From IMG/VR virus record IMGVR_UViG_3300004241_000002: a stretch of 64,000 nucleotides of DNA. The stretch is one strand, 5' to 3'. Below the pieces are notes generated by a model. The model had not been told where the DNA came from and did not search any database. It worked only from the letters and a program-made list of their open reading frames with translations. A program made the position numbers and the translations under genes. This document shows positions 1 to 64,000 of the stretch, piece by piece. Source of the DNA: a virus. Position 1 is the first letter of the stretch. Each line of letters starts with the position of its first letter.

Positions 1-1102
1 TGTAAAATCAGAGATATTTGACGAAGAAGAATATCCTAACTGGACTATGATACTATATGATACAAAAAGAAATCAAGTAATGATTAACAGTACTTTATTT
101 TCTTTATTATATGAAAATCTTGATATGAACTTCCAAAAGTATGGAATATTTTATCAGAGAGAATGTTCTATTCTTGCTGAATCAGAAGATTTCTTCTTAT
201 ATTATTTAGTATCGAGATCCTACTCAAGAATACCATTTACAATAAATGAATATGAAAAGGAACAATTGCTTCTCATATCATATAACAATTACAAAACAAT
301 TTGGAAAGAAACACTATCCTTAACACTACAAAACAAAATATTCTTTAAATTATTCTTTAATAAGATAATAGGGAGAATTATTATGTTAATAGTAGTGAAA
401 AGATTCTTAAAGCGATTTAAACTATTTAAAAAAATAGTTGTACTAGGATTAATTACTGATCCTATACTAGCGGAAGTATCAGAAAAACTTAGAAGTAAGA
501 AAGTATTTAATACATATGGCGAAACTAGTAGTTTAATGGCTACTGGTATGTCACAGAAACCAGGACATATATCTATAATACCTGGTCTTTCTACAGCTTC
601 TATCTCATTAAAGGAAAGCTCAAAGAATTTTAGGATTCTTTCTAAAGATAATGATGTAAATACATTTGATAGAGTATCAAACGTTATGTTATCTTTTCGA
701 ACAAATAACTTATTATTAAACGTAATAAGCGATTCGTTATTTATAATAAATGGTGATTATGCAAAATTCCTAGGACACGCTTTTACAAATGGAGTATGCC
801 CTATACATATTGAATCAATTTTTAACTCATTCCCATTTATCAAGGATTCTGCTTTAGTATTATGGAAAGGAAACTATCATCTTTTATTAGATGTAGATGA
901 GGCAATACTTGAAGCAAATAACATCAACTACGTGTTCTTTAATAAGATTATGAAAGGACAAGTAGATAAAATGAATGAACTTGTATTGCCAAAAGCGATA
1001 CAAATAAAAACTTTTGGACAAGTCCCATGTTCTGTGCCTAACTATAACAGACTGGGCCTATTAAATAAAGATTTTCTATATAATGTAGAATTCATTGTTT
1101 GA
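1..1102 (+). CDS. hypothetical protein, 5' end probably outside window
   Basis: The frame of the listed 47..1102 ORF stays open back to nt 2. Stop is TGA at 1100-1102, followed by TAG TAG. Faint, from-memory resemblance to the C-terminal half of adenylate-forming (ANL) enzymes: NTYGETSS (YGxTE-like), IINGDYAKF, IHIESIF..FPFIKDSALV. No clear terminal catalytic Lys. Confidence 0.5.
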   Translation, partial: VKSEIFDEEEYPNWTMILYDTKRNQVMINSTLFSLLYENLDMNFQKYGIFYQRECSILAESEDFFLYYLVSRSYSRIPFTINEYEKEQLLLISYNNYKTIWKETLSLTLQNKIFFKLFFNKIIGRIIMLIVVKRFLKRFKLFKKIVVLGLITDPILAEVSEKLRSKKVFNTYGETSSLMATGMSQKPGHISIIPGLSTASISLKESSKNFRILSKDNDVNTFDRVSNVMLSFRTNNLLLNVISDSLFIINGDYAKFLGHAFTNGVCPIHIESIFNSFPFIKDSALVLWKGNYHLLLDVDEAILEANNINYVFFNKIMKGQVDKMNELVLPKAIQIKTFGQVPCSVPNYNRLGLLNKDFLYNVEFIV

Positions 1103-2448
1103 TAGTAGAGACGTTAGTTGCCGTCAATAATTAGTATAATGAGTAGATCTACCGGAGATTGCTGATACATTAGAAAATAATACGGGTTACACACATTGAC
1201 GCACTGAACAGTACATTTAATAATCTATACTACTAATAATTTTATAGGTGTAAGGGACAGCAAATCTCTTAGATAATGTACAACATGCTGTGCTGATGTT
1301 AACATAATGTTAACTAAACGCAATAGACTTTGCCTATGTGTCTTCTAATTGCATAAATTATACTCGTGACGAACAGGGTGGAATTCCCAATGAAAAATAC
1401 ATTGTCTCTAAGTCACAGACTAGGTTGCTATGCTAGAAATGAGAGCAAAACCTATCAAAGGTAAAGGCATCGTGTTTGTATTACGAAAGTATATGCCAAA
1501 CTACACGTAAAAATAAGTTTTAGGTACGACTACCAGTAACCAAATCTGGGTTGAATAAAAAAGCTAGGATCTGACCCCTTCTTAACAAAGGAATAACTAG
1601 TGAGATGTCGAAAAATTATTGGAAAGTATTAAACTTATTGGTAAATTGGGTGCTATAATCAAATAGCTTCGAGGTTGAAATCCTCCACGCGTATCCAAGA
1701 GAGGCCGTTAACAGCCGTAGTGCAAAGGGGCCCAATCGCTTAAAAGTACAGTAGCTAGAAACTGTATTTGATAGTCACTAAGTTAATTAATATTGGAAAA
1801 TAATGCTTTATCGGGTTTAATGTTTTAGATTAAATATGTTAGACTGCACAGATAATATATTGGCGTAAAATAGGAATATATTACAGCAAGTGACATCGAA
1901 GAATATTAAACAAGCCGAACTGAGTCGGATAGTATACTCAGAAACGCAACTAATGATATATTTGTGAAACATTTTATATAAAGAAGTGCGAAACAAGTTC
2001 GGTAAATCATTTCTTACTGGAACTGACTAGTGTGAAAACTGTTAGCTCTATATCTACAACAGATGTAGTGAAAGTAGGGAGGTTTGAGGCCCGTCTAGTA
2101 GTAGCTGCTGATGTGAAAGTCAGATTACGCGTGTCGTTAAAATTATTTTTTGTATAAAGGGAGTAATAAATATGGAGGTGGAGCAAGGATCAATATAGAA
2201 ATATATTTGCCAGCTAAAATTATGCATGTTTATTGAAAAAACAAAACTCTACTGCTATCGTAAGCTAGTACATTGATACTTAATTACCATGTCAATAGCT
2301 GTAGAGTGAGCAAACAAAACCTTATGGTGAGTATATGCTCATCTAAAAGCAACAGAGAGAAAGGAAAAGTGTTTTACTTGTCTGACGATGAGATTGCATT
2401 TCTCGTTTGTTTATCACTCTACTTATTTTTTAATTAATAACCACTTAA
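1103..2448 (+). other. ORF-free, hairpin-rich region with G+C islands; candidate large structured ncRNA or regulatory/origin region
   Basis: No ORF of 60 aa or more on either strand across 1346 nt, while neighbouring genes are packed or overlapping. Local G+C islands (35/60 G+C at 1681-1740 by my count). T-arm-like GAGG-TTGAAAT-CCTC at 1671-1685. Four GTGAAA motifs at 1964-2118. Nested-helix element plus T-run at 2301-2431. Strand inferred only from the T-run and flanking gene orientation. Confidence 0.35.
2301..2431 (+). terminator. long closing helix (9 bp + 7 bp) enclosing two hairpins, followed by a T6 run; terminator-like end of the ORF-free region
   Basis: GTAGAGTGA (2301-2309) pairs with TCACTCTAC (2414-2422). 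AAACAAA (2312-2318) pairs with TTTGTTT (2406-2412). Inner hairpins at 2328-2341 and 2390-2404. T-run at 2426-2431. Confidence 0.4.
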
Positions 2449-2889
2449 ATGAAAACAAATTACTATTTTGAGTTACTAACAAACTGTAGTCCTATAGTAA
2501 AAGGTGGTGAATTAATTAAAGATTCGAATGTAGGAGGAATAAAGAATACATACAATGTTTATAAAGTTTATAGTATATTTACTGTAAGCTTATATAAGCG
2601 TCATTTGGGTAAAGTCATTCTACTAAGACCATATAAATCAATATGGAATAAAAGAATGTCAAGGTTACCAAAAATTTATTGGGGTAAGGATCCCATTTTT
2701 ATTAATATGTGGTTATTGTTAACAAAGGATTATGATAAACTAAATGTTTCATTTGGTTCAACGAGTGTATTGATGTATGAAAGCACCACCCAAACTAAAA
2801 CTATTAGTATATTAAATGTACAATTCGAATCCAAATTAATAAAGAAATTCCTAAAAACAAATCAATCCTTTAGTATAAATCAAAAATAA
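2449..2889 (+). CDS. hypothetical protein (146 aa)
   Basis: ORF only, with no recognisable motifs. Starts 17 nt after the T-run of the upstream element. Confidence 0.4.
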   Translation: MKTNYYFELLTNCSPIVKGGELIKDSNVGGIKNTYNVYKVYSIFTVSLYKRHLGKVILLRPYKSIWNKRMSRLPKIYWGKDPIFINMWLLLTKDYDKLNVSFGSTSVLMYESTTQTKTISILNVQFESKLIKKFLKTNQSFSINQK

Positions 2890-2897
2890 CTAAAATC

Positions 2898-3356
2898 ATG
2901 GCAAAGAAAAGTTTTATTTCAGCAGATGCAACAGAACAAGTTATCACAAATAACATCAAAGAACTCTTAAAAGAGGAAACAAGGAACAGAATTCCTTCAA
3001 TGTTTACTGAATCTTATATGCTTGCGGAAGCAGATGCAGAAGATGGCGTAGCTGAAGGTAAAGTCATCAATGACCTTGATGTAACAAGTTTTGCTACAAT
3101 CAAGGAGGTCTTCGTAACTTCTATTGTTTCTGTCGACAACGGAAAAGCAATAAGAGTTAACGGAGAAATCGAAATTCCACTGGAATCAGGGAGAAAAGTT
3201 TCACTCTTCGAAACTTTGTTCACAGACAAGAACGAAGCCATTGCAAGATGGGAAGATTATATGGAACAGAAACTCAAGGTTGCCCTTGACAAACAGAATG
3301 CTTACAACAATCTTGTTGGCTTCCTGAAAAATCAGATCTCAGAAAGAAACTTCTAG
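2898..3356 (+). CDS. hypothetical acidic protein (152 aa)
   Basis: ORF with visibly higher G+C than its neighbours and tight spacing to the flanking genes. The antisense ORF 3014..3241 is judged a shadow. Confidence 0.6.
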   Translation: MAKKSFISADATEQVITNNIKELLKEETRNRIPSMFTESYMLAEADAEDGVAEGKVINDLDVTSFATIKEVFVTSIVSVDNGKAIRVNGEIEIPLESGRKVSLFETLFTDKNEAIARWEDYMEQKLKVALDKQNAYNNLVGFLKNQISERNF

Positions 3357-3357
3357 T

Positions 3358-3930
3358 ATGAAAAAATTACTAGGTATTTTTCTGATAAGTATTTTGAGTT
3401 TGTTTTTAATACAAGCTCAAGATAATACATCTAAATCTTATGCTGTTTCAGCAGGTGACACTGTGACCGTAACAGTAAAGACTACAGATGTGAATCTTCC
3501 TATTAAGGATACCAAAATGATCTATGATCAAATTGATAGACTTAAGGAATCAAACAAACTAGAATATGATGCTATGATTAGTAAACTAAATTTAGTAAAC
3601 AGTAAAATTGATAATATTGTTTACAAAGAAAGTGATGCTAAAATAGAATATATAGCAGCAAATTTTGGTATGACAGAGAAAGATATAACTAATACAATTC
3701 GACGAAGTAGCGCATTTACAATAATTGCATGCATCATTCCTATAGTACTATTATTCTCTGTATGGTGGAAATTATATAAGTTCCGACAACTAGAAGCCAG
3801 TAATGCCTTAATATGGGTGATACTGATGCTAGTTGTTGCACTCGTTACTGGGTTTCTTATCAAATTTACACTTGAACATCTATTTAATCAAGACATGGCC
3901 GTCTTGACACATCTACAAAACTTATTGTGA
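3358..3930 (+). CDS. putative membrane protein (N-terminal signal/anchor plus two C-terminal TM segments)
   Basis: MKKLLGIFLISILSLFLIQA hydrophobic leader. C-terminal hydrophobic stretches FTIIACIIPIVLLFSVWW and LIWVILMLVVALVTGFLI. Confidence 0.6.
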   Translation: MKKLLGIFLISILSLFLIQAQDNTSKSYAVSAGDTVTVTVKTTDVNLPIKDTKMIYDQIDRLKESNKLEYDAMISKLNLVNSKIDNIVYKESDAKIEYIAANFGMTEKDITNTIRRSSAFTIIACIIPIVLLFSVWWKLYKFRQLEASNALIWVILMLVVALVTGFLIKFTLEHLFNQDMAVLTHLQNLL

Positions 3931-3937
3931 AAAAATC

Positions 3938-4504
3938 ATGTTAAGTTCAAATTTCGCTTTATCAAGACTTCTTAGAAAGAAGTTAAAAGAGGTGATACAA
4001 TATTCTGAAGACTTTTTAGGATACAAATATGTTAAGGTGAGGAGGACCGGCAAGGTCCTTCTTGCCAAAAACATATTCCAGTTTATATTTAAGCCAGTAA
4101 AGCTTAATTTAAACCAGGTATTATCTCATATAGATACACACATTGTTAATGATGTATCAATCCCTGAAAAGATTGATGTATTATATACAGCTATATTAGC
4201 GAAAAAATACAACTTAACCCAAACAAAGGAACCGTCTCTCACATTGAGAGCATTACTGCGTATGGGAGCCTTAACAGACTCTCGTTATGCTGAAGGATAT
4301 ATTAACTTAATCTATGGTTATGTAAAGGATAAATACAGTGCTAATCTATTAAGTATAATTGAAATATTAACCACGTCTAAAAACGTTGTTAGACCTTCTG
4401 CTGACAGGACTGATAAAGTTGTTATTAATGCTATACTGAGGTCTCTTAGCTTATTAAGAGCTCCTCCTAATAGAGTAACAATAGGGCTACTACGAGTAGC
4501 TTAA
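3938..4504 (+). CDS. hypothetical protein (188 aa)
   Basis: ORF only. Confidence 0.5.
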   Translation: MLSSNFALSRLLRKKLKEVIQYSEDFLGYKYVKVRRTGKVLLAKNIFQFIFKPVKLNLNQVLSHIDTHIVNDVSIPEKIDVLYTAILAKKYNLTQTKEPSLTLRALLRMGALTDSRYAEGYINLIYGYVKDKYSANLLSIIEILTTSKNVVRPSADRTDKVVINAILRSLSLLRAPPNRVTIGLLRVA

Positions 4505-4516
4505 AACAAATTAAAA

Positions 4517-4560
4517 AGATGGGTGGTAGTCTATAAGGGCTACCATCTATCTTATTTTTG
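4517..4560 (+). terminator. hairpin plus T-run after the 3938..4504 gene
   Basis: AGATGG...GGTAG / CTACC ATCT pairing (4517-4548), followed by CTTATTTTTG. Confidence 0.45.
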
Positions 4561-4705
4561 ATAACCTAATATACCTACTTTAACAAACACTTTCAGTAAC
4601 TTTACAAATCTTTTACCGTAAATAAAGAACCAATCTTAATCAAGCTTTTGGAAAAGTTAGTATATCAACTAAAGAGATATACAAATATGAACCAAATCTT
4701 TAATT

Positions 4706-5350
4706 ATGAAGAAGCTTTTAATAGCTTTTTCTGTGTTAATTCTAACAACTTTAAATAGTTATGCTCCTACTTATGATAAAGAGTATATAGAAAATACAGA
4801 AAAGTTAACAAAAGTGGTAAACATTAGTAAAGAGCTGGATATAAATGAGATAGGAATATCAAATATACCATTAAATCCTTTTATTGATTTAAACAATGAA
4901 CAGGAATTTAAACTTTCAAGTAAATATGGTTATAGAATGCATCCTATACTAAAAGCAGTTTTACTGCATAAAGGTATAGATGTTATTGTTGAAAAAAACG
5001 AACCTATTTTAGCATCTGGTTCAGGTCAAGTAATAAAAACTGGATACTCCAAATTCGGGTACGGTAATCACGTGATTATCAAACATAATGATGAATATAG
5101 TACATTATACGCCCATCTAAACGATATCAATGTAAAAGAAGGAGATTATGTACATTATGGAGATGTAGTCGGCTTAGGCGGACAAACAGGCCTCGTATGG
5201 GGTAAAAGCTGTCATCTTCATTTTGAATTAAGAAAGAACAATACTGCGATTGATCCTCTTAAATTCATAGGAGCAAAAACTGGTGAAGAATTTGCTTATA
5301 AAATGTATCAATTAAAGGAAACCAACGACTATTTATTTGGAGTAAGTTAA
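4706..5350 (+). CDS. secreted M23-family (LytM-like) metallopeptidase
   Basis: Signal-like N-terminus MKKLLIAFSVLILTTLNSYA. M23 motifs HKGIDV, GNHVIIKH..YAHL and HLHFEL. Confidence 0.8.
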   Translation: MKKLLIAFSVLILTTLNSYAPTYDKEYIENTEKLTKVVNISKELDINEIGISNIPLNPFIDLNNEQEFKLSSKYGYRMHPILKAVLLHKGIDVIVEKNEPILASGSGQVIKTGYSKFGYGNHVIIKHNDEYSTLYAHLNDINVKEGDYVHYGDVVGLGGQTGLVWGKSCHLHFELRKNNTAIDPLKFIGAKTGEEFAYKMYQLKETNDYLFGVS

Positions 5351-5390
5351 TAGAGTTACAGGCACTCTAAGAATAAACAAATCAATTAAC

Positions 5391-5945
5391 ATGAATTTCG
5401 CAGAAAAAACTTTTAAACTTGAAAAACTAATTGATGTAAAGTCTGGTATTGAAGAATTTATTAAACTAAAGATAGATGAAAAGTCTAAATTATTATACTC
5501 GAAAGAGTATTCAGTTGATAAAGACAAAGATATAGACGATACTATTGCCACGTTGGATGAACAACTTGTAGAAGTTAAGTTGGCTATCCAAATAGCAAAT
5601 ACTAATGAGAAACACGAAGACGGTAATACAAACAATCATTACATATATTTGTTATCCTCATTAAACAGAAGATTAGCAATGTTACGTGAATTAGAAAAAA
5701 GGGGAGAAAATCATCTCTTTTTATTTTCTAAAGAAACGACAAAAGGCCCTAATGCGGCCCATAACAAAAAATTACGTGAGCGTCTTACTACAAAGAAAGA
5801 AGCTGAAAAACGTATGAAAGAAATTGCTAATGAAATTGTAAAAATTGAAACTTCTATTTCAGAAATAAAACCAAAACTAACAGAATTTAACAAACGTGTC
5901 GAAACGAAGGTTAAAGTTTTTGAAGGACTTGAAAAATTCTTTTAA
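5391..5945 (+). CDS. hypothetical coiled-coil protein (184 aa)
   Basis: ORF rich in heptad-like K/E. The segment LAIQIANTN...LLSSLNRRLAMLRELEK faintly recalls the DIP1984/septicolysin-like family from memory; not verified. Confidence 0.5.
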   Translation: MNFAEKTFKLEKLIDVKSGIEEFIKLKIDEKSKLLYSKEYSVDKDKDIDDTIATLDEQLVEVKLAIQIANTNEKHEDGNTNNHYIYLLSSLNRRLAMLRELEKRGENHLFLFSKETTKGPNAAHNKKLRERLTTKKEAEKRMKEIANEIVKIETSISEIKPKLTEFNKRVETKVKVFEGLEKFF

Positions 5946-6006
5946 TCTGAAATAATAATTATATTAGTAGGGTTTGTGATGTATTAGTTCCCAGGTTAGG
6001 AGCCAG

Positions 6007-8037
6007 GTGATGACGATACTAAATCAAGCCCTGCTATTTTTATCGACATACATGAAAAGTTTTGAACTATCAGATAACTTTATAAAGAAATATAAATCAA
6101 TAGATCCAGGATTTGGATTTAATGGTTTAGGGGAGATTACATTTTACCGTACATACTCCAGACAAAAAGAAGACGGTGTTAATGAACAATGGTATGAAGT
6201 AGTACGTAGAGTAGTAGAAGGTTCGTTCTCTATGCAAAAGAATCATATCACAGAATACAATCTTGGTTGGGATGAGAACAAAGCTCAAATACAAGCACAA
6301 GAGATGTATGAAAGAATCTTTAAAATGAAATTCTTACCTAGTGGTAGATCATTATGGGTAATGGGCACAGATGCTATATATAACAAAGGTCTATATGCTG
6401 CACTTAATGCATGTTCATTTGTATCTACAAAAGATATTAGTAAAGAACTTACTAAACCTTTTGAGTATATGATGGATATGTCCATGTTAGGTTGTGGTGT
6501 AGGCTTTGATATAAAAGGTGAAAACCAATTGCTTATAAGAAAACCTAAAGGTGAATTTCAATATGCTATACCTGACACAAGAGAAGGTTGGGTAGAATCT
6601 CTAAAGTTCTTGCTCGAAGCATACTTTATAGGTTCTTCATTACCTATATTTGATTATAGTTTATTAAGATTAAAAGGTGTACCAATAAAGACTTTTGGTG
6701 GTAAATCATCAGGTCCAGAACCTTTAATCAAATTACATCTTCAAATTATAGAAAAATTAAATAAAAGAATAGGCGAAAAATTAACTGCAACAGATATTAC
6801 AGATATAATGAACCAAATAGGTTGTTGTGTAGTAGCAGGTAATGTTCGCAGATCAGCTCAAATTGCATTAGGTAATCCTACAGATGAATACCTTAAACTT
6901 AAGGACTATTCATGGGATAACTTCAATATGAGATATGTTGGTTCTAACTCTAAAAGAGCAGAATGGGGATGGACTTCAAATAATACAGTATTTTCTACAA
7001 TAGGAGATGATTACACAAAGTTAGCAGAACAAGTATCTGTTAATGGTGAACCTGGTTTCTTTTGGATTGATAATACTCATAATTATGCTCGTATGAATGG
7101 TGTAGTAGATACTACAGATAATAGAGCAGAAGGCACCAATCCATGTGGTGAACAGCCACTTGAGTCATATGAAATGTGTTGCTTAGTTGAAACATTTCCT
7201 ACAAGACATGACAATCTTGAAGATTTCTTAAAGACATTAAAATATGCATACTTATTTGCTAAGACTGTTACATTAGGTAAGAGTCATTGGGCAGAAACTA
7301 ATAGGGTACAAATGCGTAATAGACGTATAGGTACATCTATAAGCGGTATAGCACAATTCATTGGCACTAACGGTGTTGAAGAATTAAGGAAATGGCTTGA
7401 AGCAGGTTATACTACAATTAAGAAATACGATCAAATATATTCAGATTGGTTATGTGTACCTCGTTCTATACGAGTAACATCTGTAAAACCATCTGGTACA
7501 GTTAGCTTATTAGCAGGTGTAACACCTGGTGTACATTTTCCAGAAAGTACATATTATATAAGGAGAATACGTTTCTCTACTAACTCATCGTTACTAAAAA
7601 CAATTAAGAATGCCAACTACAATATTGAAAAAGACTTAGATGATCCAGATCATACAGTTGTAGTAGAAATACCAGTAGAAGTTAAGAATTGTAAAACAAT
7701 TGATGATACTAATATTTGGGAGCAGTTAGCCATAACAGCATTTCTACAAAAATATTGGGCAGACAATCAGGTATCCTCAACAGTTACATTTAAACCTTGG
7801 GAAAAAGACCAAATTAAAACAGCATTAGACTATTACCAATATCAATTGAAACTTATTAGTTTTCTTCCAAAGACAGATAGCAAGATCTATCCTCAAATAC
7901 CATATGAAAAAATTAGCAAAAAGGAATATGAAGAAAAAGTAAGTGTAATTAAACCTGAATTATTAAGGTTTGATAAGGTAACAGATAAAGCTGAACCAGA
8001 ATTATACTGTACCAATGATACATGTACAATTAAATAA
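6007..8037 (+). CDS. ribonucleotide reductase, class II (adenosylcobalamin-dependent, NrdJ-like) large chain
   Basis: NACSF cysteine, NPCGEQ active-site loop (Asn-x-Cys-x-Glu), KPSGTVS, and a C-terminal CTNDTC cysteine pair. No glycyl-radical motif. The true start may be ATG 6052 (MKSFELS). Confidence 0.75.
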   Translation: MMTILNQALLFLSTYMKSFELSDNFIKKYKSIDPGFGFNGLGEITFYRTYSRQKEDGVNEQWYEVVRRVVEGSFSMQKNHITEYNLGWDENKAQIQAQEMYERIFKMKFLPSGRSLWVMGTDAIYNKGLYAALNACSFVSTKDISKELTKPFEYMMDMSMLGCGVGFDIKGENQLLIRKPKGEFQYAIPDTREGWVESLKFLLEAYFIGSSLPIFDYSLLRLKGVPIKTFGGKSSGPEPLIKLHLQIIEKLNKRIGEKLTATDITDIMNQIGCCVVAGNVRRSAQIALGNPTDEYLKLKDYSWDNFNMRYVGSNSKRAEWGWTSNNTVFSTIGDDYTKLAEQVSVNGEPGFFWIDNTHNYARMNGVVDTTDNRAEGTNPCGEQPLESYEMCCLVETFPTRHDNLEDFLKTLKYAYLFAKTVTLGKSHWAETNRVQMRNRRIGTSISGIAQFIGTNGVEELRKWLEAGYTTIKKYDQIYSDWLCVPRSIRVTSVKPSGTVSLLAGVTPGVHFPESTYYIRRIRFSTNSSLLKTIKNANYNIEKDLDDPDHTVVVEIPVEVKNCKTIDDTNIWEQLAITAFLQKYWADNQVSSTVTFKPWEKDQIKTALDYYQYQLKLISFLPKTDSKIYPQIPYEKISKKEYEEKVSVIKPELLRFDKVTDKAEPELYCTNDTCTIK

Positions 8038-8052
8038 ATCAAACTATTAAAT

Positions 8053-9240
8053 ATGGCCAAATCAAATAGAGTCAATACTAAACAAACAAAAGACGAATTA
8101 GAAATATCAGGTGATATAAAATCTACAAGAAAATATGCAGAAAATATTATACTTGATAGATTTCTAAAAAAAGCAAAAGTCAACTTATCTATATGGAAAG
8201 TAGACAGGTATCAAATTGGTTCCTGGGATGTTACTATGAAATTAGATAAAGGTAAAGACAGTCCTAAATTTCCAAAAACAGTAACTAACTATAATATAAA
8301 AGTATGGTTAAAAAAAGAGATTATTAATCTCGAAGAATCTTTAACAAATTTAGTTAAAACTATACCATTATTTCAATATTCTTCTACAATGCCCATGACA
8401 AGAGATCAAAATGGTATTGCATTAGAAATAGCTACATTAGATGCTCATTTTGGAAAATTAGCATGGTTAATGGAAACAGGTTATAGAAATTATGATACTA
8501 AAATATCATTAGAAGATTATGCATATGTTACAGATAAACATTTACAATGGTCTTCTAATTTTAAAGTAAGTAAAATATATTATATAATTGGACAAGACAT
8601 ATTTCATATTGATAATATGGAAGGACGTACTACAAATGGCGAACATTCGTTAGATGTAGATGGTAGAATAACTAAAATTCAAGATAAATCTTTTGAAATT
8701 ATAGTTAAAAATATATATGCTTGTAGAGCAGTTGCTCCAGTTGAGATCATATGGTCTCCTGGTAATCATGATTACTTAGCATCATATATGTTATGCTTTG
8801 CATTAAAGGAGCATTTTAGAAAAGACGAATATGTTACTGTAGATATAGGTAAAAATCCAAGAAAAGCCAGATTATGGGGTAACCTACTAGTAGGATGGAC
8901 ACATCGTATAACAGGACGATATAATAACTGGGGAAATGAATTAGCTCAAGCTTTCCCAGAACTGTGGAGCAAATCTATATTTAGAGAATGGCACCATGGA
9001 GATCAACATAAAAAACAAGATATAAAGTCTGTTCCAGTATTCACAAGTGGTGGTGTATTGTGTAGACAATTAACTGCATTATCCCCCGTAGACAGATGGC
9101 ATTTTGATAATTTATTTACAGATGCTATTCCAGGTGGTGAATCATTTTTATGGTCTGCTTCAGAAGGCATATTTGCAAATTTCATAGCATGGACTGGGCA
9201 ATATGAAAAGAACAGAGATTATCTCATAAACAAAGAATAG
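8053..9240 (+). CDS. calcineurin-like metallophosphoesterase (possible SbcD/Mre11-type nuclease)
   Basis: Ordered motifs LDAHFG (DxH), GQDIFHIDN (GD) and PGNHDY (GNHD). Confidence 0.6.
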   Translation: MAKSNRVNTKQTKDELEISGDIKSTRKYAENIILDRFLKKAKVNLSIWKVDRYQIGSWDVTMKLDKGKDSPKFPKTVTNYNIKVWLKKEIINLEESLTNLVKTIPLFQYSSTMPMTRDQNGIALEIATLDAHFGKLAWLMETGYRNYDTKISLEDYAYVTDKHLQWSSNFKVSKIYYIIGQDIFHIDNMEGRTTNGEHSLDVDGRITKIQDKSFEIIVKNIYACRAVAPVEIIWSPGNHDYLASYMLCFALKEHFRKDEYVTVDIGKNPRKARLWGNLLVGWTHRITGRYNNWGNELAQAFPELWSKSIFREWHHGDQHKKQDIKSVPVFTSGGVLCRQLTALSPVDRWHFDNLFTDAIPGGESFLWSASEGIFANFIAWTGQYEKNRDYLINKE

Positions 9241-9266
9241 TAATACTTACTACTCAGAGTATTACT
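9239..9266 (+). other. 9-bp perfect AT-rich hairpin after the phosphoesterase gene
   Basis: AGTAATACT (9239-9247) pairs with AGTATTACT (9258-9266) across a 10-nt loop. No immediate T-run. Confidence 0.3.
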
Positions 9267-9274
9267 GTAAGGAA

Positions 9275-9718
9275 GTGATTTTTAAAATGAATATTAATTA
9301 TCAAAAATATAAGAACATGTCAAACGATAAAAAAATTGAAAAATATCTGCAGATCCTGCAATTACGTGCTAGACTGACAGAATTAACTGAAGCCAGGGCT
9401 TATCTTGGTAACACTCAGTATTTCTCTACCAGGCGTAGGGTTTTAGCACAGGCTATTGAAGCTGCCGTATTAGACCTTCTTGGTCTTCAGCAAAAGTTAG
9501 CTCGTCCCATAAAGACTGTAGTTGTAGAAGTTGAACGCGAAGTTGGAAATGATTTCAGCTTTGGTGATATGGAATTATCTGTTGAAAAGTCGTTAGTAAA
9601 CGAAGAACAGTTTAATCCTGTTAATTCAATTGCACGAGCATTTGGAATTCAGATTCCGAAGGATATGTCTAATGTAGACCAGTATCTCGTAACTGAGATA
9701 AGGGGCTTACTTAGATAA
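9275..9718 (+). CDS. hypothetical protein (about 143-147 aa)
   Basis: ORF with higher G+C than its surroundings. The listed start is GTG 9275; ATG 9287 is more likely. Confidence 0.5.
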   Translation: MIFKMNINYQKYKNMSNDKKIEKYLQILQLRARLTELTEARAYLGNTQYFSTRRRVLAQAIEAAVLDLLGLQQKLARPIKTVVVEVEREVGNDFSFGDMELSVEKSLVNEEQFNPVNSIARAFGIQIPKDMSNVDQYLVTEIRGLLR

Positions 9719-9752
9719 GGAAGGTTAGGGGGCTACGGCCCCCTTCCTTTTA
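9719..9752 (+). terminator. intrinsic terminator
   Basis: GGGGGC (9728-9733) pairs with GCCCCC (9738-9743) around a TACG loop. Outer AAGG/CCTT pairing, then TTTT. Confidence 0.7.
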
Positions 9753-9763
9753 TACTATAGGTT

Positions 9764-12223
9764 ATGAGTAATTGCATATTTCCTATGGTTAATGCATGGG
9801 TAAGTAAAAAACCAGTAAAATACTGGAGAGCTTTTACACCGAGAGACATACCACATCATGACTCAAAACAAAAAGCTGTATTATTCTATGAATGGAATGA
9901 TAAAGGTAAATTTTGGGGAATTAATTCATTACCTGCTCCTAGTCGTTCTTGGTCTTATAATAATATCAAGAATATAATAGCCAGAGGAAATAAATTAATA
10001 AAAGGTGGTATACACGAAACTGTTATTGTAGAAGTACATCCTAAGTTTAGGATAGGAAAATACAAAAATATTGAAATTCTTAATATATATTCTGAAAATA
10101 CACAGTGGAGGAGCGATCTTACATATAAAATATATGAAACACAATATTATATTAAGTATAATAATAATGTAACAATAGTAACAGAAACAGAATTAATTAA
10201 TATGACAACAAAGTCAAATTGTTGCTTTGTTTATACTTATCAGAAAGGTAAAAATACCTTTTTACATATAAAAAGTAAAACAAATGACCCTCAACGGGAG
10301 AAAAAACAAGTTATTGACATATTATCTACACCAGGTTTAAAATTTCATTTTCCAACTAATCCATCTTTTCAGTATAATAAGTTATCAGGAGAAGAATGGA
10401 AGTATATATCTACAGATAATCTTCCTAAGAAAGTATGGAATATAGCAAAAGCTAGTCAACCTACTGTAGAATATGACAATGATAAAAATGTATATAACAT
10501 GCATTTTACCTTCATGAATTTAAAAAAATATTATGAAGGACAAATTGCTAAAATTAAATCATCCAATATACGAGATGATTTAGATTCAGCATTTTTAAAG
10601 GCTGCTATGACAAATCGTACAAAAACAGCCTCATCCCACAATAGAAACAGGAGTAAAGTATCCGGACGCCGGTATAAAAGGTCTTTACGGGATGATTCTT
10701 CTAAGGAACATCATAAACACGATGCGAAAGAAGAAACAGTATATGTAACGTATACTAAACAAGAAAAGAAGTTCAAAAAAGTACCTGAAGATTTAATTAT
10801 ACATAAAAAAAAGCTTACTGTTTCGCGAAAAGAAGTAACTTTTGAAGATGCAGAAATATTTCAAAGGTGCCCAAGATGGGCTGCTTTAAAACTTCAGGTA
10901 CAAAATCCTGATGTCAAAATTTTAACAATACTGGAATACAACAAGTTGCGATCCACTAAATATCAGAAAGATAAATCTGCGGAGTCTATCTTGCATCCTG
11001 AAGGAACTTTCAACAGAAAGTTACGAAGATTAGAGAAAGGTAAGAATAGAAAACGTAGTAGAGTAGTTCATACTCAATATGTTTCTAGAGAAATTAGTGA
11101 TAATAAAATAGGAAATTATCCCCATGCCAAACATGCAAATGTAGACGGGGATAAATTTATTACACCTAGTAGTATAACTGGTGCTGTTATAAAAGTCGGT
11201 AATAGGTTAGTTGCAAAAGACTCACTTAAACCAATCTATCATCATGTGAAAAACGATAATAGAATAATAACGAAGCATAATGCTAAAAAGCAAACTGTTT
11301 CGCCTCTATTGCAAGAATTAAAAGACAAATATGGCTCTAGTGATAGACGCTATACTAATAATTCTGATGTAGAAAATTGGTCTATACAATTCTTTGTAGT
11401 ACTTAGGATGATAAAAGACCAGGAGCGTCATAAAAAAGTAATAAATTACATTACTAAGAAATGTGGATTCTCTAATGAATTTGCCGAAGGGCTCGTTAAG
11501 TATCTACAATTGACTAGGAATGGCGATCCAACAAGAGAACATAAACGGAACCCTGTAGTACGTTATAAGCGTATAAAGGTAACAAAGCCCCATTTACAAA
11601 TTAATAGTCCTGATCCCAGGCAACCCATTGTCATAGAACATGAAGTTGCTAATGAAGATGAGGGTGGTGTAAAAAACATAATCACAGAAAATGCTTATGT
11701 TAGATATAATAAAAAGAGCGGATTGAAGTTCTTTACATATAATTTAGAAACCAACGAACACATATTCGTATGTGACGCTAAAACTATTAAGAAGTGGGTT
11801 TATGTTCAAGAGTATAAAGAAGATATTAACAAAGCCAAATGGCATGAGTTAGTAACTGTATCTACTAAAGAAGTAGATGCTATTCAAAATATTCCATTTA
11901 GATTAGAAAGAAGAGTAAAAGGCGGTAGACCAAAGAAATGGCTAAGCCCAATACCATCAGATAAAACAGTCAAGTATATAATAAAATTGTTACTTGCTCA
12001 CAAGAAAAATAACAATGATATACTGTTATATTCTACAATACTTAATAAAGTTATGAACGAATATAAAGATAGTACTGATCTATATGAAAAATTGAGATTT
12101 ACTTTATACCATAATTATAGTGATTTAGGTAAATATATTGTTACAAAGATAAAGGCAAACAAAATGGATGACCCAGATCTTGTAACATTCATGGAAGACC
12201 TAATGAACCCCCATTTTAATTAA
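9764..12223 (+). CDS. large basic hypothetical protein (819 aa)
   Basis: Long uninterrupted ORF with Lys/Arg-rich tracts (NRNRSKVSGRRYKRSLR, KLRRLEKGKNRKRSR). No catalytic motif recognised. Confidence 0.6.
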   Translation: MSNCIFPMVNAWVSKKPVKYWRAFTPRDIPHHDSKQKAVLFYEWNDKGKFWGINSLPAPSRSWSYNNIKNIIARGNKLIKGGIHETVIVEVHPKFRIGKYKNIEILNIYSENTQWRSDLTYKIYETQYYIKYNNNVTIVTETELINMTTKSNCCFVYTYQKGKNTFLHIKSKTNDPQREKKQVIDILSTPGLKFHFPTNPSFQYNKLSGEEWKYISTDNLPKKVWNIAKASQPTVEYDNDKNVYNMHFTFMNLKKYYEGQIAKIKSSNIRDDLDSAFLKAAMTNRTKTASSHNRNRSKVSGRRYKRSLRDDSSKEHHKHDAKEETVYVTYTKQEKKFKKVPEDLIIHKKKLTVSRKEVTFEDAEIFQRCPRWAALKLQVQNPDVKILTILEYNKLRSTKYQKDKSAESILHPEGTFNRKLRRLEKGKNRKRSRVVHTQYVSREISDNKIGNYPHAKHANVDGDKFITPSSITGAVIKVGNRLVAKDSLKPIYHHVKNDNRIITKHNAKKQTVSPLLQELKDKYGSSDRRYTNNSDVENWSIQFFVVLRMIKDQERHKKVINYITKKCGFSNEFAEGLVKYLQLTRNGDPTREHKRNPVVRYKRIKVTKPHLQINSPDPRQPIVIEHEVANEDEGGVKNIITENAYVRYNKKSGLKFFTYNLETNEHIFVCDAKTIKKWVYVQEYKEDINKAKWHELVTVSTKEVDAIQNIPFRLERRVKGGRPKKWLSPIPSDKTVKYIIKLLLAHKKNNNDILLYSTILNKVMNEYKDSTDLYEKLRFTLYHNYSDLGKYIVTKIKANKMDDPDLVTFMEDLMNPHFN

Positions 12224-12231
12224 GGCCACTA

Positions 12232-12309
12232 AGAGCCCTTCTAGGCAACGATTAACTTTAAGTTAATTATATACACAGGTTAGATCCTGGACTGCATGAG
12301 AAGGGCTCT
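12232..12309 (+). promoter_or_regulatory. 11-bp perfect inverted repeat bracketing the intergenic region and first ATG of the polymerase gene
   Basis: AGAGCCCTTCT (12232-12242) is the reverse complement of AGAAGGGCTCT (12299-12309). Confidence 0.35.
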
Positions 12310-14179
12310 AATGCCTTTTAAATACGAAACTATGAACATTTACGTATATGACATAGAAGTAATGATAAATTACTTTGCTGTAATATTTAAAAACGTAAAT
12401 AGTCAAACCATAAAAGAATTCATTGTATACAAAACAAGAAATGATATAGATGATTTATATGCTTTTTTAGATGCTAGTAAAAACGATTGGATAGTAGGAT
12501 ATAACTCCTTTAACTATGATGATCAGATAATGGCATTTATATATAATAACTATGATCGATTATTTAAATATGAATTCGCTGAAAATATTACTGCGTTATT
12601 ACATGCTTTATCAAATGATATAATATCAGATGATAAAAGACAAAAAGATTACAACATACCATTTCAAGGAATAGACCTAATGAAAGTAGGTAACTTACTA
12701 CATAAATCATTAAAACTTGTAGCAGTTAACCTTGAGTGGCATAAAATACAAGACCTACCATTAAAACATACTGTGATGGTAGAAGAAAAAGACTTACAGT
12801 TATTACATGAGTATAACCTTAATGATGTACTCATAACAGAACAATTATATATAAAGTTAAAAGATGCTTTAACATTACGTTGGGAAATTAGTCAGAAATA
12901 TAGAATAAATGTCATATCAGAAAGTAAGAGTGGCATGGCTAATAGACTATTAGAAAAACTATACTCTGAAAAAACAGGTATACCTGTAAAGGAACTCAAA
13001 AAAATGAGAACCAATAGAGAGATAATACATTTTGAAAACGTAGTACTACCAGAGATTAACTTTCAGACACCAGAATTAAATGTTATATTATACAAACTAT
13101 TAAGATCTGTATATTATAAAGGACAGCCTTTTATACGAAGAAACATACCATATAATGGTGTAATCTATAAAATGGGATTTGGTGGATTACATTCTGATGA
13201 TAAACCTGGTTCATTTGAAGCTACTGAAACTGAAGATATAATTGATTGTGATATTTCTTCAATGTATCCAACATTAATAATTAATTATGATTTTGTGCCT
13301 GCTCATTTAGGTTCTAATTTTATAACCTTATATAGAGAAATAAGAGATAGAAGACTTGCTGCTAAACATGCTGGTCAAATGAATGAAAGCGACACATTAA
13401 AAATTACAATTAATAGTGTATTTGGTAAAACTGGTAATGAAAATCACTGGTTGTATGACCCTTTAGTAACATTAAGGACTACAATTAATGGTCAATTATT
13501 TATGTTAATGCTTATAGAAAGATTAACAATGGCTGGCTTTAAAGTTATATCCGCCAATACAGACGGCGTGATAACTATTGTACCAAAAGATAAAAGAGAA
13601 TTATATGATAGTATATGCAATATATGGTGTGAAGAAACAAAATTTGAATTGGAATTCACAGAATATAAAAGATATATAAGAAAGGATGTTAATAACTACA
13701 TTGCTATAACTAAGGAAGATAAGATTAAAGTCAAAGGAGACTTTATTCAGAAAATGGAATTAGAAAAAGGTGTAGACAAACCTATTATTGCAAAAGCATT
13801 ATATGACTATTTTGTTAATGGTATTAAACCAGAAGAAACAGTTAAAAATTGTAATGATATATTAAAATATTGTGCTGCTAAAAAGATTGACTCTAAATTT
13901 GAGAATTATCTATATTATATAGAAGATTATGAATTAAAGAGAAAGCCTTTACAAGATACAGTACGATTTTATATATCAAAGTCTGGTTATCAATTATATA
14001 AAGTTGATAAGAAAACAGACGAAAAGATTAACTATTGTGTAGGATTTAACGTTAGATTATTAAATGATGTAGATAAAAATACACCATTTGAAGAATATGG
14101 CGTTAATAAGAATTACTATATATCAGAAATATATAAAGTAATCAATCAAATTGAAGACAAACAACTCAAATTATTTTAA
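12296..14179 (+). CDS. family B DNA polymerase with 3'-5' exonuclease domain
   Basis: ExoI YVYDIEV, ExoII NSFNYDDQ, ExoIII YNLNDV, motif A DCDISSMYPT, motif B KITINSVFGKTG, motif C SANTDGV, VKGDF. Alternative starts at 12311 or 12332. Confidence 0.9.
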   Translation: MRRALMPFKYETMNIYVYDIEVMINYFAVIFKNVNSQTIKEFIVYKTRNDIDDLYAFLDASKNDWIVGYNSFNYDDQIMAFIYNNYDRLFKYEFAENITALLHALSNDIISDDKRQKDYNIPFQGIDLMKVGNLLHKSLKLVAVNLEWHKIQDLPLKHTVMVEEKDLQLLHEYNLNDVLITEQLYIKLKDALTLRWEISQKYRINVISESKSGMANRLLEKLYSEKTGIPVKELKKMRTNREIIHFENVVLPEINFQTPELNVILYKLLRSVYYKGQPFIRRNIPYNGVIYKMGFGGLHSDDKPGSFEATETEDIIDCDISSMYPTLIINYDFVPAHLGSNFITLYREIRDRRLAAKHAGQMNESDTLKITINSVFGKTGNENHWLYDPLVTLRTTINGQLFMLMLIERLTMAGFKVISANTDGVITIVPKDKRELYDSICNIWCEETKFELEFTEYKRYIRKDVNNYIAITKEDKIKVKGDFIQKMELEKGVDKPIIAKALYDYFVNGIKPEETVKNCNDILKYCAAKKIDSKFENYLYYIEDYELKRKPLQDTVRFYISKSGYQLYKVDKKTDEKINYCVGFNVRLLNDVDKNTPFEEYGVNKNYYISEIYKVINQIEDKQLKLF

Positions 14180-14180
14180 A

Positions 14181-14519
14181 ATGTCTAACAAACAATTATA
14201 TAGGTCTTTATTATCTGATAAAGTAGGAGAAATTCTACATCAGATAAACGCAGAAGACAAAAAGAAAGAAGAACAACGTACTCATAAAATGATTGAGAAC
14301 CTTGTTATAGCTAGAAGGAAGCAACCATCTATTGAAGATGCAAGAGTATATATTGAAATACTAAAACAGGAATATCCATTGTTTATGGATATGTCTGATT
14401 GGCATATTGCTCGATTGTTATTATCAGAATTAGATGTTCGTATGGAACCTCGATTAGTGGCTTTGTCATTAAATAGAATACCTTATAGTCTATATAAAAC
14501 AATAACTTACATGAGATAA
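14181..14519 (+). CDS. hypothetical protein (112 aa)
   Basis: ATG at 14181 lies directly after the polymerase stop. The listed start at 14151 would overlap the polymerase gene. Confidence 0.5.
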   Translation: MSNKQLYRSLLSDKVGEILHQINAEDKKKEEQRTHKMIENLVIARRKQPSIEDARVYIEILKQEYPLFMDMSDWHIARLLLSELDVRMEPRLVALSLNRIPYSLYKTITYMR

Positions 14520-15050
14520 ATGCTTATAACACTTAATACAGATTCTATAAAACAGCTTAATGTTCAATTAGAACATTATATTTTTCTATTATTAGCTGCT
14601 GAACAAAAACAGGATCTATTTGATCATTATTTTTCAAAAGATACCAGAGATGTCCTATTAAAAGAGGATTTAATAGAAAATGTAGAAGAGTGCAAGTTAA
14701 CAGAAAAAGCAAAAAATATTGTTTATGGTGATAACCTTTTTAAAGAGTTCACAAATGAATTCCCACAAAAAGTCACCAGAACAGATGGAACAGTCGATTT
14801 TCTAAGAACTGATTTGGTCAATGCAGAAAATTTATATCTGAGCTATGTTGGCCGTAGCAGAGACAAACATAATCATATCATAAAATGTCTGAAAGCTGAA
14901 GTAAAGCAACGTGAAGGAAACGGATCAATGCCTTATATGAAGCGAATCTTTACGTGGTTAGCCAGCAAAGGCTGGCAATCATATGAAGATATAGTTGATG
15001 AAGTATTAACTTCCAATAAAGACTTGGGATATGGAACAACGCTTGTCTAA
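14520..15050 (+). CDS. hypothetical protein (176 aa)
   Basis: ORF abutting the previous stop. Confidence 0.5.
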   Translation: MLITLNTDSIKQLNVQLEHYIFLLLAAEQKQDLFDHYFSKDTRDVLLKEDLIENVEECKLTEKAKNIVYGDNLFKEFTNEFPQKVTRTDGTVDFLRTDLVNAENLYLSYVGRSRDKHNHIIKCLKAEVKQREGNGSMPYMKRIFTWLASKGWQSYEDIVDEVLTSNKDLGYGTTLV

Positions 15051-15978
15051 CGACAAAACCCCACAATTAAAGCATATTTCTAAAGCCGCTGAAGAGATAG
15101 TGTCGTATATTGACAATCGTCGTAAAGGCATTGTTACATCACTAAAAACAAAGTGGACTAAGTTTAATCATGCTACTATGGGAGGAATTGAACCCAATAT
15201 CATTATGACCATCGCTGGTATTAGTGGTAGTGGTAAATCGTCCTTTGTAAACAGTTTAGAAACCGATTTAGTTGATCTGAACAAGAGCGAAGACCTCATA
15301 ATCTTATCATTTAATTTTGAAATGTTAAGTAGTAAGCAAGTAGGTAGGAAACTATCTTACAAACTTACTAAGACTACTGGAGAATTATATTCCAGTGGAT
15401 ATGATGGAGATCCTGTATCAGATAATTTATTTGAAGTAATTGAAAAAGAAGCAGAACATATAAAACATTATCCCGTATATTATGTAGATGTACCATGCAC
15501 AGTGGATCAGATACATGATACTATACGTAAATTTCAATTTAGCGAGAAAACTAAAGATAAATGGCTAGTAGTAATACTTGACCATACTTTGTTAACTCGT
15601 GGAAGAGCAGGAGAACAGGAAAGGGAAACCTTGGCAAACCTGCAAAAAGTCTTTATGGAAGTAAAGAAAACCGGTAAAACTACCGTTATTCAACTTAGTC
15701 AAATGAATAGGGATATTGAGTCGTCTGAAAGGATAACCAATCAAGCTATGCATTTTCCAATGAGACGTGATTTATTTGGATCTGATTCTTTATTTCAAGC
15801 CTCAGATTACGTAATTGTCCTCCACCGCCCTGAATTATTAGGTATAAAAAGTTATTCTCCAAATAATTGGCCTGTACAAAACAAAATATACATGCATTTC
15901 CTAAAAATCAGGGAAGGTGAACCTAAAATACTAAGTTTTATAAATAATCTTAAGTATAACAGAATTGACGAATATTAA
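15031..15978 (+). CDS. DnaB-like (SF4) replicative helicase, RecA-like domain
   Basis: Walker A GISGSGKSS, Walker B VVILDH, QLSQMNR segment. Confidence 0.75.
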   Translation: MEQRLSNDKTPQLKHISKAAEEIVSYIDNRRKGIVTSLKTKWTKFNHATMGGIEPNIIMTIAGISGSGKSSFVNSLETDLVDLNKSEDLIILSFNFEMLSSKQVGRKLSYKLTKTTGELYSSGYDGDPVSDNLFEVIEKEAEHIKHYPVYYVDVPCTVDQIHDTIRKFQFSEKTKDKWLVVILDHTLLTRGRAGEQERETLANLQKVFMEVKKTGKTTVIQLSQMNRDIESSERITNQAMHFPMRRDLFGSDSLFQASDYVIVLHRPELLGIKSYSPNNWPVQNKIYMHFLKIREGEPKILSFINNLKYNRIDEY

Positions 15979-16564
15979 CAAATTTTTTAACATATTTATG
16001 AACAATAGAATTGCGATAATATTAGACGATATAACTCAGGCAAAAAAACAAGGTTGCTGGGCAAAGTTTAAGAATTTATTAAAAAGAAAGGTTCGTAAGA
16101 ACCAAAGACATCCTATTCTTTCATTACAAAACGGGGATGCCTTAATACTTGAACTTGATGATACGCAAGCTTCGTATTATGCTGAAAGAGACTACTTACA
16201 GTTATTAACCAATGGTTATGTAAGGTCGCCTTTAGCAACATTAGTGCCTGAAGAAAATACATTTTTCTTTATGAAGAATTATAACCAAATTTTTGAATTA
16301 TTACAGAATTTACTTGATCTTGAAGATGACGAACAGGGAGTAATCCGTGTTGTTGTTCAGGAACCCGTAAGGCGTGTAAAACCTGTAATTCGCTTTAGGG
16401 CGCAAATAAAAGAAAAGATTACCATTTTTGAACGGTTTGTTAAGATTGGTTGGAATACTTACAAACGTAAGTACAGCTTCCTTAACAATTGTGATTTCAT
16501 CGAAGTAGACGGAACAGTGTTCTACATTAAGATGGATCGTTACGGAAATGAATATCTTGCTTAA
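15965..16564 (+). CDS. hypothetical protein (188-199 aa)
   Basis: ORF only. Alternative start at 15998. Confidence 0.5.
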   Translation: MTNINKFFNIFMNNRIAIILDDITQAKKQGCWAKFKNLLKRKVRKNQRHPILSLQNGDALILELDDTQASYYAERDYLQLLTNGYVRSPLATLVPEENTFFFMKNYNQIFELLQNLLDLEDDEQGVIRVVVQEPVRRVKPVIRFRAQIKEKITIFERFVKIGWNTYKRKYSFLNNCDFIEVDGTVFYIKMDRYGNEYLA

Positions 16565-16704
16565 TTAATAATCATGTCGCTATACACGGCTACGGTTAAG
16601 GTTATTCACCGCCTTCCAAAAGCAAAGAATATGCTACCGAGGTAAGAAATTAACCCAAGAGCAATTTCGGTTACTTAACTAGTGACTATTAATATAAACA
16701 AAAA

Positions 16705-17364
16705 ATGTCAACACCCTATCAGATAGCTTTAGTAGGTATGTCTGGTAAGGGAAAAACAATGGCTTTACGTGATATGGATCCCAACACATGTGGATTCATA
16801 AATGCTGAAAGCAAACCATTACCTTTTATCAACAAATTTAAACATTACTGTACTCCTAACAGTTGGCAGGAAACTTATCAGAAACTTATCGAATATGGCA
16901 AAAACCCAGAGATTACGGAAGTGGTACTGGACAGTTTTTCCGCTTACATTGACAGCTTGCTTAAAACAGCAAGAGAAATAAAAAAAGGTTTCGATACCTG
17001 GAATTACTACAACGAAGAAATAGGTAAACTTATGTTTCTTATTAAGAAATATCCAAAAGATATAATCGTTACAGCACATTCGGCAAATGTCGAAACAGAA
17101 GAAGGCGTTGCAGAAAGACGTATTGCTGTTAAAGGCAATGAATGGAATAAAACTGGTGTAGAAAAAGATTTTACTATTGTGTTATTTGCAGAAGTTAGTC
17201 TTAACTCTGGTAAAAGAGAATATACATTAAATCTCTTATCAGATGGAAAGACATCTGCAAAAACCCCACCTATTTTCATAGAAGAGGGGAAAGAATCTAT
17301 ACCAAACAACGCACAGACTTTTTTACAACACATAAGAAAAGTACTAGCTAACAATAATAATTAG
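16705..17364 (+). CDS. RecA-fold ATPase (Sak4-like / AAA_24-like)
   Basis: Walker A VGMSGKGKT near the N-terminus and Walker B VVLDSFS. Size and position next to an SSB-like gene fit this call. Confidence 0.6.
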   Translation: MSTPYQIALVGMSGKGKTMALRDMDPNTCGFINAESKPLPFINKFKHYCTPNSWQETYQKLIEYGKNPEITEVVLDSFSAYIDSLLKTAREIKKGFDTWNYYNEEIGKLMFLIKKYPKDIIVTAHSANVETEEGVAERRIAVKGNEWNKTGVEKDFTIVLFAEVSLNSGKREYTLNLLSDGKTSAKTPPIFIEEGKESIPNNAQTFLQHIRKVLANNNN

Positions 17365-17384
17365 GAATTTTAAAAACATCGCAC

Positions 17385-18035
17385 ATGTATAATGTAACAA
17401 AAGATATTAATTCGGAGAGCAGGTCAAACAACTTTATGGGACCTGGTATCCATGAGAATGCAGAACTTAAGCATAGTGAAGAAGGCAAATATCCTATTGT
17501 ATATGGCGAATCAAAAAGAGGTAACAAGTTTGCAGCCTTTCATTTTGTAAATGATAAAGGAGAAATATTGATCCATACTGAGTATGAACCCTCAGATGAA
17601 GATCATGAGAAACTTGAGAACAAAACATTAAATCAGATCAAGAGGTTTAAACATATAATTACGAAGTTTGTACCCGAAGAAAATTTTATCTTTGAGGCAA
17701 CAAATTTTGAAGATTTTGTTAATAAATCTATCCAAATACTAGGAACTAACTATGTTGGTAGAAAATTAAGAATTAAGGTTGTACTTAACTCTAATGATTA
17801 TACCACATTGCCAAATTATGTACCTTTTATTGAAACTATGGAAGTAACTAAAAGTAAACTTTCAATAAATACTGCTATGGATAAAGTAGTAAAAGAAGGC
17901 CGACCAGACGTAGAGGTTGCATCGGGTGTAAATCCTTTTGCACAGCCTATCGAAGTAGCAGATGCTACTGGAGAGTATGGAGCCAATGTCCAACCGACAA
18001 TGGATTCTGATACAGCTGAGAACTTACCTTTCTAA
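17385..18035 (+). CDS. putative single-stranded DNA-binding protein
   Basis: Acidic C-terminal tail ending DSDTAENLPF, which resembles the SSB tip D-(I/L)-P-F. Sits between the recombination ATPase and the primase. The OB fold was not verifiable by eye. Confidence 0.45.
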   Translation: MYNVTKDINSESRSNNFMGPGIHENAELKHSEEGKYPIVYGESKRGNKFAAFHFVNDKGEILIHTEYEPSDEDHEKLENKTLNQIKRFKHIITKFVPEENFIFEATNFEDFVNKSIQILGTNYVGRKLRIKVVLNSNDYTTLPNYVPFIETMEVTKSKLSINTAMDKVVKEGRPDVEVASGVNPFAQPIEVADATGEYGANVQPTMDSDTAENLPF

Positions 18036-18043
18036 TATAATTA

Positions 18044-18061
18044 GGGGGTGGCAACACCCCC
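18044..18061 (+). terminator. G+C hairpin with GCAA loop after the SSB-like gene
   Basis: GGGGGTG-GCAA-CACCCCC. The downstream T-run is weak. Confidence 0.4.
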
Positions 18062-18070
18062 TGCTATATT

Positions 18071-19081
18071 ATGGTCTACAATACAAATAATGTCATAGAA
18101 AATTTATGTCTTGAAGAACTACTTAAAAAGATAACCGAATATGATGTTTATCATCATTATTTAGGTAATAAATTTAAAGTAGGACAGATAATGTCTTCTC
18201 CTTTTAGAGAAGATAGACATCCTTCGTTTGGAGTATTTAAATCTACAAATGGAGCATTATTATGGAAAGACCAATCAACTGGTAAAACAGGAAATATTGT
18301 TACTTTTGTAAAAGAAATAGAAGATCTATATCATAATAAACAGGCTTTGAAACTTATTTACGATAAATTCGTAAAAGGTATAATAGTACCTACACCGGAA
18401 GGCATAAGAGTTAGAGAATATTATGAAAGAATAAGAAAATCTATTTCTATTAAAAGACAAAATTTTACTAAAACTGATGATGAGTATTGGTCACAATACC
18501 AAATCAGTAAAGAGACATTAAAAAAATATAACGTATATCCAATAACATTTTTCTGGGTAAATGATATGTTACAGCCATTTAGATATAGCAAAGACAGTCC
18601 TATGTATGCTTACAAAATATTTGATAAGTTTAAAATATATAGGCCTTATTCTATATACAAAAAAGATAAATGGCGAACTAATTGTTCTACACTCGATATA
18701 CAAGGGTTTGAACAATTACCAGAAGATGGCGACTTATTAATACTAACTAAGTCTTTAAAAGATGTAATGGTATTACATGAGTTAGGATATAACGCTGTTG
18801 CACTACAATCAGAGAACGATAAACTTAATTACAAGATTTATAATAATTTGTCAGATCGTTTCAAAAAGATAGTTATATTGTTTGATAATGATGAACCTGG
18901 TAAGGATAGCGCTGCTAAACTTTCCAGTGAATATAATATTGAATACTGCTTTATAGATTCTAGTATGTATGACTTATATAAAGTTAAAGATATTAGTGAC
19001 TATATAAGTGTATTTGATAAAAAACAAACGATTAAATTATTAAAATCACTAATTAAATATGAAAGTGCAAATAGTGAATAA
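18071..19081 (+). CDS. DnaG-like DNA primase (TOPRIM)
   Basis: SPFREDRHPSFGV (degenerate zinc-ribbon primase motif). TOPRIM elements LILTKSLKD and ILFDNDEPG. Confidence 0.75.
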   Translation: MVYNTNNVIENLCLEELLKKITEYDVYHHYLGNKFKVGQIMSSPFREDRHPSFGVFKSTNGALLWKDQSTGKTGNIVTFVKEIEDLYHNKQALKLIYDKFVKGIIVPTPEGIRVREYYERIRKSISIKRQNFTKTDDEYWSQYQISKETLKKYNVYPITFFWVNDMLQPFRYSKDSPMYAYKIFDKFKIYRPYSIYKKDKWRTNCSTLDIQGFEQLPEDGDLLILTKSLKDVMVLHELGYNAVALQSENDKLNYKIYNNLSDRFKKIVILFDNDEPGKDSAAKLSSEYNIEYCFIDSSMYDLYKVKDISDYISVFDKKQTIKLLKSLIKYESANSE

Positions 19082-19559
19082 ATCTAACAATCCTTTACCT
19101 GCTTATCAGACTAAAGGAGCTGTTGGTTTTGATTTATCTTCAGACGAAGAGAAAAAATTATACCCAAACGAAACAAAACTTGTTTCTACAGGATTATATA
19201 TTGCTATACCAGAAGGATATGAAGGTCAAATACGACCTAGATCTGGATGGGCATTAACTCAAGGGTTAACAGTTCTAAATACACCAGGAACTATAGATTC
19301 GGATTATAGAGGAGAAATAAAAATAATTCTTCATAATGCTGGATTTAATGAAATAAATATAGCACCAGGAGATCGTATAGCACAACTTATTATATCTCCT
19401 ATACAAAGAGTAGAATTGGAAGAAGTTGAAGAACTTGATTCTACTGAAAGAGGCGAAGATGGATTTGGTAGTACTGGATTAACAGTAGAACCAGATTTGG
19501 TCGACTTATATGAAGACGAAATCCCTATTAATTATGTCCAAGAACAAGAAGATTTCTAA
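19059..19559 (+). CDS. dut: dUTP diphosphatase (trimeric dUTPase)
   Basis: All five dUTPase motifs are present: GAVGFDL, RPRSG, GTIDSDYRGE, GDRIAQL and ERGEDGFGSTG. Confidence 0.9.
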   Translation: MKVQIVNKSNNPLPAYQTKGAVGFDLSSDEEKKLYPNETKLVSTGLYIAIPEGYEGQIRPRSGWALTQGLTVLNTPGTIDSDYRGEIKIILHNAGFNEINIAPGDRIAQLIISPIQRVELEEVEELDSTERGEDGFGSTGLTVEPDLVDLYEDEIPINYVQEQEDF

Positions 19560-19995
19560 CGCTACAGAACTTGAATTTGAAGGAATTAAGTTTCGTAGTA
19601 AATTAGAGGTTTATTGTTATAAGAGGTTAAAAGAAGAAGGATTAAGTTTTAAATACGAAAGTTATACATATAACTTGATTCCGACATTTAAGTATAAATA
19701 TAAACTATATGAACCTTATAAAAAAGGCTCTACTTGGTTATTTGGAGAAAAAGATAATAATATAAGAGGCTTAACCTATACACCAGACTTTGTCAATGAT
19801 GATGCAGGATGGATAATAGAATGTAAAGGTTATCCAAACGATGCTTTTCCATTGCGATGGAAATTATTTAAATATTTATTATCTCAATTAAATGTAAACT
19901 ACGATTTATATTTACCAAAAAATCAAAAACATATAGATGAGTGTATACGTTTAATAAAAGATAAAAATGCCGGAGAAAGATTATCACAAAATTAG
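19510..19995 (+). CDS. T7 endonuclease I-like Holliday junction resolvase (PD-(D/E)XK)
   Basis: FRSKLEVYCYKRLKEEGLSFKYE, then LTYTPDF, then IIECKGY. This matches my memory of the T7 gp3 pattern (..FEYE..YTPDF..ETKG). The likely start is ATG 19534. Confidence 0.7.
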   Translation: MKTKSLLIMSKNKKISNATELEFEGIKFRSKLEVYCYKRLKEEGLSFKYESYTYNLIPTFKYKYKLYEPYKKGSTWLFGEKDNNIRGLTYTPDFVNDDAGWIIECKGYPNDAFPLRWKLFKYLLSQLNVNYDLYLPKNQKHIDECIRLIKDKNAGERLSQN

Positions 19996-20950
19996 AGCAG
20001 TATCGTCTCATTCACTTGCTAACTTCGAAGAGTCTCCATTAACTTTTAAAAAGTTCCTGGAAGAAGAATTAGAGAAAGAAGATAAACGATACCTAGATTT
20101 TGGCAGACAGATACATATGAGAATACTTGAACCCAAGTTGTTCAAAGACTCTTATACAGTACTGAATTACGAATTACCAAAGTCAGAACAACAAAAAACA
20201 TTCTGTACTTTATATGTGGAAAATTCACATTTAAGCAAAGAAGAAAGGTTAATACTGGCCTACACAAATGCTTACTCTGTAAAAGGTAAGTCAGATGACA
20301 AAGTATTATCAGATGCTACAGAAATGTATGAAAAGATAAAAGACTATTTAACCTATTTAACAAAGGCAAAAAAGTATAAAGAAGTATTAACTTTTGCTAA
20401 GAAACAAAAGATAGATACTTGCTACTTTAATACATACAATCATAAGTTAGCAAACGAACTTCTATTTGATAAAGACCCAAAAGAAGAAGGAGTACATTCT
20501 TATAATGAGTTAGAAATACAATGGCAACACCCTATTCATTTAAGTGTGCCATGTAAATCTATGATTGATAGATTAATTATAGATACTAATAACAAAGTTA
20601 TAAAATTAGTTGATATTAAAACAACAATATCATTAAGAAAATTCAAGGAATCAGTCTATGAATTCAACTATCATAGACAAATGGCTTTCTATACTATGGC
20701 ATCATACTGGTACATTAAAAATGTATTAAAGATGGACGTAGAAGACTACAAATTTGAAGTCTATATAGTAGCCATAAAGAATATACCTCCTCATGAAGTG
20801 AAAGTCTATAAAATAGAAGATCATATACTCAATCAAGGATTAGATGAAATAGCTATGATAATGAATAAAATATCATGGCATTTTGATTCAGATCTTTGGG
20901 AGTATAGTAGAGAATATTATGAAGGAAATGGTTTAGACAAACTAGAATAA
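19967..20950 (+). CDS. PD-(D/E)XK family exonuclease (RecB/Cas4-like)
   Basis: IDRLIIDTNNKVIKLVDIKT core (D...D-x-K) followed by QMAFY. Confidence 0.5.
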   Translation: MPEKDYHKIRAVSSHSLANFEESPLTFKKFLEEELEKEDKRYLDFGRQIHMRILEPKLFKDSYTVLNYELPKSEQQKTFCTLYVENSHLSKEERLILAYTNAYSVKGKSDDKVLSDATEMYEKIKDYLTYLTKAKKYKEVLTFAKKQKIDTCYFNTYNHKLANELLFDKDPKEEGVHSYNELEIQWQHPIHLSVPCKSMIDRLIIDTNNKVIKLVDIKTTISLRKFKESVYEFNYHRQMAFYTMASYWYIKNVLKMDVEDYKFEVYIVAIKNIPPHEVKVYKIEDHILNQGLDEIAMIMNKISWHFDSDLWEYSREYYEGNGLDKLE

Positions 20951-20951
20951 A

Positions 20952-21389
20952 ATGGACAAAGAATTATATAATATGACAAGCACAACCTTGTATTTATTAC
21001 CATTATTATTCTCAGAAGATATCAAACATATCGATATTATAAATAAAGATTTTAAAGCTGCTTATATAGCAGATTTTGACAAGAAACAGTATGATGATAA
21101 AATCTTACTTGTTTATGATGATTATTCAATTAATATACCACTTACTAGTAGAGTTGATTCTTATAAAAGAAATGACAATACTGTATTAGTATATAACTTA
21201 CCTGATGAATTTACAGAAGATTATTATAAGTTTCTTATAAGAAATCTAAAAGGTTTATCAGATAAGGCAAAGAAAAGAATTCTTGAATTTTGGGAAGAAG
21301 GAGAGAAATCAGCTCTTTACAAAACTCTCTACGGCAAGGGAAATAAAATGCCGGAAATTAATTTACATTTGGAAGTGCTGGGTCTTTAA
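20952..21389 (+). CDS. hypothetical protein (145 aa)
   Basis: ORF only. Confidence 0.5.
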   Translation: MDKELYNMTSTTLYLLPLLFSEDIKHIDIINKDFKAAYIADFDKKQYDDKILLVYDDYSINIPLTSRVDSYKRNDNTVLVYNLPDEFTEDYYKFLIRNLKGLSDKAKKRILEFWEEGEKSALYKTLYGKGNKMPEINLHLEVLGL

Positions 21390-21401
21390 ACCCAGCATTT
21401 T
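21377..21401 (+). terminator. intrinsic terminator overlapping the stop codon
   Basis: GCTGGGT (21377-21383) pairs with ACCCAGC (21390-21396). The stop codon lies in the loop, followed by ATTTTC. Confidence 0.55.
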
Positions 21402-21424
21402 CATTTAATTAAAACAGATATCAG

Positions 21425-21808
21425 ATGACTTTAAAAAAATCGCAAGTTGAAAATTTACATTCATATCTTTATTCGGAATACTCAAACCGACTGAATAAAT
21501 TAGAGACAGAACGAATCAATAAAATACTGGAATCTGATGAATACAAAACTTTATATAACAAATTTGAAACATTTTACAAAGAAGTAGGACTTGATATGAC
21601 CGAATGGCAGATTAAAGATCATACTATGATAGTATTACATGGTTATAAAAATCGTGTTGATACATGGAATATATTTGATAAAATGTCAAATAAAATAAGA
21701 GCAATATTATCAACATTACCTCAAGATACAGATTTTGAAGATGTAGTCAAATTGGTTGAGGAAAAGCTTCAATTAGATAACATTATAACTGAAGAATATA
21801 ACCGATAA
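21425..21808 (+). CDS. hypothetical protein (127 aa)
   Basis: ORF only. Confidence 0.5.
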   Translation: MTLKKSQVENLHSYLYSEYSNRLNKLETERINKILESDEYKTLYNKFETFYKEVGLDMTEWQIKDHTMIVLHGYKNRVDTWNIFDKMSNKIRAILSTLPQDTDFEDVVKLVEEKLQLDNIITEEYNR

Positions 21809-21818
21809 TTATAAGACT

Positions 21819-22628
21819 ATGGAACAAACTGTAAATACAATGACTATTACTCTTGATGAGTATAAAAGAATGATTGATGAAGTTTCTAACTTACAAGCTA
21901 AATTAGCTGTAAAAGATGAAACTATTAAAAATCTCCACAAAGAATTAGGAGTATTACAAACTACTATTGCTAATCTTGAAGCTAAAGCAACTGAAGAAGA
22001 AGTTACTATATATGTAGAAAATCGTAGAAATGATTATTATTCTAGGAGTTATAGCAATGGGGTGCGTCTTTCAAAAGAATCACCTGAATTAGTAGAGATT
22101 ATTAAGAATTCTATAGATCAAACTATGGAAGATACTATTAAAGAACAAGAAAGAAAAATTGATGTTCTTCAAAACGAATTAGATAATTCTTATAAAACAT
22201 CTAATAAAAATAAAACTAAACTTATTGAGAAGCAGGAAGCTGAAGTTAAAGAATTACAAGACAGACTTAATTCTTTAACAGAAGATTATGAAAATCTTAA
22301 ACTCGATAAGGCTGCTAATTTAGTTGAAGCAGAACGACTTGAAGAAATTAATAGGTTAAATGAACAAATTGTGGCATTAGAAGTATCTAAAGATAAAGAA
22401 ACTATTATATGGCCACGTGGTTTATTTAGTACATTATTCCACAAACAAATTGCTAGAGCAGCAGATACTTTATTTGAGCAATATAAAGCTCGTAAAGACT
22501 GGAGAGAAGTTAATAAAACTTCCGCATATGGTAAAGCTAAGGATTATTTGAAGACTCTTAATGAGCCTGTAAATAGTTTTTATTACTATGGATCACATGG
22601 TGCTTGTACAGCAACTACAAGTTGGTAA
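21819..22628 (+). CDS. hypothetical coiled-coil protein (269 aa)
   Basis: ORF with long heptad-like E/K/L-rich segments. Confidence 0.5.
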   Translation: MEQTVNTMTITLDEYKRMIDEVSNLQAKLAVKDETIKNLHKELGVLQTTIANLEAKATEEEVTIYVENRRNDYYSRSYSNGVRLSKESPELVEIIKNSIDQTMEDTIKEQERKIDVLQNELDNSYKTSNKNKTKLIEKQEAEVKELQDRLNSLTEDYENLKLDKAANLVEAERLEEINRLNEQIVALEVSKDKETIIWPRGLFSTLFHKQIARAADTLFEQYKARKDWREVNKTSAYGKAKDYLKTLNEPVNSFYYYGSHGACTATTSW

Positions 22629-22632
22629 ATAA

Positions 22633-22662
22633 AAAGGGGGTATAGCAACCCCCTTTATTTTT
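22633..22662 (+). terminator. intrinsic terminator
   Basis: AAAGGGGG-TATAGCAA-CCCCCTTT, followed by ATTTTT. Confidence 0.7.
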
Positions 22663-22682
22663 AAATTAACAAATATATCAGA

Positions 22683-23516
22683 ATGTTTATAAAAGAAGAT
22701 GATGGATCAAAAAGGTTAATATTTGATAACCTAGACAGTATACAAGAATCTCTTGACCCAGGAGTGTATTCACTAAAAGTTGTAGAACGAACTGGGTTTT
22801 TTGGTAAACAAGAGTTGCTTTATTTTAATGAAGTAAACACATTTATTGGTAAAAATTTTGTAAAGGCTGGGATATATAAAAGGATAGATGACCTTATTAA
22901 TATCCATCTCAGTGATGCTATGACAGAGGCCAAACGAATATTAAAACTACGAAACAAAGTAGGTTTAATGTTTAATGGTGCGCCTGGCACTGGCAAAACC
23001 TTTACAGCAGGTCTGATAGGACAACGAATTGTTGATAAGAAAGAAGGAATCTGTGTAGTAACCACAGATGTAGATGGAGAAAGAACAAGAAAAATTATAC
23101 AACATTTTCGTACTTTCACTGATAAACCCATAGTATGGGTATTTGATGAATTTGAAAAATCTGTAAGTAAAGGAGATAGTGCTTTATTATCATTATTAGA
23201 TGGTGTAGATAGTCCTGAAAATATTATCTTTATAGCCACTGTTAATGATACATCAAAGTTACCTAACTTTATAACAGACAGACCAGGTAGGTTTGAAAGT
23301 ATTATAGAATTTAAAATTGAAGATCCTGTAATATTAAAATCTATTGTTCATTCAATGTTACCAGAAGAATATAGAGATAGTAAATTGATAGAAGATATTA
23401 ACAAATCTATCCTTGCAAGTAATAATAAAACTATAGATAAAATTGTGCTTATAATGAGAGATCATTTAAGCAAGTTTATATATCTACAGAATAGAAAAGA
23501 AAAAGGGGCTCAATAG
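22683..23516 (+). CDS. classical AAA-family ATPase (single module)
   Basis: Walker A GAPGTGKTF, Walker B VWVFDEFE, sensor-1 IATVN, second region of homology DRPGRFE. Confidence 0.75.
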   Translation: MFIKEDDGSKRLIFDNLDSIQESLDPGVYSLKVVERTGFFGKQELLYFNEVNTFIGKNFVKAGIYKRIDDLINIHLSDAMTEAKRILKLRNKVGLMFNGAPGTGKTFTAGLIGQRIVDKKEGICVVTTDVDGERTRKIIQHFRTFTDKPIVWVFDEFEKSVSKGDSALLSLLDGVDSPENIIFIATVNDTSKLPNFITDRPGRFESIIEFKIEDPVILKSIVHSMLPEEYRDSKLIEDINKSILASNNKTIDKIVLIMRDHLSKFIYLQNRKEKGAQ

Positions 23517-23532
23517 AACCCCTTCTTTTTTT
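23503..23532. terminator. bidirectional terminator between the convergent gene blocks
   Basis: AAGGGG (23503-23508) pairs with CCCCTT (23519-23524). A T-run lies downstream on the plus strand and an A-run lies upstream, which reads as a T-run on the minus strand. Confidence 0.55.
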
Positions 23533-23563
23533 AACCAAAGATTTAGTAAAAAACCTAAAGTAC

Positions 23564-26500
23564 TTATCTTTTAAACCATGGTATTTGTGTATCAATGTTT
23601 CTAAGTCTATAGTATTGTCTAAGCACTGGTACCATATTAACCATATGTTTATACATTTTTAACTGACCTTTCCAAGGACCACTTTCGTATACTTCCATTG
23701 GATTAAGCGCCTGTCTAGCCAACTTACCAACGTTTTCTACCACTGATAAAGATGCTGCGGGAGATCTTAATATAGCCATAGCATCTGGTATACTTACATA
23801 GAACATCAGTTCTGCCTTTAGTCTAAGTAGTTGATACATTAGGAAGTTATCTGCAAAGCTTAATTCTTCTTCATCGTCGTCCATAAGTCTAACAAAGAGT
23901 AGTATACTGGCAATCATTACTATTTCTAATAAACCACGTACAATGTTAGCTCTTTCTTGATCACTTAACATTGCCCATCTTTGACCAACTGTATACTGTC
24001 TTAATAAAGCCAGTTCCTCTTCTGTTCGTTTCCACCATGTAGCTAACTGAAAAGCTGGTTTAATCATATGTTCATACATTGTAGGATATATTCCAACCTG
24101 ATATTCCATGGTACGTTCTTCATATCTTTTCTTACCCCAATGTCTACGTATACCAGGAGCCATAAACTTCCTAAACATATAAGCTAAAGATAGAAAAGCA
24201 TTCTGCTGCATCATGACAATAGCTAAATTTGAATAGTCACCATGTAATCTACTGGCAACTCCCTCTACTCTTTGCTTAAAGTTAATTTGATCTATTTTAT
24301 TCCACTGAGACCTATCTAAATCTACTTTACCTTCTTTATCAAATATTAATTTACCTTTATCGTTAAGTGTATAAAAATCCATTAATGAGCCAATTACTTT
24401 ACCATCCTTATCATAAGCTTTCTTATCATATAGCATACCTACAAGCAATTTAACCTTCATAAAATGTTCACCCATATTATTTAAAGAATGAACCATTTTA
24501 TCAGCTCTAAATCCTTGTGCCTTTGACATTTGACTAATACTCTTTGCAGAAGGCATTTCTACTATATCAAATGATTGTGCCAATAAGGTTAAGAAATTTT
24601 CAGGTACCCTTGCTCCAACATCTGATATCATACCAGGTAAGTTTGCTGCATAGTCCTTGTGTGCTTTAAGATATGACATCTTGGACATATATTGCCCAGC
24701 TACTGCTTCTATCCATTGATTTATTTCACCCAAAGATACGTTATTAATACCTTGTGTAATGTTTAAACCTAACAAGTTAGCAGCAGTATATTTCTTTAAA
24801 AACTGTATTAACTTGCCTACATCAATATTAGTACCTGGTATAACACCAGCATCTTTTTCATATTGACCAAATATAACAGCATTTATCCAGGATATAGTTT
24901 GGTTAGCTATATTACCACCAATAACAGTAGGTGTTCTTTCACTAGTTATACCAACTATCTTTTCAAATGTATTTTTAACAGTAGCACTAAAAGAGTCCCT
25001 CTTTATAATCTCACGCTGTTTTAATACATCTTTCATCATAGTTACTTCTGCCAATATAGCATGTTTTTTACTATAGTCCATAGCAGATGCATAATAACTA
25101 AAATATATACCAAAAAGATCAAATGATTGATTTTCATAATCTTCAACATAACTATCTCCTACTTTCTTAAGTACAGGTTTAATATAATGAATAGGTATCC
25201 AATATAGTGCCTCTCCTTTATCATCTACAATTTCTTGTGGCCTATGAGTGTCATCTACCTTAAAAGTAAATGTCCTACTTAAAGACTGAGATGTCATTGT
25301 ATATAAATTCTGACCACTAGATATTCGTTCGTTCTTTTGTTTTATAATACCTGGTAATCTAGCTCCTATAGCCATACCACCTGGAACAAGATTGTCTGCA
25401 TTACGCTGCATTTCAACAATAGCATTATATACCTTGGTTCTTATATCATTAGGATCCTTAAGTATCTCTTGTAATTTGTCCCACTGTGATGTATCCCACG
25501 CAGGACCAGCCTCCCTATAATCATCTATATGTTCATTGGTCCACTTCCTAATAGTATTTACAACTTCTTCTCGTAAGTAACCATCTTTAACTTCCTTGTC
25601 AAACTTAGGAAATAACTCCTTAATATGAAGCTTTTCTGTTATAAGGTTATATTCTTTATCTGTAATATGATTAGGGTCATCTTTATCTAATAATGTAAGT
25701 TCTTTTAAATAAGTATATATACCTTCTACAAACTTTAAGTTATTTAAAGGCATATTATCACTTAACCAGCCGTTTATAAAGCGTCTACGCTCCTTATCTT
25801 CTTCTTTTTTATCTTCATTTGTAATAGTAGAGGCCAATATAATAGCTTTCTTCTTTTCTTTAATTAATTCAGATGGGAACTTACTAATTATATAGTTAGT
25901 AGGATTACCTTTGCTATCTTTTTCTAACATAAAATCATACATACTCTGATAATTGCTAAATATAGCACCAGATTTATGTAAATGATTGTAGTATTCTTTA
26001 AGTATAGGCTCGTATTTAAGTCTTTCTTCTTCTACTAATATACGTCTTTCATCATCAGTAGCAGTTATAAACTTAACAAAAGCACCAACAGCAGCATCCC
26101 CAGTATCAAGTACATTATCTACCAACATCTCTAAGTAACCAATGTCTTTCATACCTTTCTTTAATTCGGCGGTAATGCCCTCTAATGAGTCTTTCTCAAT
26201 TGATTTCTGTATTGGACCAGTATTTATAACAGCATATACATATTCATCTTCTGACATAGCAGGGTTAAACAATTTAGTTGTTTCAATACCATGCTCATAA
26301 TTATATTTATTTAACCTATAATCACGTTTAGCGGTTTCTATATGTTGTACCTTAATTTTATTATAATATGGTACTAATGTAGTAGCTAAAAGTTTTATAG
26401 CTCTACTAATATACTGATCTTTAACATAATCTATATCTGATACAGCCTGCTTAAGCCTACTTCTATATTGCTTTCTTAAATCTGTTTCACCTTCTCTTTG

Positions 26501-29500
26501 AATATTAGGTATTATATTAGCATTATCTACAGCATTAACTAAATACTGTTCATAATGCCTTAATATTTCAAAAGAACCTATCATAGAATAGTACCTAATG
26601 AGTTTCCTTTTATCAGCTGCAACATCTGTAGACCAACTATTGATCATATTTGTTCTTGCTTCCGACAATATTCTAGCGGCATAATCTATAAATTCGTTCA
26701 TAGCCTCTACAGGCTCTTTGTGTTTAGCAATAATGTTATGCATAGCAGCAGCAACTTCTTCTGCCCTAAACTTATTACCAAACATTGATTCTAATTTTTT
26801 TCTTGTAGTTAGTTTTTCAACTACTTCTAGTAATATCTTTTGTATGTCTGTCTGATTTGTTTCAGCAAACATTGCTTGTCTAAAAGACTCTTCTTCATTA
26901 AGAGCTCTTTCTTCTATAGCGTCATCGCTTGTATCTATAGTAACTTCTTCCTCAAGATAACGCTCCCTAACCTTTTGAAACTCTTCTTTCCATAATTCAG
27001 ATATAAGTTTACTATACCATAATAATTCATGAATATAAGAATTCTGAAATTCCCTATCTAAATCATACTTACCGTCTGGTGTTTCTGCTATAGATATAAT
27101 ATATCTCCTATCCGCTAATACTCTGTGAGATGGTTGGCCAGGATTTATAACATTAGACATCATCATAGTATCTAAATGTAACCTTAATTGAGTCCTATCC
27201 CTTAAAGTTCCTGGTCTAAATGTTACATAATTTGGTTTAGTTTTATCAGGACCCTTTAAATTATTAAAGGTACCCATTTCCTTACCACCATCAAATAAAT
27301 TTATCATAGAATAAACAAGCATACCACTTGTCTTATCAGTATAGAATACAACAAAATCTACAACATCATATACTTTTCCATCATTGTCCCATAATACAGC
27401 ATTTGTAATAACAGCTGCATCTTCACCAAACATTGTTTTAAACTTACCAATTAGCTCTTGTTTAGATCTATCTGTAATATCATATCTATTATTAAATTCA
27501 CCAATTGCTTTTGCTATAGCATTACTACCATTATATAAATTATTTACTTTAAGGTTAGAATCAAAATTCTTTATAGTTTTATCTATATTAGATGATACAT
27601 CTCCTATATCAAGCGCACTAACTATTCTTTCAGCTTCTAATAACTCTTTAGAATTAATAACAGCGCCCCCTTCTTTAAGGTGTTTATCTAACAACTTTTT
27701 AGTTACTTCAGCTTGATCTTTAATTGTAGCCTTATATTTTGAATCAGGACCTACTAAATCAACTAAATATTTATTAAATGACTCATTAAGACTTGGGAAC
27801 GACTTCTTATGATATAATCTAGGAATAGTCCTACTTACATGTATAGTATTATACTTTGATAATAATTCTATTAATGATTTGAATGTCTGACCTTCTATTG
27901 TTTTTGGACTATAGCCAAAAAACTTTAATACAGCATTCCATATTCTTTCTAAAAAGTTAAACTCAGATGTGTTAAGTTCTTGTAATATTTGAGGATCAGT
28001 AATACCATCTGCCATAAACTCTTCAAGGCTACCATAACCAGGGTGTCCTGCCTTAGCTAGTTTACTCTTAGCCTTAGCTGCCTTGTAGATGTTGTTTAGC
28101 TCACGTTTAAGGGCATGTTGTTCAGCAGTGGTAGGATTTATTATAGCTTCCATAGTAATGCCGTGTATGGCCTCGTGTAGAAGCGTACCCATAAGGGAAT
28201 CAATAGTGGATGAACCAAATATACCTATATTATCTTTTATTATATAAATAGTAGTATTACCCTTCTTACTATCTGTAATAATAAATCCATCAGAATCTTT
28301 TACTTCTTTATACCTACTTGGGTATAATGTTGCTATCTCTAACCTGCTAGCTATCTTAAAGTCAATGTTATTAAATTCTTTATTGTTCTTTATAATATCA
28401 AATACTCTTTCGTGAGATATAGATATACCATATTGATCTTTTAAGTTATTAATAACATCTATAATATTATTGTTGTTTTGATTTTTATTTAAGAAGTTCA
28501 TAATCTCATTAGATACTGCTTCTGTATGAGCAGCAGACTCAGGAGCCATTTCATCCTTTAAGCCAGGATCAAGGTTCTCTGAGTATACATTATCTACAGT
28601 AACACTATGGGTAGGAGAAAAGTCTATTGTTAATTGTGCTGATGTATTAGGAGGGGTATTAGGCACAGGACCTTCTTCAAGATTCTGATTACCTTTAACA
28701 CCATGATAATGATCTAACGCAGACTGATGAATGCCCATCCTAAAACCTTTATACTTAACAGCATATTCGCCATTGGGCATAGGTTTGTCATGGTACTCAT
28801 TATATTGTTTTACTTCTAATAAACCAGGTATAATTCTATTAATAGCTATAGCAAACCCACGCATATGAGCGACATTACCAGCCAATCTCTCAGGATCGTC
28901 TTTACGTAATATCTCAACATGCCCGTTAAATATAGTTTTACCTAATGCATTATTATAACCTAATAACAGTTTAGCTACATCACGCCATGTAGTTTTGTTA
29001 ACTATCTCCCTAGCTATATAGTCAAATTTATTTGGTATAACTCGTATTTTACTTAATATAACATCTTTGTTTAAATTAAAAGAAAAATGTCTAAAACCCT
29101 TTATTTCTGCAAATTTATTTTTGCCAACTGAATTAAATGGTATATAATTAGCAAAATCTCTAATATCTTTTAGCCTACCCATCTTTAATTTTGCCAAAAA
29201 TATAGGTTGCCAGTCTTGAAAAGATTTTTCGTTAGTATCTAACTCTAAGGCTTTAACAAAAAATAAGTCAATGGCATAGCCATCTATATCTCCACTAATT
29301 GTTATTTCATTATTATTACCTTTAAAAGAATTGGTTATTTTAAAAGAAGGATATTTATCTTTTATAGATTTTAAAATAGGATGCTTTCTATAAGATTGAT
29401 CTAATGTTTTAGTAAGATTATCTAAAAGAAATCCTTTACCTGATTCAGATGCTCCTTCAAAATTTCTATCAAGATCAGCTAATAATTTATCAAAAAATTC

Positions 29501-30448
29501 ACCATGTTTGTCAGAAGTTAATGTAAAATCTAAATCATGTAAATCTTCACTAGCATCTCTATATAGTGTTCCCTGTCTTCTTAAACTGAGAGATCCTGTC
29601 AATAATAAACCAAGCTCTTGAAAGTTTTCTATTATCTCTTTTGCTTTAGCATCTTTGCTTATAGTATTATCATAATTTGTTAATTGTTGAGATTCTGATA
29701 ATGTTGTACCAAATTTATCAAAATTAAGATTTAAAACATCATTGGCTAAATCATCCAATAGATCTATAATTTCTTCATTAGATAATTTATTATCAAATAA
29801 GCTTTCAACAAAAGATTTTATTTTAAGTAATAAATACTTTAATTGCCTTTCCAGTTTACTACCCCCTTTTATTTGCCAATACTCAGCTTTTCTATTTTGA
29901 TAACTATCTTTTGGTAATTCAAAATTATTTTTTATAGCATCTGCTATAAAATCTATAACTATTAATTCTTTAATTTTACCTTCTGATAAATTAGGGCTAC
30001 GCTTTTTATAGTCGTTATGTATTTTTGAATAATTTGTAATATTTTCTATAGAGTGAAGTAGATCTGTTCTGATCTTATTTTTTTTTCCAAGAAAACTGTA
30101 CACAACGTATGCTGTTTCTTTTAAAAGACCTTCTTGTTTATAATTATTATTAACTAATATAGTTTTATATAATAAATCTGTTAAACTTTGAGGGTTATAT
30201 TCTGACGCATCTTTTAAATCATCTCTAAATTCTGTAGTAAAATTTAGGTTATTTAAAAATTGTAATAACTTACTATCTAAAGGAACGTCTTTATTTTCAG
30301 ATACAAATTGATCTAAACTAGGCCATTCATCAGTATTATTCTGCTCCATCCACACACCCATCTTTGCAGATAATATTGCAGGATGCAGACCAGATGCTTC
30401 CACTAATTCGTTAAAGTCAGGATGATTTATATTAATACATTTAGCCAT
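23564..30448 (-). CDS. giant virion-associated protein (about 2294 aa) with a zincin HExxH motif and an N-terminal nucleotidyltransferase-like signature
   Basis: Uninterrupted ORF. The likely start is ATG 30448 (MAKCININ), which overlaps the upstream stop as TAATG. HEAIH at 28163-28177. GS...DLD...DL pattern at 29267-29596. C-terminal hydrophobic segment LLEIVMIASILLFV. Confidence 0.85.
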   Translation of the reverse strand: MAKCININHPDFNELVEASGLHPAILSAKMGVWMEQNNTDEWPSLDQFVSENKDVPLDSKLLQFLNNLNFTTEFRDDLKDASEYNPQSLTDLLYKTILVNNNYKQEGLLKETAYVVYSFLGKKNKIRTDLLHSIENITNYSKIHNDYKKRSPNLSEGKIKELIVIDFIADAIKNNFELPKDSYQNRKAEYWQIKGGSKLERQLKYLLLKIKSFVESLFDNKLSNEEIIDLLDDLANDVLNLNFDKFGTTLSESQQLTNYDNTISKDAKAKEIIENFQELGLLLTGSLSLRRQGTLYRDASEDLHDLDFTLTSDKHGEFFDKLLADLDRNFEGASESGKGFLLDNLTKTLDQSYRKHPILKSIKDKYPSFKITNSFKGNNNEITISGDIDGYAIDLFFVKALELDTNEKSFQDWQPIFLAKLKMGRLKDIRDFANYIPFNSVGKNKFAEIKGFRHFSFNLNKDVILSKIRVIPNKFDYIAREIVNKTTWRDVAKLLLGYNNALGKTIFNGHVEILRKDDPERLAGNVAHMRGFAIAINRIIPGLLEVKQYNEYHDKPMPNGEYAVKYKGFRMGIHQSALDHYHGVKGNQNLEEGPVPNTPPNTSAQLTIDFSPTHSVTVDNVYSENLDPGLKDEMAPESAAHTEAVSNEIMNFLNKNQNNNNIIDVINNLKDQYGISISHERVFDIIKNNKEFNNIDFKIASRLEIATLYPSRYKEVKDSDGFIITDSKKGNTTIYIIKDNIGIFGSSTIDSLMGTLLHEAIHGITMEAIINPTTAEQHALKRELNNIYKAAKAKSKLAKAGHPGYGSLEEFMADGITDPQILQELNTSEFNFLERIWNAVLKFFGYSPKTIEGQTFKSLIELLSKYNTIHVSRTIPRLYHKKSFPSLNESFNKYLVDLVGPDSKYKATIKDQAEVTKKLLDKHLKEGGAVINSKELLEAERIVSALDIGDVSSNIDKTIKNFDSNLKVNNLYNGSNAIAKAIGEFNNRYDITDRSKQELIGKFKTMFGEDAAVITNAVLWDNDGKVYDVVDFVVFYTDKTSGMLVYSMINLFDGGKEMGTFNNLKGPDKTKPNYVTFRPGTLRDRTQLRLHLDTMMMSNVINPGQPSHRVLADRRYIISIAETPDGKYDLDREFQNSYIHELLWYSKLISELWKEEFQKVRERYLEEEVTIDTSDDAIEERALNEEESFRQAMFAETNQTDIQKILLEVVEKLTTRKKLESMFGNKFRAEEVAAAMHNIIAKHKEPVEAMNEFIDYAARILSEARTNMINSWSTDVAADKRKLIRYYSMIGSFEILRHYEQYLVNAVDNANIIPNIQREGETDLRKQYRSRLKQAVSDIDYVKDQYISRAIKLLATTLVPYYNKIKVQHIETAKRDYRLNKYNYEHGIETTKLFNPAMSEDEYVYAVINTGPIQKSIEKDSLEGITAELKKGMKDIGYLEMLVDNVLDTGDAAVGAFVKFITATDDERRILVEEERLKYEPILKEYYNHLHKSGAIFSNYQSMYDFMLEKDSKGNPTNYIISKFPSELIKEKKKAIILASTITNEDKKEEDKERRRFINGWLSDNMPLNNLKFVEGIYTYLKELTLLDKDDPNHITDKEYNLITEKLHIKELFPKFDKEVKDGYLREEVVNTIRKWTNEHIDDYREAGPAWDTSQWDKLQEILKDPNDIRTKVYNAIVEMQRNADNLVPGGMAIGARLPGIIKQKNERISSGQNLYTMTSQSLSRTFTFKVDDTHRPQEIVDDKGEALYWIPIHYIKPVLKKVGDSYVEDYENQSFDLFGIYFSYYASAMDYSKKHAILAEVTMMKDVLKQREIIKRDSFSATVKNTFEKIVGITSERTPTVIGGNIANQTISWINAVIFGQYEKDAGVIPGTNIDVGKLIQFLKKYTAANLLGLNITQGINNVSLGEINQWIEAVAGQYMSKMSYLKAHKDYAANLPGMISDVGARVPENFLTLLAQSFDIVEMPSAKSISQMSKAQGFRADKMVHSLNNMGEHFMKVKLLVGMLYDKKAYDKDGKVIGSLMDFYTLNDKGKLIFDKEGKVDLDRSQWNKIDQINFKQRVEGVASRLHGDYSNLAIVMMQQNAFLSLAYMFRKFMAPGIRRHWGKKRYEERTMEYQVGIYPTMYEHMIKPAFQLATWWKRTEEELALLRQYTVGQRWAMLSDQERANIVRGLLEIVMIASILLFVRLMDDDEEELSFADNFLMYQLLRLKAELMFYVSIPDAMAILRSPAASLSVVENVGKLARQALNPMEVYESGPWKGQLKMYKHMVNMVPVLRQYYRLRNIDTQIPWFKR

Positions 30449-33400
30449 TATAAACAATTTTTATGATTAGTAATTTCTTCAGGTGACATAGCAATCATAT
30501 CTTTTAATGTCAAGGGTACATAGTTAGGTTTATCTTTATACTTATTATTAACTAAATCCTTTAATTGATTTAAGGACATATCTTCTGGTTGTTCAACCGT
30601 CCTTGTACTAATATTAGTATCCTCTGTTACATCGGTAGACATCTCTGATATTAACCGATCCCTAACTGAAATATTACCTGCAAAAGCATTATCTAATACA
30701 ACACTATAGTCGTCTATAAGGATAACATCTTTGGCATTTTCAAACTCCATAGACGGATGGTTAAAGTATAACATTTCATCTCCATCGGGAATATAGTTGT
30801 TTATAGTTTTAACAGCTTCTTTACCATTCTTATCTAAGTATTCTAACTTTAATGTTTCTTGATTCTCTTCAATAGCACTCTGGTCAAACCAATACTCCTT
30901 ATATGTTATACCACCTTTATCGTATGATTTCCTTGGTATAGTTTTATATATAGGATGTATTTCTGTAATGTATTTAGTTTTAGTTACATTTCTACCATTA
31001 GAATCTACTGCATCTACAGCTTCCTCTTTTGATATTTTGTAGTAACCTATATACTTAAATAAATGAGGTTTAATATTGAAAGCTGAAGAATTATCATAAT
31101 ACATTATATACTTAGTAAATATAGGATCGCCTGCCATATTATTACCCAAGAAATGATTAGAGTCTTTGGTTATACGAGGTGCTTTCTTTGACTTAACATC
31201 ATATGTGACCATTTCAACATGATTTAATTCTATCATAGTCAAAGAACCATCTTCAGCTGTCAACAAAGGAACACTATTATCTTCTTTCAGTTTACCGGCT
31301 GGCACTTCTTTAAATAACAAAGGAATATTATCATCAAATACGGTTGGTATTAAATCCTTGTTTTGAGCATTGTTAATAAACACTTCGTCTATAGTAGACA
31401 TTATTTCAGTTGATAATATAGGATCGCTATATAATTGACGTTTGCCTTTTATAAACTCGTTTAAACTCACAGGTTCTTCACCACGCCTAACCTGAAAGTC
31501 CTTGATTAAATCAGGTGGTATGATATTAAAAAATGAATGTAACCTATTCCTAAACCCTGAATTATAGAAAGCAAATACAAACAACCTCTTTGCAAAAGAT
31601 ACTATTCTCTTACCTTCTTCTGTAGATTGATCTGCATTTAACATATCAAGCCAGTCATACATATAATCATCATTAGATAATTTATCTGCAAATGACTTCT
31701 TAGCAGTACCAATAAAATATTTAATGGGTAATTTAGCTTCTGTTGTTATGGGTAATTTACTAAAGGACCTCATCACAGCATTGTTTTTTAGATATGCTGC
31801 TTCAGGTACCTTATTCATTTGAATCTTACCAAGATACTCCATAACACTATTCCATAATACAACAAGATTACCAGAACCATCTTTATTGGTATCTGTAGTA
31901 ATTATATCGTCGTGAAAGAACTCACCTACAATAGTAGCATATAATTCATCGGCTATAGAATTTATAAATCTTTTGTCTAATGTATCTGAATTATTAGATA
32001 AATCAAGTATAGTACCTAATGCCCTCATAAATACAGGAGAAGCATATATAGTTAATTGTGGTAATACATCTAATAAGAACCCTACAGAATTTCTATAATA
32101 TGGCCCCAATAAGCTTTCGCCATTCTTAATATCTTTTATAGGTAATAGTTTATCTGCATTCTTAAACAAAGGATAATTACCTTCATTCTTCTTTGTAAAG
32201 TCTTCGAGTCTTTTATTATAGTGAATAACTTCTACAGCAGTCTTACCATACTTCTTAGTATCTATCTGAGATAACTGAACAAGATTATTAAGATCTTTTG
32301 ATATATAATCAAAATGCTTATATATAGAAAGAATCCTTAACTGATGTAATATAAATGCGTCTTTCTCTTTGTCAGATTCAAATGATTCTATAGTTTTGTT
32401 ATAGTAATCAAGTTTTTCATTACCCGCAATTGATATGGTTTCTTCTACAGATTCATTATTTAAAAATTCAGATCCCTTAATATTTTCATATTCTTTCTTA
32501 CCATCTTCTGATAAAGCAGCTTCCCATTGTTTCTTTGTTTCATTGAAAGCATGTGTCTCATTGTAGTATAACCTCATCCTATGTTTCCTACCAGAGTTTA
32601 TAGACGATCTGGCAAATTCTTTAAGTATAGGTTGTGATAAGAATTTAAATGTTTCAATACCCATGCCACCCCTTAATAATAAGGATGTAACATTATAGGT
32701 TACTTCATTGACATTTAATTTCATAATATAGTTATCCTTGGCTAAGTCAACGTGAGCATCTATCATAGCAGATAACCAAGATAATATACTTAATCTATCC
32801 TTGCCGTAAGTATCATTTAAACTTATACCACCTTTGTCGCCTTCTATAAGTAAACCTAGACCATTACCAGTATGTTGTAACCTTGCAATCTGACCTAAGA
32901 TATGATGTACATTGTTTAATGCAAACGGAGCTATACCTTTCTGTCCACCATTATACTGAAACTTTAATTTGTTTTGATGTGTAGCAGAATATACATATAA
33001 ATCATTAGAACTAAACTCTTCGTTTATAGTGCTTGCTAACTTCTTAAGCTGACCAGTAAATCCACCTAAAGGTAACTGAGTTTGTATAAGGTGTTCTTTA
33101 CTACTATATATAGATAAGTAGGCCGTAAATAGTTGATTCTTTATAGCACCCACAGTATTATATTCATAAGGATCTTTGTTCTTATTATCTTCTAAAAACT
33201 TTTCCCTTATCTCTTTTAAATTCCAATCCTTTACAGTATCTTTAATATGCATCAACACACCAATTGTCTCTAATGATAGAGAAGACGAGTCTGTTTCAAC
33301 ATTCTTCATTAAGTAATCTAAGTCAGTGCCTATTATATTTAATAAATCTTCATATAAGTTATCACCAAGAGATTGAATTATAGATTTAAGAGTATCTACT

Positions 33401-36400
33401 TTATTACCCCTAAACTTGTCAGGATCTATTTTATAAATTCTACCTAACTTGTCTATCTTATTTACAATATTGTTTATAATATTTACTGTTTGGTAATTAA
33501 ACGCCTCTTCTGGAGTATTACCAAACCTTGTTATAGACATATTGCCCTTTTCATTTAAACTATAGTTATATCTTATAGCATATAATTTGTCAATGTCAAA
33601 GTCAGAACCAGTTAAAGCTGTTACAGGAGAAGGAAGAATAATAGTATCGCCCATAGACTCTTCAGTAACATCCTTTATCTTAAGATATATAACAGATGCT
33701 TGAGACTGTGTAGGAATACGATAAGCTAATATTTCAGGGGTATTCTCTAATACCCATTTTCTTGCATCTTCAAAAGATATATCTTCATAGTTTGGTATAA
33801 CATGTTTGAACATAGAGATAGATACAATGGCTTCGGAAGCAGTTAATCTGCCTTCTGCGTCTATAGTATACCACTTTAATTCTTCGCTAGGAGATGCCGC
33901 AAGCCCTTGATTAGACATCTGAATAAAGGCGTTACCAGGCATAAGAATATCAATAACACTCTTATTAGTCATACCTATTATCCTACTTGATATCTGTCTT
34001 TTATTAGGCATAGCATCAAGCTCTATATATAGAGAGCCGTCGCTATCTAACCTAAATGAATCAGATATAAGGTCTGGCATAGCAGACATAATAGCATCTT
34101 CACGTAATGTGTCAGATAATGTTTTTAAATCAATAGACTTATTTTCATCCTTCCAACCTATCTTTTCTTTTAATCTTAAAAGACCTTTATCACTTATGCC
34201 AGCAAGAGACTTAAATATAACATTTGATATCTCCCTACCAGTTAACATATTACCGTTAAAATTGTATACCTTATCAAATAAGTTTAAGTCAGCAAGACCA
34301 ATCTTAGCAAACTGAGTACCCATTTTAGACTCCTCTACATCATGAGGATCAGTAACAATCTGTTTCCTTAAAGAAGCAAATGGCGTAGGATATGATGCTA
34401 AATCAAATAAATCATTAACCTCTTTCCTATCTGCTTTCTTATATAATGGTTTAGAAGCCCTATTACCAACCTTTACAGCAGAGTTGTAAACAACCATATG
34501 TACAGGTTGTTTATTAGAACCTTCGTACTTACCAGTCACCATCATTCTATCATATACTTCCTGTAAATGTGTACCTTGTATTAAACCTGGCCATAATACA
34601 GCTGTAGATAATTTAAGATATAATGGAGATAATATTTGATCATATTCTAATAAGTCAAATAATACTGGTTTTAAAGGAGGCATTAATAACCTAGATATAA
34701 TAACTGACTCCGAAGGAGTCATTTCCCCTATTGGTTTTGATAACATAAGATTATAAGCTTCTTCCATCTCATCTGTCCATTCACCATGCTTATCAAGCAA
34801 TGACCTATACATTTGAGGAGTAATATAACCTTGTCCATCCGTAGGATCTATATCTCTATAAGGTCTTAATAAGTCCTTTATATTGATCTTAAACTCTTTC
34901 TTTAATATATCTTGAAGAATGTTTGGATCTAACTTATCTTCGTCTAAAACAGTTTCATATTGCTTATACCTTTCAGGATCTCTAAACTTTAAGTCCCTCA
35001 AGAGTATAGTAGCATAGTTGATTGTTATAATTCTTTCTAGATTAGCATATGATTCCTTATCAAATTGATCAGGGTCATTCATGTTAATCTTCTGAGTATG
35101 TAATACTGCTAAATTAAAATAGTCTTGATTGTTACCATATGTTATGGGATTACTACTGTAACTACTACCAGAAGATGTCATAACACCTAAACGTTTAATC
35201 CTATCTGCTTGTACTGTTCCCTCTTTACTTGCATAGAATGCGGGATCGCCAACAAATAACATGTTGGTTTCAAAGTTAGTCATGAGCATTGATAACTCAT
35301 TCATCATAATAGTATTACGAATAGCAAAGTCTATTGGACCTGGGTCTTCTTCTTCACCTAATAGTTTTTGAGTTTCAAGTAATTTACCTTTATCTAAATA
35401 ATTATTTTCTAATGTGTTTTCTTCAGTTAATCTAATAACATTATTTTTTAGAGCATGATCTATACCTATTTCTACTATCTCTTCTAGCATAGTAGTTATA
35501 AGACCTTTGGCCTCGGCTTCAAAATTAAAATCCTCTGCGTTAAAAGATCTAAACTCAATATATTTATAAGCATTTGCCCATTTGTCAAGATTACCTTTTG
35601 GTTTAAATATAGGTTTGAACGAATCACCTTCTTTAACTATATTATAATGATAGTTTTGAATCATTTCATTTTCAAGGATATTTTTCTTTGTAGCATCATC
35701 TGCTTCTTCATATCTCTTTAATAATTCATTTGCTTCATCTATCCTATCCTTTTCAGCCCTAGCATAATTAATAAATATATCTATTACTTCATCCTGTAGT
35801 ACTAATTGATTATCTACAATATTATATAAGAACTGTGGCATCTTAAACCCATCGAGGAAATAATAAGTTGTTCTATCAGCAAGAATTGGTAATGGTATAA
35901 GACCTGCTTGGAAAGCAGTAAGTCTCATAACATAATCTTCTATATCGTTAAGATTTGCATACGATGTACCTTTATCGCTAGCATCTCTTTCTTGCCAAGC
36001 TGATAATGTTTTTAATCCTATGTTCTTCTTGTTAGATTCGTTGTTCTTAAGAGAGTTAAGTAAATAAGAATACTTATGATATTGTTTACCTAAATATCTA
36101 TCTACTTCTTTTTCATCCCTAAATTTCTTAATTTGATCTGTAGCATAACTATTATCAGAATATGCAAAGTATTGATGACCATCTGGACCAATAACCATGA
36201 TATTAAGTAGATCGGGATATAAATTATACTTGGCCTCTGATAATTCCCTAACTATATAAACACTTTGAACTTTACTAGATAGTTTTTTAGGGCTTTCATA
36301 CATACTAAGTATACCACCGTATACATTATAACCTTCTTGATTAAGTTGCTTTTCTCTAATATCAGCAAACCTAGTTACAAGTTCGCCACCTTTCTTTAAT

Positions 36401-39400
36401 ATATAATCTGCTAATTCACTAGCATAGGTGCTGCCAAATTCTTTAACTCTATTTTCTAATACATAATCTAATATTTCTTTTGTAGTACCAATGGAAAATT
36501 CACTAATAAACGATAAGAAATCATTTTCTAAATTAGCTAATATAGTTTTATTAAATCTCTTACTAGTTGTTTTATTTTCAGGTAATTCTTCCTTTACTTT
36601 ATTTTTAAGGTCTTCCCATTTTTGAAGAAGTTCATTATACTTCTTTACATTTACAATTTGTCTACCATTATGTTCTTTAAAGTATTCAGATTCAAAGAAG
36701 TCATATGCCCATCTCCTTGCTTCATCTTTTTCAGCCCTTGAAACATCAGCTCTCTTTATTTCAAATTCAAAACCACCGTTCCTAGTTCTATTATATAGAA
36801 TATTTACAAACTCATGTTTATGTTTATTAACAGTAACTTTAAATTGAGTACGAAGTCTTTCTGGAGCGTTTGATAACTTATTATATAAATCCATATAGGA
36901 GTAATGTACTTCTCCTTTCTTCTTTATATAGTCCATCATTTCCTCTATAGTTAACTTGTCATGTAAGCCAAACATAATATCATACCACATATGATCAAAA
37001 CTAACATAACTAGGAACACGAGTTATTTCATTTATATCTTCATTCTCCCTAATAGTTGCTATCAAGAATTTAATATTAGAACTTGCATTATCTCTAACAT
37101 CTACTTCATACGATGCTTTACCGTACCTAAGTATCATATCGGCTGAACTAGCTTCTTCAACACTAAATTCTAAGTCTTCTTCGTTCTCAAATACATTATC
37201 TCTAGCAGCAATACCATACTGACTCCTAAGCATACCATGTATGTGTTTCACATAAACGGGCATGTATTTTGGATCTAGTACGGATTCATATAACTTTACT
37301 ATACTATCAATCTTATCTTTTTCTACTTGTAAATCTGCTAAAGTTTCACCTTCTTGTAAAATATTATTTTCTATATCATATTGTAAAGACTTTTGAATAA
37401 CCCTAAAACCATCTGATTCAGATTCGTCTTGAGCTTCTTTATCCAATAATTCTTTCTCAATATAATTAAATAAATTCTTAAGGTTTATATTCTTATATTG
37501 TTTTAATGATACTACATTGCTTTGTGCTATCAATATTGTAGTAAGACCTTTTACAAAATTCATAAACTCTTCATGTGAGTTTATCTCTGGCATATCTATC
37601 CTACCTGTGCCAAGTAATGAAGCCACCTCATAAGGAGCCTCATAGTCTTTTAAATCATACCTTCTCTTAAGTCCTATAAATCTATCTGTAAATCTACCAG
37701 CATCTATCTGCTTGAATAGACCTTCTATCTCATATGAATTAAGTCTATTACTACCAGTAAAGAAGTATACTATAAAATCATATAAACGTTTAATCCAAGG
37801 TGTAACTTCTGCATATAAAGGTTGTTCATCTGCTTGATTTAATTTCCACGCCCTAAACTCATTAGCAAGTCTTTCTTCAACTACGCTATCTTTAGCGTTG
37901 GGCATATTGTATTTCTTGCGAGCCTCATCATAATATTTAGCTCGTTCTTTCTTTGATAAATAACCAAGAGATACCCTATGAAATGCTTCGTGATATATAA
38001 CACCCATTGGAGATTCTTTATATATATAGATGGCATTGGCTCTAAATAAACCAAATGCTTCTCTACCAGGAATAGCAAGTTGTAATAACTTATCTACTTC
38101 TTCAATTGTCTTACCTGGAAATCTTGCACTAAACCAGTTCTTTTCTGTTTTAGATACTCTAGGACCTGTCTCATGAACTTTGTCATATTCCCAAGCAGGT
38201 AGGTTGTTTTTATCTATAGATGGTGCATTCTTAAGCCTACTGCGTTTTACTGGTTTAATAACTCCTTGCCTTATTGCGATACCTTCCTGTGATAGTTTTA
38301 TACGAATATCTTCAGGAATATTTTTTGACTTTTCTAATAGATCCAAAACAGTAGCAGAATCAGGATACGCCATTGTCTTACCCCATTCACCATAAGATTT
38401 ATCAACATACTGGGTAAGAACATTTATTGCATCGTCCATCCAAGCACGTTCTTCACGTATCTTACCTTCTTCTGTAGGAGTAGTAACTGGAGGAGTAACT
38501 ATAGGTTCTTCAGTCTTTGCTGATTCATTTGCTTCAGTAATATTATGTATATTAGCAATTAGTACTGGTTTACCATCTACTACCTTATTACTATTTAAAG
38601 TAACATTAGTACTTACAATATAACCAGGTTTACCCCTCTTATCATGTTTAATCTGTGTGCTAGCTAATACCTGAGCCCATGTTAAACCTGCTGTAGGATC
38701 ATTAACAATACTACCAATCTTAAACTTCTTATTAATAGGTTTATTTAAAGAATAACCAGGTAACCTCTTTAACTTAAGTGGTATCCTATACTTCTTATTT
38801 TCAATAGCCCATGTAATAAAAGCACTACGTTCTGCCTTACTAATATTAAGTATATCTTCTATCTTACCAGCTGTACCAAAGTATAAAGTACGTCTGTTCT
38901 CATCTATAAATAATCTATGATTAGATAACTTTCTTTCATCTGTAGTAACTGTACCATACAATGCAAGTAGACCAATAACCTCACCTGCAGTAATACCTTC
39001 TACCCTATTATCAATAGTAGTATTATCTACATATATAGGAGAACGCCTACCTTTACCAGGTGCATTTAATGTTACTATAGTATTTAATAATATATCAGCA
39101 TGTTCAGGAGTTAAGTTAGCTACATTAGCCATGATAGATACAGTATTACCTTGCATGGTTTTACTTGTCTTAAATGACACAGAACCAGGTATAGAACTTA
39201 CTGTAGATACCTTATCATTAGCAGCATACATTGAATCCTCATCTAGTGCTACCCATAACTCAAGTTCTTTGATATTCATCTCCAACCTATTATGTATAGC
39301 ATCTGCTGTAGCAACCCTGTTTAAATGACCTCCTTCACGGCTTAAACCATTTACTACAAATGAACGACCAGCCATTAATTCATCTAGGATCATTAACCTA

Positions 39401-42400
39401 AACGCCCTAGTCTTTTCCCTTTGTGTTTTCTTATATATTTCTGGGTTAACTCCTTCTTCTTCTGGAGCAGATAAGTTCCAGAAATCAGAATCATGTACAA
39501 ATAATTCGTTATTAAATTTCTTATCACCAGATGTTATTGTAACACTTATAGGAATTGTATCTAATAAAGTATTCCAACCTGTTTCTGATGTTTGAGGAGT
39601 AGGTGTATCATAAAAGAATTTTAATACAGCTCTTATATCTCTATTCCTATCCTTCTTTGTAGACTTAGGATTAAATATAGTAGTTAACCTATTAAACAAA
39701 TCTGTTTTCTGTTGCCTCATTTCTGGAGTATCTGCAGGATCTGTCCAATATTTATTATTAAAGTCAACAGAATATGTTATAGTAGATTGCTGTAATAGTT
39801 TATCTATTTCTTCACCAGGCTTACTTACAAACTCATCTAATTCTTTATCCCTTACAACAACTTTACTTGGAGCTTCTTTATCAAGATGTATATATGAAAT
39901 AGTATCATCTAAAGTTATGATAGGTCTGTTATTACGTTTCTTCTTTAATTCTAACCTATATTGATTATTAAAATTAGAATCAGGATTAACCATATTAGAT
40001 ACAGTTTCAAACTCTTCATAATTAGCAGCCGTATCATTATATTCTGAAGTATGTAGATCATCTATCTCATATGATATAGGAGCAATATTATCTGGTACAA
40101 ATGCATTTAATGAATCAAATGTGCCAGGTATAACTTTATATATAAGTTTACCATCCTCACCTTTTTCTACAGAATCTACAATACCTTCTTTATTTATAGA
40201 AGGTATAAATACAATATCATTTGCTCTGAAACCAAACTGTTCATTTACATCGTTGTTCCTTTCTTCAAAGTCTTTATAGTACTTTTCAATTTCTTCCTTT
40301 GTAGCAGTATAACCATTGGCTAATCGTTTCTCCATTGCCTTATAAGCATGAGAGTCTGCCTTCAATTGAGATAATTGTTGTGAAGTAGCTTTAAAGGCTT
40401 TTATATCTTCTGTGTTTAAACCTTTTAATATTTTTTTATCTTCAGGAGTTAATTCACCACCTAAACCTTCTACTACTTCTTTCTTAGTCTTTAACTGTTC
40501 ATCATAATATTTAAGTTGTTCAAGAGCATCTTTCTTAGCTCCATCAGACATATTATTTAATACCTCTTCTGTATATCTTGATCTAAAGGAATCAGCTTCT
40601 ATTTGTTCTGCTTCAAGTTCTAAGTCTAATTGTAACTTCATCTTAGCAAAAGCAGACAAACCAGCATAACTTTTACCTATCTCACTTTCATCATCTATAA
40701 GTCTACCTAAGTCCTGCTTCCTTATTTCTAATTCTGATATAGCACCATCTATAGCTTCTCTTGAAGCCCTAGTCTGGACTATGGTACCTGCTAATAATTT
40801 AGCATAGTTATCAGGACTCATATTCTTATATTGAGGAGCCCTATTCTTATAAGCTGTCTTAAAACCTTTGCCTAGTACAGACTTAGGATTACTAATATCA
40901 GACATTACTTGATTATACTTCTCAGCAATATCTTTTACTTTTCCTTTAAGTTCCTTAGCACGCTGTTTGTTATCTTGTCCCCTAAATGGAGCAACCTCTT
41001 CCTCAGTTAAGCCAAACTCACCTAAGTTCTCATTAGTGAACTCATCGTTTACTATAGCATCTATAAGACCTTCTGTATGAGGTATACTATTATTAATTGC
41101 TGCATTAACAGCTAATGTTGATATAAGTTTATCTTCAGCTAACTTTTCTTTTATAGGATTATTTTGAGTTCTAGCTTCAAGTATTTCACTACTTATAGCA
41201 GAAAATAATTGTGCTTGTGATTTAATTTTTGCTACACTTTCATCTTCTATACCACGAACTTTATCCATTAACCCACGACCACCTTGCATAGCAATAGCAC
41301 CTAATGCACCAAAGAACATATTGGTCCATATTTCACCACTTTTTAAATGTTTCTTAGCTACTTGTGAAAATGGTACATCTAAATTAGGATTAAGTTGTCT
41401 TTCAATAAAATGCTTACTGTATTCATTAGACATGAACTGATAACCTTCTTCTAATCCTTCCCCAATAGCATCTTTTAGTAAGTTATAAGACTCTACATTA
41501 AATATATTACTTGCTGCTTGACCAAGAGATAATTTACCTTTTGTACTGATAGCTCCTGCTAATGCCCTATTAAGAAACATATACTGAGGTATATCCTGCA
41601 TAATCATAGGCCAGTTAAGCATATAATTCTTTTGAGCTCCTTTTGCCGCCATAGTTATAGCTTCCTGTTCAGATAAACCTTGCGCTAAAGCACTTTCTTT
41701 AAGTTCATCAAAGGTACCTTTGGCTTCCATCATTGATTCCATATGTCTGGATACACCAGCTTGTATAACAGCAAACCCAGTTTTACTCATTTTTAAACCA
41801 GTAACTGCCTTACCAACTTTAGATACAACTCCTGCTACACCTGCTGCAGGTATCATTAACGATATAGATGAAGCTATACTAGGAGCGTTTTTCATCCACC
41901 ATGACCAATCCCAAGGCCTAAATTCACCTTCCCTGTAACTAAATTCATTTATAGGCATTTCTTCCCTAGCCCATTCTCGTAAATTAGCCCCAGCATTACT
42001 TAAAGCGTTGCCAAATTCATCATCTGCTCCTTCGGCAAGCTTATTGAACTCACGTAAAGCAAATAAATAACCAACCCCTTCCATCATACCACCTGCCACC
42101 TCGCCTATTACAGCTTGACCAAGCATGCTACCAAATTGAACCATTGGGCCTTGTTTATCTGCCCTAATATTCTGTAAATATGGCTGATCTAACCTAGTAA
42201 GACCTCTATCATATCTAGACTCTCCTACACCATATGAATCAACAGGACGATATACATCATCATAATCATCATATACTTCGCCAGGAAATATCCTAGTATT
42301 TTTCGGAAATTGATATGAAGGTTTTTCAAAATAACTCTCTTGTCCTAAAGCTACATTGACTTTCTTATTTTCGGTAGTATCAAATAAAGATCTTTTTGCC

Positions 42401-42402
42401 AT
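30448..42402 (-). CDS. giant protein (3984 aa) carrying the crAss-type virion RNA polymerase signature
   Basis: Uninterrupted 11.95-kb ORF. DFDID (DxDxD) at 33589-33603 (residues 2934-2938). Zincin motif HEAFH at 37978-37992 (residues 1471-1475). Gly/Ala-rich hydrophobic N-terminal segments. Confidence 0.8.
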   Translation of the reverse strand: MAKRSLFDTTENKKVNVALGQESYFEKPSYQFPKNTRIFPGEVYDDYDDVYRPVDSYGVGESRYDRGLTRLDQPYLQNIRADKQGPMVQFGSMLGQAVIGEVAGGMMEGVGYLFALREFNKLAEGADDEFGNALSNAGANLREWAREEMPINEFSYREGEFRPWDWSWWMKNAPSIASSISLMIPAAGVAGVVSKVGKAVTGLKMSKTGFAVIQAGVSRHMESMMEAKGTFDELKESALAQGLSEQEAITMAAKGAQKNYMLNWPMIMQDIPQYMFLNRALAGAISTKGKLSLGQAASNIFNVESYNLLKDAIGEGLEEGYQFMSNEYSKHFIERQLNPNLDVPFSQVAKKHLKSGEIWTNMFFGALGAIAMQGGRGLMDKVRGIEDESVAKIKSQAQLFSAISSEILEARTQNNPIKEKLAEDKLISTLAVNAAINNSIPHTEGLIDAIVNDEFTNENLGEFGLTEEEVAPFRGQDNKQRAKELKGKVKDIAEKYNQVMSDISNPKSVLGKGFKTAYKNRAPQYKNMSPDNYAKLLAGTIVQTRASREAIDGAISELEIRKQDLGRLIDDESEIGKSYAGLSAFAKMKLQLDLELEAEQIEADSFRSRYTEEVLNNMSDGAKKDALEQLKYYDEQLKTKKEVVEGLGGELTPEDKKILKGLNTEDIKAFKATSQQLSQLKADSHAYKAMEKRLANGYTATKEEIEKYYKDFEERNNDVNEQFGFRANDIVFIPSINKEGIVDSVEKGEDGKLIYKVIPGTFDSLNAFVPDNIAPISYEIDDLHTSEYNDTAANYEEFETVSNMVNPDSNFNNQYRLELKKKRNNRPIITLDDTISYIHLDKEAPSKVVVRDKELDEFVSKPGEEIDKLLQQSTITYSVDFNNKYWTDPADTPEMRQQKTDLFNRLTTIFNPKSTKKDRNRDIRAVLKFFYDTPTPQTSETGWNTLLDTIPISVTITSGDKKFNNELFVHDSDFWNLSAPEEEGVNPEIYKKTQREKTRAFRLMILDELMAGRSFVVNGLSREGGHLNRVATADAIHNRLEMNIKELELWVALDEDSMYAANDKVSTVSSIPGSVSFKTSKTMQGNTVSIMANVANLTPEHADILLNTIVTLNAPGKGRRSPIYVDNTTIDNRVEGITAGEVIGLLALYGTVTTDERKLSNHRLFIDENRRTLYFGTAGKIEDILNISKAERSAFITWAIENKKYRIPLKLKRLPGYSLNKPINKKFKIGSIVNDPTAGLTWAQVLASTQIKHDKRGKPGYIVSTNVTLNSNKVVDGKPVLIANIHNITEANESAKTEEPIVTPPVTTPTEEGKIREERAWMDDAINVLTQYVDKSYGEWGKTMAYPDSATVLDLLEKSKNIPEDIRIKLSQEGIAIRQGVIKPVKRSRLKNAPSIDKNNLPAWEYDKVHETGPRVSKTEKNWFSARFPGKTIEEVDKLLQLAIPGREAFGLFRANAIYIYKESPMGVIYHEAFHRVSLGYLSKKERAKYYDEARKKYNMPNAKDSVVEERLANEFRAWKLNQADEQPLYAEVTPWIKRLYDFIVYFFTGSNRLNSYEIEGLFKQIDAGRFTDRFIGLKRRYDLKDYEAPYEVASLLGTGRIDMPEINSHEEFMNFVKGLTTILIAQSNVVSLKQYKNINLKNLFNYIEKELLDKEAQDESESDGFRVIQKSLQYDIENNILQEGETLADLQVEKDKIDSIVKLYESVLDPKYMPVYVKHIHGMLRSQYGIAARDNVFENEEDLEFSVEEASSADMILRYGKASYEVDVRDNASSNIKFLIATIRENEDINEITRVPSYVSFDHMWYDIMFGLHDKLTIEEMMDYIKKKGEVHYSYMDLYNKLSNAPERLRTQFKVTVNKHKHEFVNILYNRTRNGGFEFEIKRADVSRAEKDEARRWAYDFFESEYFKEHNGRQIVNVKKYNELLQKWEDLKNKVKEELPENKTTSKRFNKTILANLENDFLSFISEFSIGTTKEILDYVLENRVKEFGSTYASELADYILKKGGELVTRFADIREKQLNQEGYNVYGGILSMYESPKKLSSKVQSVYIVRELSEAKYNLYPDLLNIMVIGPDGHQYFAYSDNSYATDQIKKFRDEKEVDRYLGKQYHKYSYLLNSLKNNESNKKNIGLKTLSAWQERDASDKGTSYANLNDIEDYVMRLTAFQAGLIPLPILADRTTYYFLDGFKMPQFLYNIVDNQLVLQDEVIDIFINYARAEKDRIDEANELLKRYEEADDATKKNILENEMIQNYHYNIVKEGDSFKPIFKPKGNLDKWANAYKYIEFRSFNAEDFNFEAEAKGLITTMLEEIVEIGIDHALKNNVIRLTEENTLENNYLDKGKLLETQKLLGEEEDPGPIDFAIRNTIMMNELSMLMTNFETNMLFVGDPAFYASKEGTVQADRIKRLGVMTSSGSSYSSNPITYGNNQDYFNLAVLHTQKINMNDPDQFDKESYANLERIITINYATILLRDLKFRDPERYKQYETVLDEDKLDPNILQDILKKEFKINIKDLLRPYRDIDPTDGQGYITPQMYRSLLDKHGEWTDEMEEAYNLMLSKPIGEMTPSESVIISRLLMPPLKPVLFDLLEYDQILSPLYLKLSTAVLWPGLIQGTHLQEVYDRMMVTGKYEGSNKQPVHMVVYNSAVKVGNRASKPLYKKADRKEVNDLFDLASYPTPFASLRKQIVTDPHDVEESKMGTQFAKIGLADLNLFDKVYNFNGNMLTGREISNVIFKSLAGISDKGLLRLKEKIGWKDENKSIDLKTLSDTLREDAIMSAMPDLISDSFRLDSDGSLYIELDAMPNKRQISSRIIGMTNKSVIDILMPGNAFIQMSNQGLAASPSEELKWYTIDAEGRLTASEAIVSISMFKHVIPNYEDISFEDARKWVLENTPEILAYRIPTQSQASVIYLKIKDVTEESMGDTIILPSPVTALTGSDFDIDKLYAIRYNYSLNEKGNMSITRFGNTPEEAFNYQTVNIINNIVNKIDKLGRIYKIDPDKFRGNKVDTLKSIIQSLGDNLYEDLLNIIGTDLDYLMKNVETDSSSLSLETIGVLMHIKDTVKDWNLKEIREKFLEDNKNKDPYEYNTVGAIKNQLFTAYLSIYSSKEHLIQTQLPLGGFTGQLKKLASTINEEFSSNDLYVYSATHQNKLKFQYNGGQKGIAPFALNNVHHILGQIARLQHTGNGLGLLIEGDKGGISLNDTYGKDRLSILSWLSAMIDAHVDLAKDNYIMKLNVNEVTYNVTSLLLRGGMGIETFKFLSQPILKEFARSSINSGRKHRMRLYYNETHAFNETKKQWEAALSEDGKKEYENIKGSEFLNNESVEETISIAGNEKLDYYNKTIESFESDKEKDAFILHQLRILSIYKHFDYISKDLNNLVQLSQIDTKKYGKTAVEVIHYNKRLEDFTKKNEGNYPLFKNADKLLPIKDIKNGESLLGPYYRNSVGFLLDVLPQLTIYASPVFMRALGTILDLSNNSDTLDKRFINSIADELYATIVGEFFHDDIITTDTNKDGSGNLVVLWNSVMEYLGKIQMNKVPEAAYLKNNAVMRSFSKLPITTEAKLPIKYFIGTAKKSFADKLSNDDYMYDWLDMLNADQSTEEGKRIVSFAKRLFVFAFYNSGFRNRLHSFFNIIPPDLIKDFQVRRGEEPVSLNEFIKGKRQLYSDPILSTEIMSTIDEVFINNAQNKDLIPTVFDDNIPLLFKEVPAGKLKEDNSVPLLTAEDGSLTMIELNHVEMVTYDVKSKKAPRITKDSNHFLGNNMAGDPIFTKYIMYYDNSSAFNIKPHLFKYIGYYKISKEEAVDAVDSNGRNVTKTKYITEIHPIYKTIPRKSYDKGGITYKEYWFDQSAIEENQETLKLEYLDKNGKEAVKTINNYIPDGDEMLYFNHPSMEFENAKDVILIDDYSVVLDNAFAGNISVRDRLISEMSTDVTEDTNISTRTVEQPEDMSLNQLKDLVNNKYKDKPNYVPLTLKDMIAMSPEEITNHKNCL

Positions 42403-42406
42403 AATA

Positions 42407-44227
42407 TTATCTATTGTATCTTAATCCTCTAGAAGGAGTAGTTTCATCTGGATCTAATATATTTTCAGTACCGTATATGTTTTCCAAAGCTAATTCATAT
42501 ATTTGTCTTAATGAAGTAGTTGCTTGAATAGGAGATCCGTTTGTTGGATTTGTCATTGTAACTGGTTCAAATTGATTAGGACCAACTTGTCTTTCCAATT
42601 TATATTGAGGAATAAAAGTAGGTTCACCATTAATATATTCAAATCCATAATCTAAATTAACAACCATACCATCCTCAGTTAGAGGTAACCTGCCTTTCTG
42701 ACCAGTATCTACCATTCTCCTTAATTGATTTAAAGGTTTCATAGTATTATCTATATCAGCATAGCCTGTTATAATTATTTCATTAGAATTATCAATAATA
42801 CTTTTAGATTCTTTTTTATTATTTTTTGGTATAATAGAAGCTGATATGCCACCAGCCTTGTCAAACGAAGGTGCCCCAATTTTTATACTTTTTTCAAATT
42901 CTGCCACATCCTTATAACCGGTTTTATCAGCAATTTCTTGTGGAGAAAACGATTGTTCTATACCAGGAATTACAAATCTTAAATTATTAAAATCATTATG
43001 AACAAGTTGATTAGTATATTCAATAACATCAGGATCATTAACTTTAAAAGTAGCAGAATCCATTCTAGATTTAGTAGCCTTCTTGTAGTTATTTAATATC
43101 TCTTTATCATCTAATTTAGTTTTACCATCTGGACTATATGCCATATGAGGATACTCTTGTATTATAGAAGAAATAGCACTCTTTCTTTTTTCTAACATTG
43201 CTTGATATTCATCTGCCCTCATAGCATTTCTAACATCTCCTAATCTAGAAGCCGCATTAGATTGTGAATATGGACTGTGAGACCATTGATCAGTAGAACT
43301 TGTAGGAGTAGCATAATCATAGTCAAGTACATCTGATATACCTAATATATCTTGATTAACACTTCCTCCGGGTTTAACTACAGGATTTACACGATATGGT
43401 TTTGGACCAGATTCACCACTACCATCTCCTTGTGCAAACTCAGGTAATACTTGATCATTAGATGTTATATATTGTCTGCCATAGTCTTCCATCTGTGTTC
43501 TTAATATATCCACATTACTCATATCTTTAGCAATTTCAGGATACATTTTATGGAATAATTTTATTTGTTGTTGTCCCTGAGGAGTAGCAGCTAATTCTTG
43601 AGCTGCCCGATTAGATATGTTGCGAACATCATTTATATCTATACCTTCTCTAAGCGCCCTTATACCACCTGCTAAAGTTACAATACCTTTAGACTGTGGT
43701 TTCATATGCTTATAGTATTGTTCAAATAGTTCTGATTTGTCGGTATAAGCTTCTGGCATATAATTATATACACCTGTGGTACTATCCCAACCAGCAGCTG
43801 GATCTTCATCAAGCATTTGATTATATCTACCAGCAGCAATAAGTTTCTGTTTCATTTCTTGTGCTTGGTTCCACCTACCTTTACTTTCTTCAATCCTACG
43901 TATAGTTTCTGATGTACCAACACCACGAAGTTTTGTAGAGTACTTGGCCCATTCTACAGGATTTGTTAAGTCAACTGACATAGCTTCCTCTGCATACTTT
44001 TGTAAAGTAGGCATATACTCGTTTTTAACCCATTGCTCATCTTTAGAATTAGCAATATAATCAACTAACGAAGCTTGATCTATATACTTAGATGCAGTAT
44101 CTTGTTTACGCTCAAGGTCTGACTGACGTTTCATACCAAGAGCAGTAATCTGATCTAATGGTAGAGGAACAAATGTATTAAAATAGTTACTCTCAGCAGG
44201 AGAGTCATAGCGATTAATCTTAGCCAT
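42407..44227 (-). CDS. hypothetical virion protein (606 aa)
   Basis: ORF tightly packed between the late genes. No motif recognised. Confidence 0.6.
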   Translation of the reverse strand: MAKINRYDSPAESNYFNTFVPLPLDQITALGMKRQSDLERKQDTASKYIDQASLVDYIANSKDEQWVKNEYMPTLQKYAEEAMSVDLTNPVEWAKYSTKLRGVGTSETIRRIEESKGRWNQAQEMKQKLIAAGRYNQMLDEDPAAGWDSTTGVYNYMPEAYTDKSELFEQYYKHMKPQSKGIVTLAGGIRALREGIDINDVRNISNRAAQELAATPQGQQQIKLFHKMYPEIAKDMSNVDILRTQMEDYGRQYITSNDQVLPEFAQGDGSGESGPKPYRVNPVVKPGGSVNQDILGISDVLDYDYATPTSSTDQWSHSPYSQSNAASRLGDVRNAMRADEYQAMLEKRKSAISSIIQEYPHMAYSPDGKTKLDDKEILNNYKKATKSRMDSATFKVNDPDVIEYTNQLVHNDFNNLRFVIPGIEQSFSPQEIADKTGYKDVAEFEKSIKIGAPSFDKAGGISASIIPKNNKKESKSIIDNSNEIIITGYADIDNTMKPLNQLRRMVDTGQKGRLPLTEDGMVVNLDYGFEYINGEPTFIPQYKLERQVGPNQFEPVTMTNPTNGSPIQATTSLRQIYELALENIYGTENILDPDETTPSRGLRYNR

Positions 44228-44229
44228 AG

Positions 44230-45900
44230 TTATCTTTTTTTATTATAAGACCTTAAATCATCTATACCCATCCATTGATTAAAGAAAGGATTAACCCTCT
44301 GTAATACATCTAAATAAGCATTCTGTGAATTCATTTGATTTTTCATTTGCATCTGATTAAGAGCATAACTTTGTAAGCCACTTGCAGCAGACGCACCAAA
44401 ATTACGTTTAGCTGCCATGTTACGAGCATTTATATCATCGCTCATCATAAGACCTCTTGCGTTCATATTACCAAGGTTCATATCCATTTCAGCTTGTTCA
44501 CCAAGATATTGATTATCCATATTGTTCTTTTGTGCATATGCAGCAGCATCAGCACCATATCTTGCGTTAAGACCACCCATTAAGTTAGATAACAACCTAG
44601 ACCTATCGCCACCAGATGCACTAGCCGCATTACGATTATATACTGCATTTGCTGTTCTATTAGCTGCCAACATAGGATCTATATTAAAACGTCTATCGTT
44701 CATCCTAGAACGTATCTGATTCGTATAAGGATTAAAGTACCTATTGCGTTCAACCTTTTCAGGTTTACTAAATAAGGCATTACCTAGATTATATATATCT
44801 GGAGCAAGAGCCAATGCTTGCATACCAATACCACCCCAATTAGTATTACTTTGTTTACCACCAGGAGTTGCGCCTAACTTATCAAATTGATTTGCTAATC
44901 CTGCATAGTTTACAGGCGATGCGTTCTGAGCAGCATCTGTGGCTTGCATAGCAGCATTAACATCTATATTCATATCCGGAGAGGAAGGACTATATTTTAA
45001 TAATTCCATTTGAGAGGCAAGATAATCATTTCCAATAGGAGATTTATTACCACCACCGGTATTACCAGTACCAGCATTACCTGTCATAAATTGTGAATAC
45101 CTAGAAAATTGAGGTATTTGAAAGTTAGATATATTATTAATACTTTCTGGCCATACATAACCTTGTGAACCAAATCCACTATAACCTAAATTATATTGTG
45201 GAGTTTTGCCACCTTTCCAATACTTACCTGGCACACTACCACCTTTAGACATCTTCATAGCTTCCTGCTTACCAAATAAATCATAACTCATCTTTAATGA
45301 ATTTTGCTTATTTAAGTTAGCTGTCTTTTTGTTTAAGAAAGTAGACCCAGGATTCTTTAATGCTTTCTCTGCTTTGTCAGAAATCTTCTTATAAGATAAC
45401 TGCTCCTGAGCAAATGTTTTATTTTTACTGAATTTTAATTTATCACTGAATATCATAGTACCTGGATCAAAATATTTAAAATTATCACCTGTAGTATTGG
45501 CATGGGATGGTAAGCTAAACTCACGCATCCTACCATCAGGAGACACTGCTGTTTCACCCTTTTCAATTTCTGCATTCATGCCAACCCTACCACCATACGC
45601 CATCATTTGTGTAAATGGATTTTGATTACCACCCATCATCATGGCATTAAATGAATTGGTAGCATTTGATACTTTCTGTTGAGATAGTTTTAATTGTTCT
45701 TCCCTATTGCCTTGTACTTCCCCAAAAGCACCTTTAAGGAATGCACCAGCCCCACCTATAATAGCACCAGGTATAGCCCCAATACCACCAAAGGCAGCAC
45801 CACCCATAGCACCCATGCCAGCGCCAGCTGCAGTATCTGCTAACACACCGCCCCACGAATATTTAGGTGTAGCTTTAGATCTTTTATTTTTTGTACTCAT
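44230..45900 (-). CDS. hypothetical virion protein with N-terminal glycine-zipper segment and N/Q/M-rich body
   Basis: The likely start is ATG 45900 (MSTKNKRS), directly after the upstream stop at 45902. Segment GAGMGAMGGAAFGGIGAIPGAIIGGAGAFLKGAF. Confidence 0.6.
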   Translation of the reverse strand: MSTKNKRSKATPKYSWGGVLADTAAGAGMGAMGGAAFGGIGAIPGAIIGGAGAFLKGAFGEVQGNREEQLKLSQQKVSNATNSFNAMMMGGNQNPFTQMMAYGGRVGMNAEIEKGETAVSPDGRMREFSLPSHANTTGDNFKYFDPGTMIFSDKLKFSKNKTFAQEQLSYKKISDKAEKALKNPGSTFLNKKTANLNKQNSLKMSYDLFGKQEAMKMSKGGSVPGKYWKGGKTPQYNLGYSGFGSQGYVWPESINNISNFQIPQFSRYSQFMTGNAGTGNTGGGNKSPIGNDYLASQMELLKYSPSSPDMNIDVNAAMQATDAAQNASPVNYAGLANQFDKLGATPGGKQSNTNWGGIGMQALALAPDIYNLGNALFSKPEKVERNRYFNPYTNQIRSRMNDRRFNIDPMLAANRTANAVYNRNAASASGGDRSRLLSNLMGGLNARYGADAAAYAQKNNMDNQYLGEQAEMDMNLGNMNARGLMMSDDINARNMAAKRNFGASAASGLQSYALNQMQMKNQMNSQNAYLDVLQRVNPFFNQWMGIDDLRSYNKKR

Positions 45901-45901
45901 T

Positions 45902-48900
45902 TTATCTGTAAGAATTTCTATATGTAACACCTAAGTTTTCAATAATAACTCTGTATGAGTTAGTATTATTTGTAGAGTATTTGGTATCAATCTCACATAT
46001 AAGGTATTTATCCCTCATACGCTCTGGATACGAAGTACCATCTCCACTAAGATCTTCTATAGAAGGATGTAGGTACTGTGCATTATATAATGCCTCAACA
46101 TCGTTCCTTGGTATAATTGTTTGCCAAGTTCTTTCACGACGTTCTAAATTTGTTTTGTAAGTCAATACATGATTACCCGTTGTTTGATAATCATTATAGA
46201 ATAATACACTATGTATAGGACTAAGCTCATTATCAAATGTTTCATTAATATCACGCTTATATGTATCTGAAGCATTGGTACATAATTTAATGTCACCATT
46301 ATAAAACATATTATCAAATACCTTAGTATTTAAATAATATGGATTAAACACAGTCCTAAGTTTTGACCTATGTCTGCCCAACGCATCATTATAATATAAA
46401 CCATAGAAGTTATTCCTAGCTTGTATAGTATCATCTACATTATGTACAAACAATAAGTTTGATGGATAAGGAGATGTTATATATAATGAATTATGTGTTG
46501 TTGCTGATAAAAATGTATTATTATATGGTATGTATATGTATGGTTTGAATGTATACTCTGACGTGAAGCAATCCATAGTTTCACTAAAGCATAGTGTAAA
46601 AGGTCTGTTTAAAGACACTTCTGTTATACCAGGATTTGATATAACACCATCTTCATAATTAGCTAAAGTAAATAATACTTCATTATTTGTTTTATCTTGC
46701 ACAGACATATATTTAGGCCATGTAGCAATATCAGCATCTATAGTAAATAAAGATTTAACTTCTTTCTGTAATGCCAAGTCAGCTAATGATTCAGCAAACC
46801 TATTAATAGATAAGCTACGTCTGTCTACCCAATATACACCAGCTACACCAGCTACTACAGAGAATTTATCTTCACAACCTTTCTGTGTAGATATATAGTC
46901 AAATCTATCAAGTACACCACCTGTACCTAATGATAACTTAGCAGAGTTATTATCTTGTATTAAAGATCTATCATTTACTGCTAATACACCAAATGCTTCA
47001 TCCTGCCAAAAATATAATGATTGACCATACTCAAGCATTGCATTTAACGGACCATATCTGCTATCTACATCTATTGTTTCGTTAACACCAAACCTTGTCC
47101 AAGAGTCAATATATTCACCATTAATTTTAACATTAGATGCCCTAACTTGTGTATCAAATACTGTTTCGTTGCTACGAGTAGTATCAATTGAAATCCTAGA
47201 TGCTATAAGTGGTTGCTGTGAATACACAGTATTATACTTATACATATCATCTGTCTGATTATATACTACTAGCGTTGGAACATTATTTGTATACATATGT
47301 ACCCCTAATTCCTCTTGCATAAGATATGAATTAACGGCACCATATTGCTTATGCATTTGATATGCACCAACCCGTAAGTTACAATTTATAGATGATTCTA
47401 ATGGTATATATACAGATTCGTTTTTAGAATAAAAACTAGTTTCACCTTCTGCTATAGCTGGATCATATAATAATGTAGCTACATCAAAGTATGTTATAAA
47501 TGTATCACCATATTCACAATTATATGTAGTATCTTCTTCATATATAATATCAGAACATGGCAACATATTATTAAACTGCCTGTTTTCATATGTTAAACCA
47601 CCATATTGAGATGTCCAACAATTATTCTTGTAATTAACAACGGCTAATACTTTATCTTCAGCAGACCAACTATTATTAGAATATTTAATAACTAAACCAG
47701 TTGAACCTTTGGCATTGATATAGGCAGAGTCGTTATAATTATAGAAAGATGTGCCACCAACACTAAATGTTACAGGATCACCATCTATTGCTATAATAGA
47801 TATAACATCATTAATATCACTACGATCATTAGCTGTTATTGCAGAAGACGGAGTATTCTCTGTACATTTAACTATTCTTCTATTGTAACCATTAGTAAGA
47901 GCTCCTACATCAATGCTACTGTATTTTGTTATGTATTCAAGATAATCATTACCAGATTGACTTACATTTTTAGTTATATTTATTTCTGGAGATACTAATT
48001 TAATCAAATTTTCATTACCACTAGTATATGTATCTAGATTGTCTGTAGCAGTTGCTAAATACCAACCGTTATCCACATATTCAAAAGGATATGCCAAACA
48101 CTGTGTAACAATTTGTTTATCTTCTTTACCCCTTATAACCCTATAAACTTGTGCAGAAATAGCATCTGTTGGCCACGTATTATCTTTTATTTTTATAGTA
48201 GGATATATACGTCTAGCTGTAGTAGTTGTACCAGATGTATCTGTTAATACACCATATGTAGATTCCCTTAAAGCTGGAAACCTTAAATCTGTGATCCATT
48301 TAGGATCAGTATCTTGACCTCGTTTATTTTTAAATATAATAAATAACCTATATACTTCATCCCTCTGCCAACTAAGTTTACCAAGATTTAAAGGACTTGA
48401 ATAGTTTTTATAAGAACCATCTGCCTCTGTACCAACATAGTAAGTTTGAGGAGTTGTAGCAACTTCGTCTATAACAAAATCATCGTAGTCAAAACCTATA
48501 GTAATATTAGGACCTTCTGCACCTAATGTAAAACTATCTGATTGATATATATAAGTTTCATTTGAATCAGTATCGTTATCAGGATTATTATAATTATTTA
48601 TACCATCATGATCTTCATGATAGTTATGCCAACCAGCTGTATCCCAACTAGTAGGATCACTAGTATCACTAGGAACTAAAATCGTTAAATCACCATACCC
48701 ATGTGTTATATCAGAAACTTTTGATAAAATAGTGGTTGCCCCAGTAGATGTATATGTATACTCAAATATGGTACCACCAACTACTGTATTACTTATTGTA
48801 CATTCTGTTAATACAACAGGTGTACCAATAAATATAATATCTGGTGAAGTTATTTCTGATACAAATTCTGTACCATTCCACACAGGATTAATAAATGTAA

Positions 48901-51061
48901 TATTAGCAGAAGTAATAGTATATGTATTTAGACCATACATATATTTAAAATGTAACTTATTTGCTAAAGCAGTAACAGTTGATATAGTTCTATCGACCGG
49001 TATAGCCGCCCATTCCTTAAAGTTTGAAATACTTAAATATATACTATTTGGCCCCCAATATATAGTTGTTATATAATCTTCTGAATCTTCAGGAGAAGAA
49101 TCATAAACTTGAGTAGTTATATAATCTGTACCAGCTAATTCTTCTGTATAATTTTTAAATCTTACAGCCCTAGCATCAAAGTCATCAATCTCAAATGTCT
49201 TCTTTTCTATATTACCAGCAAACAATATATTTGCTTTTGTAGCTAACTCTTGACATATAAATATTTCAGATGAGGCAATATTAAATTCATCAACTGTCAT
49301 CTCACCTACAATTGCACCTACATCTGTTAATGTAATATTTGTGTTGTTAATTAAATCTATAGGTATATCTGCCGCTATATATACAGCAGGTACCTGATTA
49401 TAACTACCATAATGAATCCTAAGTAATTTTAATCTATTATATGAATTGTTACCAGAGAAATCTATATTTACTATAAATCCTTTTGATTTAACAGAATCAA
49501 CACCATCTCCTTTATAGTATAAATCATTGGCATAATAATCACTATCAGCTACTACATGTGCTGGATCACTTATATATGATATAGCAGATTCTGCACCATT
49601 TTCAATATATAGTTGATATGCATAGAATACTACACCTGTAGGAATAGTACCTGTTGTTATACCAGTTATAGTTGGTTTATTTAATTTAACTTCTGGTAAA
49701 AATTCAAATTTATCTACTCCCCAATAATCACCATCATTAACATATACTTCTCCTGTAATTGTAGATGGTTCAGATACATTAATATATCTTATAGGATTAA
49801 TACCATCTGTCCAATATACTTTTTGTATACTAGGAGATTCATATCTTGATACAGCTTTAATAGGATTATTAATATCAAAGTCTAATGTTGAATTATCAAC
49901 ATTCAAAGAATCATCATATAATAATTCTAGTGTATTTATTTCACTATTAGAAGTACCGCTTAATTTTAATTTATATATTTTTGAATTTTTTATAGTAGGC
50001 ATCATGGAATATACGTTATTCCAATTATTATCATATGGTGCAAAAGATCCTTCTATAGAAGATGCCCAGTCTATATCATCTATTATCTCAGGTATTAAAC
50101 TACCATTTTTATAGTGAGTTACAGCAAGATTTTGTTTAGTCCATATCTGAGTTCCTATTTGAATAGTGTCATAAACATTACCATCATAATCACTAACAGT
50201 ATCTCCAGAAGTCCACCCTATATTAGAATCACGAACACATCTAACAGATATCCCATCTGTGTTATTAAAAGTCGCATTCGTAACAAGTGATATATTATTA
50301 TCAAAAAAACTATATGATAAAAAAGCACTAGTAGAATCTGTACTTGCAAAAACACTTAATCTATTAAATTGTGCAAAAGGACCTAACTGTGTTCTATATC
50401 CAGTACCTATTGCACTAAACTCAGAACTATTTGTAGCACCAGTATTATATGGAAGTTCCCAATATGAATAGTTTCCAGGAAGAGTAATTGCTTCAGCAGT
50501 TGCTTGCGCTCCACCAAGATATGTACTTAATTCTTCCCATTCACTCTGGGATGGAATATGGTATCCTTCTGGAGCTAATCCTCTAGAATCTAATATAGCA
50601 TATTTGTTATATAATAATCCATAGGAAGAAATTCCAGGATCCATTATATTTGTTGTGAATAATACTATTTCATCCCTTACTTCAACACCACCTACTATAT
50701 ACATATCTTCTGGTATAGTATATGATGTAATATCTATAACTCTACCAGTACCAGTAAATGCTAAACCATTTGCTGTTTCACATGTAAATGTAGAATATAT
50801 TAAATATGTTACAGCATTATATATAATTGTATCTGCTACAACTAAATATATATGACCATCTATTAAAGGAGTTGTGTTTGTGAAGGCGCTATCACCAATA
50901 AACTTATTACCCTTTATATTTTCTATGGCACCTGTTGTACTAAAACCAGAACTTACTGGCCTAAAGTTTTCAGAGTGAACATACTTTTGATTATCCAATA
51001 AAGAGTAATGCAAGTCCTTAGACATGCCCTTCATAAACCCATTTATAACTTTTTCAGCCAT
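45902..51061 (-). CDS. large tail/receptor-binding structural protein (1719 aa) with an inserted FISUMP lectin-like domain
   Basis: Residues 146-350 (50012-50626) carry YGLLYNKYA, EGYHIPSQSEWEEL, SVRCVRD, DGNVYDTIQIGTQIWTKQNL and NNWNNV. These match my memory of the Fibrobacter succinogenes major paralogous domain. Confidence 0.7.
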   Translation of the reverse strand: MAEKVINGFMKGMSKDLHYSLLDNQKYVHSENFRPVSSGFSTTGAIENIKGNKFIGDSAFTNTTPLIDGHIYLVVADTIIYNAVTYLIYSTFTCETANGLAFTGTGRVIDITSYTIPEDMYIVGGVEVRDEIVLFTTNIMDPGISSYGLLYNKYAILDSRGLAPEGYHIPSQSEWEELSTYLGGAQATAEAITLPGNYSYWELPYNTGATNSSEFSAIGTGYRTQLGPFAQFNRLSVFASTDSTSAFLSYSFFDNNISLVTNATFNNTDGISVRCVRDSNIGWTSGDTVSDYDGNVYDTIQIGTQIWTKQNLAVTHYKNGSLIPEIIDDIDWASSIEGSFAPYDNNWNNVYSMMPTIKNSKIYKLKLSGTSNSEINTLELLYDDSLNVDNSTLDFDINNPIKAVSRYESPSIQKVYWTDGINPIRYINVSEPSTITGEVYVNDGDYWGVDKFEFLPEVKLNKPTITGITTGTIPTGVVFYAYQLYIENGAESAISYISDPAHVVADSDYYANDLYYKGDGVDSVKSKGFIVNIDFSGNNSYNRLKLLRIHYGSYNQVPAVYIAADIPIDLINNTNITLTDVGAIVGEMTVDEFNIASSEIFICQELATKANILFAGNIEKKTFEIDDFDARAVRFKNYTEELAGTDYITTQVYDSSPEDSEDYITTIYWGPNSIYLSISNFKEWAAIPVDRTISTVTALANKLHFKYMYGLNTYTITSANITFINPVWNGTEFVSEITSPDIIFIGTPVVLTECTISNTVVGGTIFEYTYTSTGATTILSKVSDITHGYGDLTILVPSDTSDPTSWDTAGWHNYHEDHDGINNYNNPDNDTDSNETYIYQSDSFTLGAEGPNITIGFDYDDFVIDEVATTPQTYYVGTEADGSYKNYSSPLNLGKLSWQRDEVYRLFIIFKNKRGQDTDPKWITDLRFPALRESTYGVLTDTSGTTTTARRIYPTIKIKDNTWPTDAISAQVYRVIRGKEDKQIVTQCLAYPFEYVDNGWYLATATDNLDTYTSGNENLIKLVSPEINITKNVSQSGNDYLEYITKYSSIDVGALTNGYNRRIVKCTENTPSSAITANDRSDINDVISIIAIDGDPVTFSVGGTSFYNYNDSAYINAKGSTGLVIKYSNNSWSAEDKVLAVVNYKNNCWTSQYGGLTYENRQFNNMLPCSDIIYEEDTTYNCEYGDTFITYFDVATLLYDPAIAEGETSFYSKNESVYIPLESSINCNLRVGAYQMHKQYGAVNSYLMQEELGVHMYTNNVPTLVVYNQTDDMYKYNTVYSQQPLIASRISIDTTRSNETVFDTQVRASNVKINGEYIDSWTRFGVNETIDVDSRYGPLNAMLEYGQSLYFWQDEAFGVLAVNDRSLIQDNNSAKLSLGTGGVLDRFDYISTQKGCEDKFSVVAGVAGVYWVDRRSLSINRFAESLADLALQKEVKSLFTIDADIATWPKYMSVQDKTNNEVLFTLANYEDGVISNPGITEVSLNRPFTLCFSETMDCFTSEYTFKPYIYIPYNNTFLSATTHNSLYITSPYPSNLLFVHNVDDTIQARNNFYGLYYNDALGRHRSKLRTVFNPYYLNTKVFDNMFYNGDIKLCTNASDTYKRDINETFDNELSPIHSVLFYNDYQTTGNHVLTYKTNLERRERTWQTIIPRNDVEALYNAQYLHPSIEDLSGDGTSYPERMRDKYLICEIDTKYSTNNTNSYRVIIENLGVTYRNSYR

Positions 51062-51063
51062 GA

Positions 51064-51987
51064 TTAATTATGGTTATAGTAAAATTGTTCCTGACCAAGT
51101 GTAGAGAACCCGGAAGAATGTTCACGTATTTCTGGGATTAACCTAACCCAAGCGTTCTTAATACTTTCAAGTTTATCAGCATTAGGCATTAATGCATCCC
51201 CATATGCTTGCTTACAATAGAAGTTCCATGATCGCCTAGCATCATAATATACAGCATCTCGTACCCTACCTTCAGCCCATTTAGGATACATAAGTTTCAT
51301 ATTAATATACCAATAGATTGCTTCTTTAAAACTTATATCATCGGGTATCATAGGATAACCGTCACAATCTGTAGGTATAGCCTGATAAGCCATCATAATA
51401 TAACCATTCCTAACATTACATTTTATATAACCACTAGTTATAACATAAGTTATATCATCTGTTGTATGTAAAGGATTGCCTACATTTGATACTAAGTTAT
51501 TTACTTTATCATATCCTGCTGCAAGCATAGAAGCCAATAGAACTCTCTTGTCAGGATTAGTATTAAGATATGTTATTGCTGCATCATAAGTTAAATCATA
51601 CACTTCCATAGCGTATGTAACTATATCTGATTCTGGAGGAGTTGTTGCTAAATTTGTATTTATATTAGTAATATCACCAAATGTTTCAAAATGACCTGTA
51701 GAGTACCTCATAGGTAGATAAGGACCATTCTGAACACTTGAATATGTCATTTGTATTAAAGAATAAAAATCACATGGTAACTTACATTGATAGTTAGCTA
51801 CTTCAAGTAAAGGAACTCCTTCTAACCCAGTAACCTTATTTACAAAATAAGGGAAAGCTCCTATCTTCTCAAGTGCTTCACCTGCCCATTCTATCATGTC
51901 AGACACCCTATGTGTCTCTTCCTTTAAATCTAAATCTGTAAATACTTTTGCTATAACAGATTTAACACTTGCTAATTTATATATCAT
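51064..51987 (-). CDS. hypothetical structural protein (307 aa)
   Basis: ORF inside the tail gene block. Confidence 0.55.
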   Translation of the reverse strand: MIYKLASVKSVIAKVFTDLDLKEETHRVSDMIEWAGEALEKIGAFPYFVNKVTGLEGVPLLEVANYQCKLPCDFYSLIQMTYSSVQNGPYLPMRYSTGHFETFGDITNINTNLATTPPESDIVTYAMEVYDLTYDAAITYLNTNPDKRVLLASMLAAGYDKVNNLVSNVGNPLHTTDDITYVITSGYIKCNVRNGYIMMAYQAIPTDCDGYPMIPDDISFKEAIYWYINMKLMYPKWAEGRVRDAVYYDARRSWNFYCKQAYGDALMPNADKLESIKNAWVRLIPEIREHSSGFSTLGQEQFYYNHN

Positions 51988-51997
51988 TTAATTAAAT

Positions 51998-54574
51998 TTA
52001 AATCTCTTTTAAAATTGCATAGTAATCTATTGCCTCTGCTGCTCGTCCTCCTCTAATTTCAGCTATACCTACAGTACTTGGAAATTGACTTGATACTGCT
52101 GAATAAGCTCCTTGAAATGGAAATAGATGTACTGTATTATTTGTAGCTAATGTACCACTATTTCCAGATACGAAACCTGCAATTGCAGGCCATGCGGAGG
52201 CACCATATAAACTTGCATTCATAGCTGCTGACGCAGATCCTGAAAAGAATAATGCAAGCATATATCTACCTTCTGATAGAGTCTTAGTCATACCAGTTAT
52301 GTCCCATGCACGAATACCACTATAACTTGCACTTTGAGAAGATGCATAATTTACTGTAGCAGTAGTACTATCTACTAATGTTAATTGAGTTGAATTAACT
52401 GGTGTATAAAGAGCTGCTCCATATGTCATTATAGGAGGAGTACTATTAGTTACTACAGACATAATAACTCTTACAGTTGATGCGGCTAACCCATTCCCTC
52501 CTAACCAAAATGGATTGAATAATATTCTACCACTAATAGCAGTAGCACTTAGATTTACTAATCTAGTTAAATACTCTCCTGGTATTATCTCGCACATAGA
52601 TCTATTAGGAGCAACACCACTTGGGGCAGCTACAGATAAATCTACATACTGCGCACCAGCAGACGTATTAATCGTAACATTAGTACCCCTAAATTGTACA
52701 GTACCACTTGAATAAGTTTGATTTGATGCAGCTAATGCGACACCCCCACCACCAGCATTTACTGATCCTGTAATAGTAGTAGAAACCCCATCAACAGATG
52801 AACCCCATGTTATACCATTTGAATCAGCAAAGTTAACGGTACCTACTCCAGCAATCTGTGCAGTAATAGTACTACCATTACCACCAAAAGATACACCATT
52901 GGAATTACTAAATACTACTGTACTATTTGTAACTGTTGCACCAGCAGCAGCTACAGCAACTCCACCACCAGCACCAGGATTAGCAGCAGACAAATTAATT
53001 GTAAGTCCATTGCTTGCACTAGTTATTGATGTAGATAAGTTAGTTACATTTATAGTTAATCCACCATGTGTATGTGTACTATTAGCTAATGTATTATTAG
53101 ATGTATAATAGTAATTGGCTCTTTCTCCTGTTAACATCACATTAGCTGTTTGTGCAAATGTGCTTGCTAAAGTAGCTGTCTGATAGGCAGAACTATTTCC
53201 TAAAGGAATATATAAATTGCTATGCGTATGATCAGTTTGAGCAGCAGTAGTTAAATATGCTCCTTGTGATTGATAGTTATGTGTATGAGTAGTATAACCA
53301 GTCCCAAGAGATAATGAATTGTCTGATGTTAATTGAAAGTGTTCACTAGCAGAAGTATTTATATATAAATTGCTATGAGTATGATTAGATGCAGCAGCGG
53401 TTGTTAACCAACCAGTTGTTGTGCCTGTATATGCATTATGGCTAGCAGTCATTGTACTGCCATTTAATCCAAAGGATACACCATTGAGATTTGCAAATTG
53501 TAATGTACCATTTGTTACAGTACTAGCAGCACTACCTGCTATAACTACACCTCCTCCTGCTGTTGGAGCAGCCACTGAAATTGCTAAACCATTAGAGTTA
53601 AGTGTAATAGAAGCATTAGTAGCAGAGGTTCCTGTTCCTGCAAACTTTGTTGTAGCAGAAGTATGTTGGAATAAACTACTTTGTGAAGTACTTAAAAAAA
53701 CACTATTGGCATTAGACAACATTGCTGTTGTAAGATATGCTCCTACACTTTGATAATTGTGTGTATGAGTAGTATATCCTGTACCTAATGACAAGTTATC
53801 ATTGGTAGTATATGCAAATACACTAGTGCTTTCAGATGCAATATAAGGATGAGAATGTGTCGATTGTGTATGAGTATGTGTGGAATATCCTGTACCAAGA
53901 GATAGCGAATTATCACTAGTAAGCTGATATAAACTACCAGCATTACTTGCCATAGCAGTAGTTAAATACTGACTATGTGTATGACTTGTATAATTAGTAT
54001 CAATAGCAGTTGTTAAGTATTGCGTGTGAACATGATTACTTAAAGCAGCTGTAGTAAGAAATGATCCACTAACAGATGTATTAACATACAAATCTGAATG
54101 AGTATGATTACTCATAGCAGCTGTAGTTATATACTGAGTATGGTCATGCCCAACTTCTGCAGCAGTAGTTAAATACTTTGGATAATATATAGTATTAGTT
54201 CCACCAGCAGTAGATACTAACATATCAGTACCAGATACTGTAGCAGCAGTCCATTCACCACCACCAGCTGCAGAACTATAAGTAGTTAACCATGCTGGTA
54301 TACCTAACGATAAACCATTAGTATCTAATGTACCTGCTATATTTATACCAGCAGTACTAGCAGTTGTTATACCAGTACCAGCATATGAATGAGTGTGAGC
54401 TGGAACAGAAACTGTACCAAGACCATATGGTAATTCATTCCATGAACTTAAACCATTACCAATTTTAACATTGTAATTATCAAATTCAATACCTAACTCA
54501 CCCTGTGCTAACACAGGATTTGCTAGTGTCCAATTACTGGAGTAATCTCTCCTAAGTTGAATTATTTGTGCCAT
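51998..54574 (-). CDS. tail fibre protein with 12 His-x-His motifs
   Basis: N-terminus IQLRRDYSSNWTLANPVLAQGELGIE..KIGNG..W..LPY is typical of phage fibre N-termini. Ser/Thr/Gly/Ala-rich repeats. HxH motifs lie between residues 60 and 503. Confidence 0.7.
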   Translation of the reverse strand: MAQIIQLRRDYSSNWTLANPVLAQGELGIEFDNYNVKIGNGLSSWNELPYGLGTVSVPAHTHSYAGTGITTASTAGINIAGTLDTNGLSLGIPAWLTTYSSAAGGGEWTAATVSGTDMLVSTAGGTNTIYYPKYLTTAAEVGHDHTQYITTAAMSNHTHSDLYVNTSVSGSFLTTAALSNHVHTQYLTTAIDTNYTSHTHSQYLTTAMASNAGSLYQLTSDNSLSLGTGYSTHTHTQSTHSHPYIASESTSVFAYTTNDNLSLGTGYTTHTHNYQSVGAYLTTAMLSNANSVFLSTSQSSLFQHTSATTKFAGTGTSATNASITLNSNGLAISVAAPTAGGGVVIAGSAASTVTNGTLQFANLNGVSFGLNGSTMTASHNAYTGTTTGWLTTAAASNHTHSNLYINTSASEHFQLTSDNSLSLGTGYTTHTHNYQSQGAYLTTAAQTDHTHSNLYIPLGNSSAYQTATLASTFAQTANVMLTGERANYYYTSNNTLANSTHTHGGLTINVTNLSTSITSASNGLTINLSAANPGAGGGVAVAAAGATVTNSTVVFSNSNGVSFGGNGSTITAQIAGVGTVNFADSNGITWGSSVDGVSTTITGSVNAGGGGVALAASNQTYSSGTVQFRGTNVTINTSAGAQYVDLSVAAPSGVAPNRSMCEIIPGEYLTRLVNLSATAISGRILFNPFWLGGNGLAASTVRVIMSVVTNSTPPIMTYGAALYTPVNSTQLTLVDSTTATVNYASSQSASYSGIRAWDITGMTKTLSEGRYMLALFFSGSASAAMNASLYGASAWPAIAGFVSGNSGTLATNNTVHLFPFQGAYSAVSSQFPSTVGIAEIRGGRAAEAIDYYAILKEI

Positions 54575-54696
54575 TAAGCTCCTCCACCATCTATAATAAT
54601 CGAACCACCATAAATAGAAAAGGCATTACCACCATCTATATTATAAGAAAATCTAGCCCAACCTATTTCTGAATCTAATATAACTATATCATTCAT
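54574..54696 (-). CDS. small ORF (40 aa) coupled to both neighbours
   Basis: MNDIVILDSEIGWARFSYNIDGGNAFSIYGGSIIIDGGGA. The ATG overlaps the collagen-like gene stop (ATGA) and the stop overlaps the fibre gene ATG (TAATG). It fills the only gap in this stretch and is below the ORF-track length cutoff. Confidence 0.4.
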   Translation of the reverse strand: MNDIVILDSEIGWARFSYNIDGGNAFSIYGGSIIIDGGGA

Positions 54697-55532
54697 ACTA
54701 CACTAACATTTATTGTTGATAGTTTACCATTCATATCATAAGAATAAGTTTTAGTAACAACATCTGTTAATCTATTCCATGTTATAGTTCTGATAGAACC
54801 ATCTAAATTATATATAAAAGATTTTGATTTACCACTATCATAATCTATTCTAGTTAATACATTATCTACATAAGTTAATGTACAACTATCTAAAGGATCG
54901 CCTTCGCCACCTCCGGTGCCAATTAAACCATCTATACCATCACGACCATCGCGACCATCTTTACCATGTCTAACAAAATAGTCTATACCATTTACAGGAG
55001 TTTTACCAGGTTTACCATCCTTACCATCTTTTCCATTAAGTCCTTTCTTCCCGTCTTTACCATCCTTACCATTCAGGCCAGCTTTGCCGTCCTTACCATC
55101 TTTACCATTTAGACCATCTTTACCATTGAGACCATCCTTACCAGGATCACCTTTATCTCCTTTAAGACCATCTTTACCATTAAGTCCGTCGATGCCATCT
55201 TTTCCATCAATACCATTTAAACCATCAATGCCATCTATGCCATCTCTGCCGTCTTTCCCAGGTTCACCATCTTTGCCATCACGACCATTAACGCCATCAA
55301 TACCATCCTTGCCTTTTTTACCAGGAAGACCATCTTTACCATTTCTACCATTAGTACCATCCAGACCATCTTTACCCGGAGGACCTATAAGATCACTTAA
55401 TGGTATTAAATTAAACACAAGATCAGAACCAACATATCCCCATTGAATATGTTCGCCATCGTTGATAAGTTTAATCTCCTTACCATCTTTACCACGAGGG
55501 CCTTTAACAGGTATGTTCCAATCGTCTAACAT
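54693..55532 (-). CDS. collagen-like repeat fibre protein (279 aa)
   Basis: About 42 uninterrupted G-X-Y triplets (residues 50-176), a second run at residues 190-209, and a non-collagenous C-terminal domain. Confidence 0.75.
   Translation of the reverse strand: MLDDWNIPVKGPRGKDGKEIKLINDGEHIQWGYVGSDLVFNLIPLSDLIGPPGKDGLDGTNGRNGKDGLPGKKGKDGIDGVNGRDGKDGEPGKDGRDGIDGIDGLNGIDGKDGIDGLNGKDGLKGDKGDPGKDGLNGKDGLNGKDGKDGKAGLNGKDGKDGKKGLNGKDGKDGKPGKTPVNGIDYFVRHGKDGRDGRDGIDGLIGTGGGEGDPLDSCTLTYVDNVLTRIDYDSGKSKSFIYNLDGSIRTITWNRLTDVVTKTYSYDMNGKLSTINVSVV
54903..55385 (-). repeat. G-X-Y (GKDG/GLNG/GIDG) coding repeat
   Basis: 9-nt periodic repeat read directly in the translation. It generates the spurious plus-strand ORF 55084..55446. 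Confidence 0.8.
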
Positions 55533-55999
55533 TACTTTTCAAAATAATCAATTATTCTATCCTTTATGCATTTAGCTACACTACGTTTATTTGCCCTAGT
55601 ATATACTAACCTATATAAATAAAAGTTATGAAATAAACTGTTACGCTTATTCCATTTTAATTCATATTTATACCCGCCTGAATGTTCATTAAAATTATAT
55701 ATTACTTTTCCTTTTGAAGTAGTCATCTGCCAATCAATCGGTGGCCTATTATTATAATCTACTTTCTTCTTCTCTACATAAGTATCACCAAGTCTAAATG
55801 GCATGTGAAATAATTCACCTTGCTTTATAATCTTATTAGATACCTCTTTATAAAATAAGCCCACTATCTTAGCGTATTCATTATACGTAATATAGTAGGC
55901 CGACTCTTTAGGAATGTTTTTGATATAATCTTCATACATATCTGGCATGGTATAAGGGTTCTGAATTACATTCTTTCCTCTACCATAAAACTTCGACAT
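55532..55999 (-). CDS. hypothetical protein (155 aa)
   Basis: ORF. Its stop overlaps the next ATG as TAATG at 55532. Confidence 0.55.
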   Translation of the reverse strand: MSKFYGRGKNVIQNPYTMPDMYEDYIKNIPKESAYYITYNEYAKIVGLFYKEVSNKIIKQGELFHMPFRLGDTYVEKKKVDYNNRPPIDWQMTTSKGKVIYNFNEHSGGYKYELKWNKRNSLFHNFYLYRLVYTRANKRSVAKCIKDRIIDYFEK

Positions 56000-56004
56000 A
56001 TATT

Positions 56005-56721
56005 TTACCTTACTGTATCACTTGATACAAAGTTTGCACTATCGTTTTTATTATCACTTAAAGCTGATACGCCTATACCTAATTCTTTCTTAAGAATCAT
56101 CTCCTTAAGAGTAGGTAACATATTAATAGGAATAGGATATGCATCATCCCAACCACCTTCGGTTGGTGTAGCATGTGAATTAATTATATTCATAACTTCA
56201 GTTGGCACTTCAAATATTCCTTTAATTGTAATTTGTTCTATTGCTTTAGGATATATTAAATATAATCTATTATCTCGTAAGAATGCTAAATTATCATTCT
56301 TTGTATATTTCTTATATTGCTGCCACTTGCTTCTAGCCTCATGAATAAACTGTATCTCATCGCCATCCACAGTTCCTATATATGTAAAACCTGATTTAAA
56401 ATTAAAATCAATTGTCTTAGGTATTGTTAACTCTGTACGTAACAAATAAGATTCACTAGATAAATCTAAAGAACCCGATTCGTCTACTATTTCTAATTTT
56501 AATGCTGGAATGGATTGTATATAATCTGGATTAGGAAGTTTATCCTTATCTATATCTTGTTTAAGTAGAATAGCCCTATGTTGATGTACCCACATTTCAA
56601 GTTGCCTCTTTGATATAGTCTCACTACGGGATACATCAAAGTTCCTGATAATGTTAAGTAGATCAGTGGTTATTGTATTTAATGTAGTAAAATTAATCAT
56701 TCTTTGTGGCCTCCCCAACAA
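56005..56721 (-). CDS. hypothetical structural protein (238 aa)
   Basis: ORF only. Confidence 0.55.
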   Translation of the reverse strand: MLGRPQRMINFTTLNTITTDLLNIIRNFDVSRSETISKRQLEMWVHQHRAILLKQDIDKDKLPNPDYIQSIPALKLEIVDESGSLDLSSESYLLRTELTIPKTIDFNFKSGFTYIGTVDGDEIQFIHEARSKWQQYKKYTKNDNLAFLRDNRLYLIYPKAIEQITIKGIFEVPTEVMNIINSHATPTEGGWDDAYPIPINMLPTLKEMILKKELGIGVSALSDNKNDSANFVSSDTVR

Positions 56722-57415
56722 ATTTAACTATCCTATAAGTTATATATCCTGTTATACCAACTCCAAGTCCAATTGATATAAATTTTTGGTTATTTAATTG
56801 TTTTCTATAAATATTATTAATTGCCTCTAAATTATCTATACTATTTAATAATAATTGTTTTTCTGATAATAATATTGAATTTTGATCACGACAATTATTA
56901 AATTTAAAAGTTGTTAAATAATATAAAGAATCTGATACACTTAAAGATGATACTAAATTATTATTAATTCTTTTTGTATAATCAAAAGCTAATACATCAT
57001 AATGTATGGCTTTTACTTGATTGGGGGCAAACCTATAAGGCAATGAGTCTTGTTTAGGTATATACCTATGCATCAAATAATTATACGATGAATCAGGTGT
57101 AATGTTTACCATTTCGTTCTCTAGCTCTGTTAACTTTAATTGTAGTTTCTGATTCTCCAGCTTTAGTTTATTATAGTCTTTTATTTTGTTATCAAGAATA
57201 GAATCCAATCTGGCATATAGTAACTCTTTTTTATTATATTCTGTGTGTAAAGAATCTACTTTTATAAATAATTCTTTATTTTCTTTAAGTAAATTATCTC
57301 TTTCAAATCTTAATATTTTAACTTTATCAAGATACATAGCTGACTTAACAACAAAAAATAAACAGGCTACTACTGCAGTACCCAATATTATATTCTTTAT
57401 TTTATTACTAATCAT
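56693..57415 (-). CDS. membrane-anchored coiled-coil protein (TM segments at both ends)
   Basis: N-terminal IILGTAVVACLFFVV, a central coiled coil (LKLENQKLQLKLTELENE) and C-terminal ISIGLGVGITGYITY. Confidence 0.55.
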   Translation of the reverse strand: MISNKIKNIILGTAVVACLFFVVKSAMYLDKVKILRFERDNLLKENKELFIKVDSLHTEYNKKELLYARLDSILDNKIKDYNKLKLENQKLQLKLTELENEMVNITPDSSYNYLMHRYIPKQDSLPYRFAPNQVKAIHYDVLAFDYTKRINNNLVSSLSVSDSLYYLTTFKFNNCRDQNSILLSEKQLLLNSIDNLEAINNIYRKQLNNQKFISIGLGVGITGYITYRIVKFVGEATKND

Positions 57416-57495
57416 CTTTTAGTTCTTTAATTATTTCACTAACAACAGTTTCTACAAATACAGTATAATCATACTCTGTTAAAAGATATTTATAA

Positions 57496-57987
57496 TCATA
57501 AAGATAGTTCCTTATTGTATTTTTTATATACTGTTCGTCCTCGTTCATCCTTTAACGCAATAAATATTTGGTTTCTATTATTATTATTTTTATATGAAAC
57601 ATGTATCCAACCTGGTTCATTATTTTCATCTGGAAATTCTGCAATTAGCTGATCAAATAAAAGATTATCTTTTATATAATTAAATATAGTTTTATTAGTT
57701 ACATGACCATATATGTTACCATCAATATCTAGTGCAGCACCATTATTAGCCATATGCTGACTCGTCCTAGAGCCCTTTAACTTTGAGTTTAAGGCCTTCG
57801 ACCTAAAGAATGATGTAATTGCTATAGCCCTGCCAACAAATGTCCGTAAGGGCTCAAAAACAGCCTCTGCTAGCAATACCATATTCTTTAATTGATATTC
57901 ATTTGGAATATTAAGAATACCATACTTTAAAGCGGTATAGGATCTAGTGGCTTCATTATATGTTATATGCTCTGATATATTTTTCAT
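57496..57987 (-). CDS. peptidase M15-family peptidoglycan hydrolase (endolysin candidate)
   Basis: SFFRS..N...GSRTSQHMANNGAALDID and GWIHVSY provide His/Asp/His zinc ligands in the usual M15 order. Confidence 0.75.
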   Translation of the reverse strand: MKNISEHITYNEATRSYTALKYGILNIPNEYQLKNMVLLAEAVFEPLRTFVGRAIAITSFFRSKALNSKLKGSRTSQHMANNGAALDIDGNIYGHVTNKTIFNYIKDNLLFDQLIAEFPDENNEPGWIHVSYKNNNNRNQIFIALKDERGRTVYKKYNKELSL

Positions 57988-58250
57988 TGTAACAAAACAC
58001 TTTTAAACAAAACCCATAGTACATTTACAACTATACTTAATAGAGCGGCTCCACCGGCAGCAGTCCATATAATTTTATCTATTTTATTTTGAAGTTTTTC
58101 TAGTCGAGATTCTAATTCAGTCGTACGACATACTAGACCAGCTCCAGGATTATATTCATTGCCAAGTAATGCAACTTTAATCTCTGCTATATCTTTTTGC
58201 AATAGGGACAATATTTCATCTGGTATATTACACATTACTTTGCGCTCCAT
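57984..58250 (-). CDS. small protein with C-terminal TM segment (holin/spanin-like)
   Basis: Coiled N-terminal part, then AAGGAALLSIVVNVLWVLF. Overlaps the endolysin start by 4 nt. Confidence 0.5.
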   Translation of the reverse strand: MERKVMCNIPDEILSLLQKDIAEIKVALLGNEYNPGAGLVCRTTELESRLEKLQNKIDKIIWTAAGGAALLSIVVNVLWVLFKSVLLQ

Positions 58251-58259
58251 GTTTAAATT

Positions 58260-58826
58260 CTATTTAGTGTGGTTAGGAATATCTATAATTTCAATTAATT
58301 GAAACTTAGGATCATTAATACATAACTTGTACAATTCATTAGGATTCATTTCCCATGGTGTTTGTACTAGGTTTGGATATATCTTATTTAAAGCCATTGC
58401 TGCATACTCAATACAATATACACGCTTTTCTGACCTTATACCAGTCTTACCAAACCATTTATGAAATAATATATCTAAGGTATGCCAAAAGAAATTAGAT
58501 ACTTCATATCTTTTATCATCAGAGTCAAGACAAAAATTCCTTACTATTTCTTTCTTACCCCTGGGCATTTTAATTTTAAATAAATATAGTTGTCTCTTCT
58601 TACCATCATTTAGATAAGATGTATTTACAGTTCTATTGGCAACACCGCCCTTAATAGCACCGGAGACCATGCCATCTATTAATATATCTGCATGATTTAA
58701 ATCAACATATTTTTCTCTTTTAAGAAGCTGCTCTAATCTCATGCCAAACCGTATAATCTTGGCTAACCAATTATGCGATTTAACCATTATAATATAAGTA
58801 CCTTTCTTAGGTAATAATTTTTCCAT
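58260..58826 (-). CDS. hypothetical protein, possible permuted papain-like (NlpC/P60-type) amidase
   Basis: NHADILIDG upstream of VYCIEYAAM gives a His-then-Cys order, as in permuted NlpC/P60 enzymes. This is a weak call. Confidence 0.4.
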   Translation of the reverse strand: MEKLLPKKGTYIIMVKSHNWLAKIIRFGMRLEQLLKREKYVDLNHADILIDGMVSGAIKGGVANRTVNTSYLNDGKKRQLYLFKIKMPRGKKEIVRNFCLDSDDKRYEVSNFFWHTLDILFHKWFGKTGIRSEKRVYCIEYAAMALNKIYPNLVQTPWEMNPNELYKLCINDPKFQLIEIIDIPNHTK

Positions 58827-58827
58827 T

Positions 58828-59163
58828 TTATCTATTAATTAAAACTGTTATAAAACCAGGAAGATTAACGCCAAAATAGTATAAACTTACAGCATATGCA
58901 AATAAGGCAGTAAACCCACCCGCCACTGTACACATCCAATCTGCATTAACTATATTTACAAATTTCATAGCTAACTTATCTCGCTTAGCATCGTTATATT
59001 CTTTAATAGTACTTACTACAACAGTAGGAACAATCATAAAATAACCTGCTCCTTGAAACAAAGATGCTATTAAGTAACCAACTAGGAAATGTAATATCTT
59101 GTCATAATAAGTAAACCAAATATTGTTTATCCTATTCTTTATTTTAGTCAGAATCTTTTTCAT
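58828..59163 (-). CDS. multi-TM small membrane protein (holin-like)
   Basis: Hydrophobic segments ILHFLVGYLIASLF, YFMIVPTVVVSTI and CTVAGGFTALFAYAVSLYYF. Confidence 0.5.
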   Translation of the reverse strand: MKKILTKIKNRINNIWFTYYDKILHFLVGYLIASLFQGAGYFMIVPTVVVSTIKEYNDAKRDKLAMKFVNIVNADWMCTVAGGFTALFAYAVSLYYFGVNLPGFITVLINR

Positions 59164-59371
59164 TTGCTGCAGTATTTGTATTGCGAATTATATCTTTACC
59201 AAAGTAAAATGCAAATACTCCAGCTATTATAGCTTGATACGTGCCAGGTAATTCATCAAAGTTATTGGTAACTAAATAACCCAATGCTGCTGTCATAAAA
59301 CAAATTACAGCGCCAGCGGTCATTAACTTACGCCAAGATAAATTATTTCCGTAACCCTTTAATATTTTCAT
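59144..59371 (-). CDS. two-TM small membrane protein (holin-like)
   Basis: LMTAGAVICFMTAALGYLV and AIIAGVFAFYFG, with a charged C-terminus. Confidence 0.5.
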   Translation of the reverse strand: MKILKGYGNNLSWRKLMTAGAVICFMTAALGYLVTNNFDELPGTYQAIIAGVFAFYFGKDIIRNTNTAANEKDSD

Positions 59372-59375
59372 GTCT

Positions 59376-59657
59376 TTATATTTTTAAATAAATAAATGTT
59401 TTACAAATACTATTTATTCGTTCCATTATATCTTTGGCTTGCTCTACAGTAAAGAAATTATTACTTTCATAGTCATCGCAATCAAAATATTTTTCTAACA
59501 TTCTGACATAATAACCAAGTAATATTAACTTGATCATTTCTATTTTTAATTCATGTCTACCAAGTCTATGCATCTTTGCAATTTTCTGACCATAATCAGA
59601 CTGAGCGTCTGACGCATCTACTAAATAAGTTACAATTTCTTCATACGTTGCTGCCAT
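59376..59657 (-). CDS. hypothetical protein (93 aa)
   Basis: ORF only. Confidence 0.45.
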   Translation of the reverse strand: MAATYEEIVTYLVDASDAQSDYGQKIAKMHRLGRHELKIEMIKLILLGYYVRMLEKYFDCDDYESNNFFTVEQAKDIMERINSICKTFIYLKI

Positions 59658-59660
59658 GTT

Positions 59661-60173
59661 TTATCTCTTTGTTAATGTTACATGTATATCATTAATAACA
59701 TTGGTATAATGTTTAATAGCAAAGTTACGAGATTCTTCATTCTTCATAGCCCACTCATTAACAATATCATAACCATATTCAAAATCAAAATCAGATACTA
59801 TACCATAATGATCTAACTTATTAGTATCACGCCATCCTTTATTAAAATATAAAAAAGTAGCTTCTGATATAGCACGTTTGTGAGTAGGATCTTGCCATGC
59901 TCTCATATTATTATAATAAGGCGCTATAACTTTAATCCTCCCACCAGGTTTAAGTATACGATATACTTCGTCCATAAATTTAATCAAATCACTAGTATGT
60001 TCTACATAATGAGAACATATAATTTCTTCTGCACTTTCAGATTCAATATCCCAAGGGAATTGTTCTAAATCCATAGTTGCATCCACTGTATCTCCAGGTT
60101 TAATATCTATACCGAAATACCCATCAATTTTCGACTGGCCGCATGCCAGGTTAAGTTTAAGTTCGTTTATCAT
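59661..60173 (-). CDS. class I SAM-dependent methyltransferase
   Basis: LNLACGQ (motif I), acidic DATMDL, ICSHYVEH and YRILKPGGRIKV. Confidence 0.65.
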   Translation of the reverse strand: MINELKLNLACGQSKIDGYFGIDIKPGDTVDATMDLEQFPWDIESESAEEIICSHYVEHTSDLIKFMDEVYRILKPGGRIKVIAPYYNNMRAWQDPTHKRAISEATFLYFNKGWRDTNKLDHYGIVSDFDFEYGYDIVNEWAMKNEESRNFAIKHYTNVINDIHVTLTKR

Positions 60174-60183
60174 ATTTATTTAA

Positions 60184-60915
60184 TTATACATTATTCCAAT
60201 CATTACTATAAGCACATAAAGCTCCTGTTGTTAGTCCTGCCCATGCAGCGTTATCGGTCACTTCGGGGATAGGTGAGCCGTCACGGTAAAGGGTTTCACA
60301 AAGGTTGTCGGCGAGCCATTCCTGGATGCCTATACAAATAGTCCGATAAACCTTGCCATCATTGCCTGTGTACTTAGCCGATTGTCCATGAGAAAGGGTG
60401 GTGGAGTCTTTGACAGGACGGACAGACATTCCAAATGCAGTTTCTATTTCTGGCGTTCCCGATCCTCCTATTTGACCCATTTCACCATCACTGAGATTTA
60501 AATATAATCCATTTGGAGTCCATATATCTGCAAAATAATCATCAGAACTGTGAAACCAGTTAGTTGATTTCAATGCTACACTAAAATCACCAAGATGATC
60601 TCTATATGCCGCACCTCTGGCATTAAATTGTAGTGAGTTTGTTGCTCCTATATTTAACGTCCAATAAGTAGTCCCTACTTCCTTTAATTCATTCCCGCCA
60701 GAAACCCATTCACCAACAGTTTCCGCCACAAGATTTAAAAAATCGGCATTAGTGGCAACGTGCCATCCTGCAGCACAAATATTACGTGCATCAGTAGCTG
60801 CATACCAGTTATATAGTAAACCATAGGATACTAAAAATATCCCACTAAAGTTTGTACCAAAATCAGGTTGAGTTGAAACAGACATACTACCACATTTTAT
60901 CCGCATTGAAATCAT
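60184..60915 (-). CDS. standalone FISUMP lectin-like domain protein, paralog of the insert in the 1719-aa protein
   Basis: YGLLYNWYAA, AGWHVATNADFLNL, SVRPVKD, DGKVYRTICIGIQEWLADNL, and it ends NDWNNV. The likely start is ATG 60885, directly after the upstream stop. Confidence 0.7.
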   Translation of the reverse strand: MISMRIKCGSMSVSTQPDFGTNFSGIFLVSYGLLYNWYAATDARNICAAGWHVATNADFLNLVAETVGEWVSGGNELKEVGTTYWTLNIGATNSLQFNARGAAYRDHLGDFSVALKSTNWFHSSDDYFADIWTPNGLYLNLSDGEMGQIGGSGTPEIETAFGMSVRPVKDSTTLSHGQSAKYTGNDGKVYRTICIGIQEWLADNLCETLYRDGSPIPEVTDNAAWAGLTTGALCAYSNDWNNV

Positions 60916-61609
60916 AGTGCCCTACTAAGACTCTAGTATCACATGCAAATTTATAACCAGCCTTAGCTGCGTTCTCATAAAAATATAAATCCTGAGTATA
61001 AGCTCTTGCTCCTTGACCAGGTATAACTTCTTGTACTGTCTTAAACCATGGTTTAGGTACATTAGGATCTTTAAATATATCTAATTTAAATAAGTTAAAC
61101 CCCATACCTAACCCATTTGCTTGTTGTATTGTGTTTGGTATTGGCATCTGAGGTATAAAGTTTTTAGGCATTACCTTAGGATCACCATATATCATTGGTT
61201 GTCCGCCTTCGCCCTTTGTCCAATATAAACCTTGAACAACATCATACTTGTCTATATTTTCATATAACTTAAGTAGACCATCTGCGGGAGGACAATTATC
61301 TTCTTCAATTGTAAGTACATATTTCCATTGTGATAGTTCAGGATTATCTAATATACTCTGAATCATATTATTATAGGACTCGCCAACTTCCATACCTATA
61401 CCAAATATAGGACCAATAACCTTTTGATTCATAGGTCTCATAAGACCCATCCAGTACTGAACAACCTTCGCGGGTATTTGACCACGAGTAGGACATATAA
61501 TTATAGTTGATAAATCTTTATATGTACCAGATTGTTTTAATCGGCTAATTGACTCTTCTAAATCTTTATTATGTTGCCCAACTTCAGGCATTGCTATTTG
61601 TGGAACCAT
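60887..61609 (-). CDS. putative GT-A fold glycosyltransferase
   Basis: TIIICPTRG N-terminal strand and KYVLTIEEDNCPPADGLLKL (DxD-like EED), followed by YDVVQGLY. From-memory resemblance to GT2-like enzymes. Confidence 0.4.
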   Translation of the reverse strand: MVPQIAMPEVGQHNKDLEESISRLKQSGTYKDLSTIIICPTRGQIPAKVVQYWMGLMRPMNQKVIGPIFGIGMEVGESYNNMIQSILDNPELSQWKYVLTIEEDNCPPADGLLKLYENIDKYDVVQGLYWTKGEGGQPMIYGDPKVMPKNFIPQMPIPNTIQQANGLGMGFNLFKLDIFKDPNVPKPWFKTVQEVIPGQGARAYTQDLYFYENAAKAGYKFACDTRVLVGHYDFNADKMW

Positions 61610-61675
61610 ATAATCTTTTTATTTTATATACGATGTATAAATATAAATATTACATTGTTGTTTAAAAAAGATAAC

Positions 61676-64000
61676 CTACAATATCTGATATTTACTTAAT
61701 AAAGGATACCTATATAAATCCATCTCATCTTCTGTACCATCAAATGGATATGTTAATCCATTGCCATCATTATAAAGTTCAATTACTTCTTCTTCTGTTA
61801 ATGCCCTATGCCAGATCCCTATTTCATCAAGCATAGCATTAGCCTGAATAACTGAAACGACTGTGTTTGTATTACCAACGTATAAATTACTATCAGCCTG
61901 TAAAACAATATCTATTTGATTTGTATAACTTATATATTGTGTAGTATTTACATACATATTAGCTCGTTGACCAATACCATTTGCTACACATACTACATGA
62001 TACCATGTATTAACTGCAACTGCAGACGTAGCCTGTGTTTCACAATATCCACCATCGTTAGTTTTAAAATAAAAATTAAATTTATCGTTACTACCCCTAT
62101 AATAAATTGACAAAAAGTATGGAGTCACACCAGAATGTTGCCAGAAAAATATTTGTTGATTTATATTTTCTCCAATTGGTAACGCAACAAATTTTATCCA
62201 AAAAGATAAAGAAAATACATCTGCTGGTGGAAGTAAAGAACTTCTATAACTAGAAGCAACATGACAAGTATAAGGTGTTGCTGAATATTCTATAGCATAT
62301 CCTTTTTTACCTTGCATTAAATAATCTGGAAAATCTACTGTTGTATCAAAATCATATGCATTAATAATATCTACAGGTGGTGTATTGTTATCGTTCATTT
62401 TATAGAAAGCAACAAGATTATCTGTTAATAACACTGGATCTTTTACTTCTAAAGTATCAAACTCTACTACAGAACCATATCCTGTACCAACAGAGTTTGT
62501 AGCATAAGCTCTAACATAATAATGAGTAGTATGAATTAAATTTGTAAGATAACTTATAAATGTACCAGTCCCTGTACCATCAATTGTACAAGAACTTGCT
62601 ACAGTTGGATTACCTGTAGTATTCCAACATACACCCCTTGCTGTAACAGTTGCATTGCCGTTAGATAATACATTACCACCAGAAGTTGCTGTTACGGCTT
62701 GTATATCTTTTACAACATCTGTAGTTACAGTTGGTGGAACTATTAACTCGTTTGTTTCAAAAGAAACTTCGTTGCCATAAGAAGTACCTTCTAAGTTTGT
62801 AGCATATGCACGTACATAATAAATTGTATCTGGAGTTAATCCAGTAAGACTACTTGTATAAGAACCTGTACCTGTGCCATTAGATGTTGTACTATTAGCT
62901 GTTGTAGGCGTACCTGTAGTATTCCAACAGACACCTCGTGAAGTCACTGTTGCACCACCATCGTCTGTTACATTACCGCCAGATGAAGCAGTAGTAGTTG
63001 TTATTGCTGTTACAGTAGTTGTTGTTACTGTAGGACGAACAATATAATATGGATATTCAAATGCTCCAAGAGAAGGTGTTGTAGAATGCCAGGGACTACC
63101 ATCGCCATCTAATTCTATACCAACATCTATACCTGTATTAATAAGATCAGATCCTTCCGCAAGATGTAAAAAATCAAGTATTGGTAAAGACCCATCTGCT
63201 TGTCTTGCTGTATCTAACAGACTAGAATCAAGCGATAAGAAGTCTATATTACTAACACTATAATTTGTATTGGTTGTATTGTTGTAATTTTTTGTATTGT
63301 GATCTACTGTTGAAGACGAATTAAAGAAAAAATAATTATTTGTTCCATAAGATATATTGTTTCTAACTATATCTATTGGATTGATTATATAATTATTGTT
63401 AAATGCAAAACCACCATTAAGATTGTTATATGCAATATTATTATATATCCACCTTATGCAACATGTGGCATTCTCATGAAATCCCCATGACCTATTAAAA
63501 GCCGCTATACAATTCTGAAGTGTTCTTAGGTGTTGGTTATACTCATGCTGATCACTTTCCCATAATGTTCTTATGGGTCCGAACTTAATACCGTTACCAT
63601 CACCGCCTGCAGTAATGCCATCTTCACGATAACCATTATGCCATGCCCAGCAGGAATCCCATTCTAGCATTCCTTCATTGCCCCATCCATCAAAGCCATC
63701 GTCACTATTATCCCACATCCTACAACCACGAATAGTATTTGTTGTTCCTGCAGTAAGATCTATTCTTACTGTTATACCATCTATACCTCCATATTCATAT
63801 CCTATTGTAAATGGATCATAATTATGATGTGCGTCACAATTAAGAAGTAGGTTTCCTGTTCCCTTAGTGTCACCAGATAATCCTATCCCAAATCCTCCAT
63901 GATGACAGTTAAGTAACTCTAATATGCAATTATCAGAATCATATAATTGGAATGACGTTGTTCCTTCCCAACCTGAACCATCATAATATGAACAATATTT
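61676..64000 (-). CDS. tail fibre/depolymerase-like protein: beta-helix, two tandem 100-aa repeats, and a LamG-like C-terminal domain; 5' end outside window
   Basis: The frame stays open from the listed ATG (63718) to nt 64000 (..NCHHGGFGIGLSGDTKGTGNLLLNCDAHHNYDP..). Repeats at residues 229-322 and 329-422. The C-terminal segment LVAFYKMNDN...LDEIGIWHRALTEEEV is typical of concanavalin/LamG domains. Confidence 0.75.
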   Translation of the reverse strand, partial: KYCSYYDGSGWEGTTSFQLYDSDNCILELLNCHHGGFGIGLSGDTKGTGNLLLNCDAHHNYDPFTIGYEYGGIDGITVRIDLTAGTTNTIRGCRMWDNSDDGFDGWGNEGMLEWDSCWAWHNGYREDGITAGGDGNGIKFGPIRTLWESDQHEYNQHLRTLQNCIAAFNRSWGFHENATCCIRWIYNNIAYNNLNGGFAFNNNYIINPIDIVRNNISYGTNNYFFFNSSSTVDHNTKNYNNTTNTNYSVSNIDFLSLDSSLLDTARQADGSLPILDFLHLAEGSDLINTGIDVGIELDGDGSPWHSTTPSLGAFEYPYYIVRPTVTTTTVTAITTTTASSGGNVTDDGGATVTSRGVCWNTTGTPTTANSTTSNGTGTGSYTSSLTGLTPDTIYYVRAYATNLEGTSYGNEVSFETNELIVPPTVTTDVVKDIQAVTATSGGNVLSNGNATVTARGVCWNTTGNPTVASSCTIDGTGTGTFISYLTNLIHTTHYYVRAYATNSVGTGYGSVVEFDTLEVKDPVLLTDNLVAFYKMNDNNTPPVDIINAYDFDTTVDFPDYLMQGKKGYAIEYSATPYTCHVASSYRSSLLPPADVFSLSFWIKFVALPIGENINQQIFFWQHSGVTPYFLSIYYRGSNDKFNFYFKTNDGGYCETQATSAVAVNTWYHVVCVANGIGQRANMYVNTTQYISYTNQIDIVLQADSNLYVGNTNTVVSVIQANAMLDEIGIWHRALTEEEVIELYNDGNGLTYPFDGTEDEMDLYRYPLLSKYQIL
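62453..63034 (-). repeat. tandem duplication of a 100-aa domain
   Basis: PTVTT..SGGNV..ATVT.RGVCWNTTG.PT..GTGTG....LT.L...T.YYVRAYATN..GT.YG..V.F.T occurs twice, exactly 100 residues apart. Confidence 0.8.

Follow-up and report, generated by a model that had tools for sequence, protein, structure and literature searches.

The window analysed here, the whole 64,000-nt stretch of one strand of the virus record IMGVR_UViG_3300004241_000002, encodes a tail fibre, a DNA polymerase, RNR, a primase and a helicase and includes ORFs of 2297 and 3984 aa. The DNA polymerase matches crAss-like phages best, at 32% identity. By far the largest uncovered stretch of the window, at 1103-2448, precedes the replication genes, which encode RNR, an exonuclease, the DNA polymerase, the helicase and the primase; when stretches are ranked by stop-to-stop frames of at least 80 codons across the whole window, the next measures 188 nt. 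Within these 1346 nt the longest ORF, both strands considered, encodes 59 aa under the standard code, in agreement with the earlier note, which had described the region as free of ORFs of 60 aa or more, and reassignment of TAG, TGA or TAA opens no gene-sized frame. The G+C content is 34% in the region and 32% in the window; the local counts given previously (35 of 60 nt at 1681-1740, 16 of 60 at 59401-59460) are exact. The locus is arranged as follows.

2-1102, + strand: upstream neighbour with a predicted ANL-type adenylate-forming enzyme fold, represented here by its C-terminal 366 aa and measuring 480-506 aa in relatives.
1106-2431, + strand: proposed RNA of ~1326 nt, beginning with the 5' strand of helix P1 and ending with the U-tract; a conserved collinear block in all homologues.
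2449-2889, + strand: downstream neighbour of 146 aa, with 13 homologue clusters, starting 17 nt past the U-tract.

About 12 distinct sequences from sludge, tailings and other metagenomes contain all or part of the ORF-free block, always between the same two genes. The block occupies an identical position in every relative found. Two diverged loci, L106 and L108, constitute subfamily B, which is very distant from subfamily A and retains collinear blocks by nhmmer and motif order; L004, with a block of 1.8 kb, probably represents a third subfamily. Whole hairpins are gained and lost from lineage to lineage. The locus is internal, not a genome end, in contigs of ~103 kb. Intact ORFs in relatives would point to degraded coding DNA; the blocks of the relatives, at 1.3-1.47 kb, are all ORF-free, and the region remains so in genomes whose flanking proteins are down to 40-60% identical. 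Variability by codon position reveals no codon periodicity in the region (0.37/0.39/0.43), against 0.52/0.38/0.70, 0.41/0.31/0.60 and 0.52/0.42/0.77 in three flanking ORFs, and 40% of its columns vary, compared with 44-57% in the flanking ORFs. This pattern shows the sole big gap of this phage genome to be under apparent purifying selection at least as strong as that on the flanking genes.

In GenBank phages, neither the region nor window positions 1-5000 has a match at the DNA level. In IMG/VR, a 26-mer, an invariant 18-mer and two motif patterns recovered only two known contigs and 28 chance matches in coding DNA, and neither the upstream protein nor an alignment of the distant ANL-fold group yielded a match there. 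An nhmmer profile of the family, run against 108 loci, gave matches confined to this clade, and the covariance model R2 found nothing significant among 35 other RNR-linked phage loci (L004 scored 20 bits, E 0.5).

Comparative analysis of the alignment yields a consensus fold of 218 base pairs with 96.2% of cells paired. Seventy of the pairs are changed on both sides, compared with 38.7±3.7 in shuffles (0 of 500 shuffles reach 70) and with 7-13 in a control with slid partners; the fold was derived from the same alignment that was used for counting, a circularity partly offset by the slid-partner control and by the covariance model R1. This model, built from seven subfamily-A sequences only, finds subfamily B at full length in the expected place, with E-values of 2.9e-6 for L106 and 5.6e-6 for L108. 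Comparison of subfamilies A and B shows both-side changes in 15 of the 23 pairs of Domain I. The presence of 189 G·U cells against 17 A·C cells identifies the + strand as the folded one; the alignment fold scores -129.5 there, compared with -92.3 on the - strand. Only modest thermodynamic z-scores (-2.8 to +1.5) are obtained for single domains, and in four of the six the single-sequence folding energy does not stand out (z -1.0 to +1.5). Full-length coverage comes from only about five deep lineages, so single short helices, and anything that rests on 4 bp, are uncertain. The region displays the generic features of a structured non-coding RNA, namely compensatory changes above controls, strand asymmetry and no coding signal. 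Conservation and covariation among relatives, the evidence that the earlier note had called for, are both present, the covariation being strong in the whole fold and in two separate domains. The elements of the 5' domain and the core are listed below.

1106-1112, + strand: 5' strand of P1 (UAGAGAC), pairing with 1404-1410.
1404-1410, + strand: 3' strand of P1 (GUCUCUA), followed after 1-3 nt, in both subfamilies A and B, by the 3' strand of helix 1363-1370/1412-1418.
1121-1185, + strand: helix 1121-1124/1182-1185, three of four pairs changed on both sides, 100% of cells paired.
1212-1280, + strand: helix 1212-1217/1275-1280, UACAUU/AAUGUA versus CACAUC/GAUGUG, four of six pairs covarying; it contains, on the + strand, helix 1223-1229/1243-1249 and hairpin 1252-1257/1265-1270 with the loop CAGCAAA.
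1288-1326, + strand: helix 1288-1293/1320-1326 with inner hairpin 1298-1304/1308-1314, holding the invariant block CAUGCUGUGCUGAUGU.
1363-1418, + strand: helix 1363-1370/1412-1418, with both-side changes in five of seven pairs when subfamilies A and B are compared.
1376-1388, + strand: first T-loop hairpin, GGG-UGGAAUU-CCC, within the preceding helix; found in A, B and L004.
1430-1507, + strand: helices 1430-1433/1467-1470, 1450-1453/1459-1462 and 1471-1475/1503-1507, with three of four, four of four and two of five pairs changed on both sides.
1527-1601, + strand: hairpin 1527-1536/1546-1553, next the conserved GGUUGA, and after it helix 1563-1567/1597-1601, which contains the inner helix 1577-1580/1588-1591 (+ strand), all from the comparative fold.
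1652-1685, + strand: hairpin 1652-1656/1663-1667 with a loop of varying size, followed by the second T-loop hairpin.
1671-1685, + strand: second T-loop hairpin, GAGG-UUGAAAU-CCUC, with a covarying stem.
1703-1716, + strand: optional hairpin, present in the window, L100, L108 and L106, absent from L088 and L093.
1719-1728, + strand: conserved block AGUGCAAAGG, collinear in A and B.

The 5' boundary of the proposed RNA is set by P1, and the 3' boundary by the closing helix and U-tract described below. P1 covaries completely between the subfamilies: UAGAGAC/GUCUCUA in the window corresponds to GGAGAC/GUCUCU in most relatives and GGAGAC/GUCUCC in L099, and, at the homologous place in subfamily B, to GAAGUG/CACUUU in L108 and UGUAGUG/CACUACA in L106. 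In most lineages P1 touches the upstream stop codon; in L098 the element begins ~180 nt past it. Stem replacement is seen in hairpin 1252-1257/1265-1270, which by eye in the alignment reads AAGGGA/UCUCUU, AGAUAG/CUAUCU, AUAAG/CUUAU, AAGAGU/ACUCUU and AACAA/UUGUU in different lineages, and in helix 1363-1370/1412-1418, with the variants GUGAC/GUCAC, GUAGC/GCUAC, GCAAC/GUUGC, ACAAC/GUUGU and GUGGC/GCCAC. The helices of 1430-1507 flank the conserved segments CUAGNAAUGAGAG and AUCAA; an inserted GAAA-capped hairpin at about 1478-1495 occurs in the window only. The core of hairpin 1527-1536/1546-1553 reads, by eye, CCAG/CUGG in A, CUAC/GUAG in L106 and CUAG/CUAG in L004. The stem of the second T-loop hairpin appears as GAGG/CCUC, UAGG/CCUA, GGGG/CCCC and GUGG/CCAC. 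Neither T-loop hairpin belongs to a tRNA or tmRNA: ARAGORN finds none in the window, and both hairpins stand alone. The 3' half is composed of the following elements.

1815-1911, + strand: long irregular hairpin domain, with outer helices 1815-1824/1902-1911, 1828-1830/1895-1897 and 1838-1841/1891-1894 and, also on the + strand, inner helices 1845-1847/1886-1888 and 1851-1864/1873-1884.
1835-1853, + strand: invariant block UAUGUUAGACUGCACAGAU, inside this domain.
1915-1941, + strand: candidate for a pseudoknot or an alternative pairing, with stems 1915-1918/1925-1928 and 1920-1925/1936-1941 that overlap at 1925.
1996-2070, + strand: hairpins 1996-2005/2014-2024, 2025-2031/2038-2043 (loop GUGAAA) and 2046-2054/2062-2070, with 6, 0 and 7 pairs changed on both sides.
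2091-2108, + strand: block CCGUCUAGUAGUAGCUGC, invariant in subfamily A and running into hairpin 2108-2112/2119-2123.
2091-2123, + strand: that block together with hairpin 2108-2112/2119-2123 (loop GUGAAA), four of five pairs changed on both sides.
2187-2287, + strand: hairpins 2187-2197/2202-2211 and 2228-2231/2239-2242 and helix 2260-2263/2284-2287, with 5, 2 and 2 pairs changed on both sides.
2301-2422, + strand: 3' domain with closing helix 2301-2318/2406-2422 (16 bp), covarying in A and B; within it, on the + strand, hairpin 2326-2331/2338-2343, the invariant segment UAAAAGCAACAGAG (2344-2357) and the stacked helices 2357-2361/2400-2404, 2369-2371/2397-2399 and 2377-2382/2387-2392.
2423-2431, + strand: U-tract UUAUUUUUU, directly 3' of the closing helix; the T-run is kept in A and B.

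The irregular domain at 1815-1911 has 97-100% of cells paired and five pairs changed on both sides, with a z-score of -2.8 on the + strand and -0.7 on the - strand. Among the hairpins of 1996-2070, one stem is replaced as CUAUAUCU/AGAUGUAG versus UUAUGCC/GGCAUAA versus CUCAUGUC/GACAUGAG. The hairpin at 2108-2112/2119-2123 takes the forms CUGA/UCAG, CCAG/CUGG, CCAA/UUGG, CUGG/CCAG, CGAG/CUUG and CAAG/CUUG, and is retained together with AGUAGCUGC in subfamily B. In the 3' domain, 95% of cells are paired, and 24 of 36 pairs show both-side changes where shuffles give 10.4±2.3. Its end resembles an atypical intrinsic terminator, in that a stable helix is followed directly by a U-run; the closing helix encloses an 87-nt 'loop', and for this reason a simple terminator scan misses it.

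All concrete statements of the earlier note that were checked hold. The hairpins it drew at 1296-1313 and 1852-1882, and the nested helix with U-tract at the 3' end, are recovered in the comparative fold, and its tRNA-like T-arm at 1670-1686 is a genuine T-loop hairpin with a covarying stem. The four GTGAAA motifs lie where it placed them, at 1964, 2032, 2068 and 2113; conservation is limited to the copies at 2032 and 2113, each of which forms a hairpin loop. The pseudoknot it proposed at 1914-1945 is still a candidate: stem 1915-1918/1925-1928 covaries (CCGA/UCGG versus CCAG/UUGG), and stem 1920-1925/1936-1941, being invariant, is uninformative.

The upstream protein has no Pfam or PHROG match, no homologue in GenBank phages and just 23 representatives among 1.84 billion proteins. 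In its AF2 model (pLDDT 68.8, pTM 0.70) it has the fold of ANL adenylate-forming enzymes, with Foldseek matches in the PDB to DltA, McbA and MenE (E ~1e-11, TM 0.5-0.6, 9-13% identity); by eye, its sequence is without the usual P-loop motif. The 146-aa protein has no family match and a poor structure model (pLDDT 56), and adjoins the ORF-free block at every locus, L004 included. No promoter was found upstream of the region. Relatives carry genes for tRNA-Leu, tRNA-Gln and tRNA-Lys 5-6 kb upstream on the same strand. A search for antisense targets elsewhere in the window gave a best match of 15 nt (E 0.07).

Taken together, conservation, covariation and the + strand fold support the main reading of the earlier note, in which the region specifies a large structured RNA outside the known classes. 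We put at roughly 0.8 the probability that positions 1106-2431 specify a functional structured RNA on the + strand, the strand of the flanking genes. The product would be a non-coding RNA of ~1.3 kb read from the + strand, folding into a 5' domain of ~300 nt closed by P1, a core that contains both T-loop hairpins along with long invariant joining segments, a series of covarying hairpins, of which two have GUGAAA loops, and a 3' domain with a 16-bp closing helix followed by the U-tract. It would be made in infection, as part of or next to a rightward operon leading into the replication genes, and the terminator-like helix would set its 3' end. The folded RNA itself would be the product, acting as the scaffold or catalytic core of a ribonucleoprotein whose partners would probably be the ANL-fold protein upstream and/or the 146-aa protein downstream. 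Synteny inside one phage clade links the RNA with both conserved neighbours, and it probably works with them. We lean slightly towards action as a free RNA or ribonucleoprotein, not purely in cis. Transcription, the precise ends, action in trans and the protein partners are inferred.

Since the next gene begins 17 nt past the U-tract, the downstream genes would need read-through or an internal promoter, an arrangement that a cis-acting part of the mRNA fits equally well. The region might serve the downstream genes as a giant leader or attenuator, or the ANL-fold gene as a protective 3' UTR, and so control read-through at the terminal helix and U-tract. There is no promoter room before the next ORF and no promoter signal upstream of P1, which in most lineages abuts the preceding stop codon. 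Furthermore, GUAGAGU (2301-2307) can pair in subfamily A with ACUCUAC at either 2246-2252 or 2416-2422, and these two possible partners imply a choice resembling that between terminator and anti-terminator. The alternative pairing, however, was not found by eye in L106 and L108, and in subfamily A it has no both-side change (of 11 pairs, 8 never vary and 2 vary on a single side); the terminal helix, in contrast, covaries. In L098 the element follows the upstream gene after ~180 nt, behind its own hairpin and T-run, which suggests a separate unit. With its 1.3 kb, many conserved domains and invariant joining segments, the region also has no counterpart that we know of among leaders or riboswitches near this size. 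We consider a purely cis-acting role unlikely.

The remaining explanations place the conserved element outside RNA function, or in a different kind of RNA. As the only large non-coding stretch of the window, upstream of the replication genes, the region could function as DNA, serving as a replication origin, a packaging site or a single-strand initiation signal whose hairpins form in DNA, and single-stranded DNA also allows G·T pairs. Yet direct-repeat families in the region do not exceed chance-level two-copy matches, TRF reports a 19-nt trace only, iterons and tandem repeats are absent, cumulative GC skew has no turn, and no A+T-rich unwinding block is present in a region slightly richer in G+C than its surroundings. 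We know of no DNA element with such a strand-specific covarying fold, here 70 both-side-changed pairs along 1.3 kb, T-loops and GNRA-type loops included, and the internal position of the locus in ~103-kb contigs also speaks against this role. A role as DNA, including the replication origin raised in the earlier note, is very improbable. An early-promoter array was dropped, as sigma-70-like sites number 7 against 8.9 expected. Introns are common in crAss-like phages, and an ORF-less group I or group II intron was considered together with the template or array RNA of a reverse transcriptase. Intron models give no match even when E-values as high as 10 are admitted. On either side lie distinct conserved genes; in every lineage a stop codon closes the upstream ORF, which in L098 is ~180 nt away from the element. 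A manual check for group II domain V at 2097-2136, the hairpin after AGUAGCUGC, found that the lower stem does not form. UG27 systems do occur in some crAss-like phages (PMC9226505). Their reverse-transcriptase domain (Pfam RVT_1) was absent from the four upstream genes of L088 and from five products encoded 3' of the region (four from the five nearest genes and that of 5391-5945, the M23 peptidase gene being compared with PHROGs only), and also from ten further + strand products of the window; the scan covered part of the window's ORFs, and gave no reverse transcriptase among 14 + strand products (Pfam), the L088 counterparts or the further products compared with PHROGs. A UG27 array was also rejected on the absence of ~150-nt repeat units and of the unit motif AUCN7UANAG, which has 19 matches in the window and none inside 1103-2448; any such mobile or retro-element RNA is highly improbable. 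Decayed or recoded protein-coding sequence has next to no probability: some phages, in a set that includes crAss-like families, reassign stop codons (PMC9226505), and broken frames look ORF-free in an A+T-rich window, but no reassignment opens a frame, codon periodicity is lacking, the region varies less than the neighbouring genes, and it is ORF-free in all relatives although the flanking proteins are only 40-60% identical.

No Rfam 15 family, GOLLD, ROOL, OLE, HEARO and raiA included, matches the 64-kb window at the gathering score. At E up to 10, positions 900-2700 and five homologue loci give scattered matches of 15-28 bits, none common to the homologues. This covariance-model search, recommended in the earlier note, is in line with its statement that membership of a known class could not be asserted. 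We rate the region as a putative new class of large structured phage RNA, present in a small group of crAss-like phages. Large ornate bacterial and phage RNAs without known function are rare, and the discovery of each class so far (OLE, GOLLD, ROOL, raiA) has led to new biochemistry or structural biology; the present RNA would extend the list to crAss-like phages. A bolder proposal, which we regard as unlikely, is that it founds a class of giant (1.3-1.8 kb) phage RNAs, a ribozyme or ribonucleoprotein core with an ANL-fold partner, possibly concerned with RNA acylation or adenylation or forming a GOLLD/ROOL-like cage. To our knowledge, no larger non-ribosomal structured RNA has been described from a phage.

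GOLLD RNAs (~800 nt) often reside in phages or prophages, have many hairpins and are made in lytic growth; ROOL RNAs (~580 nt) are often phage-associated, and tRNA genes lie immediately adjacent to both. The present region shares with GOLLD a very large, multi-domain, covariation-supported non-coding architecture, and with ROOL the character of a large ornate RNA, function being established for neither of them. The phage location is common to all three. At ~1.3 kb the region is about twice the size of these RNAs (more than twice that of ROOL), lacks a model match and a tRNA neighbourhood, the window containing no tRNA, and belongs to a crAss-like phage lineage; the comparison with GOLLD and ROOL made in the earlier note therefore stands as an analogy, not as membership. 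GOLLD forms homo-oligomers (PMC12286853), ROOL forms RNA nanocages (PMC12286853, PMC12515178), and RNA-only cages are formed by some large ornate RNAs (PMC12286853). Group II introns resemble the region in size class, multi-domain fold and GNRA-type loops and differ in having exons, where the region is flanked by separate conserved genes.

UG27 systems occur in Bacteroidota phages, crAss-like ones among them, and include a long structured intergenic region (PMC9226505), which is an array of ~150-nt ncRNA units (bioRxiv 10.64898/2026.09.22.753630). Such arrays belong to phages of Bacteroidota and Bacillota. The likeness extends to phage host range and to flanking proteins without known domains; the present region, in contrast, is one non-repetitive 1.3-kb fold without a reverse transcriptase. 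OLE offers a further parallel, as a large RNA with long invariant unpaired segments. The partner proteins of OLE are encoded next to the OLE RNA, and the region likewise keeps two fixed protein-coding neighbours. OLE RNA is ~600 nt long, occurs in Bacillota and has dedicated partner proteins (PMC9723947, PMC12054373). The region differs in being phage-encoded, in giving no model match, and in having neighbours unrelated to the OLE-associated proteins, one with an ANL fold and the other without an assigned fold; these two fixed neighbours provide a direct experimental handle on the RNA.

The ORF-free region at 1103-2448 lies between two + strand ORFs, of which the first ends at 1102 and the second starts at 2449. 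It is predicted to form a real, conserved, strand-specific and multi-domain RNA fold of ~1.3 kb whose structural ends are defined and for which no relatives are known. A large structured RNA of no known class had been proposed here in the earlier note, and the proposal is supported by conservation in relatives, by covariation, by a fold on the + strand and by the absence of Rfam matches. The longest ORF on either strand has 59 aa, confirming that the region is ORF-free, and stop counts in each frame with TAG, TGA or TAA reassigned reveal no gene-sized frame across it. When stop-to-stop frames of at least 80 codons are counted, the only long part of the 64-kb window that they leave uncovered is this one; the runner-up measures 188 nt. 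The second-largest gap between ATG-started ORFs, a very A+T-rich 497 nt at 59164-59660 in the - strand block, contains the low-G+C segment with which the region had been compared. Both G+C counts (35/60 and 16/60) are exact, as are the GTGAAA positions 1964, 2032, 2068 and 2113.

Decayed or recoded coding sequence, the former an alternative in the earlier note, is ruled out by missing codon periodicity together with variability below that of ORFs. When the window is aligned with L088 and L093, both of them diverged relatives, the fractions of variable columns at the three codon positions follow the expected pattern in three flanking ORFs (0.52/0.38/0.70, 0.41/0.31/0.60 and 0.52/0.42/0.77), against 0.37/0.39/0.43 in the region, and periodicity is absent from every sub-window of the region. 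Overall, 40% of the columns vary in the region versus 44-57% in the ORFs. The pattern indicates purifying selection acting on the nucleotide sequence of the region itself.

The source virus is treated as a distant crAss-like phage because its DNA polymerase finds its best GenBank matches in crAss-like genomes labelled 'uncultured phage cr…', with an identity of ~32%; the region has no DNA match among GenBank phages. The polymerase is encoded in the + strand block downstream of the region, together with an M23 peptidase, a class II-type ribonucleotide reductase, an exonuclease, a DnaB-type helicase, a Toprim primase and a PD-(D/E)XK nuclease. The - strand block carries tail-fibre genes and, at 23564-42402, a pair of giant ORFs lying side by side (2297 and 3984 aa), similar in size to the very large virion proteins known from crAss-like phages. 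The 2297-aa product has no match in PHROGs.

A search with the reductase gene led to two IMG/VR contigs, L010 and L003, to which the whole stretch aligns at 69-71% identity, a level close to that of the coding DNA around it, and in which the stretch is likewise ORF-free. Flanking-protein searches, then look-ups of contigs and a single metagenome scan, added full or nearly full-length loci (L082, L088, L093, L094, L096, L100, L104), loci partial at the 5' or 3' side (L083, L084, L086, L087, L091, L095, L097, L098, L099, L101-L103) and two strongly diverged full-length loci, L108, ORF-free over 1466 nt, and L106, over about 1300 nt, which form subfamily B; the window and most relatives form subfamily A. 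In every one of these loci, and likewise in L137 (see below), the genes on either side of the block encode 480-506 aa and 146-164 aa. A further contig, L004, whose reductase is only 61% identical, carries a 563-aa ORF weakly matching the upstream family profile (E 9.6e-5), then 1813 nt without ORFs (3402-5214) and, beyond these, a downstream-protein homologue. Several family motifs are visible in this block, including AAAAGGUGAAAAUCCUUGGG, a hairpin followed by GGUUGAGUAAAAG, and the T-loop GUGG-UAAGAAC-CCAC, and the covariance model R2 gives a weak match of only 20 bits; L004 is a probable, not proven, third subfamily. The family is rare: IMG/VR holds only L010 and L003, and other reductase-linked phage loci contain nothing similar to the block. 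It occurs in a rare clade of crAss-like phages known from anaerobic engineered habitats and from sediment-type ones.

A scan of genome collections found the window's own type in L137 (DHFP01000006.1), an 8.4-kb contig assigned to the MAG 'Clostridiales bacterium UBA4821'; it is probably a phage contig swept into that bin and unreliable as host evidence. Many short contigs stop inside the RNA region. L092 (~4367 onward) matches the RNA through CCAUGCU and then continues into unrelated sequence with a - strand gene, reflecting either an assembly chimera or a rearrangement. Relatives carry tRNA-Leu(UAA), tRNA-Gln(UUG), tRNA-Lys(UUU) and a sigma-70-family gene on the same strand, 5-6 kb upstream of the RNA (L088 1031-1116, 2153-2226, 1-200; L093 2000-2244, 747-1334; L137 164-934); in the window's genome such genes would lie just beyond the window edge.

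The RNAalifold consensus for 14 aligned sequences comprises 218 pairs in 40 helices, with standard pairs in 96.2% of cells. Both sides change in 70 pairs, compared with 38.7±3.7 in 500 column shuffles (0/500 reach 70), and sliding the 3' partners by 1-3 columns leaves only 7-13 such pairs. The folded strand is the + strand, co-oriented with the flanking genes, because G·U or U·G cells far outnumber A·C or C·A cells within the fold (189 vs 17) and the reverse-complement alignment folds worse (-92.3 vs -129.5). Indels between lineages correspond to whole hairpins.

Features of the proposed RNA (1106-2431, + strand)
1106-1112/1404-1410, +: 5' boundary helix P1; strands vary by lineage, complementarity kept
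1376-1388 and 1671-1685: T-loop hairpins of the core
~1478-1495: GAAA-capped hairpin, in the window's type only
1703-1716: optional hairpin
1996-2024, 2046-2070, 2108-2123 and 2187-2211: strongly covarying hairpins
2032-2037 and 2113-2118: GUGAAA loops capping two hairpins
2301-2318/2406-2422: 16-bp helix closing the junction of the 3' domain, whose arms are a hairpin and a three-helix stack
Insertion of ~50 nt: in L094
Insertion of ~150 nt: in subfamily B

P1 occurs as UAGAGAC/GUCUCUA, GGAGAC/GUCUCU, GGAGAC/GUCUCC, GAAGUG/CACUUU and UGUAGUG/CACUACA. In L098 the conserved element begins ~180 nt past the upstream stop codon, so the boundary is set by the element and not by the stop codon. The L098 spacer (3066-3245) contains the hairpin CCUAUAUA…UAUAUAGG, a T-rich run and a TATAAT-like box 3 nt before GGAGAC, features that hint at a separate transcription unit. 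The long invariant core segments UAUGUUAGACUGCACAGAU, CCGUCUAGUAGUAGCUGC and UAAAAGCAACAGAG are wholly or mostly unpaired in the consensus fold, and ARAGORN finds no tRNA. The pseudoknot noted earlier at 1914-1945 is a possible candidate. At the 3' end, UUAUUUUUU directly follows the 16-bp closing helix, and together they look like an intrinsic terminator.

The fold extends to subfamily B. With subfamily-A helices imposed on a 12-sequence alignment of domain I (1355-1515) including L108 and L106, 95.3% of cells pair and 15 of the 23 pairs change on both sides, versus 7.9±1.6 when shuffled and 1-4 when slid. A covariance model of the 3' domain (R1), given a hand-written structure and trained on seven subfamily-A sequences, recovers L106 (E 2.9e-6) and L108 (E 5.6e-6) full-length at the expected site just before the downstream gene; 95.1% of cells pair and 24/36 pairs change on both sides, a count flattered by the model-fitted alignment. 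Only ~5 deep lineages cover the full length. Long stretches stay unpaired in the consensus fold, from which long-range and tertiary pairs are surely missing. Single-domain folding energies stand out only for the 3' domain (z -2.7) and 1812-1914 (z -2.8) and are otherwise unremarkable.

Neither neighbouring protein matches a Pfam or PHROG family. The AlphaFold2 model of the upstream protein (window 2-1102; full length in L088, 6001-7500, P0007), built with ten homologues (pLDDT 68.8, pTM 0.70), resembles the fold of ANL adenylate-forming enzymes, Foldseek returning DltA, McbA, MenE and acyl-CoA synthetases (E ~1e-11, TM 0.5-0.6, 9-13% identity). Judged by eye, a shorter segment (ILYDTKRNQV in the window) stands in place of its glycine-rich P-loop motif, making catalysis doubtful. 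A profile search of 1.84 billion representatives yielded only 23 relatives; two weak hits (E ~1e-4) lie within 2203- and 3287-aa proteins of unchecked identity. The structure model of the downstream 146-aa protein is too poor for use. Because both genes adjoin the RNA in all subfamilies, a role in a ribonucleoprotein is favoured, this synteny within one clade not being independent evidence.

An origin or packaging site, the former also suggested earlier, is disfavoured: the region has no iterons, skew turn or A+T-rich block, the locus is internal in contigs of ~103 kb, and 70 both-side-changing pairs in a strand-specific fold are not what a DNA element shows. Nor is the promoter array of the earlier note borne out by sigma-70-like sites, which are not enriched (7 found vs 8.9 expected), and an antisense regulator finds no meaningful complementarity to the region in the rest of the window. 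The one serious rival is a cis-acting leader or attenuator. Only 17 nt separate the U-tract from the next gene start, no promoter was found before P1, and two copies of ACUCUAC, at 2246-2252 and 2416-2422, are alternative potential partners of GUAGAGU (2301-2307) in subfamily A, a possible terminator/anti-terminator choice. The alternative pairing, however, shows zero both-side changes in subfamily A, whereas the terminal helix covaries, and it was not found by eye in subfamily B. A free RNA and a cis-acting leader are not exclusive readings, as the RNA can terminate within, or be cut from, an operon transcript.

No Rfam 15 family reaches its gathering score anywhere in the window, and permissive filters (E up to 10) applied to the region and five homologue loci return only unrelated low-scoring matches that differ between loci. 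Detectable membership of GOLLD, ROOL, OLE, HEARO, raiA, RNase P, rRNAs, tmRNA and group I/II introns is thus excluded. Our literature search turned up no description of an RNA of this kind from Crassvirales. UG27 reverse-transcriptase systems, which occur in phages of Bacteroidota and Bacillota, have a long intergenic region whose units, ncRNAs of ~150 nt arranged as an array, serve as templates for short cDNAs (PMC9226505; bioRxiv 10.64898/2026.09.22.753630). An array of this type is rejected, as no reverse transcriptase occurs among the scanned gene products of the window or beside the block in L088; unlike UG27, the region contains neither repeated units nor the UG27 unit motif. While a member of none of their families, it is akin in kind to the large ornate RNAs.
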